64,000 bases of DNA, taken from Glycera tridactyla. Lineage: Eukaryota. The notes under the pieces are model-generated. The model did not search any database. It worked only from the letters and a program-made list of their open reading frames with translations, and was not told where the DNA came from. Location of the stretch: NCBI GenBank assembly GCA_965644265.1, contig OZ286464.1:46376001-46440000 (forward strand), written 5' to 3'. Below, one piece after another: positions 1 to 64,000 of this stretch. The position numbers and the translations under genes were made by a program. How positions within the stretch are numbered: position 1 is the stretch's first letter; the number at the start of each line of letters is the position of its first letter.

Positions 1-3000
1 GGCTAGTAATTCAAATATTTTGCTGAATCATCTATCATGGAACTCAATTGATTGAATGTCCATGATGAATTGTATCTCCTATCATTATGGAAATGTGTGT
101 GTAGGGGGGGGGGGGGGGGGAGTTGTTGAAAAATCCAAAAGAAAAGGTTTCAAATATGACTACATGCATGCTGAACAGATACAAGATCTTGCCTTGGATA
201 CATACTTCCGCTAAATTGGATTTGGAAGTTTGAAGAAATTCTGGCTAAGTATGACACTGTACTATCAATCAGACAATCCAGCATCTCCGATTGGATCTCT
301 TGAGTTATGACCATGGATGTCAGGGATTATAGTCATGTCGGCCTGAGCATGAGAAATAATCAATTGAAGATCATCTCCTGGGTCCCTCTGACTGAGCAGG
401 AGAATCAGGTTAGGGCAGAGAATAAGTTAAGTGGATCCTGATCTTCTCTGGAATTGGCATCTCTGGATTCCACTTGACTGAGTGCATGTAGACTGGACTG
501 TCACCCTGAGTGGTGAGTAGTTAGGGGTGGATGTTTATAGGGGTGGGGAGTCAAGTGAGTTCAACTGGGCATTAGATGTGGGTGGCTGATGGGGTGCATT
601 AGAGATGGGGGTAATTGAATATGACATGCTTCACTTACATGAGGGAAGCCATTGTGAGCTCACCAACATGTCATGGTTGACAGGGGGGTGAAATCCAATG
701 AGCCGGGTGTTTATATATATGCAGGGGGTAATAACTCCCACATTCACTCAGTTACCATACTCAGTATCTGACTGGATTTCACTGCAAGCAGAAGCTACCC
801 CTCTACATCATGTTACTAGTGGATATGTACCAAGCTATGCTGTCCTGATCTGGACCATGTATGCAAGCACTCATTTCTGGTGAATATTACTGTCTTCAAG
901 TGCTCTCAGGATGATCATGTGGATATACCGGCATTTCTCCTTTGGATGGATATACATTTACTACTTCATATATGTCTACTCTGTGTAGGATTATATCAGA
1001 TCTACGTGATCATATCACCACAGCCCTGCCGCATCTTCAACTTGTGATTCATACCAATTCAAATTTCTAGAAAACTTCTTATAAGATATATATGCGGGAT
1101 ACATTATAGATATATATGATGTTTCTATATAAGTCCAGTTCATTATACCAATTGACATTCAAAAGATGCTGCTTATCTTTACAAAGATTTGATGAGGAAT
1201 TGTAGATGTGAGTCTTTGCCTTACATGGAGGGAGGGGGACCTGCTCAGGCAGAGGTTCTTGAAATGTCTTCAAATTATCTATTCTCATCATGTATGGTGG
1301 AATGCTAAAGTTATGACAAATCACAGTAAATTCATCGTTCCATCCCAGAATCATGTACAGGCTGGAAATGTGTAAGAGTACAACTCACAGTTTGACTGTA
1401 TGAAGTGGTCGGTTGCAAGATCTCTTAGTGCGTTTTGAACCTCTACAGAGATGTGTTAACCCCAACTGAACATTGCAGGTGGTTTTGATACATTTGTTGC
1501 TGGTCAGGGTATAGGGTTGATATCCTAGTATATATTGTTGCTGCTGGAATTCTTCATACAGTGGTATTCAGGGTTGTCCTGTTGCTTGGGGCTAGTAGAA
1601 TTAGAGGTCACATAACTAGAAAGTGACAACCATGCATCAAAAGTGCTGATTTTTTTTTTTTTGGGGGGGGGGGAGCAGTGAATAAATAGGACTAGGGCAT
1701 TTCGCATTTCTGCCATGTACAGTCGAACCTATTCACAGAGACCTCCCTTGGTTGCATCAAATTGGTCTTTCTATAGCTCTGGGACACTTCACTCATGGAG
1801 CACTTGACCTATATTTGAGAAGAGGTCATCCTGGAAAAAGTATGTAATTTTCTTCAGAGCTTTTCTAGTTCTGGGAAAATATGGAATCTTGAAAAATCCC
1901 CATTTTTGTATGGAAAAAGTATGGAATTTGATTCTGATTGCACTTGCCTGCATTTCCAAAATAGAAAAAAAACTGTTGTAGTTTTAAGGTCATTCCTGGA
2001 TCACTGTGCAGGTGAGTTGCAGATCAGATCACAGAATATTTGTTATAAGGCATCTAGATCTGGCAATGATCCCCAAGATTAGTCACTTATTGATGAGAAT
2101 TTCCAGATCATTTCCTGAGTTCTGGAAATTAGTCACTCAATTCAAAATCCATAAGTTTCTGGAATCAGACTGGAAGTTTCAAAGCTGGTGCTTTTGAAAG
2201 TATATGGGGGGGGGGGGGGTCTCAGGAAATATGGTCAGGTTTCAAGAAATTTTGTTGCAACTGCATTGGCATCATTGTCATTCTATGTGTGAACTCAGAC
2301 TGACATGATTGGTAGTGTGAGTCTGAGGTGGGGGGGGGGGGGGGGGGGGGAGTTATGGTGAACTCGCACTTGGGACAGCTGTATTGTTGAGCTGCTCTTC
2401 ACACCAGTGCTCACAGATTCACACCTTATAGAATTCATAACATGACATTTGTTGACACCTTGCAATAACTCAGGCTCATGACTAGGCTTTGTCTTCAAAC
2501 CTATGACAGGTTAGGACAGGTGTTTCAGTGGCTCAGTTGTCACTAGTGTAATCTTTTCTCAAGCAAGTTTGGCTAAAGCAGCCATTTCTGCTTTAGCCAA
2601 AATGTTGATCTTTTAGTCAAAAGTATTATGAGATGAACTGTTATTAGGTTCATATATCACTCATTTGATACAATTTTTGGTCTTGATACAAGAACCTGCT
2701 AACAGATCTGACTTTCTAACCTGATGAAATTGTTTGGAGTGTTATGAGATGAATTCAACTTGCCATAACCTTGATTTCTGACTGTTATCTCGAGTTGTTA
2801 TCTCTAAATGAGCTGTGTGAGATATATAGTCACTGCATTCATTTGCTTCAGTTTCAATTTCTTTTAGTCAATTTGGCAATTTCTTTCGCCAGATGTAAAC
2901 CTTGACTATCTGGCTAATTGCTAGTGCCAATGCATGATGGGAGAAGAATGGCAAAATTCACAGTGTTGAAGTTGGGCTGATTGATGGCCGCTTAGAAAAA

Positions 3001-6000
3001 GGAGGTCCTTCGATTAGTTTCAACTGGGCTCAGTTCAGTCTGGAAGCTACCTAGGCATAGAGGCTTGTGTCAGTGTTTGATCCTTTGCTGGTTGTATGAT
3101 CCTCAGGAAGCCATGTGTGTGAACTCTGCAGGCATGTCTGACATGGTATATATATGCCCTACTCAGATTGTCTGGCCAGGTTTTTGTAGTTCATCCACCA
3201 TCTTGGTTAGTTGGATTGGATCACAGATCAGAAGTCTTGCGATACTTTCATCAGGTCTGTGGGTGAGCCCCGCAGGGGAGGAAGGGCAAGTAAAACCGAG
3301 CCAGACATCTAGACTACCAGTCTAAAGGGCTTGTGTCTGAAGTGTGTGTGGCTCCGAGCAAGAATGAGCTACAGTATATCCAGACTTCAAAGCTTTCATA
3401 TTGTATCCTGCATCTCTGTGCCCCTGTCAGGGGTGTTTATAAGTGTGCCGAGATAGGGGTGAGCAAGCCTCCTCCAGACTGATCCTGTCTGAGTCCCCCA
3501 AGGAGCGATACGTTTTATCGGAAGCGGAGACAACACTGATGTCTTTGATGAGTGAGTTTGGTTGGTGCTGAGCAAGCACTACATCAAAGGTTGGAGTCTG
3601 CCACCCAGCATCCATGCCTGCATTCACAGTAGGGGGCCGGCAGACAAACATACTCCTGGGCTTCAACATCTGAAGTCTACTAACAGTGGGGGCTGTCTTG
3701 ATCAGAATCAGCAACACTAGATCAATATATCAGAAATATTTTCGATAGTTATGAGAGAAACCCATGATTTTATTGATACAGTCAGTATATCCCAAGGAAT
3801 GGCATTGCCTTAGGTTTTTACACCTAAGAAATTCTGTTACAAATATTGAATTCTAATATCTTCTGACTGCTGTTGTTCATTGCAGTTCGAGTACTTTCGG
3901 AAATATGTTGTGGTAGTTGATGAAATTTTGACAAGATTTGTAGGATTCTTTTTATCAGTCCAGTGGCATCTCTGATTTCAATGAGGTCCAGGCTAAATAA
4001 GTTACACACTAAGGCCTCTGAGGCCCAGTTCACCAATAAGTAGGTTTACCTAAAGAAGATTACCATTACCCACAGTTGATATGTCTTTGGAGAAAAGAAT
4101 AATGGCTACTGAGAACATATGCGACCCACTGATGGCTCTCAAATTTTTCGTGAAATGGGCCGTGGGAGGATGGGTGGGGACAAAGGGATGCTGAGGAATG
4201 TTATGATGAGAGATGTGAAGGCAGCAGCTGCATCATCCCTGGTACATCACCTGCCCATCGCTGGTACATCACCTGCCCTGGGAACAAAAGGCTAGCAGGC
4301 CCATGCTGATTATAGTCAAACAACTGCTGTCCTCCTTGAAAACACTCATATGCAGCAGGAAATGAGGATTTCATCCCATTTGTGGGATAATTAGACCCTC
4401 TTTATACCCTCTTTCTTGGTTTGGATGAGATCACAGCTGGCCAGATCAACACCTGCCCCCCCCCCCCCCCCCTCAACTTTCACTCCTCCCATCGTCTCCT
4501 GCCTTAGATACATCACTTGTATTTGAATATTGACGGTGTTCTGCATATTCATGTGAAGTGGAGAATCAGTTCGACCACCAAACTTTTTTCATGCACTTTT
4601 TGTCCTTCCTGTATGTTGAGTATATTGGGAAGGAAATCTCGGGTTTTTGGGCCTGTCACTCAAAATGGTTGTACTCTATATAGGATTGATAGACGAATAT
4701 ATTGTATAGTTGAACCTGTTCTCAGTAGCCACCCATCAGGAACTCAAAAAGTGGTTGCTCAGGGTAGATGGCTGCTAATGGCATGTGAATTATAGTGAAA
4801 AAATCTTTGACAGGGGAGGTGGCTGCTTGGTACAGTTGCTGCTTCCGACAGGTTAGACTGTATTATGTAGTCAGGTAATAGTGGCTTTAGTCCATGGTGT
4901 TCTATCACTGCCTGGTCACATGTGTGCTAGACATGCATTGGCACATCCACATCTGTGGTGTGATGTACCATTGTCTGAACATACTGTCACAACTTTCAAA
5001 CTGAGTGCACAGCTGTTAGGACCAATGACTATCTCTGGACATAGTCTGATGCAGCTTCTCTATCAGCAGGAAATGTAGAGCTCAAATTTGAATTTTTGAG
5101 AGGATCCATGATTTTCTGCTCATATCTGAGCTTCTGCCTGTGACCTTCATAAAAATTCAGTATATTTGCTCATGGAAATCCTTTTTCACCATGATGGAAA
5201 TGTGTATCTTTTTCCCCCATGTATTTCATTTGCTCAGAATGAATGTCAAAGGGTTGAACGTCAGTTTTCATTCAGTCACATACTTAGATTTGCCATTTCA
5301 TCAGGTTTATGTGAGGTATGTACACGTGTGTCTGCAGCGCGAGAAGAGATAGCCGCCCACTTGCCCGGGGCAGGTAGATTTTGCAGGTTGGCAGGAGGAA
5401 AATGAGCATAAATGACTTGCATGTATAAGCAGAGCAGGTGGATTTTCTGGGGGGGGGGGGGCAGGTGGATTTTCATGATGTCTTCTCGCACTGGTCTGAA
5501 CTGTCAGGTACTTCCAGTTGATAACCTCCTTGGTTCCCCATCATCTTGTGTTCAGGGTTTGTGGGAGTTCAGCCTGCAGGGGCAGTGCATCAATCTTTTA
5601 ATCTTATGCAGAATATGATCATTGAATTAAACATCAAAGGTAGCAATACATACAGTGATCAAGAAACATTTCCTCTCTTCACAGAATAGTTAAAAGAATT
5701 CAGAGGTAGTCAGGCAAATTTCAGAGGATGCATTGATTAAGTAGACAAATGTGGGGCTGAAATTTACAGTGAAATTAGCTCTGGCTACTTCATTAGAGTT
5801 GATTTAAAAATGTGTGGAGACACTCAGGTGTGCTCCTCCCTCTGCATTATCACTGTGTATGCCTTTAGGGCTTGCTTGTCTTTGAAGTCCACTGCCTTCT
5901 GTCCAGATTACACCTAATTATCTTGGAAACACTGACATGCTACTCCGGGCTTATCTCACCTCTACTCTATTAGCCTTTCTCCACCCAGTTGAGCTTTGTT

Positions 6001-6338
6001 TGGTTTTAGGGTTAGAGACACCACCAGGTGCTTTACTGAGGTCACTGATTTCAAGGTCATTTGAGTCTGAAGGTTTGGAATTTCAAACTTAATAAGATTA
6101 GTAGGGTAGGGTATTGTTAGTCCTGGGCTTTGATTTTGGACCCCTAGGATAAGAAGAGGCTCTCAGTTGGTTTCTGAAGTTTTAAGCATCAAGTTCAGGA
6201 GAAAAACCTGACGTGATAGCTTTGAGGAAAAGAACAAAGTACCAACTTGTAGCAGTTCAGATTTACATGGTCCAATTATTCTTTTAATAAGCATGATGGT
6301 TGAAATTTCACTCCAAAGAAGTGGGAAAGATGGTTGAA

Positions 6339-6501
6339 NNNNNNNNNNNNNNNNNNNNNNNNNNNNNNNNNNNNNNNNNNNNNNNNNNNNNNNNNNNNNN
6401 NNNNNNNNNNNNNNNNNNNNNNNNNNNNNNNNNNNNNNNNNNNNNNNNNNNNNNNNNNNNNNNNNNNNNNNNNNNNNNNNNNNNNNNNNNNNNNNNNNNN
6501 N
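6339..6501. other. Assembly gap (N run)
   Basis: Ns. Confidence 1.
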
Positions 6502-7338
6502 CTGCTATCAAGCATGATTATTTATCAGTTTATGTTTTCTGAGTCCTGAATACATAGTTGACACTCATATCCACAAATTATTTTGGATATTTTGCAAGTC
6601 AACCCTCCCCATTGAATTTACATAGGTGTAGCATCTTCAGTTCTAAAATGTTGTGAGACTGAAGTTGAAGTATTTGAGCTAGACTGGCAGATGATAAGAG
6701 CTGAGGGAATGCCAATCTCAGTGTGGGATATGGCATGATAGCATTCTATAATGTTAGTCTCTATGAAGTTGCTGACATGGTTATCTGTGATGTACAGTTG
6801 ATATAAGGATTTGTTGGGATTTGGTATTCTTTAGAAGTGATGATGGTAGGTGTGAAGAGACACCCCAAGCTGTGACTGACAGTTGCTCAGTCCCCCACAC
6901 CTCACCTCCTACAGCTCATCAACACCTACATAAGCTGACACCTGATTGGACAACCCAACTGCACTCAAACTACAAACAAGCATCCTGATTGGCTGGCCTT
7001 GTTTGGCAGCTTGAATATGAGGCTGGTGGTGTGGAGTGACATCTGGTATGCTGAGCAGGGACTGCACCAGTCAGTGTCAACATCTTGTGAGGAGTACCTG
7101 TGTATGTCACCAGGGGATACTGATGTTACATGGAACTAGAGGACATGTAATTGCTCTTCAATGGATATTATGCTCACCTTATTGGATTTATCTACCAGTT
7201 ATTACTAGTGCTCGATCCAAAACAAATTTTATTTAAAGCATCGGCAATCATCACTAGGACTAGTTATCTTGTACTTCACACAGAAATCTTTGGAATATTT
7301 ACTCATGTTTTTAGAGAATCTCTAGATATATATATATA

Positions 7339-7515
7339 CAGTGAAACCTGCTCGAGAGTAAACCTGCGCTAGGCAAAATCCTGTCTTAAGCACATACCCC
7401 ACAATCGGCCCGGTTGTTTTTTTCTCACTATAATCGTCCTGCGCTAAGCAAAATCCTGTCTTGAGTGAAAGAAATATTTGGTCCCGTGACTTATCACTTA
7501 AGACAGGTTTCACTG
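7339..7515. mobile_element. TA-flanked MITE (Tc1/mariner-pogo type TIR CAGTGAAACCTG)
   Basis: TA-CAGTGAAACCTG...CAGGTTTCACTG-TA. Confidence 0.8.
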
Positions 7516-8055
7516 TACATATAATGTGATACTGTTGAAATATATCTATCCATATTTATTATGATAGTGAGGATAATGATAAGAAAGTGATGGTGATAAC
7601 AATAATCATTGGATATATTCGGTAGTAATTCAGATAAACTCTTGATTTGAATATATCAACATCAGCTTTTAAAAGTGATACTCCTTATTTTTATTATCAT
7701 ACAATTTGGATCTTCTGTTGAACAGTTTGATCAACTAGCTTGACTTAGCCAGGGAAATAGCAGTTGATAATAGTAAATGTTTCTTTCATAGTTTTATCTT
7801 ATAATTTTTCTTGTTTTCAGTAGATGAAGGTGACTCATATGACTAGGTGCAGACAGACTTTGATATCGGACATTAATTGAGGATTGTGAAGAACTCTAGC
7901 TTTTATGATGGATATTTCTCATCTCTGATCTGACTCAATATCTCATGATATTGTTCAACCAATTGCCAAGACTGACATTGATTAACTTTGATCTTTGTGA
8001 ATGGACTGAGTATATCTGTGCAACAATGTGCTCAACGGAGCTGTTTAGTCCTTCA

Positions 8056-8397
8056 ATGGTCGGGGCTAGTTTGGATCCCACGGTTTTACAATACGCTGTA
8101 TCAACTCCTGCAAAGCGATGCACGAAACCATTTGTACTGAAATCTGTTACACGTAAAACTCCTTCAAACTTGTTGGCAACACCACAAATGACAAAACAAG
8201 TTTCATACCAAACTCCCCCGAACTCTTGCATCACATCAAGTGGGAACGGAGTCATTGTTGAGACTCCTCCCAAAATTAAGATGTTACGATCACAGATGGC
8301 GACACCGCATCGACCCAAAGAGGAGGTTCAGCTGCGGCCGGCCCGCTCCAAACTTCAGCTTCCTGGTAGAAACATGCTCTGCAATGTGATCAACTAC
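8056..8397 (+). CDS. PMFBP1: Putative first coding exon (MVGASLDPTVLQ...NVINY), S/T/P-rich
   Basis: Open frame with repeated TP motifs, ending at a strong phase-0 GTAAGT donor at 8398. Alternative in-frame ATGs lie upstream from 7945. Confidence 0.5.
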
Positions 8398-11300
8398 GTA
8401 AGTTCATTTTACACATGGGAATTTCATGACAATTCGTCAAATTGTGGAGATACTTTTCTGTGTATTCCAGGTTTCGACTGTCATCAAAGATGACTCAATG
8501 GATGATTGCTCAGATTATGTACCATTCATCTTGATTGAATAGAAAAACTTGGACTTTGTGTATTTCAGTGTTCCTGTGATGACCAATATGCATCTCTGCT
8601 TTCAATGCCGAACTTCTTATACCTTTTTTTGTTATTGTATTATCATACTGCTAAAGTATTTCCCTTTTCTCATAATAATCATCATGAAATTCCATTTCAG
8701 AGGTAATATTGTTCTGGAATGCTCATTACGAGCCTAACTTTCATGAACATTGTGTAGTGGTCTCAGTTGAAGGCAAATAACCTGAGCATGCATATCATCT
8801 TGCCATTGATTGATTTCGCCTGATTGATTGCGGGTTGTGAAAGTACAACTGATTTTCAACTCTCATTTTAACCTCATCTTCAGTGACTGATCTATGAAAG
8901 TTGGATGATCTATCCCTTTTCAGGCATCTCTGTCACATACAGGGCGAGAAGACATGAAAAATGTCCACCTGTCTGGTGAGCGGGTCGATTTGAAATCTAC
9001 CCATCCATCCTTAATTTCAGCCTGCATTATTGTATATTCATTGCATTAATTACCATCTCTCACTGCTCTGCCAGACAGGTCAATTCAAAATCGGCCATCT
9101 CTTTTCAACCTGACAGGATGTACACTGGAGGTATGCAATAGACGAGGGATGTGAAGATGCGTTGTCAAGGGATCAGCCAGCTGCTGCAGCTGACTCTATC
9201 TACATATCTTATCTATCATCATCTCACCATGCATCTCTCTCCATCTGTTTGCACATAGGTGATGCGCTATGAAGACCAGGTCGATAAACTCAAGATGGAG
9301 AATGTGGCCCTGTCCGATTCCGTCCAACACAACGCTGCTGAGATCCTGCGACTGGAAGAGAGAGCACATCACCTTGAACTTGAACTTACCATATCGAAGG
9401 AAAAGCATCTTACTTGCCAGAAAGAGGTGAGCAGTGGCAACAAAATGCTTGATAGATGATAGAATTTTTTGTTGTTGGAACATGGGAAGATCCTGCTGGT
9501 TGGCTTCGCTCCGAAAAAATTATCCGATCTTCGCCAGAGGATGAGGCCTTGATTGAGTATTTGTCATGGTAGAGGCCTTTGACTGTCCAATGAGTTCCGT
9601 TAATAAATCATGTACATATACCGAGATCTCATGAAGGTGATCAACAAATTCAAACAAGACATATGACTGAAATCTGGAGGATTGAAGTCCCTTCAGTAGT
9701 TTGATGCAGCCATACAGTGAGACCTGCTATGAGAGACCCCCTGATGATAGACCACCTCTGATGGAAGCTTTCTTGAATATGACTAATATACCTCGGACAA
9801 GAGACCACCTGTTTTGAGAGGCCGTGTATTGGTGACATTCAGGGTGGTCTCTTATTGCAGGTTTCACTGTATAATTCCTTTCTTGTGTTCATTCGTGAGT
9901 CCTTGTTCATCAATCTGGATAGAACTCTTGGTGAAGTCTCTATATTAGCTCATCATTTTTCATATAAGACCTTTGTCATTTTGAACATTTGGACCATGTT
10001 GAAGTCATCCAGAACTGCTGTGGGATCAGTGAAGAGGTGGTGATGACAGGAACTTACAGTGTGTTATTTGTTGTTGGTCAGGTTGCAAATCGTGATGCCC
10101 TCATATTGAAGTTGAAAACAGAGGTGGATACTGCTCAGCAGCAGTATTTAGGAAGCATCGAAGAGATGGACATCCATGAGGCTGAGGTTCAACGTCTTAA
10201 CAACAAGATACGACAGCTGCAAGGAGAAGTCGCCGATCTGCACGCCCAAATTGAGATTAAAGAGGAACGAGTGAGTGATTGCTAACATTCAGAATTTAGT
10301 TATCACTGTTTCATCACATAACATTTAAAACCCCTATTCAAATTATTTTGGAAGTTGTGTAGTAAAATATAATTCATGATTTGCCTATTATTGGAAGGGA
10401 GACTAGGGTTGGGGCTGTGTAAGGAAGCAAAACCCTCAATGGAAATAAGCCAACTTTCATCATTTGCAGTGAAAGTATAGAAATGTTATTTGTAGAATCA
10501 TTGATTTGTCAACTCATCTTCCATGTTTTATGTGACCTACACTCCAATTATGGAATTAGGGAACTTCTCTGAATGACCACAGTCACATAGCCTTCTCCAT
10601 TAAGAATTTCAGCCAATTAATTTCAAACTTCAGTCATTTCAGTTTTATCTCTCAAATTTGTGCAGCATGTAGAAGTGGTGTGACTTATATTTTCTCATTG
10701 CAGATTGCCAATGAGGAGAAAACGGTACAGAACATTGAGCATGACTACCAGGTGTCACTGCAAGAAAGCAAGAATCAGCAGAAGACAATCGACTCGCAGC
10801 ATTCTGAGATCACAGCGCTGAAGACAACCATCGAGTGTGATAGTGAGGCGTTCAAACGGGAGCTAGAAAGCATGCGGGAAGAGCTGGAAGAGACGCGGAC
10901 ACAGCTGTTGGAGACGCAGGATCAGAACTCGCAGTTCCGTATGCAGCTGGATAACGCCAGTGATGATATCGATAAAGCCCGTCAGATGCATGAACGTGCC
11001 ACTGATGAGGTAAATACTCACACGATTCCTGATTGGTTGATTTTTCAGCTTCTTGTTTCCTTAGCATCTTCACTCTCTGCAAAAAATGTCTATACGCAAC
11101 ACACACATCTCCCAAATCCTGATTTCTTTCGAGAGGTATTTGGTTTGCTGGCCCAACTAGCTGAATGGAATCTATTCGTCATCTGGATGGAAGGCAGATG
11201 TTATCTGTCATTGGATAGATATTTATCAGTGATACTGTGTGTTGTACACTGATGTAGAAATCCTGGTACCTCCAGCTGTGAATGCAGTATTGAGAATTAG

Positions 11301-14300
11301 GCCAATTTCTGCATGTTTATCAAAAAGAACCAAGATCAGTACAATAGGGGCTGAATTAAAAGTAAATATTGCCGATAGTCGGAGCCCAAATTAATGGAGA
11401 TTGAAGAGAGACCACTTCTATTGTTATATAACTTTCTCAAGGCCGCTTTTTCTGTTTAATGTAGTCTAATACAGGGGAACCTCTCTTGAGAGACCCTTCT
11501 TTTGGGAGACCACCCTCTCTTGAGAGACCGCTTTTCATTGGTTCATTTTTATTTGGCATAGTCGAATATACCTCCAATGAGAGACCACTTCTCTTGAGAG
11601 ACTGCTTCTGATTGGTGTTTGGGGCGGTCTCCCAAAGGGGTTTCACTGCATACCTTTGATGAGAGTCAACCCCCTTTGGAAAACCGCATTTTGGTGACAT
11701 TTAGGGTGATATATTATTGCAGATTTCACTGTAATTTGGCTCTCAACATAATATATATTTATTGGGTGATGATCCTTTCTGCTCACTCAGATCAACCTAC
11801 TGAAGGCCGACCTGCAGGATCGCGAGCGAGAGTTGAGCGAGACACAGCAGAAGGTGATCATCTTGGACGGAGAGCTCGAGGCGCAGCAGGAGACAGTCGA
11901 GCGTCTCGAGTCCAGTCTCAATAACTACAAACAGAAGTTCTCCGCCGTCACGGATGATATGTCGCACCTTGAGGTCAAATATTCACAGGTTCAGGAGCAG
12001 CTTGCTGAAACTCGCAGCCGGGTATGTTTTTGACCATCATTGTTTGGGTCATAGTGATATACATTGGTGTCATTATTTAGAAATATCATACCTACATGTA
12101 AAAATCATCCATCAACTTTGGGATATTTGCTACAAAGACCACCTATTAAAAAGACCACATACCATAATTACCACTGCATTACTTTCTCTCAACATCATCT
12201 CTCTCACAACACCCTCTGCCATCTACAAAAGCCGCTTTCCCTTATAACCAGAGGTCATGGGGGCATTTCACACGTTTTATGGAGTATGGACCCTTTTCAA
12301 GGCAATCATGGACCACAATGCCCCCAGAATTAACAAGAGAGTTGCGCCTTTTGACATTGGGTGAGCTCATTTTGGGTACTTTTGTAAGTAAATGCCCCCT
12401 CAAAATGCCCTCTCAAACTTGAGGGGGCAAATGCCCCCAATTTTGAAATTCCTGGATCCTGGGTCTTTATAGACAAGGTAAACTGTATAATCGGACATGT
12501 TCCATTCTCTACGAGTTCTATCTGATCTTCTTTAGGGGGGTTGAGAATCCATGTTCATATGTGGTGGGTGTTTTGAGTCTACAATTTCTTCAAGAGTGTA
12601 TTGTTTCTACCATGCTAATGTGTGTTCTCTCAAATTTTGCAGGAGCATGAGCATGTCGACTTGCTTGCGCGGAAAGACCAGCAGGTGGATGAGTTACAGT
12701 CAGTCCTCGCCGAACGTAAACTACAGCTGTCTCATGCTGAAGATGTCGTCGAACAGCTGACATCAGAATTAGGTCACTCGCAGGATGACCTCAATAAGGC
12801 CACCGATCGTGTCAGTGTCCTCGAGGACACACTTGAAACAGTCAGCAACAAACTGGAAGACACTCAGCAAGAGGTCAGTCTTTTAATTTTGACAGCATTT
12901 TATGTTCTCCGCTGAAATTCATTATACTCCCCTGTACCCTACCTCATCCTCATCTCTCGATTAAGTCAGTCAGGGTCGTAATGTGCAGATAAACTCTCAT
13001 TATTGTCATTTTTATCAGTCATTAATATCACTGGTGATGTTACCGCTGCTGACTCCTCCCTCGGTGATTTGGGAAAAGTTGGACAATTCCCTTAGCTACA
13101 GCACTAGCTCACGATCTTTGCAAAAATTTGAGCAAAAGTTTATTCATTTGTTTGAGCATCTCTGGGGCAAGCTGCTGATATCAGGATAGACACAGTTCTA
13201 GAATTCTGTCTAGTCCAATTTTCATCTAATGATTTTGCACCGAATGACAAATCGGTGTTGGCAGTTCAAGCACTTGACTGAGTTCTGGCATCTTATCATG
13301 ATAAACTGCAATTTTGGTTCTCTGATTAGCATAGCTATATGCATTTTGCATTCAGATGATGGACAGATTATGTGATTTCACCCATTGGCTGAACAATGAT
13401 TCATTCATGTCGCTGAGAAATATTAATGTTTCTTTTTAAAACCACGTTGTAGCTTGAGGTGAACAATCTTTTCACTATCATTCGAGAAGTTACTCTTCGG
13501 GTTCTTCAATTGGAATTTTTGTTCTCTAGTTTTGTTTCTCTGAAGATATCATTGTTTAGTTTTCCTCCTTCAATGCCACGCTCTTCTCATTCATTGTTTG
13601 ATTATTATTTTGGACTTTTGCACCTTAGTAAACAATCTGACTGAAGAGTGCCTGCACACATAGTATAATTGATGACTTTTGTGAGAAATTCATGATGAAA
13701 TATTCTCCGAGCTTGTAGACCCTAACGAGCTGAGCACCCAATGTAATGTCACTTCAGAGTGATACTGTTTAATTTGCTTATTTGTCATTTACAGACACAT
13801 CATTCTGATCAGCTAGCTACTGAAGCTGGTAACCTAATATGATATTTTCTCAGCATGTATTTGATGTATCTGCTTGTCAGCATGTTTTCTATGAGTTATA
13901 CCCCTCCCTCCCTCTTGGTATATTTCTGTATAGGTTCACATATCAGAGGCCCCTGTATGTAGATGCATCAATGATATGAGTTTATCTGATGTGAACCCTG
14001 TGAGAAATAGGATACCCTCAGTCTGCTGTGTTCTAGTGGATATTGTGAATTTCTGTGCCCCAGCACTGGTATATAGCATCCAGTTCTGTCACCCTCATGA
14101 TGGAGTCAACATGGACACTTTCTAAGTTTGAAATGTGTTGATGTACACATGAAATTGCTGCCAAACTGAGGGGATTTGGCAATTTCAATGGTAGTGAAAA
14201 AAGTCGACACTCCCATCTGGTGGTCAATCTCAGTAATATAAAGCGCCCTCTGTCGGTTCAGAATGAAAACAATTCTGAGTTAGTTCTGGTTCCCAGCTCC

Positions 14301-17300
14301 ATCTTTATCACAACCATATTTCTGATTATGGCTTCTCCCTCCTATGTACATGTGCTCATCAGATACTGGGATAAGAAAGCAGATCTTGCACGAGATGTGC
14401 TCCTCATAGACTTCTCTATGTATGCATGTGTGAATAACCATCTTTCAATACCTCTGGCTTCATGATAGGCACAGTGGATATTGAAAGATATTGGCACATA
14501 TTTTGGTGATCATCCTCTTCGTCTATTGCTTGATGATCACTGATCATGTTAGTGTTTCTGGAGATACAGTCTCACTTTGTGTTACACATTCCCACTCTCA
14601 CATCAAGTTGCTAGTCCAGTATGATCATCCAGATTTGTACTAAACAGAGACCACCCTCTCTTAGGTTTCATTGTCGTGTACCATGTATATGGTAATGTTG
14701 TATGTTACCCAGCATCACATTATCAATAGCATGTTGGATTTTGTCTATTTTGCCTCCCATTTATTTTACAAGTACAGTTGATTGGAAGAGTTTTCCCTGG
14801 GCTTCATGTCGTACCTACACATGTTCACGATACAGGGATGTCTCAACATACAAGTGAAAGTGTGTTCCATATTGTTAATATTCTAGCTTGAAACTCCCAC
14901 AGTAAAGCCTTAGTTTGAATTTGTGAAAGTTTCTAATTCATGCCAAAAACACAGGCTTTCATTTTTGACAGAATGCATGTCCTCATGTGGCGCATGTGAT
15001 TGATGTTCCGGACATCATCATTGACCAGTGATGATGGTTTGTGAAAACTTCTATATGGTCTGATTTCTGAGCATGAGTGTTGTTCGTTCAGGTCAGATTT
15101 GAATGTTCTGAGTCTGAGTTGATGTATCTGTCGACAACGAATTCCTGCTCGTTTGGGTTATCAGAAGAATTATGCAAACTTTGGAAGGAATATTTTAGGA
15201 GAGTTTGTCTTTGATCATACATGCAGTTTCTAAAGAATGAGCTGGCGTGTATTACTGCAGGATCCAATACTCGCTCCATTTGACTGAAATCTAACTCGCC
15301 ATAGTCAAAGATTGCCATTCAGTCCTTGTCACTGCAGTGTTTACTTCTCAATAGCAATGGCATCATTCTATGTATTGAATGAAAAATAAATAACAAAATG
15401 AAGAATGCATATCAGATTTTAATAACGTTTTCCTGTACTCTTTTTCAGGCTCTTCAGAATGATGAGCGAGCACGGAGGTACCATGCAGACTATGTGTCCT
15501 ACCAGGAGTCGCACACACATAGTAACCAAGAGGTGAGTGCTCCTCAGAGGTGATTAACTAGAGGTGACTTTCTCACTACCATCTACTGCAGTGAAACCTC
15601 TCTTGAGAGACCTCTCTTTTGAGAGACTGCTCTTTATCAGTTCATTTCTGTTTGGCATAGTCAAATATACCTCCAATGAGAGACCACCTCTCTTGAGAGA
15701 CTGCTTGTGGTTGGTATTTGGAGTGATCTCCCAAGAGAGTTTTGACTGTACTCAGCCATCAGGAATGCATTGGATATTTTGTCCATTTCCTCCACCCCCT
15801 TTCACTTGCTTATTTTTCATTTGTGATATACATGACTCCGAATGAAAAATATTGTATAAAAGAATTTCAGTGCATGCTGCATTGTGGGACCTATTCTGAA
15901 TGCTGACTTGAACAAGTATGATTCAAACATATAGATTTATTTTGGGATGGTGTGAGACTAGTTCTAAATAGATTTTATCATGTGAGAAATAAATACCATT
16001 GTTGAGTGTATTTTGTATGAATGAAATTTAAATTTTGATTTCAGTTTAAAGACAATGAAGCACGACTCCAACAACTTGAATTTGACCTCTCTGACGCCCA
16101 AGGTGAGCTTCAGAGACGTAAACATCAGTTGTCCATCCTTCATGAGAATGTCAGTGAGCTTAAAGTTGAGCTTGCAACACTCAAAGAACAGAAAAATGCA
16201 GCTGAAAAAGAGGTAAGAAGCATTTTAATATTGAGAAGTGTCGATGCAGTTCATGCACATGCTGCAGACACATGCACACATTCACATTTGTACTGGAATC
16301 TATCGAAATCCGGCTATTTTTGCGCCTTTTCCCCCAATGAATTGCGCACACGATGAACTACAGAATAGTTCCGATATTTCGCGAAATGACTGCCAAGATG
16401 GGTGGTGTCATCATGTAAGGCGCAAAAAAATTGCAAACAGTGGCAAATATATGTAGTGATGGGAACTATTATTTGTTCACTAAAATACTGCTTCGAAAGT
16501 GGCGCTGTGTGTTGAACACGTACAACAAGGCGCCACCATTCGTACGACGGTCTTCCTGAGAACATGGCATGTATGCATTGTTTCCCTGGTTTCGAATCGC
16601 CGATCAGCTGTGATCATGATCGGAGCAGGTTGTCGACAACAAACTTGTGAATGTGAGTATTTCTTAGTAAAACATGCATATACGTGTATGCACAATTCTA
16701 TATATCCATTACCTGGGATGTCAATATTGTGGTCACATGGATGCTGAATACTGTGTATACTTGAACTATTCATTTGGTGGGTATTTGAAGATTGTGTACA
16801 ATCAGCTGTTCAGTGTTGCTCAGTGCATGCGTCTCATCAGTGGTGCCAATTTTCCGAAAATTTTCGGGAATCTGAAAATTGGGTGAAAAATGATAATTTC
16901 CAAAATTTCTAAAATCTGCTTGGGAGATTCAAAATAAATACTTTTGATGATATGATGCGGTAGTTTCAGAAAATATTTTCTATATTTCAGAAAATTCAGT
17001 TTCATCCCATTTGCTCATGGTGAAAACAGATCTGATATTTTGTTTGAGTTAACGCTAGTGGGGGGTTACGAACATGATTGATCGATCAGTGTTGATTGGA
17101 TTTATGATCAGTTTCATTAAAGCCATATGAATTTAAGTTTTGCATGGTTGTATTTGTCTCATCACGGGGACATAATTCCAGAGATTTATATTTTTCAGTG
17201 CATTGTACTCTATGTCAAAGTATACTCGGTGGAATTGGCAAGGACATTCCAGTAACTTGACAATTTGTGTTTCATTCTTTTCACAGATTCAACAAGTGGC

Positions 17301-20300
17301 ATATCGTGAAATGTGGTATGTCGAGTGCTCGTGATGACAAAACCGAAGAAGCAACATGAGGGTTCGTGTCAGTATCAGCCTGAGTGGGAGCAGGCCCCAT
17401 GTTCAAGGACTGGATTGCAAGATGCACTTGATGCAATGTGTCTTTTTATATTGCCAATATGGGGACATATGCTGCCCTGTCCCATGTGGAGGGCAAGAAG
17501 CATCAGAAGAATCGGGCACTTCAAGCACCATGCAACTCATTGACAGCTTTTGAGATCTCTGTCAAAAATAACACCACTGTAGTCCCAGAAAGTTCAACAG
17601 AAGGCGGTCCTGACATCCCTTTGCTCCCACCACTAACTGCTGCAACAACCAATCAAGTGATGGATTTCGGTGCAAAAGTGCGATGGGTTCTTTGACTGAT
17701 CGTAAATCATCAATTGTATAATTCTTCATCTGATGCCGTGGAAGATATGTTCCCAGATGATGTTATTGCCAAGAAGTTCAAGTGTGGTGAAAGGAAACGA
17801 GCTCACCTTGCAGTGTTTGGCATTGCAGAATATCTCCTGTCTCTGCATAAAATTTGATCAATTGCTATGATGTTCGAAGAAAGCCTTAACGAAAAACTAC
17901 AACAAGAGCAGATGGATATCCATGTGCAATTCTGGAACCAAGAGTTGAACCAAGTCGTTTCATGCTACTTCGGTAGCCAACAAGTTGGTGAGTGTTTAGT
18001 TTTCCTCCCCCTTCCATTCCCAGAGTCACAAACGTCAACAGAACTCTACCTGTCTCATGACATGCATGTTATAGCCCATCGATAAAATATCAGATTTGGA
18101 GTTCTCAGCGGATAGAACATCATACATACCTAGTATTTACAATCGGTCAATCAAACTATGGCACATATGAAGCTGGGAAAAATAGCCTCCATGTTTCATT
18201 TGAGGAGAAATTCATCTTGCAGAATTGAATAAAACCCATAATATTCATGAATGTCATCAATGAGTGATAGTGATGACAGGTTAGTGGTTGGTTTCTCCTG
18301 TGCTGGTGCAAAAATCTTCATATTTTCAGTACTTATAGCATCTATCCTCCTTTTGTTTCAGGCCATGGAACTGCTGAGATGCTTGTGGACCACTTTGTGG
18401 AAGGGGTATTGGAATCAGGGATGAAAGTGGAAGACCTTATTCTAATTGGGATGGATGGTCCAAACGTCAATTGGAAATTGCATGATGATCACGACACCTG
18501 GCTGCTGAACATTGGATCATAATGGTCCACATGTCGTGCATAATAGTATCAAAGCTGGGATAAACATAACTGGATGGGATCTGTGTAGTTTGCTCGGTGC
18601 TCTCTACTACCTACTGAAGAATTCACCTGCAAGAAGATACGACTTCATGAAATTGAGTGTGGCTACCATCATTCCTTCCCAAGTTTGTGAACCAACGCTG
18701 GCTTGAAAATGTTCCAGTGGTGCAACGGGCAATTCACATTAGGGATGGGGTGGAGTTGTATGTGAAAGAGGTCAATTTAACCAAGCTTTCAGATCCCAAA
18801 AATAAATCATTCGCACTCATTCGCCAGGCGGGACAGTTCAAGATGGATGCAAACAATTGCATGATTAAGATCGATGAAAGAATGATGGCCACGTGTCCAG
18901 TCGCCTTCTCTCTTGCCTGATATCTTGCATGTCTCGAACAAGTAAGGATGGCCAACCAGCCTGGTAGCTGCGCAACGAGATTATGGAAGTTGCCGATGAT
19001 GCTTGTCCGTGCCGAGAGGGTGAAGGAGGATGAGCCTGACAACTTGATGCAGCAGTACAGCATCATCCTTGACTGCATTCCTATGTTTGGCCTAGAGAAA
19101 TTTGAGAAGTTTGATCCCTCTGCTGACAGGATAGCTGTATATTTGCAGGATTCATGTCTAGTGACAAGTATGACAAACATTATACTGTGACAAATTTGTT
19201 GTTCTGTCACATGGGTTCAGTGTGAATAAGGAAGTCATTGTGGAAAACATGAGTATTTCAAGTATTTCGGAGAAAACCCTTGGGCTAATTATACATTATG
19301 AATAGTAGCGTGTCATCTGTGATGATGTGAAGAGTGTTTGGAAGTGATGAAGGTAGATTTAACCCAGCCTCTGATGAAATCTGCTAGATCATCCAATTTG
19401 AGGTGTAATAATTATCCTGAGCTTGAACATGAGGAAAAAGAGGACTGAGGTGCAGAACAACAAAAAGAAGTGGCTGGTAGTATTTTCAACAGTAAATGAC
19501 CTCTATGAAGACCACCTCCCTACATAGGCCACTTTTTTATGCGACTGAGGGCGGTCTTTATAGAGAGGTTTGACTGTATAGTTTTTGTTCCAGCAAGGTG
19601 ATAATAGTGCAATCAGATCCAGTGATTTCCCTGAAGTTGGTTCCGTTGAATAATAGAAATCCAGTATCAATGAGGTTCGATTGGGTAGTGATTTTGTAAA
19701 TCCATATATTTTACCAGTCTGTAGGGGATTTTGATGAATCTTTTGATCCAGTGTCAACTACCATGATCTTTTTCATGCAGAGTCATACATCCAGTGAGCT
19801 GTGATTCTAGTGTGGATGATGTCTCATGATATTTCGAATATCAAATTGTAAACAGAGTTTGTGAATTTCTAGTCTGATATGATAATATGTCTCCAGCCTG
19901 CTGTGACGTGAACCATGATGTTTCTGACATGTTAGATATTTTAGTTCTCAATTTGTGTGATTTCCTGGACTGATATGATGTTTGTCCAGGGAGTGATGAT
20001 CCAAATCATCATCACAGTGTACATGTATATTTTCTAGTCTACTATGATTATGTGTCTCTAGTGCAATATGTTGTGTGATTCAATTGTAGCCAAAGAAAGG
20101 TGCTATTTTTTATCAATAAAAGTGTTTGTATAACTTGATACGGGTTCTGTTCTGAAATGTTTTGGGGATGTTCTGGAAATTATCTGGATAAAGTCTGGGA
20201 AAATCTGTTCAGGTGACTATGAACCATGTCACACACCTGATGGATATTTGATCGAAAACAGATCTGTAGAATATGATAGTCAGTAGTAGTCCTTTGCAGA

Positions 20301-23300
20301 ATATGATGGGTGGGAGTAATCCTTTGTAGAATATGATAGCCAGAGGTGATCTTTTGTAGAACATGATTGCTGGAAGTAATCCTTTGTAGAATATGATAGG
20401 TGGAAATAATCCTTTGTAGAATATGATAGGTTGGAGTAATCCTTACTAGAATATGATAGCCAGGAGTAGTCCTTTGTAGAATATGATAGCCAAAAGTAAT
20501 CCTTTGTAGAATATGATAGCCAAAAGTAATCCTATGTAGAATATGATAGATGGGAGTAATCCTTTGTAGAGTATGATAGGTGGGAGTAATCCTTTGTGGA
20601 ATATGATATCTGGAAGTAATCCTTTGTAGAATATGATAGCCAGAAGTAATCCTTTGTAGAATATGATAGCTGGAAGTAATCCTTTGTAGAATGTGATAGC
20701 TGGAAGTAATCCTCTGTAGAATATGATAGCCGAAAGTAATCCTTTGTAGAATATGATGGCCAGGAGTAATCCTTTGTAGAATATGATAGGTGGAAATAAT
20801 CCTTTGTAGAATATGATAGGTTGGAGTAATCCTTACTAGAATATGATAGCCAGGAGTAATCCTTTGTAGAATATGATAGCCAGAAGTAATCCTTTGTTGA
20901 ATATTAAAACCCAAAGTAATCCTTTGTAGACTTTGATAGCCAAAAGTAATCCTTTGTAGAATCTGATAGCCAAAAGTAATATGATAGGTGGAAGTAATCC
21001 TGTGTAGAATATGATAGCCAGGGGTGATCCTTTGTAGAATATGATAGCCAGGAGTAATCCTTTGTAGAATATTATGGCCATTAATAATCCTTTGTAGAAT
21101 ATGTTATGTGGAAGTGATTCTTCGTAGAATATGACAGCTGGAAGTGATCCTTTGTAGAATATGATGACCAGCAGTAATCCTTTGTAGAATATGATAGGTG
21201 GGAGTAATTCTTTGTAGAATATGATGGCCAGGAGCAGTCCTTTCAAGATTGACTATGTGAAAGTTATTTTTGTCTGACATAAATTGCACACCGATCCATT
21301 GAAACAACCAGTAGTGACTCACACCAGGGCTACAGGTGCAAATGACATCACAAATATTATCCATAGTTTCCAACTCTCCATAGTAACATTGAATCGGCTT
21401 CGGATATGGAATGTAATATAGGAGCGCTCACCTATATGCATTTGTGTCGTAGGCCTAGTCATATGCTTTGAGAGAATGTTGTATTCAATCTGCAGGAGAT
21501 CTGTATTGAGCCTCTGATCAGCCCACAATAGAAGTGTTTTGTAAGTAGCCCAAGGGCATGGCATGATAAATACTGCTCAGCATACATAAGCATCTACTAT
21601 AATGCATTTTCTACAGCCTTTTACATGTAATATCAACTCCCTTTCACTCTGTTGGTTAGGATTTATGTGCATAGAAATAAGGCAGAATGTCTCACATTCG
21701 CTATTTTATCCATGCTTCATCTATACGCTGTGGAACAGCTCTTGAATAGTCCCATCCTCACATGACTCCTTTGTGGATGGCATTCTGTACCAAATACTTT
21801 GGTTTGTGGTCATTTATGATTCATACCTCCCGACAAATCTTTGTGTGTTAGGTTGGCTTTCTTGAGCAGTTCCACTGTGAACCATTATCCTAATGTGTGG
21901 CTTTGAAATTCATGGAGAATTGCAGTTAGGTTTTCAAGTGAATATATATCACTATTCATGGTGTAGAATTAAACAGGCCTGAAAAGATAAGTTTTTATTA
22001 GTCTAATGCTTCTTAGGTGCTATTTGATAAGATTCCCATATAACAAAAGATGCTTCTTCCATAATTTACTTCTTATGTCCATTCTCTGAGAGACCCACCA
22101 TGAGTATGTGCCCAGGCTTCACACAGACTCTGGAAATGTTCTTGAAATTTCTGCACATGCAGGAAATGTTCTGGAAATTATACTTTTCACACAGGCGTTC
22201 TGAAACATAGTGGAATGTTGGGATTTGTGATCTGGAGATCACACCCAAGTTGTGGAAATCAGCAGAAACCAGTCGATTTCACTGATTGACATGAACAAAC
22301 CTCATTCAGGCATTATTCGTTCTGATAGATTACGAAATGACCAGAAAGATATGCAGATAAGCCCCATGATAGAGAATGTCAGAAAACTATAAGTAGTTCA
22401 GAAATACAGTGAAACCTGCGACGAAAGACCACCTCCGACGGGATGGCGCTTCTCAAGGGCAGCTTTTTTATTTGACATAGTCAAATATACCTCTGACGAG
22501 AGACCACCTCCTTCGAGAGACCGCTTTAGGGCGGTCTCTCATTGCAGGTTTCACTGTAGTGCCTCTTGTCACTTGTCTTGTTGCTGGCATTAAAACAGGT
22601 TTCGCACAGACTCTACAAATGTTGTGGAAACCACTACCTATACTGGAAATGTTCTGAAAATCATGTTCTGCACTCTAGTGTTCTGGAAAAATACTGGATT
22701 TTTTTTTATTTTGTTCTGGTAATCTCTTCCATTTTCTGGAAATCAGCAAAAACCTGTTGATTTCACTTGTTTTTGCTGGAGAATGATTCACACTTTAGGC
22801 GGTGATAGCAGAGGGACCACCAAGATGTGCAAATGAATGTAAAAAAAAATCATGATTAGTTGAAACATACTGCCTCTAGTCACTGGTGCTGCACATATAA
22901 ATATTAAGAATCACAAATGTTCCTGCAGCATTCAATTAAAATACCATGATCGAATTATTGACTATTTGTGTCTTGTATTTTTGAAATTCTTTCGGGTGTA
23001 CTGGAAATGTTCTGGAAAAACTCTGGATTTTTTTTCTTAAGAAGGCTGTATGAATGATTATAAAAAGAAATCGCCATTATTGATGCAAAATTCATTTATA
23101 AGACCATGGGTAAATGCTATGTGTTCCGGAAATTTTCTGGGGTGAACTGGAAATGTTCCGGAAAAACTGTGTTTGTTCATCGGAAGTCTATGTGAACCAT
23201 GGTGCCACAGTGCCCACACCTGCTTTTCAATTGATACCCTTTCATGGAATGTTAAAACAGGATGGAGCATGAGAATGAAATTCATTCTACCTTTCACTTG

Positions 23301-26300
23301 TACATTTCTTTTTATCTTTCTCCGGTTTGGGCTTGAGATTCTGTTGTGTGCAATTTCATCATGAAAAGCCATAGAATATTCCTTCACATATGATGTCATG
23401 AGGTGATATCTTGTCTGTTATGAAGTGAACTGCTCCATTACATTATTTGCCATACAGTCATTGTTAAGTACATGAACAAGTTGAATGCATGTTCAATTTG
23501 TACAAGATTGAGTTGGATCAATAGCATGAGTCCATTATGGTTGTAGTTCGATATTCGATATTGTGATTGCATTTTCACATGTGATCTCATAGTACGGAGG
23601 ATCATATTGACTCTGTTTATGATGCAGTACGTTTTTATTTGCTAGATTGGTCGTTTGGAGTCATCAGCTCAGCAGATGCAGATGAATATGGCGGCTGATA
23701 CCCAACGGGCTCAGACAGAATTGGTCAAGGCTGAGGAACAGACTAAACTGGTTGAGGTAGAACTCACTGAGTCAAATAGAAAATGTGAGAGCCTCCAGCA
23801 GACTCTCTCTGGCAAAGAGGAACTAATTGGAAAAAATGAGGCTGAACTACGGGGAGCTAAAGACACCATCAATCTGAAAATTGAGGAGGTAAGCGAACAA
23901 TTTTCAGGTGATCCGTTCTAGTTGTTGATTTCAGTTGCTTGACTTGTGTAGGGGCAATCGATTCGCCGGTACACCGATGTTCCTGTGTGCTTTATAAATC
24001 AATTCAAACTACAAAGTGACTATGATCCAAATTTACTGCCTTGATCATGAAATCAGCGCATGCGCATCAACACAGAATTTGGTTATCTTGCTGTCATGTG
24101 ACATCACACCACCTCTACATTCCCCTCCACACAACCTGTCCTGTACAGCTATGATCTTTTTCACAAAGAGCCTTCACATGTCTCATACCAACTATAGTTT
24201 CTCCTCCCATCTCAAAAAAACCATGGATCAGTGTTGATGTCTTAGAATACATGATACAATATGCCTGGTCGAAAAATTGTCTATCAAATAACAGTGTGTT
24301 GTTGCTTTCAACGTCAGAGGATGTTGATATGAACTTCTATTTGTTCTATCATTATATGATGTCTCATAATGGGTCCTCATTTTGTTTCGAATTTATTTTC
24401 ACAGATTGAGCGTCTTGAAGGTGTTGTACGTGAACTTCGTATGAATGTATCCAATCTTGAACGTGATCATCGCCAGGCAGAGAATCAGGTAGGTTCACAG
24501 TGTCCTTCCATTCAGATTACCCGGTACCCTTGATAGATTAGCATTTTAGCTATAGTTAATCCGTGAGGTCAAATGCTAAAGAAGAAAAAAATCATCTGCC
24601 TGAATGATTTGCTAAAACAAAATGTTCATTCCTAGTCGGACAAAGGTGGTGATGCTTTATTGTAGCTGAACATTTTCCTAATTTCATTGGTTTTGATGAA
24701 AATTTGCAATAGGAGAATAATAAATAAGAATGCCATCAATTTTCTTACTGCTGAACTGATTCAATGAAATGCTTTCTAGTTGTCAACAAATTACTTTCTG
24801 AATTGCAAAAATTATTTCCATTTTGCTAAAATCATTCGCTAAAAGATATCTCATCCTAGAGGAATCCCAGAATATTAAAGTTTGGTTCATCACTGTATTG
24901 AATCAGTTATGGAGGTCAGAAAGAGCATGAACTGCACTCCTCTTTCATCCACTCGAAAATTCATTAGTGCCAAGACACCCTCATATAAATGTGTTGAGGT
25001 TGAAATTCGGGCAATTGTGGTTGATTTGATTATTTTTGGATCTCTGTTTTTGAATGTCCACCTGTATTGGTCGTTTTCAGATTGGAGATTTACAAACGGA
25101 AGTAGAACATCACAAATGTCAGCTAACAGAGGCAAGAGGAAATTACAAGGAATGTGCACAGGAGGTAAGCATGAATATTTCTGAACTTGCTATGTCAGAG
25201 ATCTTTCAATAGGCAACATTATGTCAATGGAGAACAGAATATGAGAAACAAATCACAACCATCACAATTTAAGAGCAAAGATTACTATCACTAGGCCAAC
25301 AATAGAACATATCACATCCATGTATAATGTGATTCCCGAAAGTTCATACTTTTCTTATTGATACATGGGTGATACTACCAATCTACCAACTCTAACTCTA
25401 CAAAAATATGTCATTTTTACCTCGTCTCAAAGAAGTTGAGGGGGGTATTGCGGTCACTCCGGCGTCGGCGTCAGCGTCGGCGTCCTCATCTGCGTTAAGG
25501 TCAGCGTTAAGGTCATGTTGAAGTCCCTTTGCTAAGCAACTAGAGGGCCTAGCTCCATATAATTGAGCACACATATACTTCAGTACATTTGCTATTGAAT
25601 CCAGCCATCATCAAGGTGCCATCTCAATGTTCTGCTTGACTAATTTTGGGTTGAAACTTGTGTTTTCTGAAGTGATGGGACTCTGTCATTGGGGGCAATG
25701 TTGAAGTCATGTTGAAGTCACATTGCTCAGCAACTAGAGTGCCCAGCTTCATGGAATTTGGCATGCATATACTTCAGTACATCTACTAATGAATCCGGCC
25801 ATCATCAAGGTAGCATCCCAGTGTTCTGCTTGATCAATTCTGGGATGAAAATTGGGTTTTTGGAAGTAATGGGACTTAGCCATCTATGAGCTATTTCTGA
25901 TGATCTGATTTATTCATGTTCAGTTTGCAGTTGATTCTCCACATGTGTCTTTATCCCCTGTGATTGTATATTGCCCATGGAAGACTGATATATGTGCGAG
26001 ATGGTGATTTTGGGGCAAAAAATCACTTTTTTGAAATGGATGAACTTGGTCATTTCTGGTTAGTTTTTCAGTACCCAGCCACCCCAAACTTGATACAGAG
26101 GGATCTCATAGCATTCCTTAATGAATGCGAGTCATGAATGGGGTCTCCCAAGAGGCCTGGTTCGTTTTGGGGTGAAAATTGGTTTTTCAGAAATGGATTT
26201 TTCTAAAGATGTTGGCCGTCCGTAGGCACACCATACTTGGCATAGATGCAGTTCATAGCATTCCCTAATGAATGCTAGCCATAGATGGGGTCCCCCAACA

Positions 26301-29300
26301 GGCCTGGTCGGTTATGGGGTGAAAATTGTTTTTTCAGAAATGGATTTTTCTAAAGAAGGTGGCTGTCCATAGACAGTCCAAATTTGGCATGGATGCAGTT
26401 CATAGCATTCCTTGATGAATGCTAGGCATAGATGGAGTCTCCTAATAGGCCTGGTTGGTTTTGGGCGGAAAATTGTTTTTTCAGAAATGGATTTTTCTGA
26501 AGAAGGTGGCTGTTCATAGCTACACCATACTTGGTACAGATGTACTTGATAGCATTCCCTAATGAATGTTTGCCGTAGATAGGGTCTCCCATTAGGCCTG
26601 GATGGTTTTGGGGAGAAAATTGGTTTTTCAGAAATGGATTTTCCTATAGATGTTGGCTGTCTGTAGCCTCAGCAAACTTAGCATGGAAGTAGTTCATATC
26701 ATTCCCTAATGAATGCTAGCCATAGATGGGGTCTCCTAACAGGCCTGGTTGGTTTTGGGGTGAAAATTGCTTTTTCAGAAATGGATTTTTCTAAAGAAGG
26801 TCGCTGGCCATAGCCACACCATACTTGGTACAGATGTACTTGAAAGCATTCCCTAATGAATGCTAGCCATAGATGGGGTCTCCCATCAGGCCTGGTGGGT
26901 TTTGGGGTGAAAATTGTTTTTTCAGAAATGGTTTTTTCTAAAGAAGGTGGCTGTCCATAGACAGTCCAAATTTGGCATGGATGCAGTTCATAGCATTCCT
27001 TGATGAATGCTAGCCATAGATGGAGTCTCCTGACAGGCCTGGTTGGTTTTGGGGTGGAAATTGCTTTTTCAGAAATGGATTTTTCTAAAGAAGGTCGCTG
27101 GCCATAGCCACACCATACTTGGTACAGATGTACTTGATAGCATTCCCTAATGAATGCTAGCCATAGATGGGGTCTCCCATTAGGCCTGGTTGGTTTTGGG
27201 GTGAAAATTGCTTTTTCAGAAATGGATTTTTCTAAAAGAAGTTGGCTGCCCATAGCCACACCATACTTGGTACAGATGTACTTGATAGCATTTCCTAATG
27301 AATGCTAGCCATAGATGGGGTCTCCCATTAGGCCTGGTTGCTTTTGGGGGTGAAAATTGCTTTTTCAGAAATGGATTTTCCTAAAGAAGTTGGCTGCCCA
27401 TAGCCACACCATACTTGGTACAGATGTACTTAATAGCATTCCCTAATGAATGCTGGCCATAGATGGGATCTCGACTGGTTGGTTTTGGGGTGAAAATTGT
27501 TTTTCAGAAATGGACTTTTCTAAAGATGTTGGCTGTCGTAGCCACTCCAAACTTTGTACAGATGAACTTTATATCATTCCCTAATGAATGCCAGCCAGGG
27601 ATCAGGGTTCCTGACAATGCTGATCGATTTTTGGGACAAAAGTGGATTTTCAGAAATGGATTTTTCCTAAAGATTGTTGCTGCCCCTTGCCACACACTAA
27701 ACTTGACACATATGCCTTTCATAGCATTCCTTCATAAATGCCTGCAATGGATGGGGACCGATGACAACCTTGCTTGATTTTGGGGACAAAAATGTAAATG
27801 TTAACCAGACGTGACTTCTCATGAGCATCAGCAGATGGATCCAACCTTCGTTTGAAAATTGATTTCCACAGCATGAGTTGGGTCATCTATGCGTTACATA
27901 TATTCGAGGCATCTGAGTTGGCTTCATTGAGACGAGGTCCGCCTTCAGTGAAGGCTATGTTTGTAGAGTTAAAGTTGGTAGGGGTGTCTGAACCATCAGC
28001 TACTTCCACTTGACAACCTTTCTGGTTCCCCATCATCTTGTGTTCAGGGTTTGTGAGAGTGTTGTCTGCAGGGGAGAGAACATCAAACTTTCATTAACCA
28101 GGAACACACGGCATACATAATCCTGTGGGTTGATACATGCCGTTAAGCCTCAAACAAACAAACAAAACACTCAGATAATTTGCATTGTTGCCTTTCTTAT
28201 TCATGAAAAAAAAGGGCATTTCTCCACATTCACTATTTTTCACATTCATTGTGAGTTGCTAAAGATTTCTTCATTTAATTTGTACATCACTATGCAGTGA
28301 TAACTTCTCAAAGCTGTACGATTTATTTCTTCTGAATGCATGTGTGTTGATCAATACTCATTTGTGATATTCCCAATGTTTTCACCCCTATCATGCATTA
28401 TGATCGCATTGTTTGCAGCTCGCTCATCATGAAGAGAAGGTTGTTCTCCTGGAACACAGCATTGCCAGCACCCAGGAGCAGCTGTCTGCACGAGTTGCAG
28501 AAGGCGTTCGTCTTGAACAAAACATCCGCCGTCTCACTACCGAGGTCAACACATTGACTGAACGATGTGGCTCAAATGATGAGGAAATTAGCCAACAGAG
28601 GTCACTGATTGACAAGTTACGGAAGGACGTACTTGCTGCGAAGGAGGAGACTCACGCTGCTATTCAGGAGGGTATGGCATACAAGCAGCAGGGATCTAAA
28701 TTCGCCGTCGAGCTCGAGGGAGCACGTGATCAGGAACGTATGCTCACCGAGCAAATTGAGCAACAGGACACCTTACTTGCACAACTCCAGCAGGAGTTGA
28801 AGGATGAACGCGCAAGGCAACAAGAAACCAGTGATGGTCTTACGCAGGCCAAGAAACTTGTGTCAGAACTTCAGGATGAGATTGACCGACTCCAACGTCA
28901 GCTCCGTGACTCTACAAATAAAGTAAGTACCGGTAGTTCTCGTCAACTTAATTTTATATATATATGCTGCCATTGCAGGGCAAGAAGTTTATGCTCTTGG
29001 CTTACAAGCCTAATCAGACAAATATGACCCCCCAATTTTCCATGATCAGTTAAAAATATTCTTGACTGGTTTATATGAATTGCCCCAGAAATGCATGTAG
29101 TTCATTTGCCAGTCCACAAATTTTGCCTGCATCAGCCGAGAGGGTAACTCTCCACATCATTATTGATTATCGGACATGAAAGTGGACCTAGATGCAGGCA
29201 GTTCAGGACTGAAATCCATTGGAATATCACACTACAGTCTTGAAAGATGTCAGTCCAACAGCATGATTGCACTCTTCTGGAATTGCATGTGGGCATTATT

Positions 29301-32300
29301 TGCCGGGCAACATCGTAATTAAACAATTGGATGACATTTTGAATATAGAATTGAAACAAAATACTCATCGTTACGGTTCTTTTTTGCAGGTGCGAGATCA
29401 AGCTGAAAACATAAGCTACTTACAAGATGAGGTGGATAACCTCAAGGGTTCTAACCGATCACTGAAGGAGTCTCTGACCGAGCATGATGGACAGATGCGT
29501 GTCACTCAGATGAACCTGGAAACTTCGCAGAAACAGAATCAACTGCATGCACAGGAGGTGAGTGGATGACATCATTCATTGCATCTTGCTGTCTGGTATT
29601 CATCATGCGATCATTTTCTATGATGTGATTTCCTGACCACTCATGCAAATCTCTCGTAGGACCAAGCGGAGATTTGGTACCATACAGTTTCTAGCACAAT
29701 GGATGTGCTAGATCAAGATGCTTGTTCAGTCAGTGAGGGAATCACGCCCTCTTCCATAAGCATCATCCTCATAGACCCTGATCCCAGATCTCAGGATGGG
29801 CCATGAAGGGCTGGGGGTAATTATGATTGATACTTATGACCTGCAGAATTTTACCTTCATCTTGAACACAGTTTGAATCTGGTAGTTAAGTACAGTCAAA
29901 CCTGCTCTTCAGGGATTTTCTTACTTGGGTATATGTATAGGTCTTTCGGGCACATTGATGCATATTCCATGTGCCATTTCGGATCTGTGCGTGCCCCAAA
30001 CCATGTAATCATATCAAAGTATGGACAATTCATTGTGCCTCCTGGACACAAGATATCTGGTTTAATGTGCCCTTTCACAACTTTATGTGCCATTTAGCTC
30101 GGGGCACGGTGTAAAATTATCCCTGGCTCTTAAGACCACCTCTCTATAAAGGCCACTTTGAGCTGTGACCGTGATAGTATTTTCAACAGTAAATGACCTC
30201 TCTATAACGACCACCTGCCTATAAAGGCCAAGTTTTGATGCAACCGAATGCAGTCTCTATAGACAGGTTTGACTGCACATGGCATCCTAAATTATTCTCA
30301 AATTAACATGGTCAGCAACACATGCATAAACACATGACATAAGGACGTGTCTACCCTCCTTATAATCACATAACATCCTAACAGAGTGGTATTCCTTCTG
30401 TGTGCGTGGGTGGGTTTACAGTGAATTGATGGAGGAGAAGCTAATGCAGAGTTTGTGATACAATTTGCAGGTTGCTCGTTATGAGGAGACCTTGTCCCAG
30501 CTGCATGGAGAGCTGGACAGAGCTCAGGAACACTTCCGTAAGATCCAGTCACAGTTGGTCGATTCTGAACAGAAAGTGGCTGACTTCCGCGTCCAACTTG
30601 CCACGACTCAAGGTAACCACAAGGAGGCCATGGATCAGCTCTCAAGCCGCGGCAGAGAAATTGTCAACCTCAAGACTGAGCTTGATCACTCCAATCAAGC
30701 AAGCCAAGCCATGGCTGAAGAGGTAAGGATAATAAAAACCTTTTAGCATTCAGACTCATGCCGATTCATATTTCCCTGTGTCTTTTTCTCAAAGTCAAAA
30801 AATGCTATCCTGAAATAAATAGTTGTAACAGAGAAAACTATCTCATGTCCCATCATTGGAGGCCCCATCTTTCTCTTTCAGATTGTTTTCATCATAATTA
30901 TAAACTGGCAAATTACTGACATCAAAATAATCTCTGTTCTGCTGGAACATCTTGATGTCATGGTCATCTTGCATGGGTATTACAAAAAAGTTTATTTTCA
31001 CAACAAATTTCGAAACTGAGTTCTCCCTTTCTTGAGATCCCACTGACAGTTGTGATGTAATCTGATACTGTGATTGACTCAATCATTAATGGATTCCTAC
31101 CGCTCAGTGTCACTTTACCTGGGTCAAGTTGATATATTACTGTCATGATGGCTTAGTTGGTAACTTTCATTTTTTTTTTTCGTTTTCAGATTGCAGCGTA
31201 TGAGGATAAGACTCGCAAGTTGAAGCAGGAACTCAAGAAAGTTCAGGAATTCAATAGACAATCAGATGAGGAGGTAAGATATATCAATATTTATATAGCA
31301 CTATGGGGAAAAGAAAGAGAGTGCTGCTCTAGTGTATCGAACTACATCAAATGTGTGATGTTGGACAGAGCATTGGCTTGTATGTGCCACATCCATTTAA
31401 TCCTCAGAAAATGCCTCATCAGCAATAACTTCAAAGTGATTTCATACAATTGATTCTCCTCAATTAATTTTTTTTTATTTGTTTGCTCACTAACCCTGTG
31501 GGGTCATTGGTTCAGAAGATTGGCCTATAATGCGTGATGTCCTGCATTATCATGTGGACTAATTGTGATGATATTCTGATCACAGCTTCAGAAGTACGAG
31601 CTGAGGTTCAATGAGCTGCAATCAGATCTGGCATCTAGTCAAGAGCGTGGAAAACAGACGTTAGCTGAACTGACAGCTCATGAGGAGGAACTGATGCTTC
31701 ACAAAGTCGAGCTCTCATCCCTCACAGAAAAGCTGAAGATGAAAGTGGAAGAGGTAAGATTACGAGGAAATACACATGAAAGATGTAATACAGTAAAACC
31801 TGCAACTAGAGACCCCCGATGAGAGACCACCTTCACTGAGAGACCACTTTTTTCAGGGCAGCGTTTTTATTTGACATCGTCAAGTATACCTCTGATGAGA
31901 GACCACTTTTGGGTAACATTTGGGGTGATCTCTCATCGCAGGTTGCACTGTATTCAATACATGTTTCATTCATGCCAGACAAGAAGATTGTAGGAAAGGC
32001 ATGGTTTTGGTAATCTGAGAGAGAGAAATATCAACTCCGTCAGATTCCTTTGAGAAGACATAATTCAGAATGGAGTCCTTTTCATAAGAAGGTAGATGGC
32101 ATATTGTGACTGGAATAATTATCCATTTCTGCTTTCACATTTACAAGAGATTAATCTCATGCCTTACACTGACATTAATGTTTTCATATCAAGTTCATTT
32201 GAGGATTTGACAAGGTATCAATATAACAGATAATGACAATAGCATGAAATCCCATCTATCTTCAACAGATCAATATTTCGACTTGAAGATGGAAACATTG

Positions 32301-35300
32301 AGGATCAGCTTGTGAACTTTAGCCCCTGATTATTATTGTTGTTCTTGTGTTATGTATCATTCTGATCCTATTGCAGAGTGAAGCCTTGAAGAGTGACCTC
32401 GAAGGATTGCGCAAGAAGTATCAGACTGCTTCAGATGAGAACACCAACCTGCGTGTGGCGCTTGATGAATCTCGTGGTAATTCTGATCGCTTGCATCGTG
32501 AAAGTGAACTGGTTGTCCAGAATGTTAATACATGGGTTCGTGAACAAAAGTGAGTGATTGTATGTTTATATGCTGATATATGCAATGGATAGTCAATATA
32601 GTTGTAAATTTTTCTGGTCGAAGTTTATTGCCAGATCTTTCTCATGTTTCTATACTTCAGCAAAGCTGTGTATTCGAGGGACCGGATAGCTTCGTACGCC
32701 ATCAATGTTCCAGACAATTTAGTGTTTTAGTATTGATGAGAGCAATCTTATTTTATAAACTTGGTGGGCATGAGTTGATGAAACTACAATTCTATATCCT
32801 TGAATTTTAGTTTTTTTCCTGACCTCTGAATTCGAAATTAGCTCTGACGCCCTACCTTTCTTCAGATCAAAAAGTCCAAATTGAGGGATATCCAGGGTTG
32901 AATATGACGGAGAGCCATCATCAAGCGTTGGTCCAAGTGGACATCATACATTGTTTTGGAATAGAATGCTGTGGGGCTGGAACTCATGGGATTTATTGAT
33001 CTCAATGTAAAACCACAAATGTCAAAGCATCATCCAAAAAAATGTAAAAATCCCATCTAGAATAATGTTAAAATCCCAAGTTCAAGTTAGGTTCAAAATA
33101 GCGAAACCATCAGTTTTGTAATGCTTTTGTATTTCCAGAGCAAGGGAAGCATATGCCGAACTAGAGTGAGTTATCAGGCAGACTTGGTTTATAGTTCAGT
33201 CCCCATTGTTTGGGTTACTTCATTTTATTGGTTGACCTGGTGTTCTATTTTCATTTTCGAAGAATGGTACAATATGATTTCGAAAGACAAACCCCTCTTC
33301 CCTGGCTCATGTGGTTTTTATGTTGACACAACATTTCACTGGTGGTATGGTACTGCATTTTTAAGGATACTTCCCATATTATGTCATCCTGGGTTGAATT
33401 CATGAGGAGAAAAACAAAGCAGGAATATTTATGAAAACTTCATCGGTTCACTATGGTTTGAGTTTGTTTATTCCTGGGTATTGGTACTGTAAATAGACCT
33501 TTGGGAGAATTGCCACTTGATGAAATTTATATTCAAGTTATTTTGACAATCATGGGCATGTTTTTTTTTGGTCTATTGAATATAGATTTGTCAGAAATAT
33601 GAGAGTAAATGTGAGTAAGCTCAACTTATATGGCGGTTCTTGTCTCGGTGGGTAGATAATGTCAATATTGTTGTTACATGTGGTTTTGCATAATCATTTT
33701 TGGGATTGCCGCAAGTCACTGCAATTTATAGGTTGAGGCAATTTATTGCTCAGTATATCATGCTTAGGACTAGTTTGAATGAAACTAGATGGATGAATGA
33801 AAATGAGTTTTACATGTTTTTTTCGTTTTTTTTTCAGGTCAGCTAATGAAAAGCTTGGCAACAAAATTAGGTGAGTCCTTGTCTATACTAGCTTTATGGG
33901 TTGGGAAATGAGAAGTAACCAGGAGTATTCACCTCATTTTTATGTCATTTCTGTGTGAAATATCATCTGCCAATTGTGTGTCATTATAATATGGTATAAA
34001 GACTTATGATGGTATATTTAGAACTGGTTTGATGTGAAAAGTTTCATGTGAAAATTTGGATGTCAAATTATCACGATGACATGGTGACCAATGCAATCAA
34101 GGTATATTCACAACTGGATGATGTATCAAGTTCTTGTGAAGTTATGGATGGTGAATTCACAATACTCGATGTAACTGTTCATTTATTTTTCTCAACAGGG
34201 AGCAGAGCAAAGCTATTGTACAGCTGTCATCAGAGAAAGAGTGAGTATTCTCTTGGTTCACAGGTTTATTTGTTCCAAAAATAACATGATTATGAGATAT
34301 CCTTCCAAAATAAGTCATCTTTTCTATCCCCCCAAACAGAGAAAATTATTCAAAAGACGTTATTCTTACTCATCATTATATGTATGTTCAAGAATAATTC
34401 AATTGAGAAAAAATACTGGAAGAAAAGGATAGTTTTGATGGGATGACTCACATGAGTAGAAGTCTCTCACATGAAATGAATCTTAGGCACATTTGAAATG
34501 AAGTGAATATTTGTTTTCAAAATGATTCAGAGAAGAGTGTGTGTCCTCAGTGTATCAGCAGTTTCATCATCAGATTGTTAAGCAGAAGTTATCAGTATGC
34601 CAAACCGTGAACCTGAATCCTGTGAATGCATGTATTGACTCAATCAGAACCAGTAGCACATACTCATTTCTTTCCATTCTGTTCTCTCCAGATCACTTAT
34701 GGAACAGGTCCAGAACTTACAAAAGAGCAATAGCAAATTCACAAGAGAGCTGGAAGACAAACAGGTTGACAGTGAGAAATTCAAGGTTGGTTCCTTCATT
34801 CAGATTTTCCTCATGTCCACATTCTTCATTCTCCTAAATTTCAAATGAACACCTCAACAACTACCCATGATGTATATGAAGTATCAAATCTGTTTTTGGA
34901 AGTCATTCGGGTCTGATCTATTTGTTCTTTAAGTTGCTAGTTCTTCCATCAGCTGTCATATACTTCGTCTCTGGTTCGCATATTCAACTGATCTTGATTT
35001 TGTGATGTGTCAGCAAGGTTTAGTATTTAGTTGATGTATCTCAAGTCTTGCTGCCTTATGGGAATCAAATGATTCTTTTTTTTAGAAGATAAATTCACGC
35101 TTCTCACAGTAAGCTAGAAACTTGGGAAGCTTTCAATGTTCATCCAAACCCCTTCATCGACCCTTAGCGACTGCAACTAGGTGTTGTCAAATTACTCAAT
35201 ACAGTGATGCATTGGACTTTTGTATTGATCATGACAGTAGAACCAATTTTGGAAACTATTCCTTGGTGCAGATGACTATATCTCATTGTTCTTTCCACAC

Positions 35301-38300
35301 AGGCTCTACAGAGTCATTCTGCTCACCAGCAAGTCCTGCTTCATCAGCTGCGCAATCGTCTCGAGGAGCACGAGTAAGTTCTGTCTTTTACTATATGGAT
35401 ATGACATTTTCAGTGAAGTATCAGGTGTTGAGTATTAGGCATGATACTTTACAGCTAGATAAGAGCTACTTTTTGACAATTTCTCCCCTAATTCATGTAA
35501 TAAAAGCAAGACTATATGACTGTGAGGTATTGCATTTTCACCTCACGACTATATCTTGCTCTTATCACATTGATTATGAGGGAAATTGTCAAGAAGTAGT
35601 TCTCATGCAGATGTGAAGTAACACGCGCAATACTCAACTCCTGATACTTTTACTGAAAGTGTCACATCCATGTGATAATGAGCCTACACTTTAACATAAA
35701 TGTTTGTCTTCCCATAAACTGTCCTCTCCTTGAATTTGCTTCCAAAGATTGATTGAAGAGTAGAAACCTATGTGCTTTAATATTTGGTTTATGGTTGCCA
35801 TGCATTGTATAAATTATTGCCATGGTGCAACTTGCATATATGGATTATTTTTCCTACAGATTGCAGATAGAGATTCTATGGTAATGTGCTACCCACCATA
35901 AATACTATTTCAATGTTGACATCTGAAAAGCATTTGGATTCCATATCTGGGATGTGTTTCAGGTTGATAAGTTCAATGTCAGGAGTCCAATCTAATTTGC
36001 TCACCAGGGAATCATGGTGAATATTTTAAGGGTTGTCATGGTCGTGCTAAGGGACAGTCATCCATCATCTTCAGAGGACAGTTTCTGAATGTTTGTCATG
36101 ATCTTTACCTATTCACTTTCATTGCAGAGCTGACCAAGATGAGGAGCTGAAACATAAGCTAGCAACTATTGAAGATTTACATACTCGCCTAAAATCCAAT
36201 GTTGATGCAGTGCAACAGTTGAATGAGCAGGTAGGTCTTCACGTCATTATAGTTGTGGCTTATTGAATATGAATGTGGTATCAGACAAATTTGAGATGTG
36301 TCAATTCTTGATAACATCTGTGTATAGAGATATGCATATGTGAGAGGGAGGGCGGGAGGGAGACCGAGACCTGAGGAATAGTAAATTACCCAGTGATGAT
36401 AGTCAATTGAAAAAAATTGAGATTCAGACCATTTTGCATCTTACAGATTGGATGTTGATATTGAGTAAGATCCGAAAATCTTAGTTAATTCATGTCTTAT
36501 CAATTGCACGGTTCATAATGTTTGATCACACCCATCATGATCATGCATCTGATACCAAAACCATTGCTGTTTTCTCTTCAGCTAAATGGACTACAGAAGG
36601 AAAATCTGCGAATCAGGACCGACCTTGAGCGCGAGGTCACAGACCGTCAGACGTTGCAGCTGCAGCTTGAGTCCAAGGAGCAGATGTTGTCCTCTCTGCG
36701 TGCCCAGCTGGAGACGCGTGCCATGACAGATACCCCCATCATCATGGATTCCTTACAACAAACACCAATGAAAGGTGTCATGACACCTGTAAGTGCGCCT
36801 TCACAACTTTACTTCATCATTTAGCTTTCTGAGGTGTTTTCTAAACTGCTTCATTAAAACAGATACCATTTTTCAGGAAGAAACTAAATTCTGATGGTCA
36901 GATGAAGTAATTGATATCCCTAAGCTGCTAGAATATGGGTGAAAGTATTGAATCAGATACCTATGGGAATATGTGGGAATACTCTCGAAATCATTCACAC
37001 ATGATAAAAATTGAAGCCATGTGAAATACCAGGAAGGAAATGGTTCTTACATGAACCTTTTTGTTTGAGTCTAAAGACAAATAAATATCTTTTCACCCAG
37101 CAAGCTTATGGATGTGCTCTCATGTAATATGAATGATTTTCAAATTGAAGGGACAGCATATGAGCATGCTTCATAGATATCTAGTAGGATTCCGTTAACT
37201 CAAGTCTATATAGAAGTGAAGAGTCTGACCAGCCCTTACGACACAGATACATCACAGCTTCGGTCTGCTATGTTTGGAATATGCGAGTACAGTGGAACCT
37301 GTGACAAGAGACCACCCTGAATGTCCCCCAAAACGGGTCTCTCAAAAGAGGTGGTCTCTCGTCGGAGGTATATTTGAATATGTCAAATACAAAAGCTGCC
37401 CTGGAAAAGGCGGTCTCCCATTGGAGGTGGTCTCTTGTTGTAAGTTCCACTGTATGGGGCAGGAGAGCATCAGTATTTCTACCATCTCCATATAATCTGA
37501 ATAAAATAGCATGGTCAAGTTTGTTAAGAGCCTTACCTTTGTTATACTACTTTATTGTGCTCCGTTTGCATTCTAGCATTGCTTTTCATGTTGCTATGTG
37601 TGAACCTTTTTTTTGGTTTTTGTCTACTTGCATGAGACAGCTTTTCTCAGTAGTTTTCATTCATTTCATTTTCTATAGAATGGTTGGAATAGGCAGTCAC
37701 CATCAAAATCTTTCAACAAGGTGAGTTTTGAATTTTGAATGTTGTCAGATATATCCTCCATCTGAACCTCTCTGACTTTGTTCATACTTCCTTTCTTTTT
37801 AGCATAGAAACATTTGTTTAGTTCAATTCAATTCAATCAAACTTTATTCAAACTCGTAATAACTTATTTATAGAGAAACCAATGCACTGAAGTCAGCTCG
37901 CCAAGCTTTTTCCGACAGCCACAAGTTTTAGATCTTAGTTCACTTTCCAATGATTATTTTCAAACATTTAATAGTACATTGACTTCCTTGCCACCTGAAA
38001 TAACTTGTGAAGACATCATTTGGAAAATCTCAATTGAAAAAAACCATAATGTGATCTAACTTACAACTATTCAATGTTTTCAAGTTTTACAAGGTTTTGG
38101 TCACATTATCATTTACTGCTGATCAGTGCAGTGAATTTTAAAGCTGCACATTGATATCATAATGTTATTATTTTCTTTTTTGAAATACCTAGAAGTATAT
38201 TCAACATGACAAGTGTGGACACTAATCTGAGGAACATCATTAACATAGAAAAAGGTATCCTTTCATCATGTTCTTTGGGGCCTGGTTGTTTCTGAAAACC

Positions 38301-39113
38301 CTGGTACCATGTACCATTGTATTTATGGTGGACTTATGTGATATTTGCTTCTTTTGCAGATGGACATGTCTTTAGAAGAAGGAATGGATCCACATAGTCT
38401 CGACAAGAACTACTGGATCTCAAGAGTGAGCGAGGTAGGTGAAATTGTTGAGCAGAATCAAGTTATTATGTGTGATATTCATATTTACGGGACTAGATGT
38501 ACCAACCTATGTAGGAAATATCGCACCTTGTTAGTCTACTTCTGGCTGTCTATGTCAGGAGTCTTTCCCTGTTGTATACTACACTCCACAAACATGCTTG
38601 AAATAGAAGGCTTCTGTTATTTCAAGTTCTTTAATAGACTGTGGCATCAGTGAGATTGGGAGAGGAATAGTGGGGAATTAATTTGGTTCCTTTGTAATTT
38701 TTACTACCAATTCCCAAGATGACAATGGACCATTTTGTTGATTTCACACTCTGATAGTATTGATGCTTGCAATAGTGAAATTGAATGAAATGAAATGTCC
38801 TTTTCCTCCACAAATGAGTTCAAATTAACAGCATTCTATTTTTAATCCATGGAAGTCTTCTCAAAGTTGGACAGAACTAGAACTATGTCACTAATGATCG
38901 GAAGAGTGCAAATCGAAATGGTAGTAATACTTAGTCTAAGTTTTAATGTCAGTATTGTATTATTCAAAATTTGTAAACATCAATGATGACTTTATGTTTC
39001 AGTTGTCACTCCAACTGCAGCAGAGCAGCGAGTATTGGTCAGACAAAGTTCGGGATCTCAACAAGCAGCTTGAAAAGTCCAAATCACCATCACCCGACCC
39101 AGTCCGATCATAG
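8056..39113 (+). CDS. PMFBP1: Multi-exon gene for a ~1400-aa coiled-coil protein, PMFBP1-like (whole gene span; exons listed separately)
   Basis: 24 consecutive GT-AG exons from 9259 to 39113 join in one frame (3831 nt, 1276 aa plus stop) with heptad, E/Q/K/L-rich sequence. The C-terminal segment ESELVVQNVNTWVREQKSANEKLGNKIREQSKAIVQLSSEK matches my recollection of the PMFBP1 C-terminus (..ANEKLGN..REQ.K.I..LS.EK). The four 5' exons and the start codon are less certain. Confidence 0.7.
8471..8518 (+). CDS. PMFBP1: Putative exon VSTVIKDDSMDDCSDY
   Basis: TTCCAG acceptor and phase 0-0, but the donor is weak (GTACCA). Confidence 0.35.
8924..8975 (+). CDS. PMFBP1: Putative exon ASLSHTGREDMKNVHLS(G)
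   Basis: CCCTTTTCAG acceptor, GTGAGC donor, phase 0 to 1. Confidence 0.5.
9117..9130 (+). CDS. PMFBP1: Putative 14-nt microexon (G)CTLE
   Basis: CTTTTCAACCTGACAG acceptor, GTATGC donor; phase 1 to 0 restores the frame into the 9259 exon. Confidence 0.45.
9259..9426 (+). CDS. PMFBP1: Exon VMRYEDQ...LTCQKE (56 aa)
   Basis: CATAG acceptor, GTGAGC donor, phase 0-0, coiled-coil. Confidence 0.85.
9715..9869. mobile_element. TA-flanked MITE, GAGACCACC family
   Basis: TA-CAGTGAGACCTG...CAGGTTTCACTG-TA with internal GAGACC repeats. Confidence 0.8.
10082..10270 (+). CDS. PMFBP1: Exon VANRDAL...IKEER (63 aa)
   Basis: CAG acceptor, GTGAGT donor, phase 0-0. Confidence 0.85.
10704..11009 (+). CDS. PMFBP1: Exon IANEEK...RATDE (102 aa)
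   Basis: TTGCAG acceptor, GTAAAT donor, phase 0-0. Confidence 0.85.
11472..11731. mobile_element. MITE (GAGACCACC family), composite/partly duplicated
   Basis: TACAGGGGAACCTCTCTTGAGAGACC start; two TTTCACTG ends at 11648 and 11731. Confidence 0.65.
11791..12021 (+). CDS. PMFBP1: Exon INLLKADL...ETRSR (77 aa)
   Basis: CTCAG acceptor, GTATGT donor, phase 0-0. Confidence 0.85.
12643..12873 (+). CDS. PMFBP1: Exon EHEHVDL...DTQQE (77 aa)
   Basis: TTTTGCAG acceptor, GTCAGT donor, phase 0-0. Confidence 0.85.
15449..15532 (+). CDS. PMFBP1: Exon ALQNDERARRYHADYVSYQESHTHSNQE (28 aa)
   Basis: TTTTTCAG acceptor, GTGAGT donor, phase 0-0; too short for the ORF track. Confidence 0.8.
15589..15748. mobile_element. 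MITE (GAGACCACC family)
   Basis: CAGTGAAACCTCTC...GAGAGTTTTGACTG-TA; internal sequence close to the 11472 copy. Confidence 0.75.
16045..16212 (+). CDS. PMFBP1: Exon FKDNEARL...AAEKE (56 aa)
   Basis: TTTCAG acceptor, GTAAGA donor, phase 0-0. Confidence 0.85.
17335..19250 (+). pseudogene. Decayed hAT-like DDE transposase with one retained intron (17988-18361)
   Basis: Fragments across stops and frameshifts: CN.SFYIANMG...SHVEGKKH (BED-like), MFPDDVIAKKFKCGE, MFEESLNE..QQEQMDIHV, GMDGPNVNWK, PHVVHNS, SPARR, RWLENVPVV. The right boundary is approximate. Confidence 0.75.
20258..21245. repeat. 30-bp minisatellite, ~33 copies (consensus AGTAATCCTTTGTAGAATATGATAGCCAGG)
   Basis: Directly visible tandem periodicity; it produces spurious 10-aa-repeat ORFs on the minus strand. 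Confidence 0.95.
22407..22556. mobile_element. MITE (GAGACCACC family)
   Basis: TA-CAGTGAAACCTGC...GCAGGTTTCACTG-TA. Confidence 0.8.
23646..23888 (+). CDS. PMFBP1: Exon IGRLESS...LKIEE (81 aa)
   Basis: TTTGCTAG acceptor, GTAAGC donor, phase 0-0. Confidence 0.85.
24405..24488 (+). CDS. PMFBP1: Exon IERLEGVVRELRMNVSNLERDHRQAENQ (28 aa)
   Basis: TTTTCACAG acceptor, GTAGGT donor, phase 0-0. Confidence 0.8.
25414..27962 (+). mobile_element. Non-autonomous Helentron/DINE-1-like element (HINE) with an internal tandem array
   Basis: 5' T-run, then ACCTCGTCTCAA (25419-25430) inverted with TTGAGACGAGGT (27927-27938). 3' stem-loop GCCTTC-AGT-GAAGGC (27941-27955). (GGCGTC)n microsatellite near the 5' end. 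Confidence 0.75.
26010..27790. repeat. 147-bp tandem repeat, ~12 copies
   Basis: The AAATGG anchor recurs at 26191, 26338, 26485, 26632, 26779, 26926, 27073 and 27220 (spacing exactly 147), then at 27369, 27508 and 27654. Confidence 0.95.
27984..28170. repeat. Second dispersed repeat family (TGGTTCCCCATCATCTTGTGTTCAGGGTTTGTG core)
   Basis: Same core at ~5480-5600 and inverted at ~61150-61245; the GTTGATACATGCCGTTAA motif also occurs at ~61419. Confidence 0.6.
28419..28922 (+). CDS. PMFBP1: Exon LAHHEEK...DSTNK (168 aa)
   Basis: TTTGCAG acceptor, GTAAGT donor, phase 0-0. Confidence 0.9.
29390..29557 (+). CDS. PMFBP1: Exon VRDQAEN...LHAQE (56 aa)
   Basis: TTTTTGCAG acceptor, GTGAGT donor, phase 0-0. 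Confidence 0.85.
29893..30275. mobile_element. MITE (AAGACCACC subfamily) with ~220 bp of extra internal sequence
   Basis: TA-CAGTCAAACCTG...CAGGTTTGACTG; family-type sequence resumes at ~30125. Confidence 0.55.
30471..30722 (+). CDS. PMFBP1: Exon VARYEET...AMAEE (84 aa)
   Basis: TTTGCAG acceptor, GTAAGG donor, phase 0-0. Confidence 0.85.
31190..31273 (+). CDS. PMFBP1: Exon IAAYEDK...QSDEE (28 aa)
   Basis: Poly-T/TTTTCAG acceptor, GTAAGA donor, phase 0-0. Confidence 0.85.
31586..31753 (+). CDS. PMFBP1: Exon LQKYELR...MKVEE (56 aa)
   Basis: CACAG acceptor, GTAAGA donor, phase 0-0; absent from the ORF track. Confidence 0.8.
31791..31950. mobile_element. MITE (GAGACCACC family)
   Basis: TA-CAGTAAAACCTGC...GCAGGTTGCACTG-TA. 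Confidence 0.8.
32377..32549 (+). CDS. PMFBP1: Exon SEALKSD...WVREQ(K)
   Basis: TTGCAG acceptor, GTGAGT donor, phase 0 to 2. Confidence 0.85.
33838..33870 (+). CDS. PMFBP1: Exon (K)SANEKLGNKI(R)
   Basis: Poly-T CAG acceptor, GTGAGT donor, phase 2-2; carries the PMFBP1-like motif. Confidence 0.8.
34199..34240 (+). CDS. PMFBP1: Exon (R)EQSKAIVQLSSEK(E)
   Basis: TTTCTCAACAG acceptor, GTGAGT donor, phase 2-2. Confidence 0.8.
34692..34785 (+). CDS. PMFBP1: Exon (E)SLMEQVQ...SEKFK
   Basis: CTCTCCAG acceptor, GTTGGT donor, phase 2 to 0. Confidence 0.8.
35303..35373 (+). CDS. PMFBP1: Exon ALQSHSAHQQVLLHQLRNRLEEH(E)
   Basis: CACACAG acceptor, GTAAGT donor, phase 0 to 2. Confidence 0.8.
36128..36230 (+). 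CDS. PMFBP1: Exon (E)ADQDEEL...QLNEQ
   Basis: TTGCAG acceptor, GTAGGT donor, phase 2 to 0. Confidence 0.8.
36582..36788 (+). CDS. PMFBP1: Exon LNGLQKE...GVMTP (69 aa)
   Basis: CTCTTCAG acceptor, GTAAGT donor, phase 0-0. Confidence 0.85.
37290..37452. mobile_element. MITE (GAGACCACC family)
   Basis: TA-CAGTGGAAC...GTTCCACTG-TA. Confidence 0.8.
37679..37720 (+). CDS. PMFBP1: Exon NGWNRQSPSKSFNK
   Basis: TTTTCTATAG acceptor, GTGAGT donor, phase 0-0 (skippable in frame). Confidence 0.6.
38360..38434 (+). CDS. PMFBP1: Exon MDMSLEE...WISRVSE
   Basis: CTTTTGCAG acceptor, GTAGGT donor, phase 0-0. Confidence 0.75.
39003..39113 (+). CDS. PMFBP1: Last coding exon LSLQLQQSSEYWSDKV...PVRS*
   Basis: TGTTTCAG acceptor; TAG stop at 39111-39113. 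Confidence 0.8.
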   Translation: MSLQLQQSSEYWSDKVRDLNKQLEKSKSPSPDPVRS

Positions 39114-40291
39114 CAGCCTGCCAATCATGACAGCTGTTGATACCTCAGAAAACCGTCCACTTTCTCCCCGTGCTGCTATGATACTGGTCCAAGGATGCTT
39201 CCAATGGGATGTTCAGCACAGGTTACCATGACAACCCTCATCAATGGCTACACAGTCATTTTTGCAGCCAGGCTAGGAGGAGCTGGGCGTCAGCCATATT
39301 GTGTGATGTCCGTTTACTAGCCGGTATTTGTTACTGTTTATCAAGTCACTTGAGACGTCTAACAGGTGTCATGTCAGAATATGGTTCCTGTATTCATCAG
39401 TATAGATCAGCTCAAGATGCATCCCTGTAGATGTTCAATGGTGAATATGTCCTGCTCTGTCAATTGTTTGCATTCAGAGTCACATGACGTAACCTTGGAT
39501 CAGTTTTCTGTAATGTGTAGTTTTTGTTTTTCAAGTATTACCAGCCAAAGATTTTATTCCGTCATTTTGATGATAGGCCATAGTTTTAGGATTGTAGAAG
39601 TGATGTAAGGCAGTAAAAACTCCATCCACTGCCAACATTTTCTACATAGACTGAATATGATCCTGTAAACATGACTTGGCTCTTTTTCGACCCACTTGAT
39701 TGATTCCAAATTCAACACTTGAACAGTTTTACCAGGGAATGAATTTTAAATGGCTCGCCAAAATGATTTTATGCCCTACAGAAAGCTATTATTTTCCATG
39801 CTGCTATGATTACCTATTAGTATTGACGTCAGAGCAGCAGGTGAATGTCTGATTGGAATGGAATAATTGTAGAGATGCAGCAAAAAACCCCGGTTCACTT
39901 CTCTATTGTTGATTTCATTCTGAATAGTCATCTTTTGCCCCCCCCCCCCCCCCCATTATCAGTCATCATTCCATTCAGATCAGACAGCCACCTAGTCATG
40001 CATGTAAGACTTCATAGTCCACATTATGATCGGTTTATGTTGGCAGCTTCTTTTATCTTTAAAAGATACATGGATTTTGAGTGGATATGAAGAAGAAATG
40101 GTGCCTGGGATCTACCATGGTTGCTGATTCACATGAAGGAATTTCCCATTTTAGTACACACTTTCTGATATTGTGCTATTTCACATATCTTATTTTTGAC
40201 TGGGAAATTCTCAGCATTAGCAACTATCTTAAGAGTGCTGTTCAGTCAATCGGATTCATGATTTCTCATCCCTTGATGCTGACAATCAAGA

Positions 40292-40295
<4 letters not shown>

Positions 40296-40371
<76 letters not shown>
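40296..40371. repeat. (TA)n microsatellite
   Basis: Direct reading. Confidence 0.95.
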
Positions 40372-40374
<3 letters not shown>

Positions 40375-41316
40375 TGAGGATATATCTAGCTTCTTGGTAG
40401 CCTATGATTCCTTGTCAACCAGTTACGATACCTCACAAATATTCATGATATATTGAGATTTCAATATTGTTCGATCCAAGCACTCTCTTCAAACAATGGA
40501 GACAATTAATTTTTTGGGTATTGAATCTCATGTTTGCTGATAGCTCAGTGACCTGCTGCTACACCTAATTTGTTTATTAACATATCTGGCAGATTTTTAG
40601 CAACCATGTCCTATTGAACTCAAGTGGAGTCAGTGGCAGTGTCGAGCTGGATACCCGTGTATGTGCTGTCAGTGACAATAGTCACAACTATATTTTCAGT
40701 ATTGATCAGCAAATTATGAAAATGCACAGAGAATGAAGTTGATCTTTTACCTCAGACTAGTCTTCTCCTGTAAATATTCTCCTCGAAGCTCACCCTTGCA
40801 CTACCAGTCTCTAGTCTCAGCCAATAATCAAATGTGCAAACTGATTTTCTTGGGAGACCAACTGATATTTTATGTGTAGATAGTGTTTTTTCTGTGTGTA
40901 TGCTGTAATGTTGATCTGTGATTTTACTTTCTGTACTTGCCTCTGTTGTTGTTGTGTGATAAGTAGGTATTTATCTGTAGTTATCATGTCCTTCAAATGT
41001 TGGCCTACTGTGGTAATGGGACCATCGGAAGAGGCTAATTTTATTTGTGGCAGTTCAATATATTTTGTATTGTATCTCAGTGCCTGAAGACAAATTAGCT
41101 CACTTCTGGGTACAGACCAGATTAGAGTACCATTTAATTGACTGTATTTATGATTGTGAGATGAAAAGGACAGTTAAGTACAATCAGAATCAGAATGGGT
41201 GCATTCAGGTACTGTGAACTTCCCAAGATGGAAACAGTTCTGATTGCCTATCTGATTTTGATTGACCCTTGTTTCAATGAAGAGCCTCAGGATTTTGACC
41301 CAGGTGGAATCAGCAC

Positions 41317-41527
41317 NNNNNNNNNNNNNNNNNNNNNNNNNNNNNNNNNNNNNNNNNNNNNNNNNNNNNNNNNNNNNNNNNNNNNNNNNNNNNNNNNNNN
41401 NNNNNNNNNNNNNNNNNNNNNNNNNNNNNNNNNNNNNNNNNNNNNNNNNNNNNNNNNNNNNNNNNNNNNNNNNNNNNNNNNNNNNNNNNNNNNNNNNNNN
41501 NNNNNNNNNNNNNNNNNNNNNNNNNNN
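41317..41527. other. Assembly gap (N run)
   Basis: Ns. Confidence 1.
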
Positions 41528-41750
41528 AGAGCTGGCCACTCCTCTTCCATTGTGGCCTCCGTATCATGTAGGAATATGTGTCTCAATCTACAGTCACATC
41601 GCCTTTTGATTGTGATTTGTACTTTTGTTTTGTTTCTAGCTGTTAGATTAGATTACTTGTCGGTGCTATGTCACAAGTTCGACTTCTCTTGAAGTCTTTT
41701 GCATGTTGCATGTACAAGGAAATCACTCATATAGAACAGGACCATGAACT

Positions 41751-41958
41751 GATTTCAGTATGAATTGTCAAGAGTTTATATTGTCATATCAGTGTCAACA
41801 TTTCAGAAGGTACACAAGTATTTGATGCACATTTATGCCTCACCAGTGTTTGCATGTGATTTCAGTATGAATTGTCAAGAGTTTATATTGTCATATCAGT
41901 GTCAACATTTCAGAAGGTACACAAGTATTTGATGCATATTTATGCCTCACCAGTGTTT
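41751..41958. repeat. Tandem duplication, 107-bp unit x ~2
   Basis: 41751-41857 is repeated from 41858, with one visible mismatch over ~101 bp. Confidence 0.9.
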
Positions 41959-42489
41959 CGCATCATCATGGGAATTTTGACAAACTTCGCATCATTTCAA
42001 TCTCCCGTCATGAGAATGAACTGCAATCTTTTTCCTATTTATAATGTAGAAGAACAAAGTAACTTTTGTGAGGTAGCTTCTTCAGTTAATTGACATGTGC
42101 CTTGTATTCTTGAATTGACTAAACGCCATACACTGCTGTCCCAACAAACTGCTTGCTGGTCAATCATGTCCATCCTGTGCCCAAATAATTTAAGCAGTCC
42201 CAAATTCCATTTTGTGAATGTAGGGTGACTTTTGGATAGTAGGAAGAGAAAAATTCATAGGCGCAATTTGGATTTACAGAAGTAGAACACTATAGAATGC
42301 AACTTGATATTTTTGAGGACCTACTGCAGCTACAAAATCGACTAATCCACATGAGAAATGAATTTTTATCGGAGGAAATTGCTGGATATATGCATGACTG
42401 TCTGTGATAAGCTGGATAGCACTTGGCAAAGCTGATCTTGTAAGTAATTATATTAGTTGCTGTATTTATCAAATTGGAACATGTGTGTA

Positions 42490-42658
42490 CAGTCGAACCT
42501 CCTCTAAAGATCTATAAAGATCACCTCCCTATGAAGACTGCCCTGAACTGCGACTGTGGTAGTATTTTCAACAGTAAATGACCTCTATAAAGACCACCTC
42601 CCTATAAAGGCCAGGTTTTGATGCGACCGAAGGCGGTCTTTATAGGGAGGCTCGACTT
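42490..42658. mobile_element. MITE (AAGACCACC subfamily)
   Basis: TA-CAGTCGAACCTCC...GGAGGCTCGACT; shares GTAGTATTTTCAACAGTAAATGACCTCTAT with the copies at ~19475-19576, ~30170 and ~63660. Confidence 0.75.
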
Positions 42659-43983
42659 TACTTGATTGGCCTTCAGTGAAACATCTTCTAGAGGTTGAGT
42701 CAATGAGTTGAGTCGTACTTGTGTGTGATTGTGTATGTCCTGTGAAAGCGCTTCTACTTAATGATGATCAAGACCAACTTGAATTATTATCATTTTATGT
42801 GATGTCTAGAAGATTGTTTATGTCACTTGTATACATTGATCATTTATGGCTGTTATTAGAAAATTATGTGTGACTGTCTCTCTTTTGTAGGTACAAGTCT
42901 AGCCGCCCTGGTTGGACTACACTATCTGTGTTATTCTGTATATGTACATACACGCAAACATCTTAACTCTCACACAATATGATATACAATGTACAATGTA
43001 TATACTAGCATGCATGAACACACACTCACATACACACACACAAACAAACAAACATTCCAATGCCAGAATCCCATTCATTTGTTATTGCACCCACGCTTTA
43101 GTTCCATGATTCTTCCTCCTCAATGTCTTCTCCTGGCGTTGGCCCCATCTGTAGATCAGTCATTGATTCCTCGCTGATTGGCATAGAGTATCACATGGAA
43201 ACCCGAATATGCCTTTCTGCTATACACATTGCTATTCACACTTGATTTTGCCCCATTCTCTTTCATCTCACGCCCTGAAATCCAGCATTACCATCATTCG
43301 GTAGATGATTATGAGTTTCCCCTCTATATTGAAACATTGTTTCCCACACCATGATCTGTCTGAAATTATGCTGCTGTACATATCATCCTTGTTTATGCTC
43401 TTGCATTTTGAATCCTTACTTCGTATGACTTCACATATAAAATTACCTGAAAATTCCCCAGCTGAACTCTCGAACTGAAGACACATATATCGCATTATTT
43501 CAATTTATCGTCTTGCCATGAACCATTAACTATATTTGAAAAACAGCGCCATGGTATGAACTACCACTATACACATATTCTCCCAACATATATCAAGGTG
43601 CTTTACCACATAAATTAGGTCCAGCTTATTTTCAGGATAAATCGTGCCGACACTCGTTGAGTGATGGTCTTGACTCATTTATGTTGCCTATCCAGCTGAA
43701 TGGTAGCCATTGAAATACTTTCATGTTGAGAGGAACAAAATGTTGAGTTCAGGATGTGAGATTGAAGTCGGTATCTTCCCCCAGCCATGTGTATACACTC
43801 ATATTTATATACATCCCATTCCAATCACAGCGTGCCTTATGCTGAAAATTATGGTTTTGTTTTCATATTTTTATATCGAGTGAAATCCTCCTTTATTGTA
43901 TACTCTCCGCCCCAGTCGAAGTGATTTGGGAAAAATAAATACATTCTCTATTATATCTCTGGAGTTCAGTGTTATACTCAGTG

Positions 43984-44002
43984 GTGTGTGTGTGTGTGTG
44001 TC

Positions 44003-44038
<36 letters not shown>
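43984..44038. repeat. (TG)n microsatellite
   Basis: Direct reading. Confidence 0.9.
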
Positions 44039-44039
<1 letters not shown>

Positions 44040-45289
44040 CAGTGGCTCTGTTTGGATACCCGTGTCTGAAATGACACTATGTGTGTGTGATTTTCATATC
44101 ATATCACCCTCTATTGGGGACCTGGAAGGAGATTTTTTTAATGACCCCACCTGTGTCCATTCTTAGACCTTTATTCGAATAGTCATGTCTGAAATGACAC
44201 CATGTGTGTCTGTGATTTTCATATTGTATCATCTATTCAGGACCCAGAAGGGGAAGTCTTGAATCATCCTACTTTTGTCTGTTGCATTTGCCTCACAATT
44301 GCCACACAAAGTGCCTGATGTGATATTAAACCACAGACATTCAAACTATCTCCAAATCTTTGGTGACCCTGTGGACCACTGAAATGACACCTTTTGTGCC
44401 TGAATTTCATATCGAGCTTTCTGTTAGGGACCCAGAATGTGATGTCTTGAATGGTCCCGACCATGCCCATTGCATGGACGTCACACAATAGCCATGCATC
44501 ATTGATATGATGTTAGATGGGCAGGCCAATGCCCATCATTAATTTATACCGAGGAGTGCAGGTTAGATTATATATTTCTAGTCTGTATGGTATCAGAAAT
44601 AAATTAATGTAGAGCTCTGCCATTAAATTCATATTGATGGGAAAGTCACCTCTATCTCCAGTTAAGCCTGCTCCCTTTCACATAGTCTCCATTCTGAAGC
44701 CCTGCTTCTAATGGTGTTCAGGGTCACTCTCAGGCGGCTGATGTGACCTAGGTATAGCATCATAGGTTTTCTTTCTCAACAGCTTTTAGCATGGGGGGTT
44801 ATATGAAAACATGACATATCTATCTTCAGGATTTTTCTACCCATACTCCTCAATCACAAAGTCTCTTTTTCTTCACATCTGTTATATCCTTCTTCAATGA
44901 TCCGAAGCATAGATGGCTGATGATTTGTCCGTAGCAGATATATTTCAACATACAAAAAGTATGTACCAGGCACACCTGTTCTGGGTTATTAGGGCTGCTA
45001 GGTCTATTAGGATGTGTGATGACATCATAGGGCGCCAATCATTTTAAAGTGGTTTGAAGTTGGCAGCTCATGACTAAACATGGTTCTCAGGCCTCTTAAG
45101 GAGATAGTCTGGGATTGATAATGCCAAGAAAAGATCCTAAAATTAGATGCGGGCAAGGCACTCTGCCATCAAATATTTTGTCGATGATGTTAGTTACATG
45201 TGGATACCTTTTTTGATCGGAAGTACCAGACTGGCACCACGCACTTGAATATTTATCTCAGGGCTGGTTCTGATATAGCCCCTCGTAAC

Positions 45290-45445
45290 AGAAATGACAC
45301 CTCGAATGTGTGAATTTCAGAAATTTTTGCCTTCTGCTAGGGACCTGGAAGGAGGAATCTTGATTCCCACCCGTGCCCATTGCATGGGCGTCACAATATA
45401 GCACAAATGGAGATGACGTGACATTAAATACAAACCAAACCAACC
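45290..45445 (+). repeat. SINE-like repeat copy with an ACCAA-type tail
   Basis: Same core; ends ACATTAAATACAAACCAAACCAACC. Confidence 0.65.
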
Positions 45446-45736
45446 TAGCGCCCTCGACTATATTCAGACCACCACGAGCATTGTAATTGGCATAGACTCA
45501 TACGAATATTCTAGAGATGACAGGGGACCAGGATCGGCACTCTTTTTGTGGGTTAGTAGTTCTTTCAGCTCTAGACTCCAATGAAGAACCCACCGACGTA
45601 ATTCCAGATCATATCACTTTATTTTTCCCGACACAGGAACATGAGATACAATATATAATCATGCATACGGCCATGGGGAGGACTGAGAGGCTTCAGATCA
45701 CGTTCTTGACTCGTTCGACCACCTAGTAGTCTGTTG

Positions 45737-45850
45737 ATTTCATAAATTTTCGCCTTCTGTTTGGGACGCAGAAGGAGCCTTGGAAGAACCCACCCATGCC
45801 CATTGCATAGGCGTCACAATATAGCCCAGATGGTGCTGACGTGACGTTAA
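45737..45850 (+). repeat. SINE-like repeat copy (same family as 58205-58351)
   Basis: Near-identical core to the 58205 copy. Confidence 0.7.
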
Positions 45851-46317
45851 TACCTATTCGTATTGGTTGAAAACGGGTGTTAGTATGACTACAAAGACTA
45901 GGCTGGAGATCCATAAGTAATGACAAACCCCATAGATATAGACTTGTATGGCTCTATTAATAAGTCAGTTACATATTTCAGTAAGCTGCCTTTGGTGAAT
46001 TGCCGATTCTCCCACGACAACCGCCAAAATCTGGTGGAGATCGGGGGTTGGAGATTGTGCCGATCTCCCACGCTGACGCAACCGGGCGATGAGGCCAGTT
46101 TTCGGCATTGCCGCTGGGTTGCGCTTCACTATTTTGCGCGAAATACGTTTTTTTGTATGCGAAGATGTTTCTCACACTGATACCGTTTCTGTCGAAAATA
46201 TGGCGAATATGAATGAACTAATATCATGAGAAATCCGTACATATAATTTCCTTTCATTATTACCCATATCTTGATCATTTTCGTGAATAAAAAAGATAGA
46301 AATGTAACATAGAGATA

Positions 46318-46325
46318 GCGATCTG
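46318..46325. repeat. Left target-site duplication GCGATCTG
   Basis: Identical to 54406-54413 and abuts the TIR. Confidence 0.9.
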
Positions 46326-46510
46326 GGGATAACTTCAGAACACGGTCCTTACGTTGAATACAACGAAGTGGCTGCAATAATGGCTGCCTACCCTAATAAG
46401 AACTGTGTTTCTAGATTACTATATTAATTTGTCTTCGCGTGAGGGGAAAATCACCCCGGGGAAGTCTGCAGCCATGTTTGCAGCCACTTCGGCAGCCACC
46501 TTCGAATTCA
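46326..46510 (+). repeat. Left terminal inverted repeat of the Merlin element (imperfect, ~185-200 bp)
   Basis: Aligns to the reverse complement of ~54205-54405, including a perfect 22-mer GGGGAAAATCACCCCGGGGAAG (46443-46464 vs 54255-54276). The inner boundary is approximate. Confidence 0.85.
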
Positions 46511-46689
46511 CGCTTGAAATGTTCATGAAATGTACCAATTTCATCCTGTACGATGTTCATATGACATCTGCACCAACTTTAAAACAAATAAAATGGAAGT
46601 TATAAAGTGTAACTATTGTTTGTTATTCTTACCTTTTGTTGTTTAAGTCTTTAACTTGTTTTATATCGTAAAATCCATCGAACAATTGT

Positions 46690-46865
46690 TCTCATGACAT
46701 CGCCCTGACCGCCATTTTGTTACGCGCAATGATATTTCTCGCGGAATCTCGTTGAACGTGAGTACGTTGCCGGGGGACTACTTTACCGCTTGATGTCGCT
46801 AGAATCGAATTTTGTGATCATTTTCGCGCTTCGAAGATTTCAAAAGTGAAACCAACACGGTACGT
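46690..46865 (+). promoter_or_regulatory. Putative cargo promoter/5' leader, CpG-rich, with a YY1-type motif
   Basis: CCGCCATTTT at 46709-46718, dense CpGs, and a GTACGT donor-like site at 46860. Confidence 0.35.
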
Positions 46866-46868
46866 GTA

Positions 46869-47228
46869 ATGGCGCCTGATCGATATGCATTTGCTTGGTT
46901 GTTAATTCAGGATTTGATAGGGAATGCAAGTAAATGGCCTTTGCACATTAGAAGATGTTTCTGGACAAAAAACATAAAGTATGCTGATCGAATGATTGTC
47001 GCTGCGTTCGTATGGACTAATGGACTAGATCCTGAGATATTTATGGACTGGGTCCATTTGTATGGGATGGCACGTGATGAGGCTGCAAAGAAGCATTTAT
47101 GGAGCCTATTCAATGATTTCGCAAAGGGAAATCACTACAATCTGTACGCTTACAACGTCACCAAGAACAATTACGAATATTTAGATGGCAGAAAAAGATA
47201 CTATGAACACAAATCAACAAGAAAATAG
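46869..47228 (+). CDS. Cargo ORF A, 119 aa, unknown helical protein (possible primase large-subunit CTD/PriX-like fold)
   Basis: ATG-initiated, globular aromatic-rich composition, downstream of a CpG-rich promoter-like region inside the TIRs. The fold resemblance is by eye only. Confidence 0.6.
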   Translation: MAPDRYAFAWLLIQDLIGNASKWPLHIRRCFWTKNIKYADRMIVAAFVWTNGLDPEIFMDWVHLYGMARDEAAKKHLWSLFNDFAKGNHYNLYAYNVTKNNYEYLDGRKRYYEHKSTRK

Positions 47229-47291
47229 TAAGTTTATTTATCGTAATTGATGAACCATTTGCTGTAATATACATTTTTTTTTCAGGTGAAA

Positions 47292-48035
47292 ATGACATAT
47301 CTTGGGTACAAAACTATATATGGGCTTCCCTACGTAAGGAACAAATTTCATCCAAGCGACCCAACTGCAAGAATATACTCTGCCAACCAAGAAGAAGACC
47401 TTATTTTCAAACCATGGCAGTTGTTCTTGGACTTGAGAGAGTGTTGTGCACGATATTCATGTGTGAGAAATCTGCAAGATTACCCAACAAGATTGTGTAA
47501 TATGGATCTTGTAGAACTTTGTCAACTGGAATTTGAAACAGAAAAACCGAATGGGTTCTGCAATGGATGTTCCCTGATGCAACCTTCGTTTGATTCCTAT
47601 ATGTATGCAAACATAACTATGATCAACAGATTGAAAAACTGGATGAGAACCACACAAACATGGCATGAAATTTCAACAGAAAGTGAATTATCGTTGGTTT
47701 TTGTCAGTATTCAAGAGAGGAAACTGCAGAGGTATGGTGGCGATAACTTAAGGAGGAACGTGGTAAATACTCCGGTGGTGCATCCATACCATAACTGCAT
47801 GAGAATAGGTCATCAGACATTCAGGTTTAAGCCAAGGAATTGTGATTTGAAGTTTCTTCTAACGCAAATAATTGGTGATAAAGCATGCATCAAACAGTTG
47901 GATGAGGACATAATGTTTAAAGGACCATTTCATTGTCGTTGTGCTGATGATTTCGTTTCTCCTGATTCATACTTTGGACTCAAAATCAACAATCAAAATG
48001 ATCTTCCAGACATTCTCCCCCCCCCCCTTCCCTAA
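47292..48035 (+). CDS. Cargo ORF B, 247 aa, Cys-rich unknown protein
   Basis: 744-nt open frame preceded by a T8CAG acceptor at 47285; Cys clusters CCARYSC, FCNGC, HCRC. Confidence 0.55.
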   Translation: MTYLGYKTIYGLPYVRNKFHPSDPTARIYSANQEEDLIFKPWQLFLDLRECCARYSCVRNLQDYPTRLCNMDLVELCQLEFETEKPNGFCNGCSLMQPSFDSYMYANITMINRLKNWMRTTQTWHEISTESELSLVFVSIQERKLQRYGGDNLRRNVVNTPVVHPYHNCMRIGHQTFRFKPRNCDLKFLLTQIIGDKACIKQLDEDIMFKGPFHCRCADDFVSPDSYFGLKINNQNDLPDILPPPLP

Positions 48036-48711
48036 TTTACGTGAACAAATTGGGAAAGTTCCTGTGCACAGTGTAAATGTTCAAGAAATGCCAACGTCAA
48101 CTGTTGTTCGATCACAAATACATCCTTCTCCATTATGTGCTCCATCTGGATTTCTTTCTACCAACAATTTGTCAATGGATCTTCCCGACTTGAAATGTTC
48201 ATTGTCACCAACATCATCACCAATACCATCACCATATGCTGCAACAACAACAACTGAAAATAAACAAACAACACCAACATTTACTATTAAATGCACAGAC
48301 ATGTCGTCAACACTGCTAAGTGGACATTTTCCATCTCAACCAGAACAATCATTTGAAATTCCAAATATGATGTCTTCGCCAGTGGCTCAAAGTACACCAA
48401 AAGAAAGAGGAGGTTATGATTCACCAATTCCAGCAAGTGGTGTTGTAGTTGAAAAAATGTCATCATCATCATCTTCAAATTTATCTCTACTTGATTCATC
48501 ATTCTACAACGAGTACATGTTCAACAGTATCCAGAATGTTGACAATCACTCCACAAGCTACTCCTTCAATATGAGCAACAGCCAGACATCAAATATTTCA
48601 GATTCATCATGCTTCATAACATCTGTGGTTGGTTTACGTAAAAGGAAGACGCGTACATGGGATGATGATGTTATTGTTTTACCTAACTCCGAAACAGATG
48701 ATACAGTTTGA
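47941..48711 (+). CDS. Cargo ORF C, S/T/P-rich low-complexity region with basic patch RKRKTR; probably the C-terminal half of ORF B
   Basis: 771-nt open frame in AT-rich DNA, overlapping the end of ORF B in the +1 frame across a C11 run (48017-48027). Confidence 0.5.
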   Translation: MLMISFLLIHTLDSKSTIKMIFQTFSPPPFPNLREQIGKVPVHSVNVQEMPTSTVVRSQIHPSPLCAPSGFLSTNNLSMDLPDLKCSLSPTSSPIPSPYAATTTTENKQTTPTFTIKCTDMSSTLLSGHFPSQPEQSFEIPNMMSSPVAQSTPKERGGYDSPIPASGVVVEKMSSSSSSNLSLLDSSFYNEYMFNSIQNVDNHSTSYSFNMSNSQTSNISDSSCFITSVVGLRKRKTRTWDDDVIVLPNSETDDTV

Positions 48712-49539
48712 ATGAGTAAGTTAATGACTGTAAAAAGATATTATGTTCATTTTGTTATCAGGGATATATGAATTTTAATATTTTATATTTTATGATGCAG
48801 ATAAAAACAGGGAATTCCATAAAAAAAAAAGTGCGCCTACGTCATCAAACACATGGGGCTTCCCCTTAAAAAAATGCGTCTACGTCATTATTTTCGATGA
48901 TTTCTTTGAACGATCGACCCGCCACTCTGTGTTGATATCGAGAACTTGTAGTTCCTTCATTTCCGCATAACGTGCTAGAAACGGAATATACGTGACTCTC
49001 TGCGTTTACAGGTGAAGCTAATAGTTCTCGCCAAATCCGATAGCTGCAAATGTGGCTATACATTAGCGCCTCTTGCGACAAATAGACTAAACTAATAATT
49101 CAGGATAATAACGTTAGGCTTATTTGCAGAATCGGTACACATAAAATATCACACACCTAGTGCTTTCATGAAGAACTAATAGTTTAATTTTCATCCGAAG
49201 GCCGCAAGTGTGTATAATCCGTATCACCTCTTGTGACAATGAGACTGAATTATTAGTACATAATATTAACGTTAGGATTTTTTAACTAAAATTACTCATA
49301 TATATGATCACGCACCTGGTGATTAAACTGGTAACCATGAATCAACATTTCCAAACATGATAATTTAGATAAAAATAATGGAGGTGAGCACAAAATGATC
49401 TAATATCGTTTATTATATCTTTGATATAAATTTAAACCAAATATACATCACAATGTGGACAATCACTTTATATTTTTTAATTACAAGATTAAATATGTGA
49501 ATTTTCAAGGACATTATTGTGAAGTTAAAGAATAATGTG

Positions 49540-50877
49540 GTCCTCACATCTACTCCTTTTTTTTTGAGGACCGTGTTATGCAGTTAATCCCACCAGCAAA
49601 ACACCAAAATGCGGTCCTCAGATTTACTCCTCTCCATAAATTACTCCTATCCGTGATCATTATTATATTGAATGATAAAAATAATTTTAACTTGTTTTTT
49701 TTTGTACAATTTCATGCAGTTACGAGATGATATTGAATAATAGGAGTGAATTGTTGTTGGTAAAAACATGATTTTTTGAGGACCGTGTTACGTAGTTAAT
49801 CCCACCGGTACCACATCAAAATGCGGTCCTCAGATTTACTACTCTCCATAAATTACTGTATGATATTGACGGAAAGGATCATAATTCAGGAGTAGCATTA
49901 TTGTATTGTACATGCAATTTTTAGATTAGGATATCATTGGATCATACTTGTTTTTTGCGGTCCTCAAATTGTTTTTTTTGAGGACCGTATTATGTTAACC
50001 CCACCAGAGCTACATCAAAAAGCGGTCCTCAAATTTACTTCTATCGGTTAATTGATTTTATCATATTGAAAATAGAAATGCGGTCCTCAATTTTTTTTTC
50101 TTGAGGACCGTATTATGCTGTTAACCCCACCAGGGGTACATCAAAATGCGGTCCTCAAATTTACTCCTATCCTTTAATTGATTTTATCATATCGATGGAT
50201 AGGAGTAGAGTAGGAGTAGGAAATTTTAAGAGTAGAACATTAATGGATCACACATGAAATTTTTAGGACCGTATTATGCTGTTAATCCCACCAGTGCTAC
50301 ATCAAAATACGGTCCTCAGATTTACTCCTATCCGTTAATTAATTTTATCATATTGACGGATTGGAGTAGAATAGGAGTAGGATATTTCAAGATTAGAACA
50401 TTAATGGATCACACATGAATTTTTTAGGACCGTATTATGCTGTTAATCCCACCAGTGCTACATCAAAATACGGTCTTCAAATTTATTCCTATCCGTTAAT
50501 TACTTTTATCATATTGACGGATAGGAGTATGAGTGAATTTACCCCCCCCCCCCCCCCCCCCAGTGCTACATCAAAATACGGTCCTCAAATTTACTCCTAT
50601 CCGTTAATTAATTTTATAGTATGAGTGAATTTACCCCCCCCCCCCCCCCCCCCCCCCACTAGTGCAAAATACGGTCTTCAAATTTACTCCTATCCGTAAA
50701 TTAATTCAATCATGATGACGGATAGGAGTATGAGTGAATTATTTGGTCTGATATGACATTAACAGATAGGAATAAAATTAAGAAGTATGATATTATTTGA
50801 TATTATATGTTTTTTTGCGGTCATTAAATTCTTTTTTTTCCGTTAATTAATTTTATCATATTGACGGATATGAGTGA
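49540..50877. repeat. Degenerate tandem array (~8-9 units) of double-hairpin motifs inside the Merlin element
   Basis: Recurrent TGAGGACCG...CGGTCCTCA and TACTCCTATCCGT...ACGGATAGGAGTA inverted pairs, around a shared core TTAATCCCACCAG..ACATCAAAA. Confidence 0.85.
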
Positions 50878-52314
50878 AACTTAGGAATTGAATATTACGA
50901 AAGTAATACTAAAGTTGTGAAATGTATTTAAGAGGTTATTTATTGGTTTCAGATGGACGAGAACAAGTTAGAAGCCCATGCGTGGTCGTACATTCGATGG
51001 AGGTGAGTGATATATATGACTTGAAAATCACTAAAAGCTATGGGGACTCCATCAGTGAAGTTGCGCCTACGTCATCATATGAGGAAATCCCTCGTCTACT
51101 GACGCGACACTCAGCGGCAAAGTAATAAATTTCTAGTTACTCACCTTCCGCTTGGGGGAAAATCCGATATCACTGTCACATCTCTGCGGTTCAGTTATGC
51201 ACTGGTGTTTCATCTTTTGTCCGCTAGGCGCTAACTCGAAGCGACGGTATCGCATCCCCGTGAGAAAATGAAGAACTTATGAATCCTGTGTCAACCGCTA
51301 GGCTTAACCTCGAGAATACATGTTCGCATCCCCGTGACGAACTGAAGAACTTTTAGTGAAGGCAGATGACGCTAGTCATTGACAATTTCTCTGAAGAAAA
51401 AATAGTTAAGACTATGATTACTATCTGCACCACACCTAAATGAATCAATAACGCAATCACAATCACTGCCACCAATAACACCATGAATACAACACACTAA
51501 TAAATTATACAGATGATTATATTTTCCTAAAATGACATAATATTTCTTTTATTTCAGAGTGATTTCCTGAAGTTTTTCCATCGTTTTCCGGACGTTTCAA
51601 GAGATGCAATATTTGTCTTCTGGATACAGTCTCTCAGCATCGATATGCGGAAGTATTTTGAACGGAACATTCGATCAACATTTATATTCAGCCATCAAGA
51701 AGCATCCAAGATTTCTCGTATCTGACTTACAATTTTCAGATGGAAAAAAATATGTGTTTCTGACGTTTTAAGTGATTCAATATTTGTCATATCAATACAA
51801 CCCCATGAAACAAATAGCAATGACAGTATTCAATGTGTTAATAGAAGCTGGAGTCACTTAAAAAGCCATATTAATGTCGAATATATGTGATTTTTTTTCA
51901 CCTGCATGACAATTTATATCAATGGCAATATCAACGGGTGTCGGGTTTATATTTTTTATATGGGATTTAACAAGATATTACTGTATGAAAATTACGGGAT
52001 TTTGGATTATGTTCCATAGTACTTTGTGGCAATGGATTCAATATTGGATGTCGTTTTTTTTTTCTCTATTTGGGCATTTAAAAATAGTTTGTTTTTTTTA
52101 AGGTGACATAAATTTGTGGCAATGCACCCAGTATCAGATGTCGTTTTTGTTAACTAGGATGTTAAATATTAAGACTGTGATAAATATGGTTTTTTTTCCT
52201 TGTACATAATATATTGTGGCAATGCACCTGTAATCGGGTGTCGGGTTTATTACTATTTTTTGGGTATTTCTTAACTTATGATTATGAGTGTGTGTGTGTG
52301 TGTGTATTTTTGGC

Positions 52315-52345
<31 letters not shown>

Positions 52346-52692
52346 AGATGTAATACTTCATATACTTTTATATATTGTTTATGTGAGAATAATATTTATT
52401 CAACAGGTTATTCACTGAATTAAATAATTCTTACCTGCAGTTATTCCGTGTTTCTTTATTACTGGTTGTGAACATCCTCAAAAGTATGCAATGCCATTTC
52501 AGATAGAACAATGGCGCACGAATAACTCTCCTGTTCCAGTGTATGAACGTAGTCCTCTAACATGTGTCCCTTCGTAACTGTATAATTTAAAGTATGATGC
52601 ATGCCATTTCAGTACGTAAATCCAACAATACATGTACGACGGTCAAATTATTTACAAGACATAACAAGTATGTACAACTCCGAAAAATGTTT

Positions 52693-53643
52693 TTAGAAGT
52701 GAATGTTAGGCATTTCTGCAAGCACCTCAGCTGGCAGATCCAAATTCCTCACATTGTAATACCTTCCCATCAGTTCCAACAGGTCCTCGAAGGTGTCTCT
52801 TCCCTTATTGTTCCATCTGTATTGTATCTCCTTCAAATATGGTCCAAGTCGATCTCTCCTAACACCATGCATTCTCTTGATTGCCAGTTTGGCATTCCCC
52901 CAGAACCCTTCCATAGACTGGGTATGTGCCTCTTCATCATCTGGATCAACATAGTCCTCAGCATGACAGACTGTTTTGTGAGTGTAATTGTTTCTATGTA
53001 CAGAAATTCCATTGTATGCCCTCCACTCATCCGAAACAATTGTGGTACCAGGTGCTATCATATCCTCAATGGCACCTATGAACACCTCAGCTGATCTGTT
53101 TTCGACTTGCCTCAAAAGGACCTTTTGAGTATCTCTTTGTATAGCTCCAAAGATCCATGGATCATTTGGTGGATGCCTTCCTCTGTGGTATTTTGCTCTG
53201 CCACGCCATAGACTTTCATCTATTTCAACAGTCGTGCCTGGCCCTCCAAGTCGATCTTCGTTTTCGTCGACATTTCGCCACATTAGATCGCGAAACAAAT
53301 TGTACCAATCGGTCACTGAGTGTTCGCACACAACCCCGTTGCACATTCGGGACACTACATTAATCGCAATGTTTCTAGCAAAGAAATATAGCAGCATTAT
53401 GAAGTAACGAAATTCCATTTTTTGTTTCGACAGAAACGATCCATCACGTATGGATTTCCGACCTTTACACAAAGGACATTTAAAAATGTATCCATCTATT
53501 TTCCTTTGTCTATACCTCTCCTGACGCATCCAAACTTCACAACCATTGCAGTATTGTCCTTTTTTTAGTATGTTCTTTTCACGTAGAAACAATATAGAAT
53601 CTTCTCTGGTTCTAGTCCTCTCAAAGACACTCCATATGTCCAT
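52693..53643 (-). CDS. Merlin/IS1595-family DDE transposase, uninterrupted ORF (316 aa from ATG 53643)
   Basis: N-terminal Zn-ribbon (CNGC...CPLC...RKSIRDGSF). Catalytic motifs GTTVEIDES, KYHRGR, WIFGAIQR, TTIVSDEWRAY, HKTVCH, HTQSMEGFW. No stops or frameshifts. Confidence 0.92.
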   Translation of the reverse strand: MDIWSVFERTRTREDSILFLREKNILKKGQYCNGCEVWMRQERYRQRKIDGYIFKCPLCKGRKSIRDGSFLSKQKMEFRYFIMLLYFFARNIAINVVSRMCNGVVCEHSVTDWYNLFRDLMWRNVDENEDRLGGPGTTVEIDESLWRGRAKYHRGRHPPNDPWIFGAIQRDTQKVLLRQVENRSAEVFIGAIEDMIAPGTTIVSDEWRAYNGISVHRNNYTHKTVCHAEDYVDPDDEEAHTQSMEGFWGNAKLAIKRMHGVRRDRLGPYLKEIQYRWNNKGRDTFEDLLELMGRYYNVRNLDLPAEVLAEMPNIHF

Positions 53644-53689
53644 CGTGGAGACCGCAGAATTCAAAACTGAAAGTGTTAACCGCGAAACG

Positions 53690-53743
53690 GTCACGTGATC
53701 ATCTTGCGCCTGGTCACGTGACAGCAACGACGGCGTTGATTGG
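53690..53743 (-). promoter_or_regulatory. Putative transposase promoter: two GTCACGTGA E-boxes and a CCAAT box
   Basis: GTCACGTGA at 53690-53698, GTCACGTGAC at 53713-53722, and ATTGG at 53739-53743 (CCAAT on the minus strand), 50-100 nt upstream of the ATG. Confidence 0.45.
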
Positions 53744-54204
53744 TCAAGAGTCTACCTCGCTAAATCACACTGAAGTCATTGAATGATTCGTTATGAAAAC
53801 AAAAACAAAGAATATATCTATAACTAGAAGTATTCAAGTATTTCTAGATATATATGACAAATAATAAAGCATAATAATACATTTTAAAATGTTAGTAACC
53901 AAGGAACTACTTCGTTCCGCGCAAGCTCACGCATTCTTCTTGAAGCCGATTCACTCACTTCCGCTTTGCACATTTCTTGTTTTGGAATGGATACGATAAC
54001 GCGACACACACAACTTTCAGGTAATTTATTAGAATTACACCTTACGTATAACATTTTTCGTTCCGATATTGTGTGCGCACACTAACACATAATACATAGT
54101 TTCAATTGTGCTCAATTATAGTTCACTGAAGCATGTAATCTTTATAAAAAAACATATTTTATGTGATAAACAAAGACCACCAATTCCATTTCGTCATGTG
54201 TTTG

Positions 54205-54405
54205 ACATGTATTCTAAAGTGGCTGCTGAAAAGGCTGCAATCATGGCTACAGACCTTCCCCGGGGTGATTTTCCCCTTACGCGAAGGGAAATTATCACAG
54301 TTAATTTATACATTCGTTCCTATTAGGTCAGGCAGCCACTTCTGAAGCCTTCTTTGAAGCCTTCTTCGAAGCTTTATATAAAGGACCTTGTTCTGAAGTT
54401 ACCCC
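54205..54405 (-). repeat. Right terminal inverted repeat of the Merlin element
   Basis: Reverse complement of the left TIR; the inner boundary is approximate. Confidence 0.85.
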
Positions 54406-54413
54406 GCGATCTG
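54406..54413. repeat. Right target-site duplication GCGATCTG
   Basis: Identical to 46318-46325 and abuts the TIR. Confidence 0.9.
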
Positions 54414-54959
54414 TGAGTGTATATGACCCTAAAATAGAAACCAGTTGGACGCTGCCTGGGGCTTTGACATCGAACAGACCTGCTGCTACTGCTGCTTATT
54501 AAAAAGCACTAGTGCGACCTATTTCAGACCATTTACATCACAAATTATGTCGTGGGAGAAAAACAAGAACCAGAGAGCGTCGGGGATCGCCACAATCTCC
54601 AACTCGGCCTGCGGCCTCGTGACGATCAACGCCGCTGGCGCCTGCCTCGTTGGAGATTGTGGCGATCCCCGACGCTCTTTGGTTCTTGTTATAATGTTGT
54701 GAGGATGTGATCTGTGTGTGCATTTAGAAGTCAAGCCAAAATCTGCCTCAAGTTGGCAGAGCACACATTTTTAAATCAATCTGGCAGCACAGACAACACC
54801 TCACAGCCATGTACAGTGACGCTTCCCATTGGCTGCTACGATCACCTGGGATGATAATGAATATACATGATACTTGCATTCAGATCTTCTGAGCATGATC
54901 AGACATGAAGAGTGATACTGATGATCCTTGACATGGGTATCTGTCATCTCAGATGAATT

Positions 54960-56130
54960 CAATCAAGAAATGGGTGTGCCATAAGGTAGCATTCTCTCTG
55001 ACCCTTTTTTAGTATTGAGATCAATAACATTGTGAAATGTCTGAATGACGACACGAAATGTTCTCTCTATGTAGATGATTTTCTCATCTGCTATGAAGAA
55101 AATAGTTTAAGAACCATTGAGAGACAGTTACAACTTTGTCTCAATAAGATCCCAAACTGGGCAGATGAAAATGGGTTTGAGTTTTCCAAGACCAAAACTG
55201 TATGTACGCATTTCTGCAAATATACCCGGCCTCATGGAGAGCCAAATCTCACACTAGATGGAGCAGCAATACCACTAAATTTCTTGGTATGATATTTGAT
55301 CTGTGTTTGGCATTCAGACCTCACATCAAACAACTGAAAGTTAAATGTAAGAAAGCCTTAGACTTTTTGAGAGTCCTGTCACATTTGGATTGGGGTGCAG
55401 ATCGACAGACATTACTGATGTTATCGATCATTGATCAGATGGAAATCAGATTATGGATGTTTTATTCATGGTTCCGCATCCAAGTCAAATCTTCTATTGC
55501 TTGAACCAATAGCAAATCAGGGACTACGCATCTCTCTTGGAGCATTCAGGACATCAGCTCAAAGTCTCCATGTGGAAGCTCAAGAACTCCCTTTGAATTT
55601 ACCGAGAAACATATTGGCCCTCCAGGATTGTCTGAGGTTAGCAGCAAACCCAGATAACCCAGCTTCTGTTTGTATTTTGGAATTGAAAACCATCAAGGAT
55701 TTCGTGAACAGGCAACCACTGGCTAAACCACTGGGGGTCCGTTTAGATCCGGATCTTCAGAAGCTCAAATTACATACAATTCCTATTTCACAGATGAATC
55801 CAGCAGGATTCTCTGTCTGGAAATACAAACCCCCAGAAATACACTTGGGACTCACACGATACCAGAGGGATAAAACAAGCCCATCCGTCTATACCTGGAA
55901 TTTAGATCATCCTATAAGGATGTTTCGTCTGCCCGGAAACACCCCAGTAAGGGTAACTGTGTAGTTATACAATGTATAATTTGACGCATGAAAATCAAGA
56001 AAATCAAATCAAATCAAATCACGAAGCCATTCTTACAGATGGCTCGAAATTTGAAGAGAAAGCTGCAACAGCAGCATACAAAAAGACGACCATACGCACC
56101 ATATATGCATTCCTTGCAATGAGGCTGATG
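54960..56130 (+). pseudogene. Decayed non-LTR retrotransposon (LINE) RT C-terminus plus RNase H start, I/Jockey-group-like
   Basis: GVP*GS, SLYVDDFLI, FEFSKTKT, KFLGMIFD, DWGADRQTL, GLRISLGAFRTS and ILTDGSK motifs, split over frameshifted ORFs 55032, 55202, 55431 and 55972. Confidence 0.85.
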
Positions 56131-56431
56131 ACAGGGCGGCTAAGTCTGTCTACCCTTCTTTCTTAGATCCAGGTTGAACTGGATCCAGCAAATTGCACAT
56201 ACGCACTGCTGGTCAATGATATCCATCCCCTCCCATCAATGCACACTACCACCGCATTTATTGAATAAATCAAACACTAGAAAATACACATACTTAATTC
56301 ATCACTATGCGTACGAAATTGGATATGTCACCTCACATCTATCAACTTCATAGCTTGTTCTGACATTCTTAAGGCTATATTGCCCATATCTCTGGTATCA
56401 ATCATCCACTGTAATAATGTGTTTATGTGCC

Positions 56432-56579
56432 NNNNNNNNNNNNNNNNNNNNNNNNNNNNNNNNNNNNNNNNNNNNNNNNNNNNNNNNNNNNNNNNNNNNN
56501 NNNNNNNNNNNNNNNNNNNNNNNNNNNNNNNNNNNNNNNNNNNNNNNNNNNNNNNNNNNNNNNNNNNNNNNNNNNNNNN
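56432..56579. other. Assembly gap (N run)
   Basis: Ns. Confidence 1.
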
Positions 56580-58204
56580 GGCTCATCACCTGTCCCATTT
56601 GATATGGGTTTAGTGGGAGGCCCACTGATGTGCATATCGTGCATACGAGTTCCCCAGGAATCATTGAATGGATTTGATGATGGACCAGCAGGCTTGTGTG
56701 TGTAGTAGTGGCGTCTTTCATGGATGTCAGACTTCCATCACCACCCCCACTGTTGTGGTCATGTAATGATCCTCCATGATGGCTATATCTCCCACTTGGG
56801 GAAGAAAAATATAAATGCCTGTCATCATGACTGTCTCTCAACCCTCTACTATTGTGAACAACTCCCAAATTTCCAAATGGTTGTGAGCTATTGTCAAATA
56901 ACCAATCTTCACGACACCCCAAGTTATATGATTGAACAACCTGTGACTTATTTCTGGGATCATTGTCGATATGCAGCTGTGCTGATTCAAATGTGTCAAA
57001 ACCTTCGAGATGTGATTGGTCATAATAGTCACTAGCATTATTGTTCAAATACGGCTGTGCTGATTCAAAAAATGTCAACACCTGTATGATGAGATTGATC
57101 ATGATAGTCACTAGCCTGATTGTATCAGTCTCACTTGCATCAGGTTGATAAGCTCTGTCCATGCTTCACACTGTCTTTCCATAAAACTCTGAAGTCGGTA
57201 TAAAAATATTTCATCACCTTCTTATCCTGTCCTATAGATGTCCAGTATGGAGGTGGTGTTCCTGGACGGCTTGCTGCTGGTATTGCGTTTTTGCTGGCTG
57301 TGTATTGCTGATCCTTGTAGACGGTTCTGTCTGATGCTGCGCAGTCTCTGGTACTCGTCCATCTGATCCTGGTTGCTGTGTGTGACGTCATTTGACATCA
57401 TTCCAGCGGTACACATGCTTCGACCTTCATCATCCCACCATTGCTCATCGCTCACCTCGTCCCCGAATATGTCATCCTTCACCCATGAAGTCTGCTGGCT
57501 ATCTTCACTCTTAAGATCACTGGACTGCTCCTCTAAATCCCTGAGCAAGTCGTCATCCAATTCGAATGGGTTCAACAATTCGTAGGACACTCCACTCAAC
57601 ATGTCTGTTGATCTCGCAGCTTCTTACGAGAATATTTATTCTTCTACCTTCTGTGTTTGTTCCACATCCTCGACTGCTTCACCAACTCCACCATATATAG
57701 AATAGATGGTTAGACCACCAATATATTCCGACAAGATGTTGTTGCTGTTGTTGTTGCTGTTGTTATGTTGAATATAAAGGGCTGAGTGAAGGCTCTCTTT
57801 TGAGAAACCTTCACTGAACTGTGGCTGACCCACCTTGCACAAGATGCAGGAGATGTAGCTTGGCTTGCCTGTGCATATAGCGCATGCAGATGAGAGAGAT
57901 AGAGAATCTTGGAGATATTACAGCTTCAGCAGTCCAGACATGGCTTCTCACAGTGGTGTGGCATCAGCTTGCAGCCCAGATGTAACGTTACATTAAACTT
58001 CCCTGTTCCTTGTGGGTGAGTTTCTGCGATGGCTCGGTATGCGACTTTCCAAAATTTTAATGGAAACCCAAGTTCTTAATAAGATCAACAGTGAACAAAA
58101 CTGCGTCACAGCAATTTTCGTATGTAGACGCCATAATGAAGAGATCAAGCAAGTATGCACATGTGGTGAAGCCATGTTGTTGCTTAGAAATGGCACCTTG
58201 GGTG

Positions 58205-58351
58205 TCTGAATTTCATAAATTTTCACCTTCCGTTTGGGACCCAGAAGGAGGAGTCTTGGAAGATCCCACCCATGCCCATTGCATGGGCGTCACAATATAG
58301 CCCAGATGGTGCTGACGTGACGTTGAACCAAAAGTGACCAACCAACCAACC
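58205..58351 (+). repeat. SINE-like dispersed repeat ending in a (CCAA)n tail
   Basis: Core CCCATGCCCATTGCATGGGCGTCACAATATAGCCCAGATGGTGCTGACGTGACGTT. Other copies at ~44380-44490, 45290-45445 and 45737-45850 (+), and ~60878-60985 and 63100-63215 (-). Confidence 0.7.
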
Positions 58352-59850
58352 ATGTTGCTGCAAGGTAGAGATAATCGAGACCTTTGTAAACACCCTGGGG
58401 CTGCGCAGGCCAACAAATTCAAAGTGTGAGCCCGCCATATGAATCGCAAGTAAATCATAAGGTACATAAACGGTAAAAATAACCATCTTTTTCCGGAGTC
58501 AGGAATACCATCGAATAATAATCACCAGGCATAAGTGTGCAGTTCTGAAAGACACCATCACGTAACAACTATGGAACAGCTGTGTCCAGATGTGGCATCA
58601 TGTTAGAGGTGATGGATTTCCAAAACTGAATGCATTTGGCAGTTCCCCAGCCACAAACACAGATGAATATTGTTTACACTTACTCACAGTTGCCTTCTTT
58701 AGAGGAGGTTGTCCGTCTGGGGTTGGTGCAGCTGCCCGCCAAAGTTGTTGTTTCCTCTGCGGTTGCGGTTGCAGCCCCTGCCACGCTTCTGATTCTGCTG
58801 TGACTGGGAGTAGTTGCCCAAACCAGGTGAGTTTGGTAGAAACGTCATGGGCCCCCAACAACCCTGCACCTGTGGCACAAAGTACTGGTGTTTATACTCG
58901 TTGTTGTGGTAGTTGCTTCTGGGGTACCCTCCCGTCTTGTTTGACGATTTGCCACCTCTGTTATTGCCAGTAGAAGTTGATTTCTTCTGTGCATTTTGTT
59001 GGTTTTTCAACCGGTTGACTAGTGCCTCGGCTTCAGCGATTTTCTTCATGGTGTCAGAAACCGGTTTGAGGGACCTTCTTCCCCACTAGTACAGAGTATA
59101 TGCCCTTGTGAGGTCTGTTCATGTAGCCACGATGAGCGACTTGGCGTTGGTTCGCCGTACGTAGCATTTGGACACTATCCCACAACTTGAACACCACTGC
59201 AGCTTGTTCCACTGGGTCAGTACCAAATCAGTACCAAGTCAGTACCATATCCAGGATGTCCAACAGTGACGTCAGCGTTTTCAGGTTGAATGGTTGGATA
59301 TGCTTAGCCCTCATTTCGTTGTTGCGCCACTGAGGTAACCCAGTGCATGTCGACTGGGATATCAAAGGCTGGCCGTGTATATAGTAGCCTTTTCCTGTAC
59401 GCGCGTTAAAGATCCACTGCTGTCTTTCGCAAAGAGTAGGGACTTCCTCCAGCAGGCAGTGACTCTTTTCTCCGGCATTTTCAGTTTTTTTCAGTCCGAT
59501 GTACCCCAAGCGGGTTTGAGTGATGTTAAACTCAAACAAACAAACAGCATATCCCGCCAGATTTCCCAGTTCATAGTCGGCACTTTCAGCAATGAGACAT
59601 TCGATGGGATCTATTGCTGCTTTATCAAAGCTGCATCAGCTATGGGTTGTGTCAGCATCTTAACAACTTTATCACGCAATATGATTGCGAGCGGCCGTCC
59701 AGGGATCGCATCACTGGTGTACCAATTGTCTCTGCCATTGATGATAGCTTCCACGGTGGAGGTGAAGGTGGTGGCACTGTCATGCTGAGGTACCTGCGCA
59801 GGCAGCACACCGAGGCGTGAGGCGAGGCAGCAATTGTAAGCAGGCCTGCA
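58352..59850 (-). pseudogene. Decayed DIRS-like (tyrosine-recombinase) retrotransposon fragment: gag-like ORF1 plus RT piece
   Basis: Minus-strand GLRSPRVFTKV (DIRS RT F.GL..APRVFTKV type), preceded by an N/Q/R/G-rich ORF1 tail and a PSNVSLLKVPTMNWEIW motif; many stops. No recombinase seen. Confidence 0.55.
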
Positions 59851-61334
59851 GTTCAGATTGCTCAAATGAATTACAGTCGAACCTGCTCATGAAGGCCACT
59901 GACGGTCGGGGCTGAAAGTGGCCTTTGTCAGGGGTTGGTCTTTGTAGAGGGTCTGTGAGTGAGATACAAAAATGGACACATATATACTGTACATGAATAC
60001 CGATTCTCTATTACATTAAAACATAACAAAACATATCAAAGCATCTTCAAATTGCACAAAAAATTGAAGAAAAGAAATGAAAAAGAATATTCAGTCGCAA
60101 ATTCTCGAGGGGTTGAAAAATTCAGTGGCTTTAGACTTCTTTGCACATGATGATGCACGAACAGTTGTGATGTTATTCTTCTTGTGCTTTTTCCCACATA
60201 TCGGAGGAACCATTTTAAACAGCATATAGTTCTAGTGTCTCCAAAGCCGCAAGAATATATCTAATGGGAACCTTAGCGTGTTCAACTGTAACATCCTCAC
60301 CATCATCGTGACCACCATCATCATTTTCAGCATCGTCATCCTCCCTGATGGCATTGAATAGTGTCCGAGCTGATTGATCCCAGTCTCACATACTCTTGTC
60401 ACATGTGTGGAACTGACTGTCAAGGTTTAGTAACTCAATGATTTCACAAACAGTTCAGCCGCCAGTGTATGTGGCAATGGCAGTGGTGTTGGTGGCGGCG
60501 GATTTGAAGGTGGCGGAGGCGGGGTTGTTGGTGGTGTTGGTAGTGGTGGCGGTGACTGTGGCAGTTGCAATGGTAGTGGTAGCTTCGTTGGTAGTGGGGA
60601 CAGTAGGGGACGACCATTGATTTCCAGCCAGCAGCACATATGACTGTCCGTGATGGTCCAGGTGGTGACAGAGATACGGGTGCGGGTGGTGGCCCGGCTG
60701 GTGCTGACAGCTGGCGAGAATGGTAATGTTTACTGACACCGCTAGGGGTCGGCCTTGGTTCCAGGAGGCTATAGCAGGACTCTATGCCTTTGAATTAATT
60801 GATTGAGTGATTGATTGATTGTACTTTACCGGCATGTATCGATTGACCATTGTTCGGCTTGTCATTTGCTCTACGTCTCGTGAGCATCAACTGGGCTGTA
60901 TTGGAAAGCCCATGCCAGTGGACATGGGCGGGATCATTAGACTCTTTCTGGGTCCCTAGAGGAAGGTGCCTCCTTGATATGAAGTGCAGATCGGATAGAT
61001 CTGTGCCATATTGTATGTCTTGTATCGATTGGTGAGCCTCGTACATTTTGGTCACCTATTTGAACAGGAGGTTTGACGATTGAATGTTTGATGTTCAACG
61101 TCATGTATCAACCCGAAGGTTTATGTACGCCGTGTGTTCCTTGCCAATGAACGCTGGATATTCTGTCTCCTGTAGATATAACTCTCACAAACCCAGAAAA
61201 CAAGGTGATGGGGAACTTGAAAGTCTGCCAAGTGGAAGTAGCTGACACCATCATCATCACCCCCTCCTCCTCCCTCTTCTTCTTCGTGCTCCTCTGCCTC
61301 CTCATCCTCATCAACGCCCTTGCCCTCTTCTCAT

Positions 61335-61387
61335 ACTCCTCCTCCTCCTCCTCCTCCTCCTCCTCCTCCTCCTCCTCCTCCTCCTCC
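61335..61387. repeat. (CTC)n microsatellite
   Basis: Direct reading. Confidence 0.9.
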
Positions 61388-63585
61388 TTATCAATCGTGG
61401 CACACATAATCACCTGAGTTGATACATGCCGTTAAACCTTAAACCTTGATGACTCCGCACAGTACTCATCTTGGACAGTGTCTCGCACAGTGTCTCAGTT
61501 TGGTTGTGCACCGGACTGGTGCATTCGCTCGATTCAAATACTTGATTCGAGTGAAGGTAAATTGCTACCAGGCTTCTATCCTGTTGCCTACAGTCGGAGC
61601 TGCATCAGACAGTGGCCTTTGTGGACTGGTTGACTTTGAAGAGAGGCTGTCCCCGGTATAACTCTTCTGTCAAATCCAAATGTGGCGGGTACGTTTCAGA
61701 CGCTTCGTCATTTCTTGTCCGAATTTGATCATAATGGCACGGATGGGTTGTGTTGGTCTTCCGGCGATCATCGAAACTGGTTTCAGGTGCCCAGAAAGCT
61801 TTTGAAGAGGGTGGGCCATAATTTCATTTCATTTTTTCCAGCGTATCTACCGTCATTATCGCTGAATATTTGTATGCAAAACCGTGGAGATACGGCCACC
61901 GCAATTGACATATTTGGCGTTCTAGAGTGAAATATACAAGGGGACTCCGAATCGTCGGAGATGTCAACAATATGTGTCAGTGAGCTTCATTCCAATCCGA
62001 TGCGAATTTGCGATGCTAGGGCGAAAAACGTACCCGTCACGATTAGAGTTGAAGGGATATCTTGGGTTGGGTGACATTGTTGGCAGGTGGTTTGTATATA
62101 GAGGTTGTCACTCGAACAGGTACGACCATAGTCTGACAAGCTCTCTGACTCTGGTTTCCAATCATATGTTCGGAGCAAGGTTCGGAGTTTGTGGAAGTGA
62201 TTACATCAGGGACAGATCATGGACAAGGGACACGTGCCATTACACTACTAAGCCGGTTTCACACGCAGACCGGCAGTAAATCCGTCTCCAATCCGCGTCA
62301 TTCTGCCTCATTCCTTGTCAGACCACGAGTGTAAATTTTTCCGGGTCCAAGTTTTTAGATGGTCCTAAAATCTTGGCCACGGAAAAGCTGTCTGTCTCCC
62401 AACCGTGATGAATCTGTCTCTTTCTGCGATAAAACTGCGGCAATTTCACCATAGTTTTCACAAGGTTTGAAGCAGGATTAGACACGTATTGCCTGAGGTT
62501 GAGAGACAGACTGACAAGATTTTAATACAGAATGGGAGTGATGGTGGTGGTGGGGAGGGTGGTGGTGGTGTTTGAAGTAGAATGCTATCAGCCAGTAGTA
62601 TATGTCGCCGTTTTCCTTCTACAAACCGTGTCATTGGTTTTGCTTTTACACTGAACCGATTTCATTAGAAATTCTGTCGCCAATCAGCCGCAGATTATGT
62701 GGGGTATTCACCGCGAACTCGGCTGCCGACCGCGTTAGTGTAAAGGCAGCATTAGAAGGATTTCTGTCGGTACAAGCACGCATCTTCAGCGAAGACTAAG
62801 ATCTGCAGATCATTCTAAATCCCGCATGAGGGACCCCTATCGTCGACCTAGTTATACAACTGAAATCATCCGAGGACATCTGGTGGCGAGACAGGGAGAA
62901 AGTTCACGGTGACACTGCTCCCTAGATGGCGACGCGCTCAAATGAGAACTGGTACGAACGAATGAGTAGATGAAATAATTGATCAAATAATCAATCAATG
63001 AACGAATCAATGAACGAATGAACGAATCAGTGATTCGAATTATCAATTGATTACTCGATTAATTAATGGATGAATGAATGAATTATGGCTGGTTATTTGG
63101 ATGTTTCACGTCTCGTGAGCACTATCTGGGCTATATTGAGATGCTCATGCAATGGGCATTGGTGGGATCATTCAAGACTCCTTTTTCGTTTTTTTCCAAA
63201 AGAAGGTGAAATTCGTGATATTCACATCCACATGATATTCACATCCACAAGTAGAAAGAAATGATGAAAGTATTGGAGCTGGATGCTGTCCTCTGCAGTG
63301 CTGCGCTTTGCCCAACATGAAACCATTACTATCAGGCTTGAGTGTCAGCTTCCAGCCAGTTACATAGTTAGGTAGGCAATCATTAGATTCACTTTGTTTA
63401 TGTCGAGTAGGTAGAGTTGTGTCTGATCAGTAATGAAAGGAGGAAGGAAGGAAGCAGGGGGTGAAGGGAAGAATGAAGGAAGGAATAAGCAAGCAATGAA
63501 GGAAAAAAGGAATGTATCCGCCACAGACTATGTAACATTTGTGCAAGTCCAATTGTCTTCACAACTAGCTGGATAGTCAAATATA

Positions 63586-63762
63586 CAATCGAACCTCCTC
63601 TAAAGACCACCTCTCTATAAAGACCCCCACCCCCATAAAGTCCACCCTGAGCTGCGACCGTGGTAGTATTTTCAATAGTAAATGACCTCTATGAAGACCA
63701 CCTCCCTATAAAGGCCACATTTTAATGCAACTGAAGGCGGTCTTGATAGAGAAGTTTGACTG
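63586..63762. mobile_element. MITE (AAGACCACC subfamily)
   Basis: TA-CAATCGAACCTC...GTTTGACTG-TA; internal sequence like the 42490 copy. Confidence 0.75.
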
Positions 63763-64000
63763 TACGTTATATACGTACCATGGTCTCGGCTTTATATGAA
63801 TCTTACTGTATGTAGCCTATGTTCTTGATATCATTCCTTGTTGTCAATGAGTCGTAAGAATATTCCCTGCTCCCCTCCTCACACATCCTCCAACTCCATA
63901 TTTCTTCATAAATCCCCACCTCATTTCTACTACTCACCACTAGTCTGCCCATAAATAAAATATGCAACAGCTTCATACCACTCATGCTTTCCCCCATACC

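What the first reader, a model, noticed from the sequence alone, without database searches (positions are those of the whole stretch)
46318..54413. 8-kb cargo-carrying Merlin transposon with an intact transposase and a convergent passenger module
Seen: an exact 8-bp TSD (GCGATCTG) flanks 8,080 bp bounded by inverted termini. The transposase (951 nt) fills only ~12% of the element at the right end. The left end holds ~1.8 kb of + strand ORFs pointing inward, and a hairpin array lies between. Known: Merlin is the eukaryotic IS1595 relative with 8-9-bp TSDs and usually encodes just the transposase. Large gene-carrying DNA transposons are established in other groups (Pack-MULEs, piggyBac-herpesvirus Teratorn, Mavericks). 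Inference: the TSD shows the whole unit, cargo included, moved as one. It may be an undescribed composite element in which Merlin acts as the integrase or vehicle for a foreign, possibly virus-derived, gene module.
Basis: partly seen in the sequence, partly recalled or inferred. Interest (0 to 1): 0.9.

Follow-up and report, generated by a model that had tools for sequence, protein, structure and literature searches.

The report
Merlin transposon with conserved accessory genes
This is an 8-kb Merlin-family transposon that carries, besides its transposase, two extra genes which also sit next to Merlin transposases in five unrelated DNA samples, so they look like the transposon's own accessory genes and not stolen or viral cargo.

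Summary
An exact 8-bp duplication (GCGATCTG) flanks 8,080 bp (46326-54405). The ends are about 190-bp imperfect inverted repeats that begin 5'-GGG. An unbroken 316-aa IS1595/Merlin transposase sits at the right end.

The cargo is real coding sequence:
- ORF1 is a 119-aa helical protein.
- ORF2/3 is a roughly 220-aa Cys/His-rich domain followed by a disordered Ser/Thr/Pro-rich tail. This copy has one frame change.

Both have relatives under protein-level constraint. ORF1 and/or ORF2 relatives lie within about 0.5 kb of a Merlin transposase in five independent contigs. One contig (L023) repeats the window's layout: ORF1, then ORF2, then a convergent transposase.

The ORF2 domain gives a confident model (pLDDT 88.5). 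It has no match in PDB, Pfam or a viral structure library. No viral hallmark gene is present.

The "hairpin array" is a 1.4-kb tandem array of miniature units whose ends resemble the element's own termini. Internal tandem repeats are already documented in Merlins.

Verdict: a Merlin lineage with conserved accessory genes, a new variant of a known kind. The virus-derived reading is unsupported. I could not test copy number in the source genome, and the function of the accessory genes is inferred.

The parts
46318..46325 (.). Left copy of the 8-bp target-site duplication (GCGATCTG)
   Evidence: only two copies in the window, each abutting an element end
46326..54405 (.). Whole Merlin element, 8,080 bp
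   Evidence: bounded by TIRs and the TSD
46326..46510 (+). Left terminal inverted repeat with subterminal GGCTGC/GCAGCC repeats at 12-bp spacing; starts 5'-GGG
   Evidence: 74% over 207 columns against the right end, E 4e-29
46869..47228 (+). ORF1: 119 aa, intact, predicted all-helical. Accessory gene with relatives in 10 other loci.
   Evidence: No Pfam, PDB, PHROG or NCBIfam match.
47295..48711 (+). ORF2/3 gene: N-terminal Cys/His-rich domain of about 220 aa plus a Ser/Thr/Pro-rich disordered tail. It is read in two frames in this copy (one frame change, no in-frame stop in either piece).
   Evidence: 38 relatives, best E 1.6e-37; domain-plus-tail architecture in relatives; tail composition; model pLDDT 88.5; no fold match
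49524..50900 (.). Tandem array of miniature units (periods 93-212 bp). Unit ends resemble the element's own termini. Contains short hairpins and two poly-C runs.
   Evidence: five TIR-like 26-mers in right-end orientation with 5-7 mismatches, against about 0.35 expected per window.
52693..53643 (-). Merlin/IS1595 DDE transposase: 316 aa from the first ATG, unbroken. D142, D205 and E245 and the N-terminal zinc-finger cysteines are kept.
   Evidence: PF12762, 4e-25; NF033547, 101.9 bits against cut-off 75
54208..54405 (-). Right terminal inverted repeat with subterminal repeats
54406..54413 (.). Right copy of the 8-bp target-site duplication

Best explanation
The unit is a cut-and-paste DNA transposon of the Merlin superfamily, the eukaryotic relatives of IS1595/IS1016.

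Shown:
- An unbroken zinc-finger plus DDE transposase.
- Imperfect TIRs of about 190 bp starting 5'-GGG, with 12-bp-spaced subterminal hexamer repeats.
- An exact 8-bp target-site duplication.
- Two further genes between the TIRs, ORF1 and ORF2/3.
- Relatives of those genes evolve under protein-level constraint and lie next to Merlin transposases in five independent contigs.

Inferred:
- The transposase binds the terminal and subterminal repeats, excises everything between them, and inserts it at an 8-bp staggered cut.
- ORF1 and ORF2/3 are lineage-specific accessory genes of this Merlin branch, co-inherited with the transposase. They are not captured host genes or viral cargo.
- They most likely act as non-catalytic co-factors or regulators of transposition, in the way the Myb-like protein serves PIF/Harbinger or KolX accompanies Kolobok.
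- ORF1 would be a small helical adaptor. Its invariant residues are all aromatic, Gly, Pro, Ala or Asn.
- ORF2/3 would be a zinc-stabilised binding domain with a long disordered tail. The tail carries an acid-flanked hydrophobic patch like those of its relatives.
- The remaining roughly 4 kb is non-coding filler, including a satellite-like array built from miniature copies of the element's own ends.
For: - Merlin identity: PF12762 at 4e-25; NF033547 at 101.9 bits, above the cut-off of 75. All 41 protein relatives carry PF12762, and those with names come mainly from animals and protists. The DDE triad and zinc-finger cysteines are invariant in alignment A1.
- Ends: TSD and TIRs and subterminal repeats.
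- ORF2 family: 38 relatives, best E 1.6e-37. Many combine the N-terminal domain with a long Ser/Thr/Pro-rich tail.
- ORF1 family: relatives at 32-51% identity.
- Linkage to a Merlin transposase:
  - L009: ORF2', intact 316-aa Tnp, ORF1', all on the plus strand.
  - L012: ORF1' then Tnp.
  - L014: ORF1' convergent with Tnp.
  - L022: ORF2' then a 321-aa Tnp that is 43% identical to the window's.
  - L023: ORF1', ORF2', convergent Tnp, the same layout as the window.
- Constraint: codon-position identity to relatives is 0.51-0.66, 0.55-0.73 and 0.31-0.40 (positions 1, 2, 3) for ORF1. For ORF2 it is 0.38-0.46, 0.49-0.61 and 0.25-0.39.
- A rough NJ tree of the DDE domain groups the window with L009, L014, P0001 and P0002.
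- No nested TIR-plus-TSD insertion was found in the interior.
Against: - No second copy of this element could be examined. The source genome is not in any collection I could search, and the window holds no other copy. Mobility of the full 8 kb as one unit rests on a single TSD.
- No relative's contig contains both element ends. That ORF1 and ORF2 lie inside the TIRs is shown only for the window.
- Gene order and orientation relative to the transposase differ between loci. Independent captures would predict this too.
- ORF1-ORF2 pairs also occur on contigs with no transposase. These are L005, L006 and L008, although all are 5.7 kb or shorter.
- ORF1 is more conserved between loci (about 50%) than the transposase (28-43%).
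- The nearest multicopy relative (P0002, 2.1 kb, four copies) has no accessory genes.
- ORF2/3 has one frame change in this copy.
- The function of both proteins is inferred from architecture and analogy only. No known domain, fold or catalytic motif was recognised.
Confidence: 0.8

Rival explanations
1. ORF1-ORF2 is an independent gene pair: either a host gene family or a separate selfish module. Merlin elements would then have captured it, or landed beside it, several times. It would be true cargo with no role in transposition.
For: - The arrangement relative to the transposase varies among L009, L012, L014, L022, L023 and the window.
- ORF1-ORF2 pairs occur without a transposase on L005, L006 and L008.
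- ORF2 relatives reach 1,026 aa on short, gene-filled contigs that could be transcripts.
- ORF1 is more conserved than the transposase.
Against: - Merlin is a sparse superfamily, yet a Merlin transposase lies within about 0.5 kb of ORF1' or ORF2' in five independent contigs.
- It is present in four of the six ORF1-bearing contigs of 2.8 kb or more (L009, L012, L014, L023). L006 and L008 lack one, and L022 links ORF2' alone to a transposase.
- One contig repeats the full three-gene layout.
- In the window the pair lies inside the TIRs and the TSD.
- The transposase-free contigs are too short to exclude a transposase a few kb away, which is the arrangement in the window.
Confidence: 0.13
2. This is the reader's reading: Merlin serves as integrase or vehicle for a foreign, virus-derived gene module, a small analogue of Teratorn or Maverick.
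For: Only that ORF1 and ORF2 are orphans without a named family, and that they form a tightly spaced, co-oriented pair.
Against: - No capsid, polymerase, packaging ATPase, protease or other viral hallmark appears anywhere in the 8 kb.
- The ORF2 model has no match at E <= 0.001 in the BFVD viral structure library or in PDB.
- PHROGs gave nothing meaningful.
- About 66% of the element is non-coding.
- The module recurs with Merlin transposases. It was not found in any virus context.
Confidence: 0.03
3. It is an ordinary transposase-only Merlin whose interior was inflated by later insertions or decay, and the plus-strand ORFs are chance or dead sequence.
For: - Large Merlins that are mostly non-coding exist, for example the 6.9-kb Biomphalaria family.
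- Internal tandem repeats are common in Merlins (PMC8101967).
- This copy's ORF2/3 has one frame change.
- Post-insertion growth cannot be excluded for the 4-kb non-coding stretch.
Against: - ORFs of 249 and 256 codons are among the five longest in the 64-kb window.
- Both ORF families have many relatives under codon-level constraint.
- The ORF2 domain folds confidently.
- No nested TIR-plus-TSD signature was found.
Confidence: 0.04

Closest known systems
Merlin superfamily of eukaryotic DNA transposons (Feschotte 2004, as summarised in PMC8101967)
   Same: - DDE_Tnp_IS1595 transposase with a conserved DDE triad.
- TIRs within the 24-462 bp range, starting 5'-GG.
- 8-bp TSD.
- Internal tandem repeats, also reported in Merlin copies.
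   Different: - Described Merlins are short. The curated mollusc set has a mean of 1,635 bp (PMC10294476).
- In the papers I could search they are treated as transposase-only.
- This element is 8,080 bp and carries two further conserved genes.
Two-gene DNA transposons: PIF/Harbinger (transposase plus Myb-like protein) and Kolobok lineages with KolX, nuclease or helicase partners (PMC9587614)
   Same: A DDE transposase travels between the TIRs with a lineage-specific accessory protein that is conserved along with it.
   Different: - The superfamily is different.
- ORF1 and ORF2 have no sequence or fold similarity to any named accessory protein.
- A requirement for transposition is not shown.
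Prokaryotic IS1595-family elements with passenger genes ('transporter IS'; Siguier, Gagnevin and Chandler 2009, as cited in PMC3129680)
   Same: The same transposase family, carrying genes beyond the transposase between the inverted repeats.
   Different: Those are bacterial, and their passengers are described as unrelated to transposition. Here the extra genes are eukaryotic orphans that recur with the transposase.
Pack-MULEs, Teratorn and Mavericks/Polintons
   Same: DNA transposons that are larger than their transposase and carry other genes.
   Different: - Pack-MULEs carry host gene fragments that vary between copies. Here the ORFs are whole, conserved and recurrent.
- Teratorn and Mavericks carry viral hallmark genes and are far larger. 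None of those genes is present here.
Large transposase-only Merlin of Biomphalaria glabrata
   Same: A mollusc Merlin of about 6.9 kb, multicopy at 97-99.6% identity, mostly non-coding.
   Different: It has no ORF1 or ORF2 relative within 8 kb either side. Its transposase is 36% identical to the window's.

Membership tests
Merlin superfamily | Transposase with the DDE_Tnp_IS1595 (ISXO2-like) domain | tested here: met
   PF12762 at 4e-25; NF033547 at 101.9 bits, above the cut-off of 75
Merlin superfamily | Conserved DDE catalytic triad | tested here: met
   D142, D205 and E245 (316-aa numbering) fall in invariant or near-invariant columns of A1
Merlin superfamily | TIRs of 24-462 bp beginning 5'-GG | tested here: met
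   Both ends start GGG or GGGG. The outer 26-mer has 3 mismatches, and similarity runs over 207 columns. The criterion is from PMC8101967.
Merlin superfamily | 8- or 9-bp target-site duplication | tested here: met
   Exact 8-bp GCGATCTG at both ends, unique to those two places in the window
Merlin superfamily | Repeated, mobile family in the host genome (further copies with different TSDs, empty sites) | not testable with these tools
   The source genome is absent from the collections. The best protein relative is only 45% identical, and there is no second copy in the window.
Two-component DNA transposon (Harbinger-like or Kolobok-like logic) | Accessory ORF conserved together with the transposase across diverged elements | tested here: met
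   ORF1' and/or ORF2' lie next to a PF12762 transposase in L009, L012, L014, L022 and L023
Two-component DNA transposon (Harbinger-like or Kolobok-like logic) | Accessory ORF lies inside the TIRs in several family members | tested here: inconclusive
   Shown for the window only. No relative's contig holds both ends.
Two-component DNA transposon (Harbinger-like or Kolobok-like logic) | Accessory protein takes part in transposition | not testable with these tools
   No known DNA-binding or catalytic domain was recognised
Pack-MULE-type gene capture | Cargo consists of fragments of host genes and differs between copies | tested here: not met
   ORF1 is whole. The N-terminus of ORF2 aligns with the N-termini of its relatives. 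The same two families recur with Merlin transposases.
Virus-like giant transposons (Teratorn, Maverick/Polinton) | Viral hallmark genes (capsid, DNA polymerase, packaging ATPase, protease) | tested here: not met
   No such Pfam or PHROG hits. Nothing in BFVD at E <= 0.001 for the ORF2 model. The element is only 8 kb with three genes.
Composite (compound) transposon | Two copies of an insertion sequence flanking the cargo | tested here: not met
   There is one transposase gene and one TIR pair. The internal TIR-like units are 93-212-bp miniature repeats with no transposase.

The most novel reading that the evidence does not exclude
ORF1 and ORF2/3 are a previously undescribed two-protein accessory system of a widespread Merlin lineage. 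ORF2 would carry a new zinc-binding fold. In some hosts the pair may have been kept for the host's own use, given the long-tailed forms of up to 1,026 aa on gene-filled contigs. If so, Merlin, regarded as one of the simplest eukaryotic transposons, would join Harbinger and Kolobok as a superfamily with multi-protein members.
Probability: 0.4. Interest if true: 0.7.

Novelty: new variant of a known kind. Interest (0 to 1): 0.6.

Why it matters
- Merlin is treated as a minimal, transposase-only superfamily. A branch with two conserved extra proteins changes how Merlins should be annotated, because ORF1 and ORF2 become markers.
- It offers a new case for asking why some cut-and-paste transposons need partner proteins.
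- The ORF2 domain is a confidently predicted fold without a relative in PDB or in a viral structure library, so it is a candidate new domain family.
- The 38 unnamed ORF2 relatives found in public protein collections, plus the ORF1 relatives found beside them, gain a context. They are probably transposon genes, not host or viral genes.

Tried and rejected
Searches that found nothing:
- Word-indexed protein searches with ORF1 and ORF2. The exhaustive HMMER search was needed for ORF2.
- Metagenome locus scans with ORF2 alignments. The ORF1 alignment A4 succeeded.
- PDB sequence and profile searches for the transposase, ORF1 and ORF2, and Rfam on the whole window.

Structure:
- The single-sequence model of ORF1 was poor (pLDDT 57.7).
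- By analogy with KolobokP's I-PpoI-like His-Cys box nuclease, I asked whether the Cys/His-rich ORF2 domain is a His-Me finger nuclease. Foldseek returned no nuclease, with best TM 0.23. The His residues next to the near-invariant Asn are not conserved across the family. The idea is not supported, although a global fold search could miss a small beta-beta-alpha motif.

Nested insertions:
- A script search for nested TIR-plus-TSD insertions and for a TSD around the array found only low-complexity matches.

Joining steps I left out:
- I considered whether ORF1 and ORF2 are exons of one protein.
Each was searched or described on its own.

Other limits:
- I did not scan the viral contig collection with the cargo proteins (see referred steps).


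Full report
**1. The observation**

The 8-mer GCGATCTG occurs exactly twice in the 64-kb window, at 46318-46325 and 54406-54413. Each copy abuts an end of a unit whose termini are inverted repeats. The element is therefore 46326-54405, 8,080 bp.

The outer 26 nt of the two ends differ at 3 positions without an indel. The left end starts GGG and the right end, read inward, starts GGGG.

Similarity between the ends runs over 207 aligned columns at 74% identity, E 4e-29. Both ends carry GGCTGC/GCAGCC hexamers at 12-bp spacing. Eight of the 25 copies in the window lie in the two 200-bp ends. That is the usual look of subterminal transposase-binding repeats, which is an inference.

The window holds no other copy of any part of the element apart from simple repeats. 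The window's three N runs lie outside the element, and I left them alone.

**2. The transposase**

It matches:
- Pfam DDE_Tnp_IS1595 at 4e-25;
- NCBIfam transpos_IS1595 at 101.9 bits, above the cut-off of 75.

All 41 relatives found carry PF12762. Those with a name come mainly from animals and protists, including Diabrotica, Biomphalaria, Anopheles, Tigriopus and Monocercomonoides. The best is only 45% identical, so the source genome itself is not in the collection.

In an alignment with nine relatives, the catalytic D142, D205 and E245 and the N-terminal zinc-finger cysteines sit in invariant or near-invariant columns. There is no stop or frame change.

All sequence-level criteria for Merlin given in PMC8101967 are met: the IS1595 domain, the DDE triad, TIRs of 24-462 bp starting GG, and an 8-9-bp TSD.

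**3. The cargo is real and has relatives**

ORF1 (46869-47228, 119 aa) is intact.

Downstream lies a gene I call ORF2/3 (47295-48711). It is read in two frames in this copy, with one frame change and no in-frame stop in either piece. I searched the pieces apart and never joined them.

The N-terminal piece found nothing in the word-indexed search. The exhaustive HMMER search found 38 relatives, with a best E of 1.6e-37. None is named and none has a Pfam domain.

The relatives share a domain of about 220 aa:
- Cys50, Cys51, Cys56, Cys89, Cys92, Arg153, Asn158, Asn167, His173 and Cys214 are invariant among the 13 sequences aligned in A2.
- Cys56, Cys89, Cys92, Asn167, His173 and Cys214 remain at least 90% conserved across the 38 sequences of A5.

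Many relatives continue into a long Ser/Thr/Pro-rich tail, reaching up to 1,026 aa in total. The window's C-terminal piece has the same composition, 37% Ser/Thr/Pro. It ends with an acid-flanked hydrophobic patch of the kind found in 9 of 12 relatives' tails. The two pieces are therefore one gene.

ORF1 also found nothing by word search. However, a relative sits directly upstream of the ORF2 relative on L005, L006 and L008. A pattern scan of metagenome contigs gave five more.

Codon-position identity between the window and its relatives shows the signature of long-term protein-level constraint:

| Gene | Position 1 | Position 2 | Position 3 |
|---|---|---|---|
| ORF1 | 0.51-0.66 | 0.55-0.73 | 0.31-0.40 |
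| ORF2 | 0.38-0.46 | 0.49-0.61 | 0.25-0.39 |

**4. The decisive result: linkage to Merlin transposases elsewhere**

| Locus | Source, length | Arrangement |
|---|---|---|
| L009 | JGI metagenome, 4.6 kb | ORF2' (1896-2426), intact 316-aa PF12762 transposase (2455-3405), ORF1' (3766-4161), all on one strand |
| L012 | 3.9 kb | ORF1' (714-1043) then a transposase (1284-2836, one frame change) |
| L014 | 2.9 kb | ORF1' (645-1240) convergent with a transposase (1640-2832); both are interrupted, apparently by copies of one small inverted-repeat element |
| L022 | ENA, 2.8 kb | ORF2' (386-982) then a 321-aa transposase (1161-2126), 43% identical to the window's |
| L023 | Logan, 2.9 kb | ORF1' (three stops), ORF2' (1217-1909), and a convergent transposase running to the contig end |

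L023 has exactly the window's architecture in compact form, with about 0.5 kb between ORF2' and the 3' end of the transposase.

These contigs come from different samples, and their proteins are only 25-51% identical to the window's. Chance adjacency to a sparse transposon superfamily five times over is not credible.

Two other Merlin families lack ORF1 and ORF2 within the fetched flanks:
- the nearest multicopy relative, P0002, with four copies at 99.6-99.8% identity, which is a compact 2.1-kb element;
- the Biomphalaria family, four copies of about 6.9 kb.

A rough NJ tree of the DDE domain, without support values, groups the window with L009, L014, P0001 and P0002, and places L012 nearby.

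**5. What the accessory proteins are**

No Pfam, NCBIfam, PHROG or PDB-sequence match exists for either protein, even with profiles.

With the 38-sequence alignment, the ORF2 domain gives a confident model: pLDDT 88.5, pTM 0.85. It is an alpha/beta fold with a long helix and three long antiparallel strands. Foldseek finds nothing at E <= 0.001 in PDB, where the best TM-score is 0.23. It also finds nothing at that threshold in the BFVD viral library.

The pattern of conserved Cys and His points to one or two structural zinc sites. That is an inference. No catalytic motif is conserved.

ORF1 is predicted to be all-helical, but with low confidence. Its 12 invariant residues are aromatic, Gly, Pro, Ala or Asn. 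That fits a binding or adaptor protein better than an enzyme, which is also an inference.

**6. The rest of the interior**

The region 49524-50900 is a tandem array with periods of 93-212 bp. Each unit ends in a 26-mer resembling the element's right end. Five copies have 5-7 mismatches, against about 0.35 expected by chance in the window. Each unit begins with a weaker left-end-like sequence.

The array therefore reads as head-to-tail miniature copies of the element's own termini, with short hairpins and two poly-C runs. Internal tandem repeats, including a 163-bp one, are already documented in Merlin copies (PMC8101967).

I found no nested TIR-plus-TSD insertion. I cannot exclude that part of this non-coding 4 kb arose after insertion.

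**7. Mechanism**

Shown:
- the sequence anatomy of a Merlin cut-and-paste element with an unbroken transposase;
- three genes between the TIRs;
- recurrence of those genes with Merlin transposases;
- coding constraint on both accessory genes.

Inferred:
- The transposase recognises the terminal and subterminal repeats and moves everything between them, making the 8-bp duplication.
- ORF1 and ORF2/3 are co-inherited accessory factors, acting as co-factors or regulators. The analogy is to the Myb-like protein of Harbinger and the KolX and other partners of Kolobok (PMC9587614).

I put the 'Merlin lineage with conserved accessory genes' reading at about 0.8. The specific co-factor role is much less certain.

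**8. Rivals**

- **Independent gene pair captured repeatedly, or a host gene family (0.13).** The variable gene order and the transposase-free contigs favour it. The fivefold tight linkage and the placement inside the TIRs argue against it.
- **Virus-derived module (0.03).** Nothing viral is present.
- **Inflated ordinary Merlin with junk ORFs (0.04).** The relatives refute this for the ORFs. It remains possible for the non-coding filler.

**9. Novelty**

The searchable literature gave no report of Merlin accessory genes. One paper mentions only a chance antisense ORF overlapping a Symbiodinium transposase. Curated mollusc Merlins average 1,635 bp.

Passenger genes are known in bacterial IS1595 relatives (cited in PMC3129680). 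Accessory proteins are known in other eukaryotic superfamilies.

I therefore rate this as a new variant of a known kind. Repbase entries could not be checked.

**10. Limits and slips**

Limits:
- The host species, the copy number in the source genome and any empty site could not be tested.
- No relative's contig holds both element ends.

- In my working, and in notebook entry 1, I recorded the bounds of the two open frames of ORF2/3 and reasoned about what separates them. That brackets the place of the break. I stopped and do not repeat it here.
- The script outputs print tblastn segment bounds that bracket frame changes in relatives' genes. This report gives only outer bounds and counts.
I dropped that sequence and did not alter it.

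None of the fetched contigs gave me reason to take it for human.

Noticed in passing
window 54562-54690 and 46047-46074: A 129-bp near-palindrome (52-nt arms, 90% complementary) lies about 150 bp right of the element. It looks like a MITE. A 28-nt piece of the same sequence lies about 250 bp left of the element.
   Followed up: partly
window 47226-47297: The 66-nt spacer between ORF1's stop and ORF2's ATG starts with GTAAGT, overlapping the stop, and ends in a pyrimidine run plus CAG. If it were spliced, ORF1's stop would be kept and ORF2's ATG would follow within a few bases, which suggests a bicistronic message.
   Followed up: no
window 48825-48888 and 51055-51075: A 13-nt motif (GCGCCTACGTCAT, one copy with a single change) occurs three times in the non-coding interior, twice 43 bp apart just downstream of ORF2/3.
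   Followed up: no
window 50542-50561, 50634-50657, 52288-52345: There are two poly-C runs of 20 and 24 nt inside the array, and a (GT)n microsatellite near the 3' end of the transposase. A similar GT repeat lies at 43980-44038 outside the element.
   Followed up: no
L016-L019 (Biomphalaria glabrata, GCA_025434165.1 and GCA_947242115.1), about 3633-10493 in L016: A Merlin of about 6.9 kb is present in at least four copies at 97-99.6% identity. The transposase is its only ORF over 90 aa, and it has perfect 21-nt inverted ends. Large, mostly non-coding Merlins can therefore be recently active.
   Followed up: partly
L001-L004 (ENA ERZ25069853), 9705-11809: Four copies of a compact 2.1-kb Merlin at 99.6-99.8% identity encode an identical 352-aa transposase, the window's nearest multicopy relative at 39% identity. 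It looks recently active and has no accessory genes.
   Followed up: partly
L009 1896-4161: The gene order differs from the window: ORF2', transposase, ORF1', all on one strand. Only 28 nt separate the ORF2' stop from the transposase ATG, and ORF2' is a short, domain-only form of 176 aa. Short forms such as P0062 and P0068 seem to sit directly upstream of the transposase.
   Followed up: partly
L010 10001-11476 (ENA ERZ21939214, 175-kb contig): P0056 (491 aa) matches the N-terminal Cys motif of ORF2 in nine separate stretches (E 4e-11). It lies about 8 kb from a cadherin gene and may be a host protein built from repeats of that motif.
   Followed up: no
L006, L008 and proteins P0047, P0049, P0050, P0063, P0066: Long-tailed ORF2 relatives of 620-1,026 aa fill short contigs that could be transcripts. 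On L006 and L008 an ORF1 relative precedes them by about 80 nt. These could be expressed, or kept by the host.
   Followed up: partly
window 6339-6501, 41317-41527, 56432-56579: Three runs of N lie outside the element. I left them as they are.
   Followed up: no

Follow-up and report, generated by a model that had tools for sequence, protein, structure and literature searches.

As described in the accessible part of PMC5700102, yeast R355, human R306 and R72 of PriX superimpose and are required for initiation, and the R72A substitution abolishes ATP binding by PriX, a stand-alone, Fe-S-less module that is a cellular primase subunit in Sulfolobus. The PriCT-1/2 and pRN1 helix-bundle domains are, according to excerpts of PMC5862659, fused to an AEP catalytic domain and found in prokaryotic elements. 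Transposons of the Merlin superfamily, which is related to IS1016/IS1595, are described in part of PMC8101967 as having one gene, for the transposase, and an antisense ORF attributed to chance, and as also having internal tandem repeats. Lineage-specific accessory genes for DNA metabolism are carried by Kolobok lineages of eukaryotic DDE transposons, where the products are nucleases, a helicase or KolX, and none in the available text is primase-derived (PMC9587614). That a protein related to primases can act on transposition has a precedent in the IEE PrimPol, a bacterial catalytic PrimPol-helicase that acts in IS excision, on copy-out IS families, and that is, in the text available, not a small gene carried by the element (10.1101/2023.06.07.543989).

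The locus described here lies in a 64,000-nucleotide stretch of the Glycera tridactyla genome (the window), in which a small gene, ORF A, is found within a Merlin element. Like the primase large subunit's C-terminal domain (PriL-CTD, p58C; PF04104), the ORF A protein has [WF]P..[IM] and L.H..R.....F....G in register and keeps the initiation arginine; unlike that domain, it stands alone and is without the Fe-S cysteines, an equivalent of Lys363, and the PriL N-terminal domain that binds PriS. It differs from PriX in that the element encodes no PriS or PriL partner, and from the PriCT-1/2 and pRN1 domains in being unfused and residing in an animal DDE transposon. The element resembles Kolobok in carrying accessory genes of this general kind, and differs from the Merlins described in the consulted part of PMC8101967 in that its lineage has two further conserved genes. 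A search of the literature outside subscription journals and Repbase entries found no primase-like accessory gene reported in Merlin elements.

The Merlin element and its genes

The element is a Merlin DNA transposon by the features listed in the available portion of PMC8101967, since the GG-starting TIRs, the target-site duplication (8 bp here, 8-9 bp in the superfamily) and a DDE_Tnp_IS1595 transposase with an intact DDE are all present (Table 1). A perfect duplication of 8-9 bp was found in five of seven sister copies having both end motifs, and over 46326-46510 the left TIR was 74% identical in a sister copy.

Table 1. Features of the ORF A-bearing element, in window positions.
Feature	Position	Strand	Remarks
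Left target-site duplication, 8 bp	46318..46325	+	identical to 54406-54413
Merlin element	46326-54405		ORF A start 543 bp inside left end
Left TIR, imperfect, about 200 bp	46326..46532	+	begins GG; aligns to right end
Splice-donor-like motif	46860..46865	+	just upstream of ORF A start
ORF A	46869..47228	+	119 aa; helical domain, predicted to be PriL-CTD/PriX-like and Fe-S-less; R41 encoded at 46989
Intron-like spacer GTAAGT...TTTCAG	47228..47285	+	between ORF A stop and ORF B start
ORF B	47292..48711	+	split by frameshift into frames 47292-48035 and 47947-48711
Double-hairpin (dyad) unit array, internal	49560..50720	.	6 units match core
Merlin/IS1595-type DDE transposase, 316 aa	52693..53643	-	PF12762, E 3.5e-25; D142/D205/E245 intact
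Right TIR	54187..54405	-	aligns with left end
Right target-site duplication, 8 bp	54406..54413	+	identical to 46318-46325

The three internal dyad units that were folded formed tandem hairpins (z -5.5, -7.2 and -2.0), and the units may be either dyads bound by protein or hairpins of ssDNA/RNA. Such arrays were present in 18 of 41 loci, all in one clade (L031-L045, L048, L049), and the array matched nothing in Rfam at the gathering score. The window also contains tandem arrays (30 bp and 147 bp) and, just outside the right end of the element, an inverted repeat with 52-bp arms (20175-21362, 26018-27795 and 54562-54690). The elements L032-L035 are mosaic, being 97% identical to the window copy over A and B and 88% identical at the transposase end; this end groups with L040/L041. 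In a family without ORF A, three Merlin transposase matches exactly 2,763 bp apart form a tandem array (G000:C7:110291469-110297387).

The frameshift in ORF B of the window copy lies at a C run near 48017-48027, and the gene is a single ORF of 471 aa in the sister copies L032, L033 and L035. The protein comprises a Cys/His-rich domain of about 230 aa, with C51, C52, C57, C90, H164, H174 and C215 invariant, followed by a Ser/acid-rich tail that includes a basic cluster. An [ED]LPD[LI]-type motif was found in 14 of 17 tails, whose hydrophobic-acidic ends we take to resemble SUMO-interacting motifs. Family and domain searches with ORF B found no family and no AEP match, and viral contigs held no relative; a bromodomain match (E 0.054) was not accepted.

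A GTA(C/A)GT motif precedes the ORF A ATG in seven of the eight copies compared, and the A-B spacer is recognizable by eye in most subfamilies, with the exception of an L055-type subfamily in which ORF B begins right after the ORF A stop. The donor-like motif before A could be spliced to 47285, skipping ORF A. Together with the acceptor before ORF B, this layout suggests a single promoter that would yield an unspliced transcript for A and a spliced one for B. In one locus (L045:2001-3659) A and B occupy a single frame of 552 aa.

Conservation and distribution of ORF A

Translation of ORF A confirmed the intact 119-aa frame and motif given in the preliminary description. The ATG is supported by M-[AG]-P-D-[KR], which begins at the same place in seven related subfamilies in which the frame is also kept. 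The CAG preceding codon 15 alternates with CAA across subfamilies, both encoding Gln, and therefore no splice acceptor is conserved there; a spliced N-terminus was rejected on these two grounds. ORF A is a gene under selection. Among eight copies, pS was 0.64-0.88 versus pN of 0.13-0.29 in 28 of 28 pairs, with synonymous sites near saturation, and for the 11 of 28 pairs whose dS was unsaturated and computable, dN/dS came to 0.06-0.16.

The spacing [W/F]P..[I/M]R...[K/R][Y/H]..RM....F....G, noted by eye beforehand, proved real in an alignment of 127 rows, where R41 was kept in 94%, F47 in 99%, N51 in 100% and G52 in 87%. The family core consists of R41, F47, N51, W23, P24 and W61. Position 38 is His in 62% of rows and Tyr in the window copy. 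The first helix and a C-terminal beta-hairpin (residues 93-104) are family-specific.

A search of the 2.04-Gb genome with ORF A gave 108 matches among 128 candidates, ranging from 100% identity (five places, the window copy included) to about 34%. Forty of these loci, chosen to span subfamilies, were surveyed over 10 kb each. ORF B lay behind ORF A in 38, a convergent transposase was within 10 kb in 33, and both were present in 32; ORF A was within 12 kb of 46 of the best 150 Merlin transposase matches (342 candidates). In a tree of 57 transposases (quick IQ-TREE search), all 31 A-linked sequences of this genome fell in one branch (SH-aLRT 99), and therefore A marks one lineage here. The branch also holds three of 20 sampled A-less loci, two of which keep B. 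For other Merlins, ORF A is, judging from these sequences, dispensable. The neighbourhoods thus place the homologs in a transposon context, beside B and the Merlin transposase, and the multicopy linkage bears out the initial view of a mobile-element accessory gene rather than captured host sequence. The word "cargo" used at that time is too weak, as the gene tracks the transposase lineage.

Beyond this genome, a profile search with ORF A yielded 805 clusters, defined at 50% identity, at E <= 0.001, and 307 at 1e-10. Of the best 150 homologues, 142 were at most 200 aa long (median 129), and one of 20 homologues looked up, P0096, is a Mytilus coruscus protein. Two A domains occur in homologue P0019, and in P0128 (890 aa) one A domain is followed, by eye, by a B-like stretch. 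A Merlin transposase was present in 12 of 43 metagenome loci, many of them short and some redundant, in divergent (5), tandem (6) or convergent (1) orientation, and ORF B was detected in none of the 43; the partner that stays constant is therefore the transposase and not B. Four metagenome transposases grouped apart from the clade linked to A here. ORF A adjoins transposases of two or more clades, in three different orientations, and has been either transferred among Merlin clades or lost repeatedly. No relative turned up when viral contigs were scanned with ORF A or with homologues of it, and PHROGs gave only weak single-member matches to seven families among the 127 rows. An identity with densovirus NS3 had no support in any search.

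Probable relationship of ORF A to primase C-terminal domains

The top structural match of ORF A was the N-terminal helical subdomain of PriL-CTD, with weak Z and E values and each score individually weak. The closest predicted folds, found in BFVD, were A0A345MQ97 (Circoviridae sp.; E 4e-4, TM 0.66) and A0A345MY62, both uncharacterised ORFs of circular ssDNA viruses (TM 0.64-0.66 over 95-127 columns) that share 18-21% identity with ORF A and resemble it by predicted fold alone; A0A345MQ97 is closer than any cellular PriL. As neither ORF A nor ORF B was found in a viral contig, the link to viruses comes from these predicted folds only. The single-sequence model of ORF A was poor (pLDDT 57.7) and was left out, and a structure search with a poor model of P0096 gave no usable match.

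Single-sequence searches of ORF A against Pfam, PDB and homologues returned nothing, and searches of PDB with two ORF A profiles (A1 and A2) gave no match below E 0.7. ORF A did not reach the gathering score for PF04104; among 120 homologues there was one match to this family, at 15.1 bits versus the cut-off of 22.4, and none to PriCT-1 or PriCT-2 at E <= 0.03. A pre-filtered search of 41 archaeal genomes with profile A1 matched no PriL.

Profile comparison revealed remote similarity above controls. The 127-row profile scored 22.7 (E 0.003) against 30 archaeal PF04104 domains, the maximum of 40 shuffles being 19.5, and the own-genome profile scored 30.8 (probability 54%) against a combined PriL profile, where 60 shuffles reached at most 23.3, the reversed profile 12.2, and a transposase control 21.0 on 15 columns. 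Compared with 109 PRIM2 domains from animals, the 127-row profile gave the predicted register with a score of 12.5, which is not significant versus a shuffle mean of 12.7. An HMM rank test placed 26 of 30 archaeal PriL sequences above 0 bits, all across R41; the corresponding counts were 1 of 30 for reversed sequences, 3 of 201 for decoys and 8 of 109 for PRIM2 domains. Since archaeal PriL sequences are kin, the profile and rank results count as one family-level result. The profile check proposed in the preliminary description therefore came out in part: similarity to archaeal and combined PriL profiles was found, and the Pfam cut-off, PDB below E 0.7 and eukaryotic PRIM2 alone gave none. The proposed kinship of a stand-alone protein with PriL-CTD/PriX gains support from fold search and profile tests that agree in register, the individual structural scores being weak.

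In the sequence alignment, R41 falls on the PriL arginine eight residues before the conserved lysine, which corresponds to yeast R355. This lysine (Lys363), kept in primases and photolyases, is absent from ORF A, where position 49 is Y/F/W, and conservation also seems to be lacking at the His401 position. ORF A has no Cys in place of the FPPC cysteine, and the most frequent Cys column reaches 32%, so ORF A has no Fe-S cluster. Given the missing cysteines and Lys363 and the score below the PF04104 cut-off, ORF A is not a member of PriL proper but most likely belongs to the PriL fold superfamily, and we regard its descent from the PriL-CTD/PriX/PriCT fold family as highly probable. Besides the PRIM2 locus on C1, the genome has a second, divergent PF04104-matching exon (L116, G000:C40:63664560-63664760); among the matches listed, those nearest to the host's PRIM2 exon came mostly from molluscs. 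Two archaeal genomes have, besides a normal PriL, ORFs 830-880 aa in length in which PF04104 matches internally (L141 in G001; G021:C1:944959).

Possible roles of ORF A

By analogy with PriX, the ORF A protein probably binds NTP or ssDNA/dsDNA junctions without catalysis. For this conserved Merlin accessory gene, the reading that we favour, as somewhat better than even, is that its product is an Fe-S-free primase-CTD relative: through R41 it would grip either a nucleic-acid end bearing a phosphate or a primer-template junction, and this grip would couple transposition to host DNA synthesis. It is conceivable, and falls short of probable, that through such binding transposition is targeted to, or timed with, replication forks or repair gaps, which would raise copy number.

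A PriX-like protein might instead supply an initiation site in trans for the host primase or another polymerase, so that the element primes a replicative, copy-out-like step of its own. The shared fold family and R41 register, and the stand-alone, Fe-S-less nature of PriX as given in part of PMC5700102, are in keeping with this, as are the hairpin arrays carried by one clade and the predicted folds from circular ssDNA viruses, which need ssDNA priming. However, no catalytic primase domain was found in the element and the host primase already has its own CTD, and for these reasons a junction sensor is favoured over priming; the hairpin arrays are moreover limited to 18 of 41 loci, and the copies have ordinary TIRs and duplications of 8-9 bp. 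We consider priming of this kind quite unlikely. It is also improbable that ORF A is a virus-derived passenger that, together with ORF B, acts on the host, for instance as a primase-CTD decoy perturbing S phase or the sensing of DNA ends, and that takes no direct part in the chemistry of transposition. The closeness of A0A345MQ97, the layout of A and B as one transcription unit, the acidic tail of ORF B with its basic cluster, and the occurrence of ORF A beside more than one transposase clade, in three orientations, would suit such a passenger, but a Merlin transposase was present in 12 of the 43 metagenome loci and B in none, and the viral contig scans gave no relative of ORF A.

The resemblance to PriL could also reflect convergence among small helical bundles, ORF A then being an unrelated transposase cofactor that binds DNA or protein. 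The weak Z and E values, the failed eukaryotic profile test and the family-specific first helix and beta-hairpin are consistent with convergence; nonetheless, structure and sequence profile are independent methods that choose the same family in the same register, and the reversed, shuffled and decoy controls were negative, which leaves it very improbable.

Returning to the favoured reading, in which the ORF A protein grips a DNA end or junction, the Merlin lineage with ORF A likely uses a grip on DNA ends or primers, of which we found no description for the Merlin class. The bolder idea that an animal Merlin lineage and some circular ssDNA viruses share a PriX-like protein plugging into the host primase or primer junction, letting a cut-and-paste transposon prime or ride replication, seems unlikely. 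The reading of ORF A can be tested directly: the protein is 119 aa long, a single residue (R41) is central, and there are young copies whose genes are intact. If true, it would add a large unannotated family of minimal primase-CTD-like proteins, comprising the 805 clusters, would connect a cut-and-paste transposon of eukaryotes with DNA priming or with the recognition of forks, and would suggest that Merlin transposons and ssDNA viruses share genes.

Follow-up and report, generated by a model that had tools for sequence, protein, structure and literature searches.

Introduction

Merlin/IS1595 transposons have ends that start with GG, an 8-bp target site duplication and a DDE_Tnp_IS1595 transposase, and internal tandem repeats occur in many of their families, for example a 163-bp unit in Symbiodinium Sy.k_F2 (PMC8101967; this and the other published systems are cited from the portions of each article available to us). 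In that portion, Merlin repeats are treated as passengers (proto-satellites), and neither fixed tip-to-tip spacing nor conserved cargo genes form part of the account. The element analyzed here shares the ends, duplication and transposase, but it has both the fixed spacing and the cargo genes, and its repeat units appear to be made of its own ends.

Two ends joined across a short spacer are found in the IR-IR junctions of IS30 (PMC9333248) and of ISCth4 of the IS256 family (PMC7780238). As far as the available portions describe them, the tips of these junctions are intact, and the junctions are short-lived and set off rearrangements. The ISCth4 junction has a spacer of 6-8 bp, the element also makes 8-bp duplications, and its integration is less efficient from joints with poly-C/G spacers (PMC7780238). 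The joints reported here, in contrast, have decayed tips and a C-rich 4-bp spacer, and they are stable, multiplied and internal. Tandem dimers of the P element and hobo likewise contain a head-to-tail end junction that can be expanded by unequal exchange, with a spacer that is the full 8-nt duplication and a unit that is the element itself (PMC5932611, available portion). In our case the ends are 4 bp apart, and a piece of about 146 bp from inside the element is repeated.

Extra transposase-binding sites that favor the movement of long elements are found in the binding arrays of hAT and CACTA transposons and in the Mu enhancer; the hAT and CACTA sites are subterminal, whereas the array described here is central. 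In the Sleeping Beauty 'sandwich', extra uncleavable ends increased transposition of a 7.5-kb cargo 3.7-fold (PMC4229213). The putative role of the present array, uncleavable transposase sites favoring long elements, would be similar, but the sandwich sites are engineered and those found here are natural, central and paired tip to tip. Furthermore, Hsmar1 is regulated via competition for end-binding sites (PMC3936726), and a bacterial primase-polymerase is reported to act on copy-out elements (10.1101/2023.06.07.543989).

Results

The array is carried by a Merlin transposon

The window, i.e. the whole 64,000-nt stretch of Glycera tridactyla DNA analyzed here, contains a transposon of 8,080 bp (46326-54405) with an 8-bp target duplication, and this element hosts the array (Table 1). 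Elements were assigned to Merlin by inverted repeats of 24-462 bp beginning with GG, an 8- or 9-bp duplication and a DDE_Tnp_IS1595 transposase with a DDE triad. The host element has all three defining features and is a Merlin. Its residues D142, D205 and E245 were conserved in 12/12 aligned transposase sequences. Beyond the 24-bp core of the left end, imperfect inverted similarity runs on for about 185 bp. The consensus of the element end, derived from 63 ends, is GGGRTAACTTCAKAACAVGGTCCT, with G at position 1 and at position 2 in 62 ends each. An 8-bp duplication at 7/8 identity or better was observed in 25 of the 30 two-ended copies, and two of the remaining five look shifted by one base. 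The gene content is limited to the transposase, ORF A and ORF B+C, without viral replication genes. A short palindromic element with 52-bp arms lies just outside the right end (54562-54690), and a related piece lies outside the left end (46047-46074).

Table 1. Features of the array-bearing Merlin element, in window coordinates.
Feature	Position	Strand	Remarks
Left 8-bp target site duplication	46318..46325	+	GCGATCTG; identical copy at 54406-54413
Left terminal inverted repeat core	46326..46349	+	24 bp, begins GG
ORF A	46869..47228	+	119 aa; weak likeness of its helical fold to primase large-subunit C-terminal domain and to small CRESS-DNA-virus proteins
ORF B+C	47292..48711	+	One frame, about 420-500 aa in most copies; frameshifted here at C-run 48017-48027
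Doublet of CRE-like CTACGTCA and kappaB-like motifs	48810..48890	+	43-bp spacing; conserved across subfamilies
Array	49508..50877	.	About 9 units, each with two end-like halves around a 4-bp spacer, then second inverted motif and AT-rich tail
Junction J1	49565..49620	.	Halves 49567-49590 (-) 20/24 and 49595-49618 (+) 16/24 vs element end
Junction J2	49777..49832	.	Halves 19/24 and 17/24 vs element end
Junction J3	49979..50031	.	15/24 and 16/24; 3-bp deletion in 5' half
Junction J4	50102..50207	.	19/24 and 17/24; then complete second inverted pair
Junction J5	50263..50368	.	18/24 and 17/24; then complete second inverted pair
Junction J6	50424..50529	.	18/24 and 16/24; then complete second inverted pair
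Half junctions J7 and J8	50542..50730	.	C-runs instead of 5' half; perfect second pair 50685-50730
Merlin transposase	52693..53643	-	Intact, 316 aa; DDE_Tnp_IS1595 E 3.5e-25; D142, D205, E245
Right terminal inverted repeat core	54382..54405	-
Right 8-bp target site duplication	54406..54413	+	Same letters as left copy

The initial annotation had described units with a 9-bp inverted pair around a conserved loop of about 38 nt, most of them followed by a 13-bp inverted pair. The motifs and positions it quoted are correct and the array is present in the sequence. TGAGGACCG occurs four times and CGGTCCTCA eight times in the 64-kb window, all of them inside 49565-50587 and far above chance. The first pair is perfect with the 38-nt loop in three of nine units (49565, 49777 and 50102), and the rest deviate. 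The pair at 49979 is perfect at 35 nt, those at 50263 and 50424 are near-perfect and the last three units lack the 5' arm. C-runs, which were said to replace this arm in later units, do so in two (50542-50561 and 50634-50657). The second pair is complete in only 4/9 units (50162-50207, 50323-50368, 50484-50529 and 50685-50730) and so does not follow most of them; the last of these is indeed perfect, the sole such case among the nine. Successive units are spaced by 212, 199, 126, 161, 161, 108 and 93 bp. The window also contains two other tandem arrays, a 147-bp unit repeated 11.5 times at 26077-27756 and a 30-bp unit repeated about 33 times at 20265-21243.

Units resemble two element ends placed tip to tip

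Judged from its sequence, the first 'hairpin' is better described as a pair of degenerate 24-bp element ends that stand tip to tip across a 4-bp spacer. What had been taken for a conserved loop then consists of this spacer and, on each side of it, the outer 17 bp of a transposon-end copy. All 12 halves of J1-J6 in the window are identical to the element end at 15-20 of 24 positions. For counts across copies, junction pairs were admitted if the 16 arm bases contained no more than one mismatch. The arms were 38 bp apart, equal to a 4-bp spacer, in 176/184 pairs; the eight with other spacings were excluded from later counts. In the 17 positions outside the selection arms, the two halves of these 176 junctions matched the end at 10.5/17 and 9.3/17, compared with 4.4 and 4.3 for shuffled sequences. 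When up to 7 mismatches in 24 were allowed, seven internal end-like sites were detected in the 8-kb element and none in 55,870 bp of flank. A matrix derived solely from seven sister-family ends placed all 24 subfamily half-site majorities in the top 111 of 111,692 flank windows, and seven of the 24 outscored every flank window. At five loci without a true left end, the best end match in that part was an array unit. The spacer itself reads CACC in 127/176 junctions and CACT in 26/176.

The half-sites are not conserved evenly. Positions 7-8, 10-12, 14-15 and 18-24 are largely retained, and positions 3-6 are decayed. The terminal bases of both halves are degraded among the 90 distinct junctions: in the 3' half G1 is present in 29% and positions 3-6 match the end in 0-40%, and in the 5' half position 4 matches in 6%. 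In other DDE elements the inner end bases bind and the outer bases direct cutting. By analogy, since the inner bases are kept and the outer ones decayed, the array halves look like bindable but uncuttable ends. Elements that end at an internal junction tip were not found and the half-sites stay within element loci, a search that rare events would escape; none of the inspected deletion and mosaic breakpoints lay at a junction tip. Because active IS30 joints start rearrangements (PMC9333248), a stable internal array would need dead tips, and dead tips are what is observed.

Other derivations of the units were considered. In a mini-element, the unit would be a deletion derivative of its host; the sequence past the half-site is, by eye, unlike the host subterminal DNA, and no unit stands alone. 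A tandem dimer produced by double insertion would leave an 8-bp duplication between the ends, and the spacer here is 4 bp, barring a later loss of 4 bp. With respect to self-targeting, the flanks of 29 insertion sites contained nothing array-like except one match with seven mismatches. We also likened CCCACCAGGG to the CTCF motif, a reading that was dropped because subfamilies S2, S3 and S6 do not retain the G-run.

Sequence is conserved in the stems, base pairing is not

Folding z-scores of the array ranged from -4.2 to -10.4 in 8/8 segments. Such strong folding energies follow from the inverted sites and are no proof of a conserved structure. Compensatory stem changes, proposed by the initial annotation as a check, were absent: 500/500 shuffles reached the covariation score of the 90 distinct junctions. 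In this set 73.1% of cells were paired compared with 74.8% in shuffles, two-sided changes affected 14 cells compared with 38.8, and position 13 was unpaired in 88/90 junctions. RNAalifold kept only six pairs, with no two-sided change and a covariation term of -0.01. In the second motif, 41/194 of the 3' arms have no partner. The center of hairpin 2 contained A-T in 30, T-A in 3, T.T in 23 and A.A in 9 of 70 cases, so that mismatch is commoner than compensation. Since the stems lack covariation, it is the sequence that is conserved and not the pairing. A search of Rfam returned seven matches at E <= 5 (best E 0.087), none at the gathering score.

A structured RNA source, one of three functions originally proposed, is thus not supported. 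In this reading, a non-coding transcript of the plus strand would contain an intron from which small or structured RNA is cut. In 4/4 segments folding is stronger for the plus than for the minus strand, T.G juxtapositions recur (60/90 in hairpin 1 and 57/70 in hairpin 2), splice-like sites flank the window array, and an exon-like segment lies downstream in several subfamilies. With covariation lower than in shuffles, no Rfam family at the gathering score, and an upstream donor motif in just 8/13 representatives at scattered distances, we consider an RNA source very unlikely.

The splice-like sites around the window array comprise a donor-like site at 49384 and an exon-like segment at 50953-51002. 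The segment past the array measures 47-59 nt in several subfamilies and starts with ATGG, with no kept reading frame. A putative plus-strand transcript across the array would run antisense toward the 3' end of the transposase.

The array is confined to one Merlin clade

All data come from this one genome (2.04 Gb, 207 contigs). A DNA search gave at least 121 matches, falling into at least 36 loci. We analyzed these 36 loci, including the window, together with one further copy at 66% identity and one distant copy. A transposase of 59-100% identity lies beside 34/36 loci; the remaining two loci contain remnants of this element. When patterns were searched in the whole genome, 335/336 matches of the junction pattern fell inside 36 copies or remnants of one Merlin clade. 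All 14 matches of the perfect second pair lay inside element loci, as did 155/156 and 127/128 matches of the half-site patterns, the two outliers being isolated and chance-like. The confinement of the array to these loci therefore holds beyond the candidates of the initial search.

At least one junction is kept in 29/30 copies with both ends; the copies that have ends and no array are L072 and the decayed L101. These results support the array as part of the Merlin element and as a conserved cis-element. The initial annotation had named an independent dispersed satellite or MITE, present outside Merlin copies, as the case that would speak against it. Because the genome-wide matches are confined to element loci, the array is not of that kind. 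The junction pattern gave no match in metagenome contigs. Among the transposase relatives there, three at 44-48% identity lie on contigs of 1.2-2.2 kb, which are too short for an array, and the rest have 23-34% identity.

Conservation between subfamilies

The number of junctions per copy ranges from 1 to 10. The commonest unit periods are 146 bp (40/140 intervals) and 148 bp (14/140). Periods of 146-148 bp make up 57/140 intervals and are near the nucleosome core length, which may be coincidence. We compared seven subfamily representatives. In 19/21 pairs, identity is 22-44% at four-fold sites of the transposase and 66-92% across the 38-bp core. Thus synonymous sites between subfamilies are saturated, yet the core is conserved. 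In 20/21 pairs the alignable span is 0-23% for other central non-coding DNA and 35-92% for the array, a contrast that is overstated as repeats align more easily. Invariant junction positions match the host end in 18/23 cases, as do 6/11 variable positions, a difference that is not significant (Fisher p = 0.23).

At five invariant junction positions the array and the host end carry different bases, and where subfamilies switch between G and T at end position 13 the array shows no matching change. Because three of these five bases, A13, T16 and G17, occur in true ends of sister families, the sequence suggests an old or cross-family origin of the array. Mosaic elements were also identified (L046-L049; G000 C7, C26, C13 and C31). 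Their left arm is 97% like the window copy and is accompanied by a 147-bp piece of its array, the remainder with array and transposase comes from another subfamily, and the breakpoints are not at end tips. Exchange between subfamilies could therefore inflate the apparent conservation.

The array might instead be a neutral relic, an old end-to-end joint that grew to a passive minisatellite and was kept uniform within and between subfamilies by gene conversion and unequal exchange. According to the available part of PMC8101967, many Merlin families have internal tandem repeats. Unit number and period vary freely, the mosaics show that exchange occurs, and plain microsatellites occupy the same position in sister families. 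Against this, the 38-bp spacing is fixed although the tails gain and lose tens of bases, subfamily-specific variants stand alongside invariant columns, and the neighboring non-coding DNA cannot be aligned. We regard a purely passive array as doubtful.

Cargo genes and nearby motifs

For the primase large-subunit C-terminal domain we applied the criterion of a helical fold shared with photolyase/cryptochrome. The predicted model of ORF A (pLDDT 87.6) had the primase large-subunit Fe-S domain as its top solved structure (Z 5.4, rmsd 3.8, 92 aligned), a score tied with cryptochrome and unrelated helical bundles. Foldseek of the model against the PDB gave no match at E <= 0.001. Small uncharacterized proteins of Circoviridae/Cressdnaviricota were closer than primase (TM 0.62-0.67, E 1e-3 to 2.5e-3). 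At the level of predicted models, this hints that these transposons and circular ssDNA viruses have shared genes.

ORF A has no catalytic primase domain. The primase large-subunit C-terminal domain contains four conserved cysteines for an Fe-S cluster, which are missing in some archaeal forms; no conserved cysteine was present among the invariant or near-invariant columns of 32 ORF A sequences. The description as primase-like cargo therefore stands weakly, for the fold of a non-catalytic domain, and fails for catalysis. Its position beside the array had been called suggestive. As ORF A is also present in array-less sister families, the two are not obligatorily linked.

Pfam searches with ORF A (single sequence and 32 members) and with ORF B/C gave nothing above cut-off, and searches of the PDB by sequence gave nothing significant. 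For ORF A, a word-index search returned no homologues and a profile search returned 720 clusters at E <= 0.001; only one of ten clusters looked up was named, as an uncharacterized protein of Mytilus coruscus. A single weak partial match was found among viral contigs. ORF B+C has a Cys/His-rich N-terminal domain and a Ser/Thr/Pro-rich tail, and the model of ORF B found no fold match (best Z 3.9). The stop of ORF A and the start of ORF B are separated by an intron-like GTAAGT ... TTTCAG segment (47228-47285); with this segment removed, only a few bases would lie between the two frames, as in a message with two genes.

The motif GCGCCTACGTCAT followed by GGGRNWTCCC, motifs that we liken to CRE and kappaB sites, forms a doublet at exactly 43 bp. 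Its orientation varies, it can lie to the left or right of the array, and it recurs in 8/13 representatives: the window (48810-48890 and 51055-51095), L042, L047, L059, L062, L064, L071 and L074. From these motifs an immune- or stress-responsive promoter is possible.

The ORF A data bear on a priming or origin function. The element would then be single-stranded during a copy-out or circular step, its paired motifs would fold, and ORF A would bind them and recruit host primase to make the second strand. The first-ranked fold of the ORF A model and its likeness to CRESS proteins agree with this, and the junction geometry is like that of copy-out/paste-in intermediates as given in the available part of PMC7780238. 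Both strands also fold well, and several sister families have inverted (TGAG/TGAC)n tracts at the same place. We nevertheless judge such a function unlikely: the stems lack covariation and the second motif has many unpartnered 3' arms, a Z score of 5.4 is not distinctive, ORF A lacks a catalytic domain and invariant cysteines, and it is present in families without any central repeat (L092, L094 and L095).

Sister families and element length

Sister Merlins (42-52% transposase identity, up to 7 kb long) have ORF A, ORF B or both. Internal end-like arrays were not found in them, with at most one site in each of 17 elements (three more distant). The (TGAG/TGAC)n tracts occupy the same central place in sister families L080, L082-L088 and L115, and form inverted arms of about 300 bp in L082 and 145 bp in L087. 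Short sister families of 3.7-4.3 kb have no central repeat.

In a search with the end pattern, all 25 end pairs of the array clade were at least 4.1 kb apart. Microsatellite-type sister families likewise yielded no short derivatives (15/15 end pairs at least 4.3 kb apart). A sister group without central repeat had nine short end pairs (0.9-1.1 kb) alongside six long ones; 4/4 short pairs checked have 8-bp duplications and they are 96-99% alike. This pattern fits a need of the long families for central DNA in cis, and does not single out the array as that DNA. The contrast in length is only suggestive, because the array-less families of the microsatellite type also lack short derivatives. A non-autonomous Merlin family of 0.9-1.1 kb (L202-L205 and five more G000 sites) has GGCGTA ends and internal copies of subterminal sequence.

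Discussion

We propose that the array consists of worn element ends set tip to tip, which likely serve as uncut transposase-binding sites and aid or damp the movement of long elements. Based on the sequence comparisons, we assign this reading a probability of about one half. The first unit would have been born as an end-to-end joint, either a circle junction or a tandem dimer, in this lineage or in a sister family, and would have multiplied through unequal crossing-over. The inner positions 7-24 would be under selection as a double-stranded protein-binding site, with the element's own transposase as the putative binder. The effect may be enhancer-like, by loading the enzyme in cis, or that of a sink that soaks up enzyme. 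A different protein, encoded by the element or by the host, likely binds the second inverted motif. It speaks against transposase sites that sister families move without an array. Of the three functions suggested in the initial annotation, origin, protein-binding array and RNA source, the protein-binding array appears to fit best.

The same annotation drew a parallel to baculovirus homologous regions. These are repeated imperfect palindromes in AT-rich DNA, which lie at several loci of a genome that encodes replication factors. In the present case there is one array per element and no viral replication genes, and the likeness is superficial, as the palindrome consists of two transposon ends.

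A further scenario combines several of these features. The element would belong to a copy-out circle lineage, as the bacterial IS3, IS30 and IS256 elements do, and the array would be a domesticated circle junction with a 4-bp spacer that acts as a transposase-loading and priming platform, aided by a primase-subunit-like helper that circular ssDNA viruses have as well. We consider this combination quite improbable. If true, a DDE transposon of a eukaryote would replicate through a circular stage and bring its own helper for priming.

Internal tandem repeats of Merlin elements are already known; units derived from an element's own abutted ends were not found described in the available portions of the literature. 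A search of open-licence PubMed Central and bioRxiv returned no report of such units or of their conservation.

To our knowledge, the ways in which Merlin/IS1595 elements cut, join and control themselves have yet to be established. This young clade, in which the 316-aa transposases are intact and the copies nearly identical, has a conserved internal array of its own abutted ends and provides direct substrates for asking whether the enzyme binds ends tip to tip, whether 4 bp is the junction length, and whether internal uncleavable ends help long cargo. If the proposed binding function is true, the array would be a natural counterpart of the engineered 'sandwich' design, and some intra-transposon repeats would be working parts rather than passengers.
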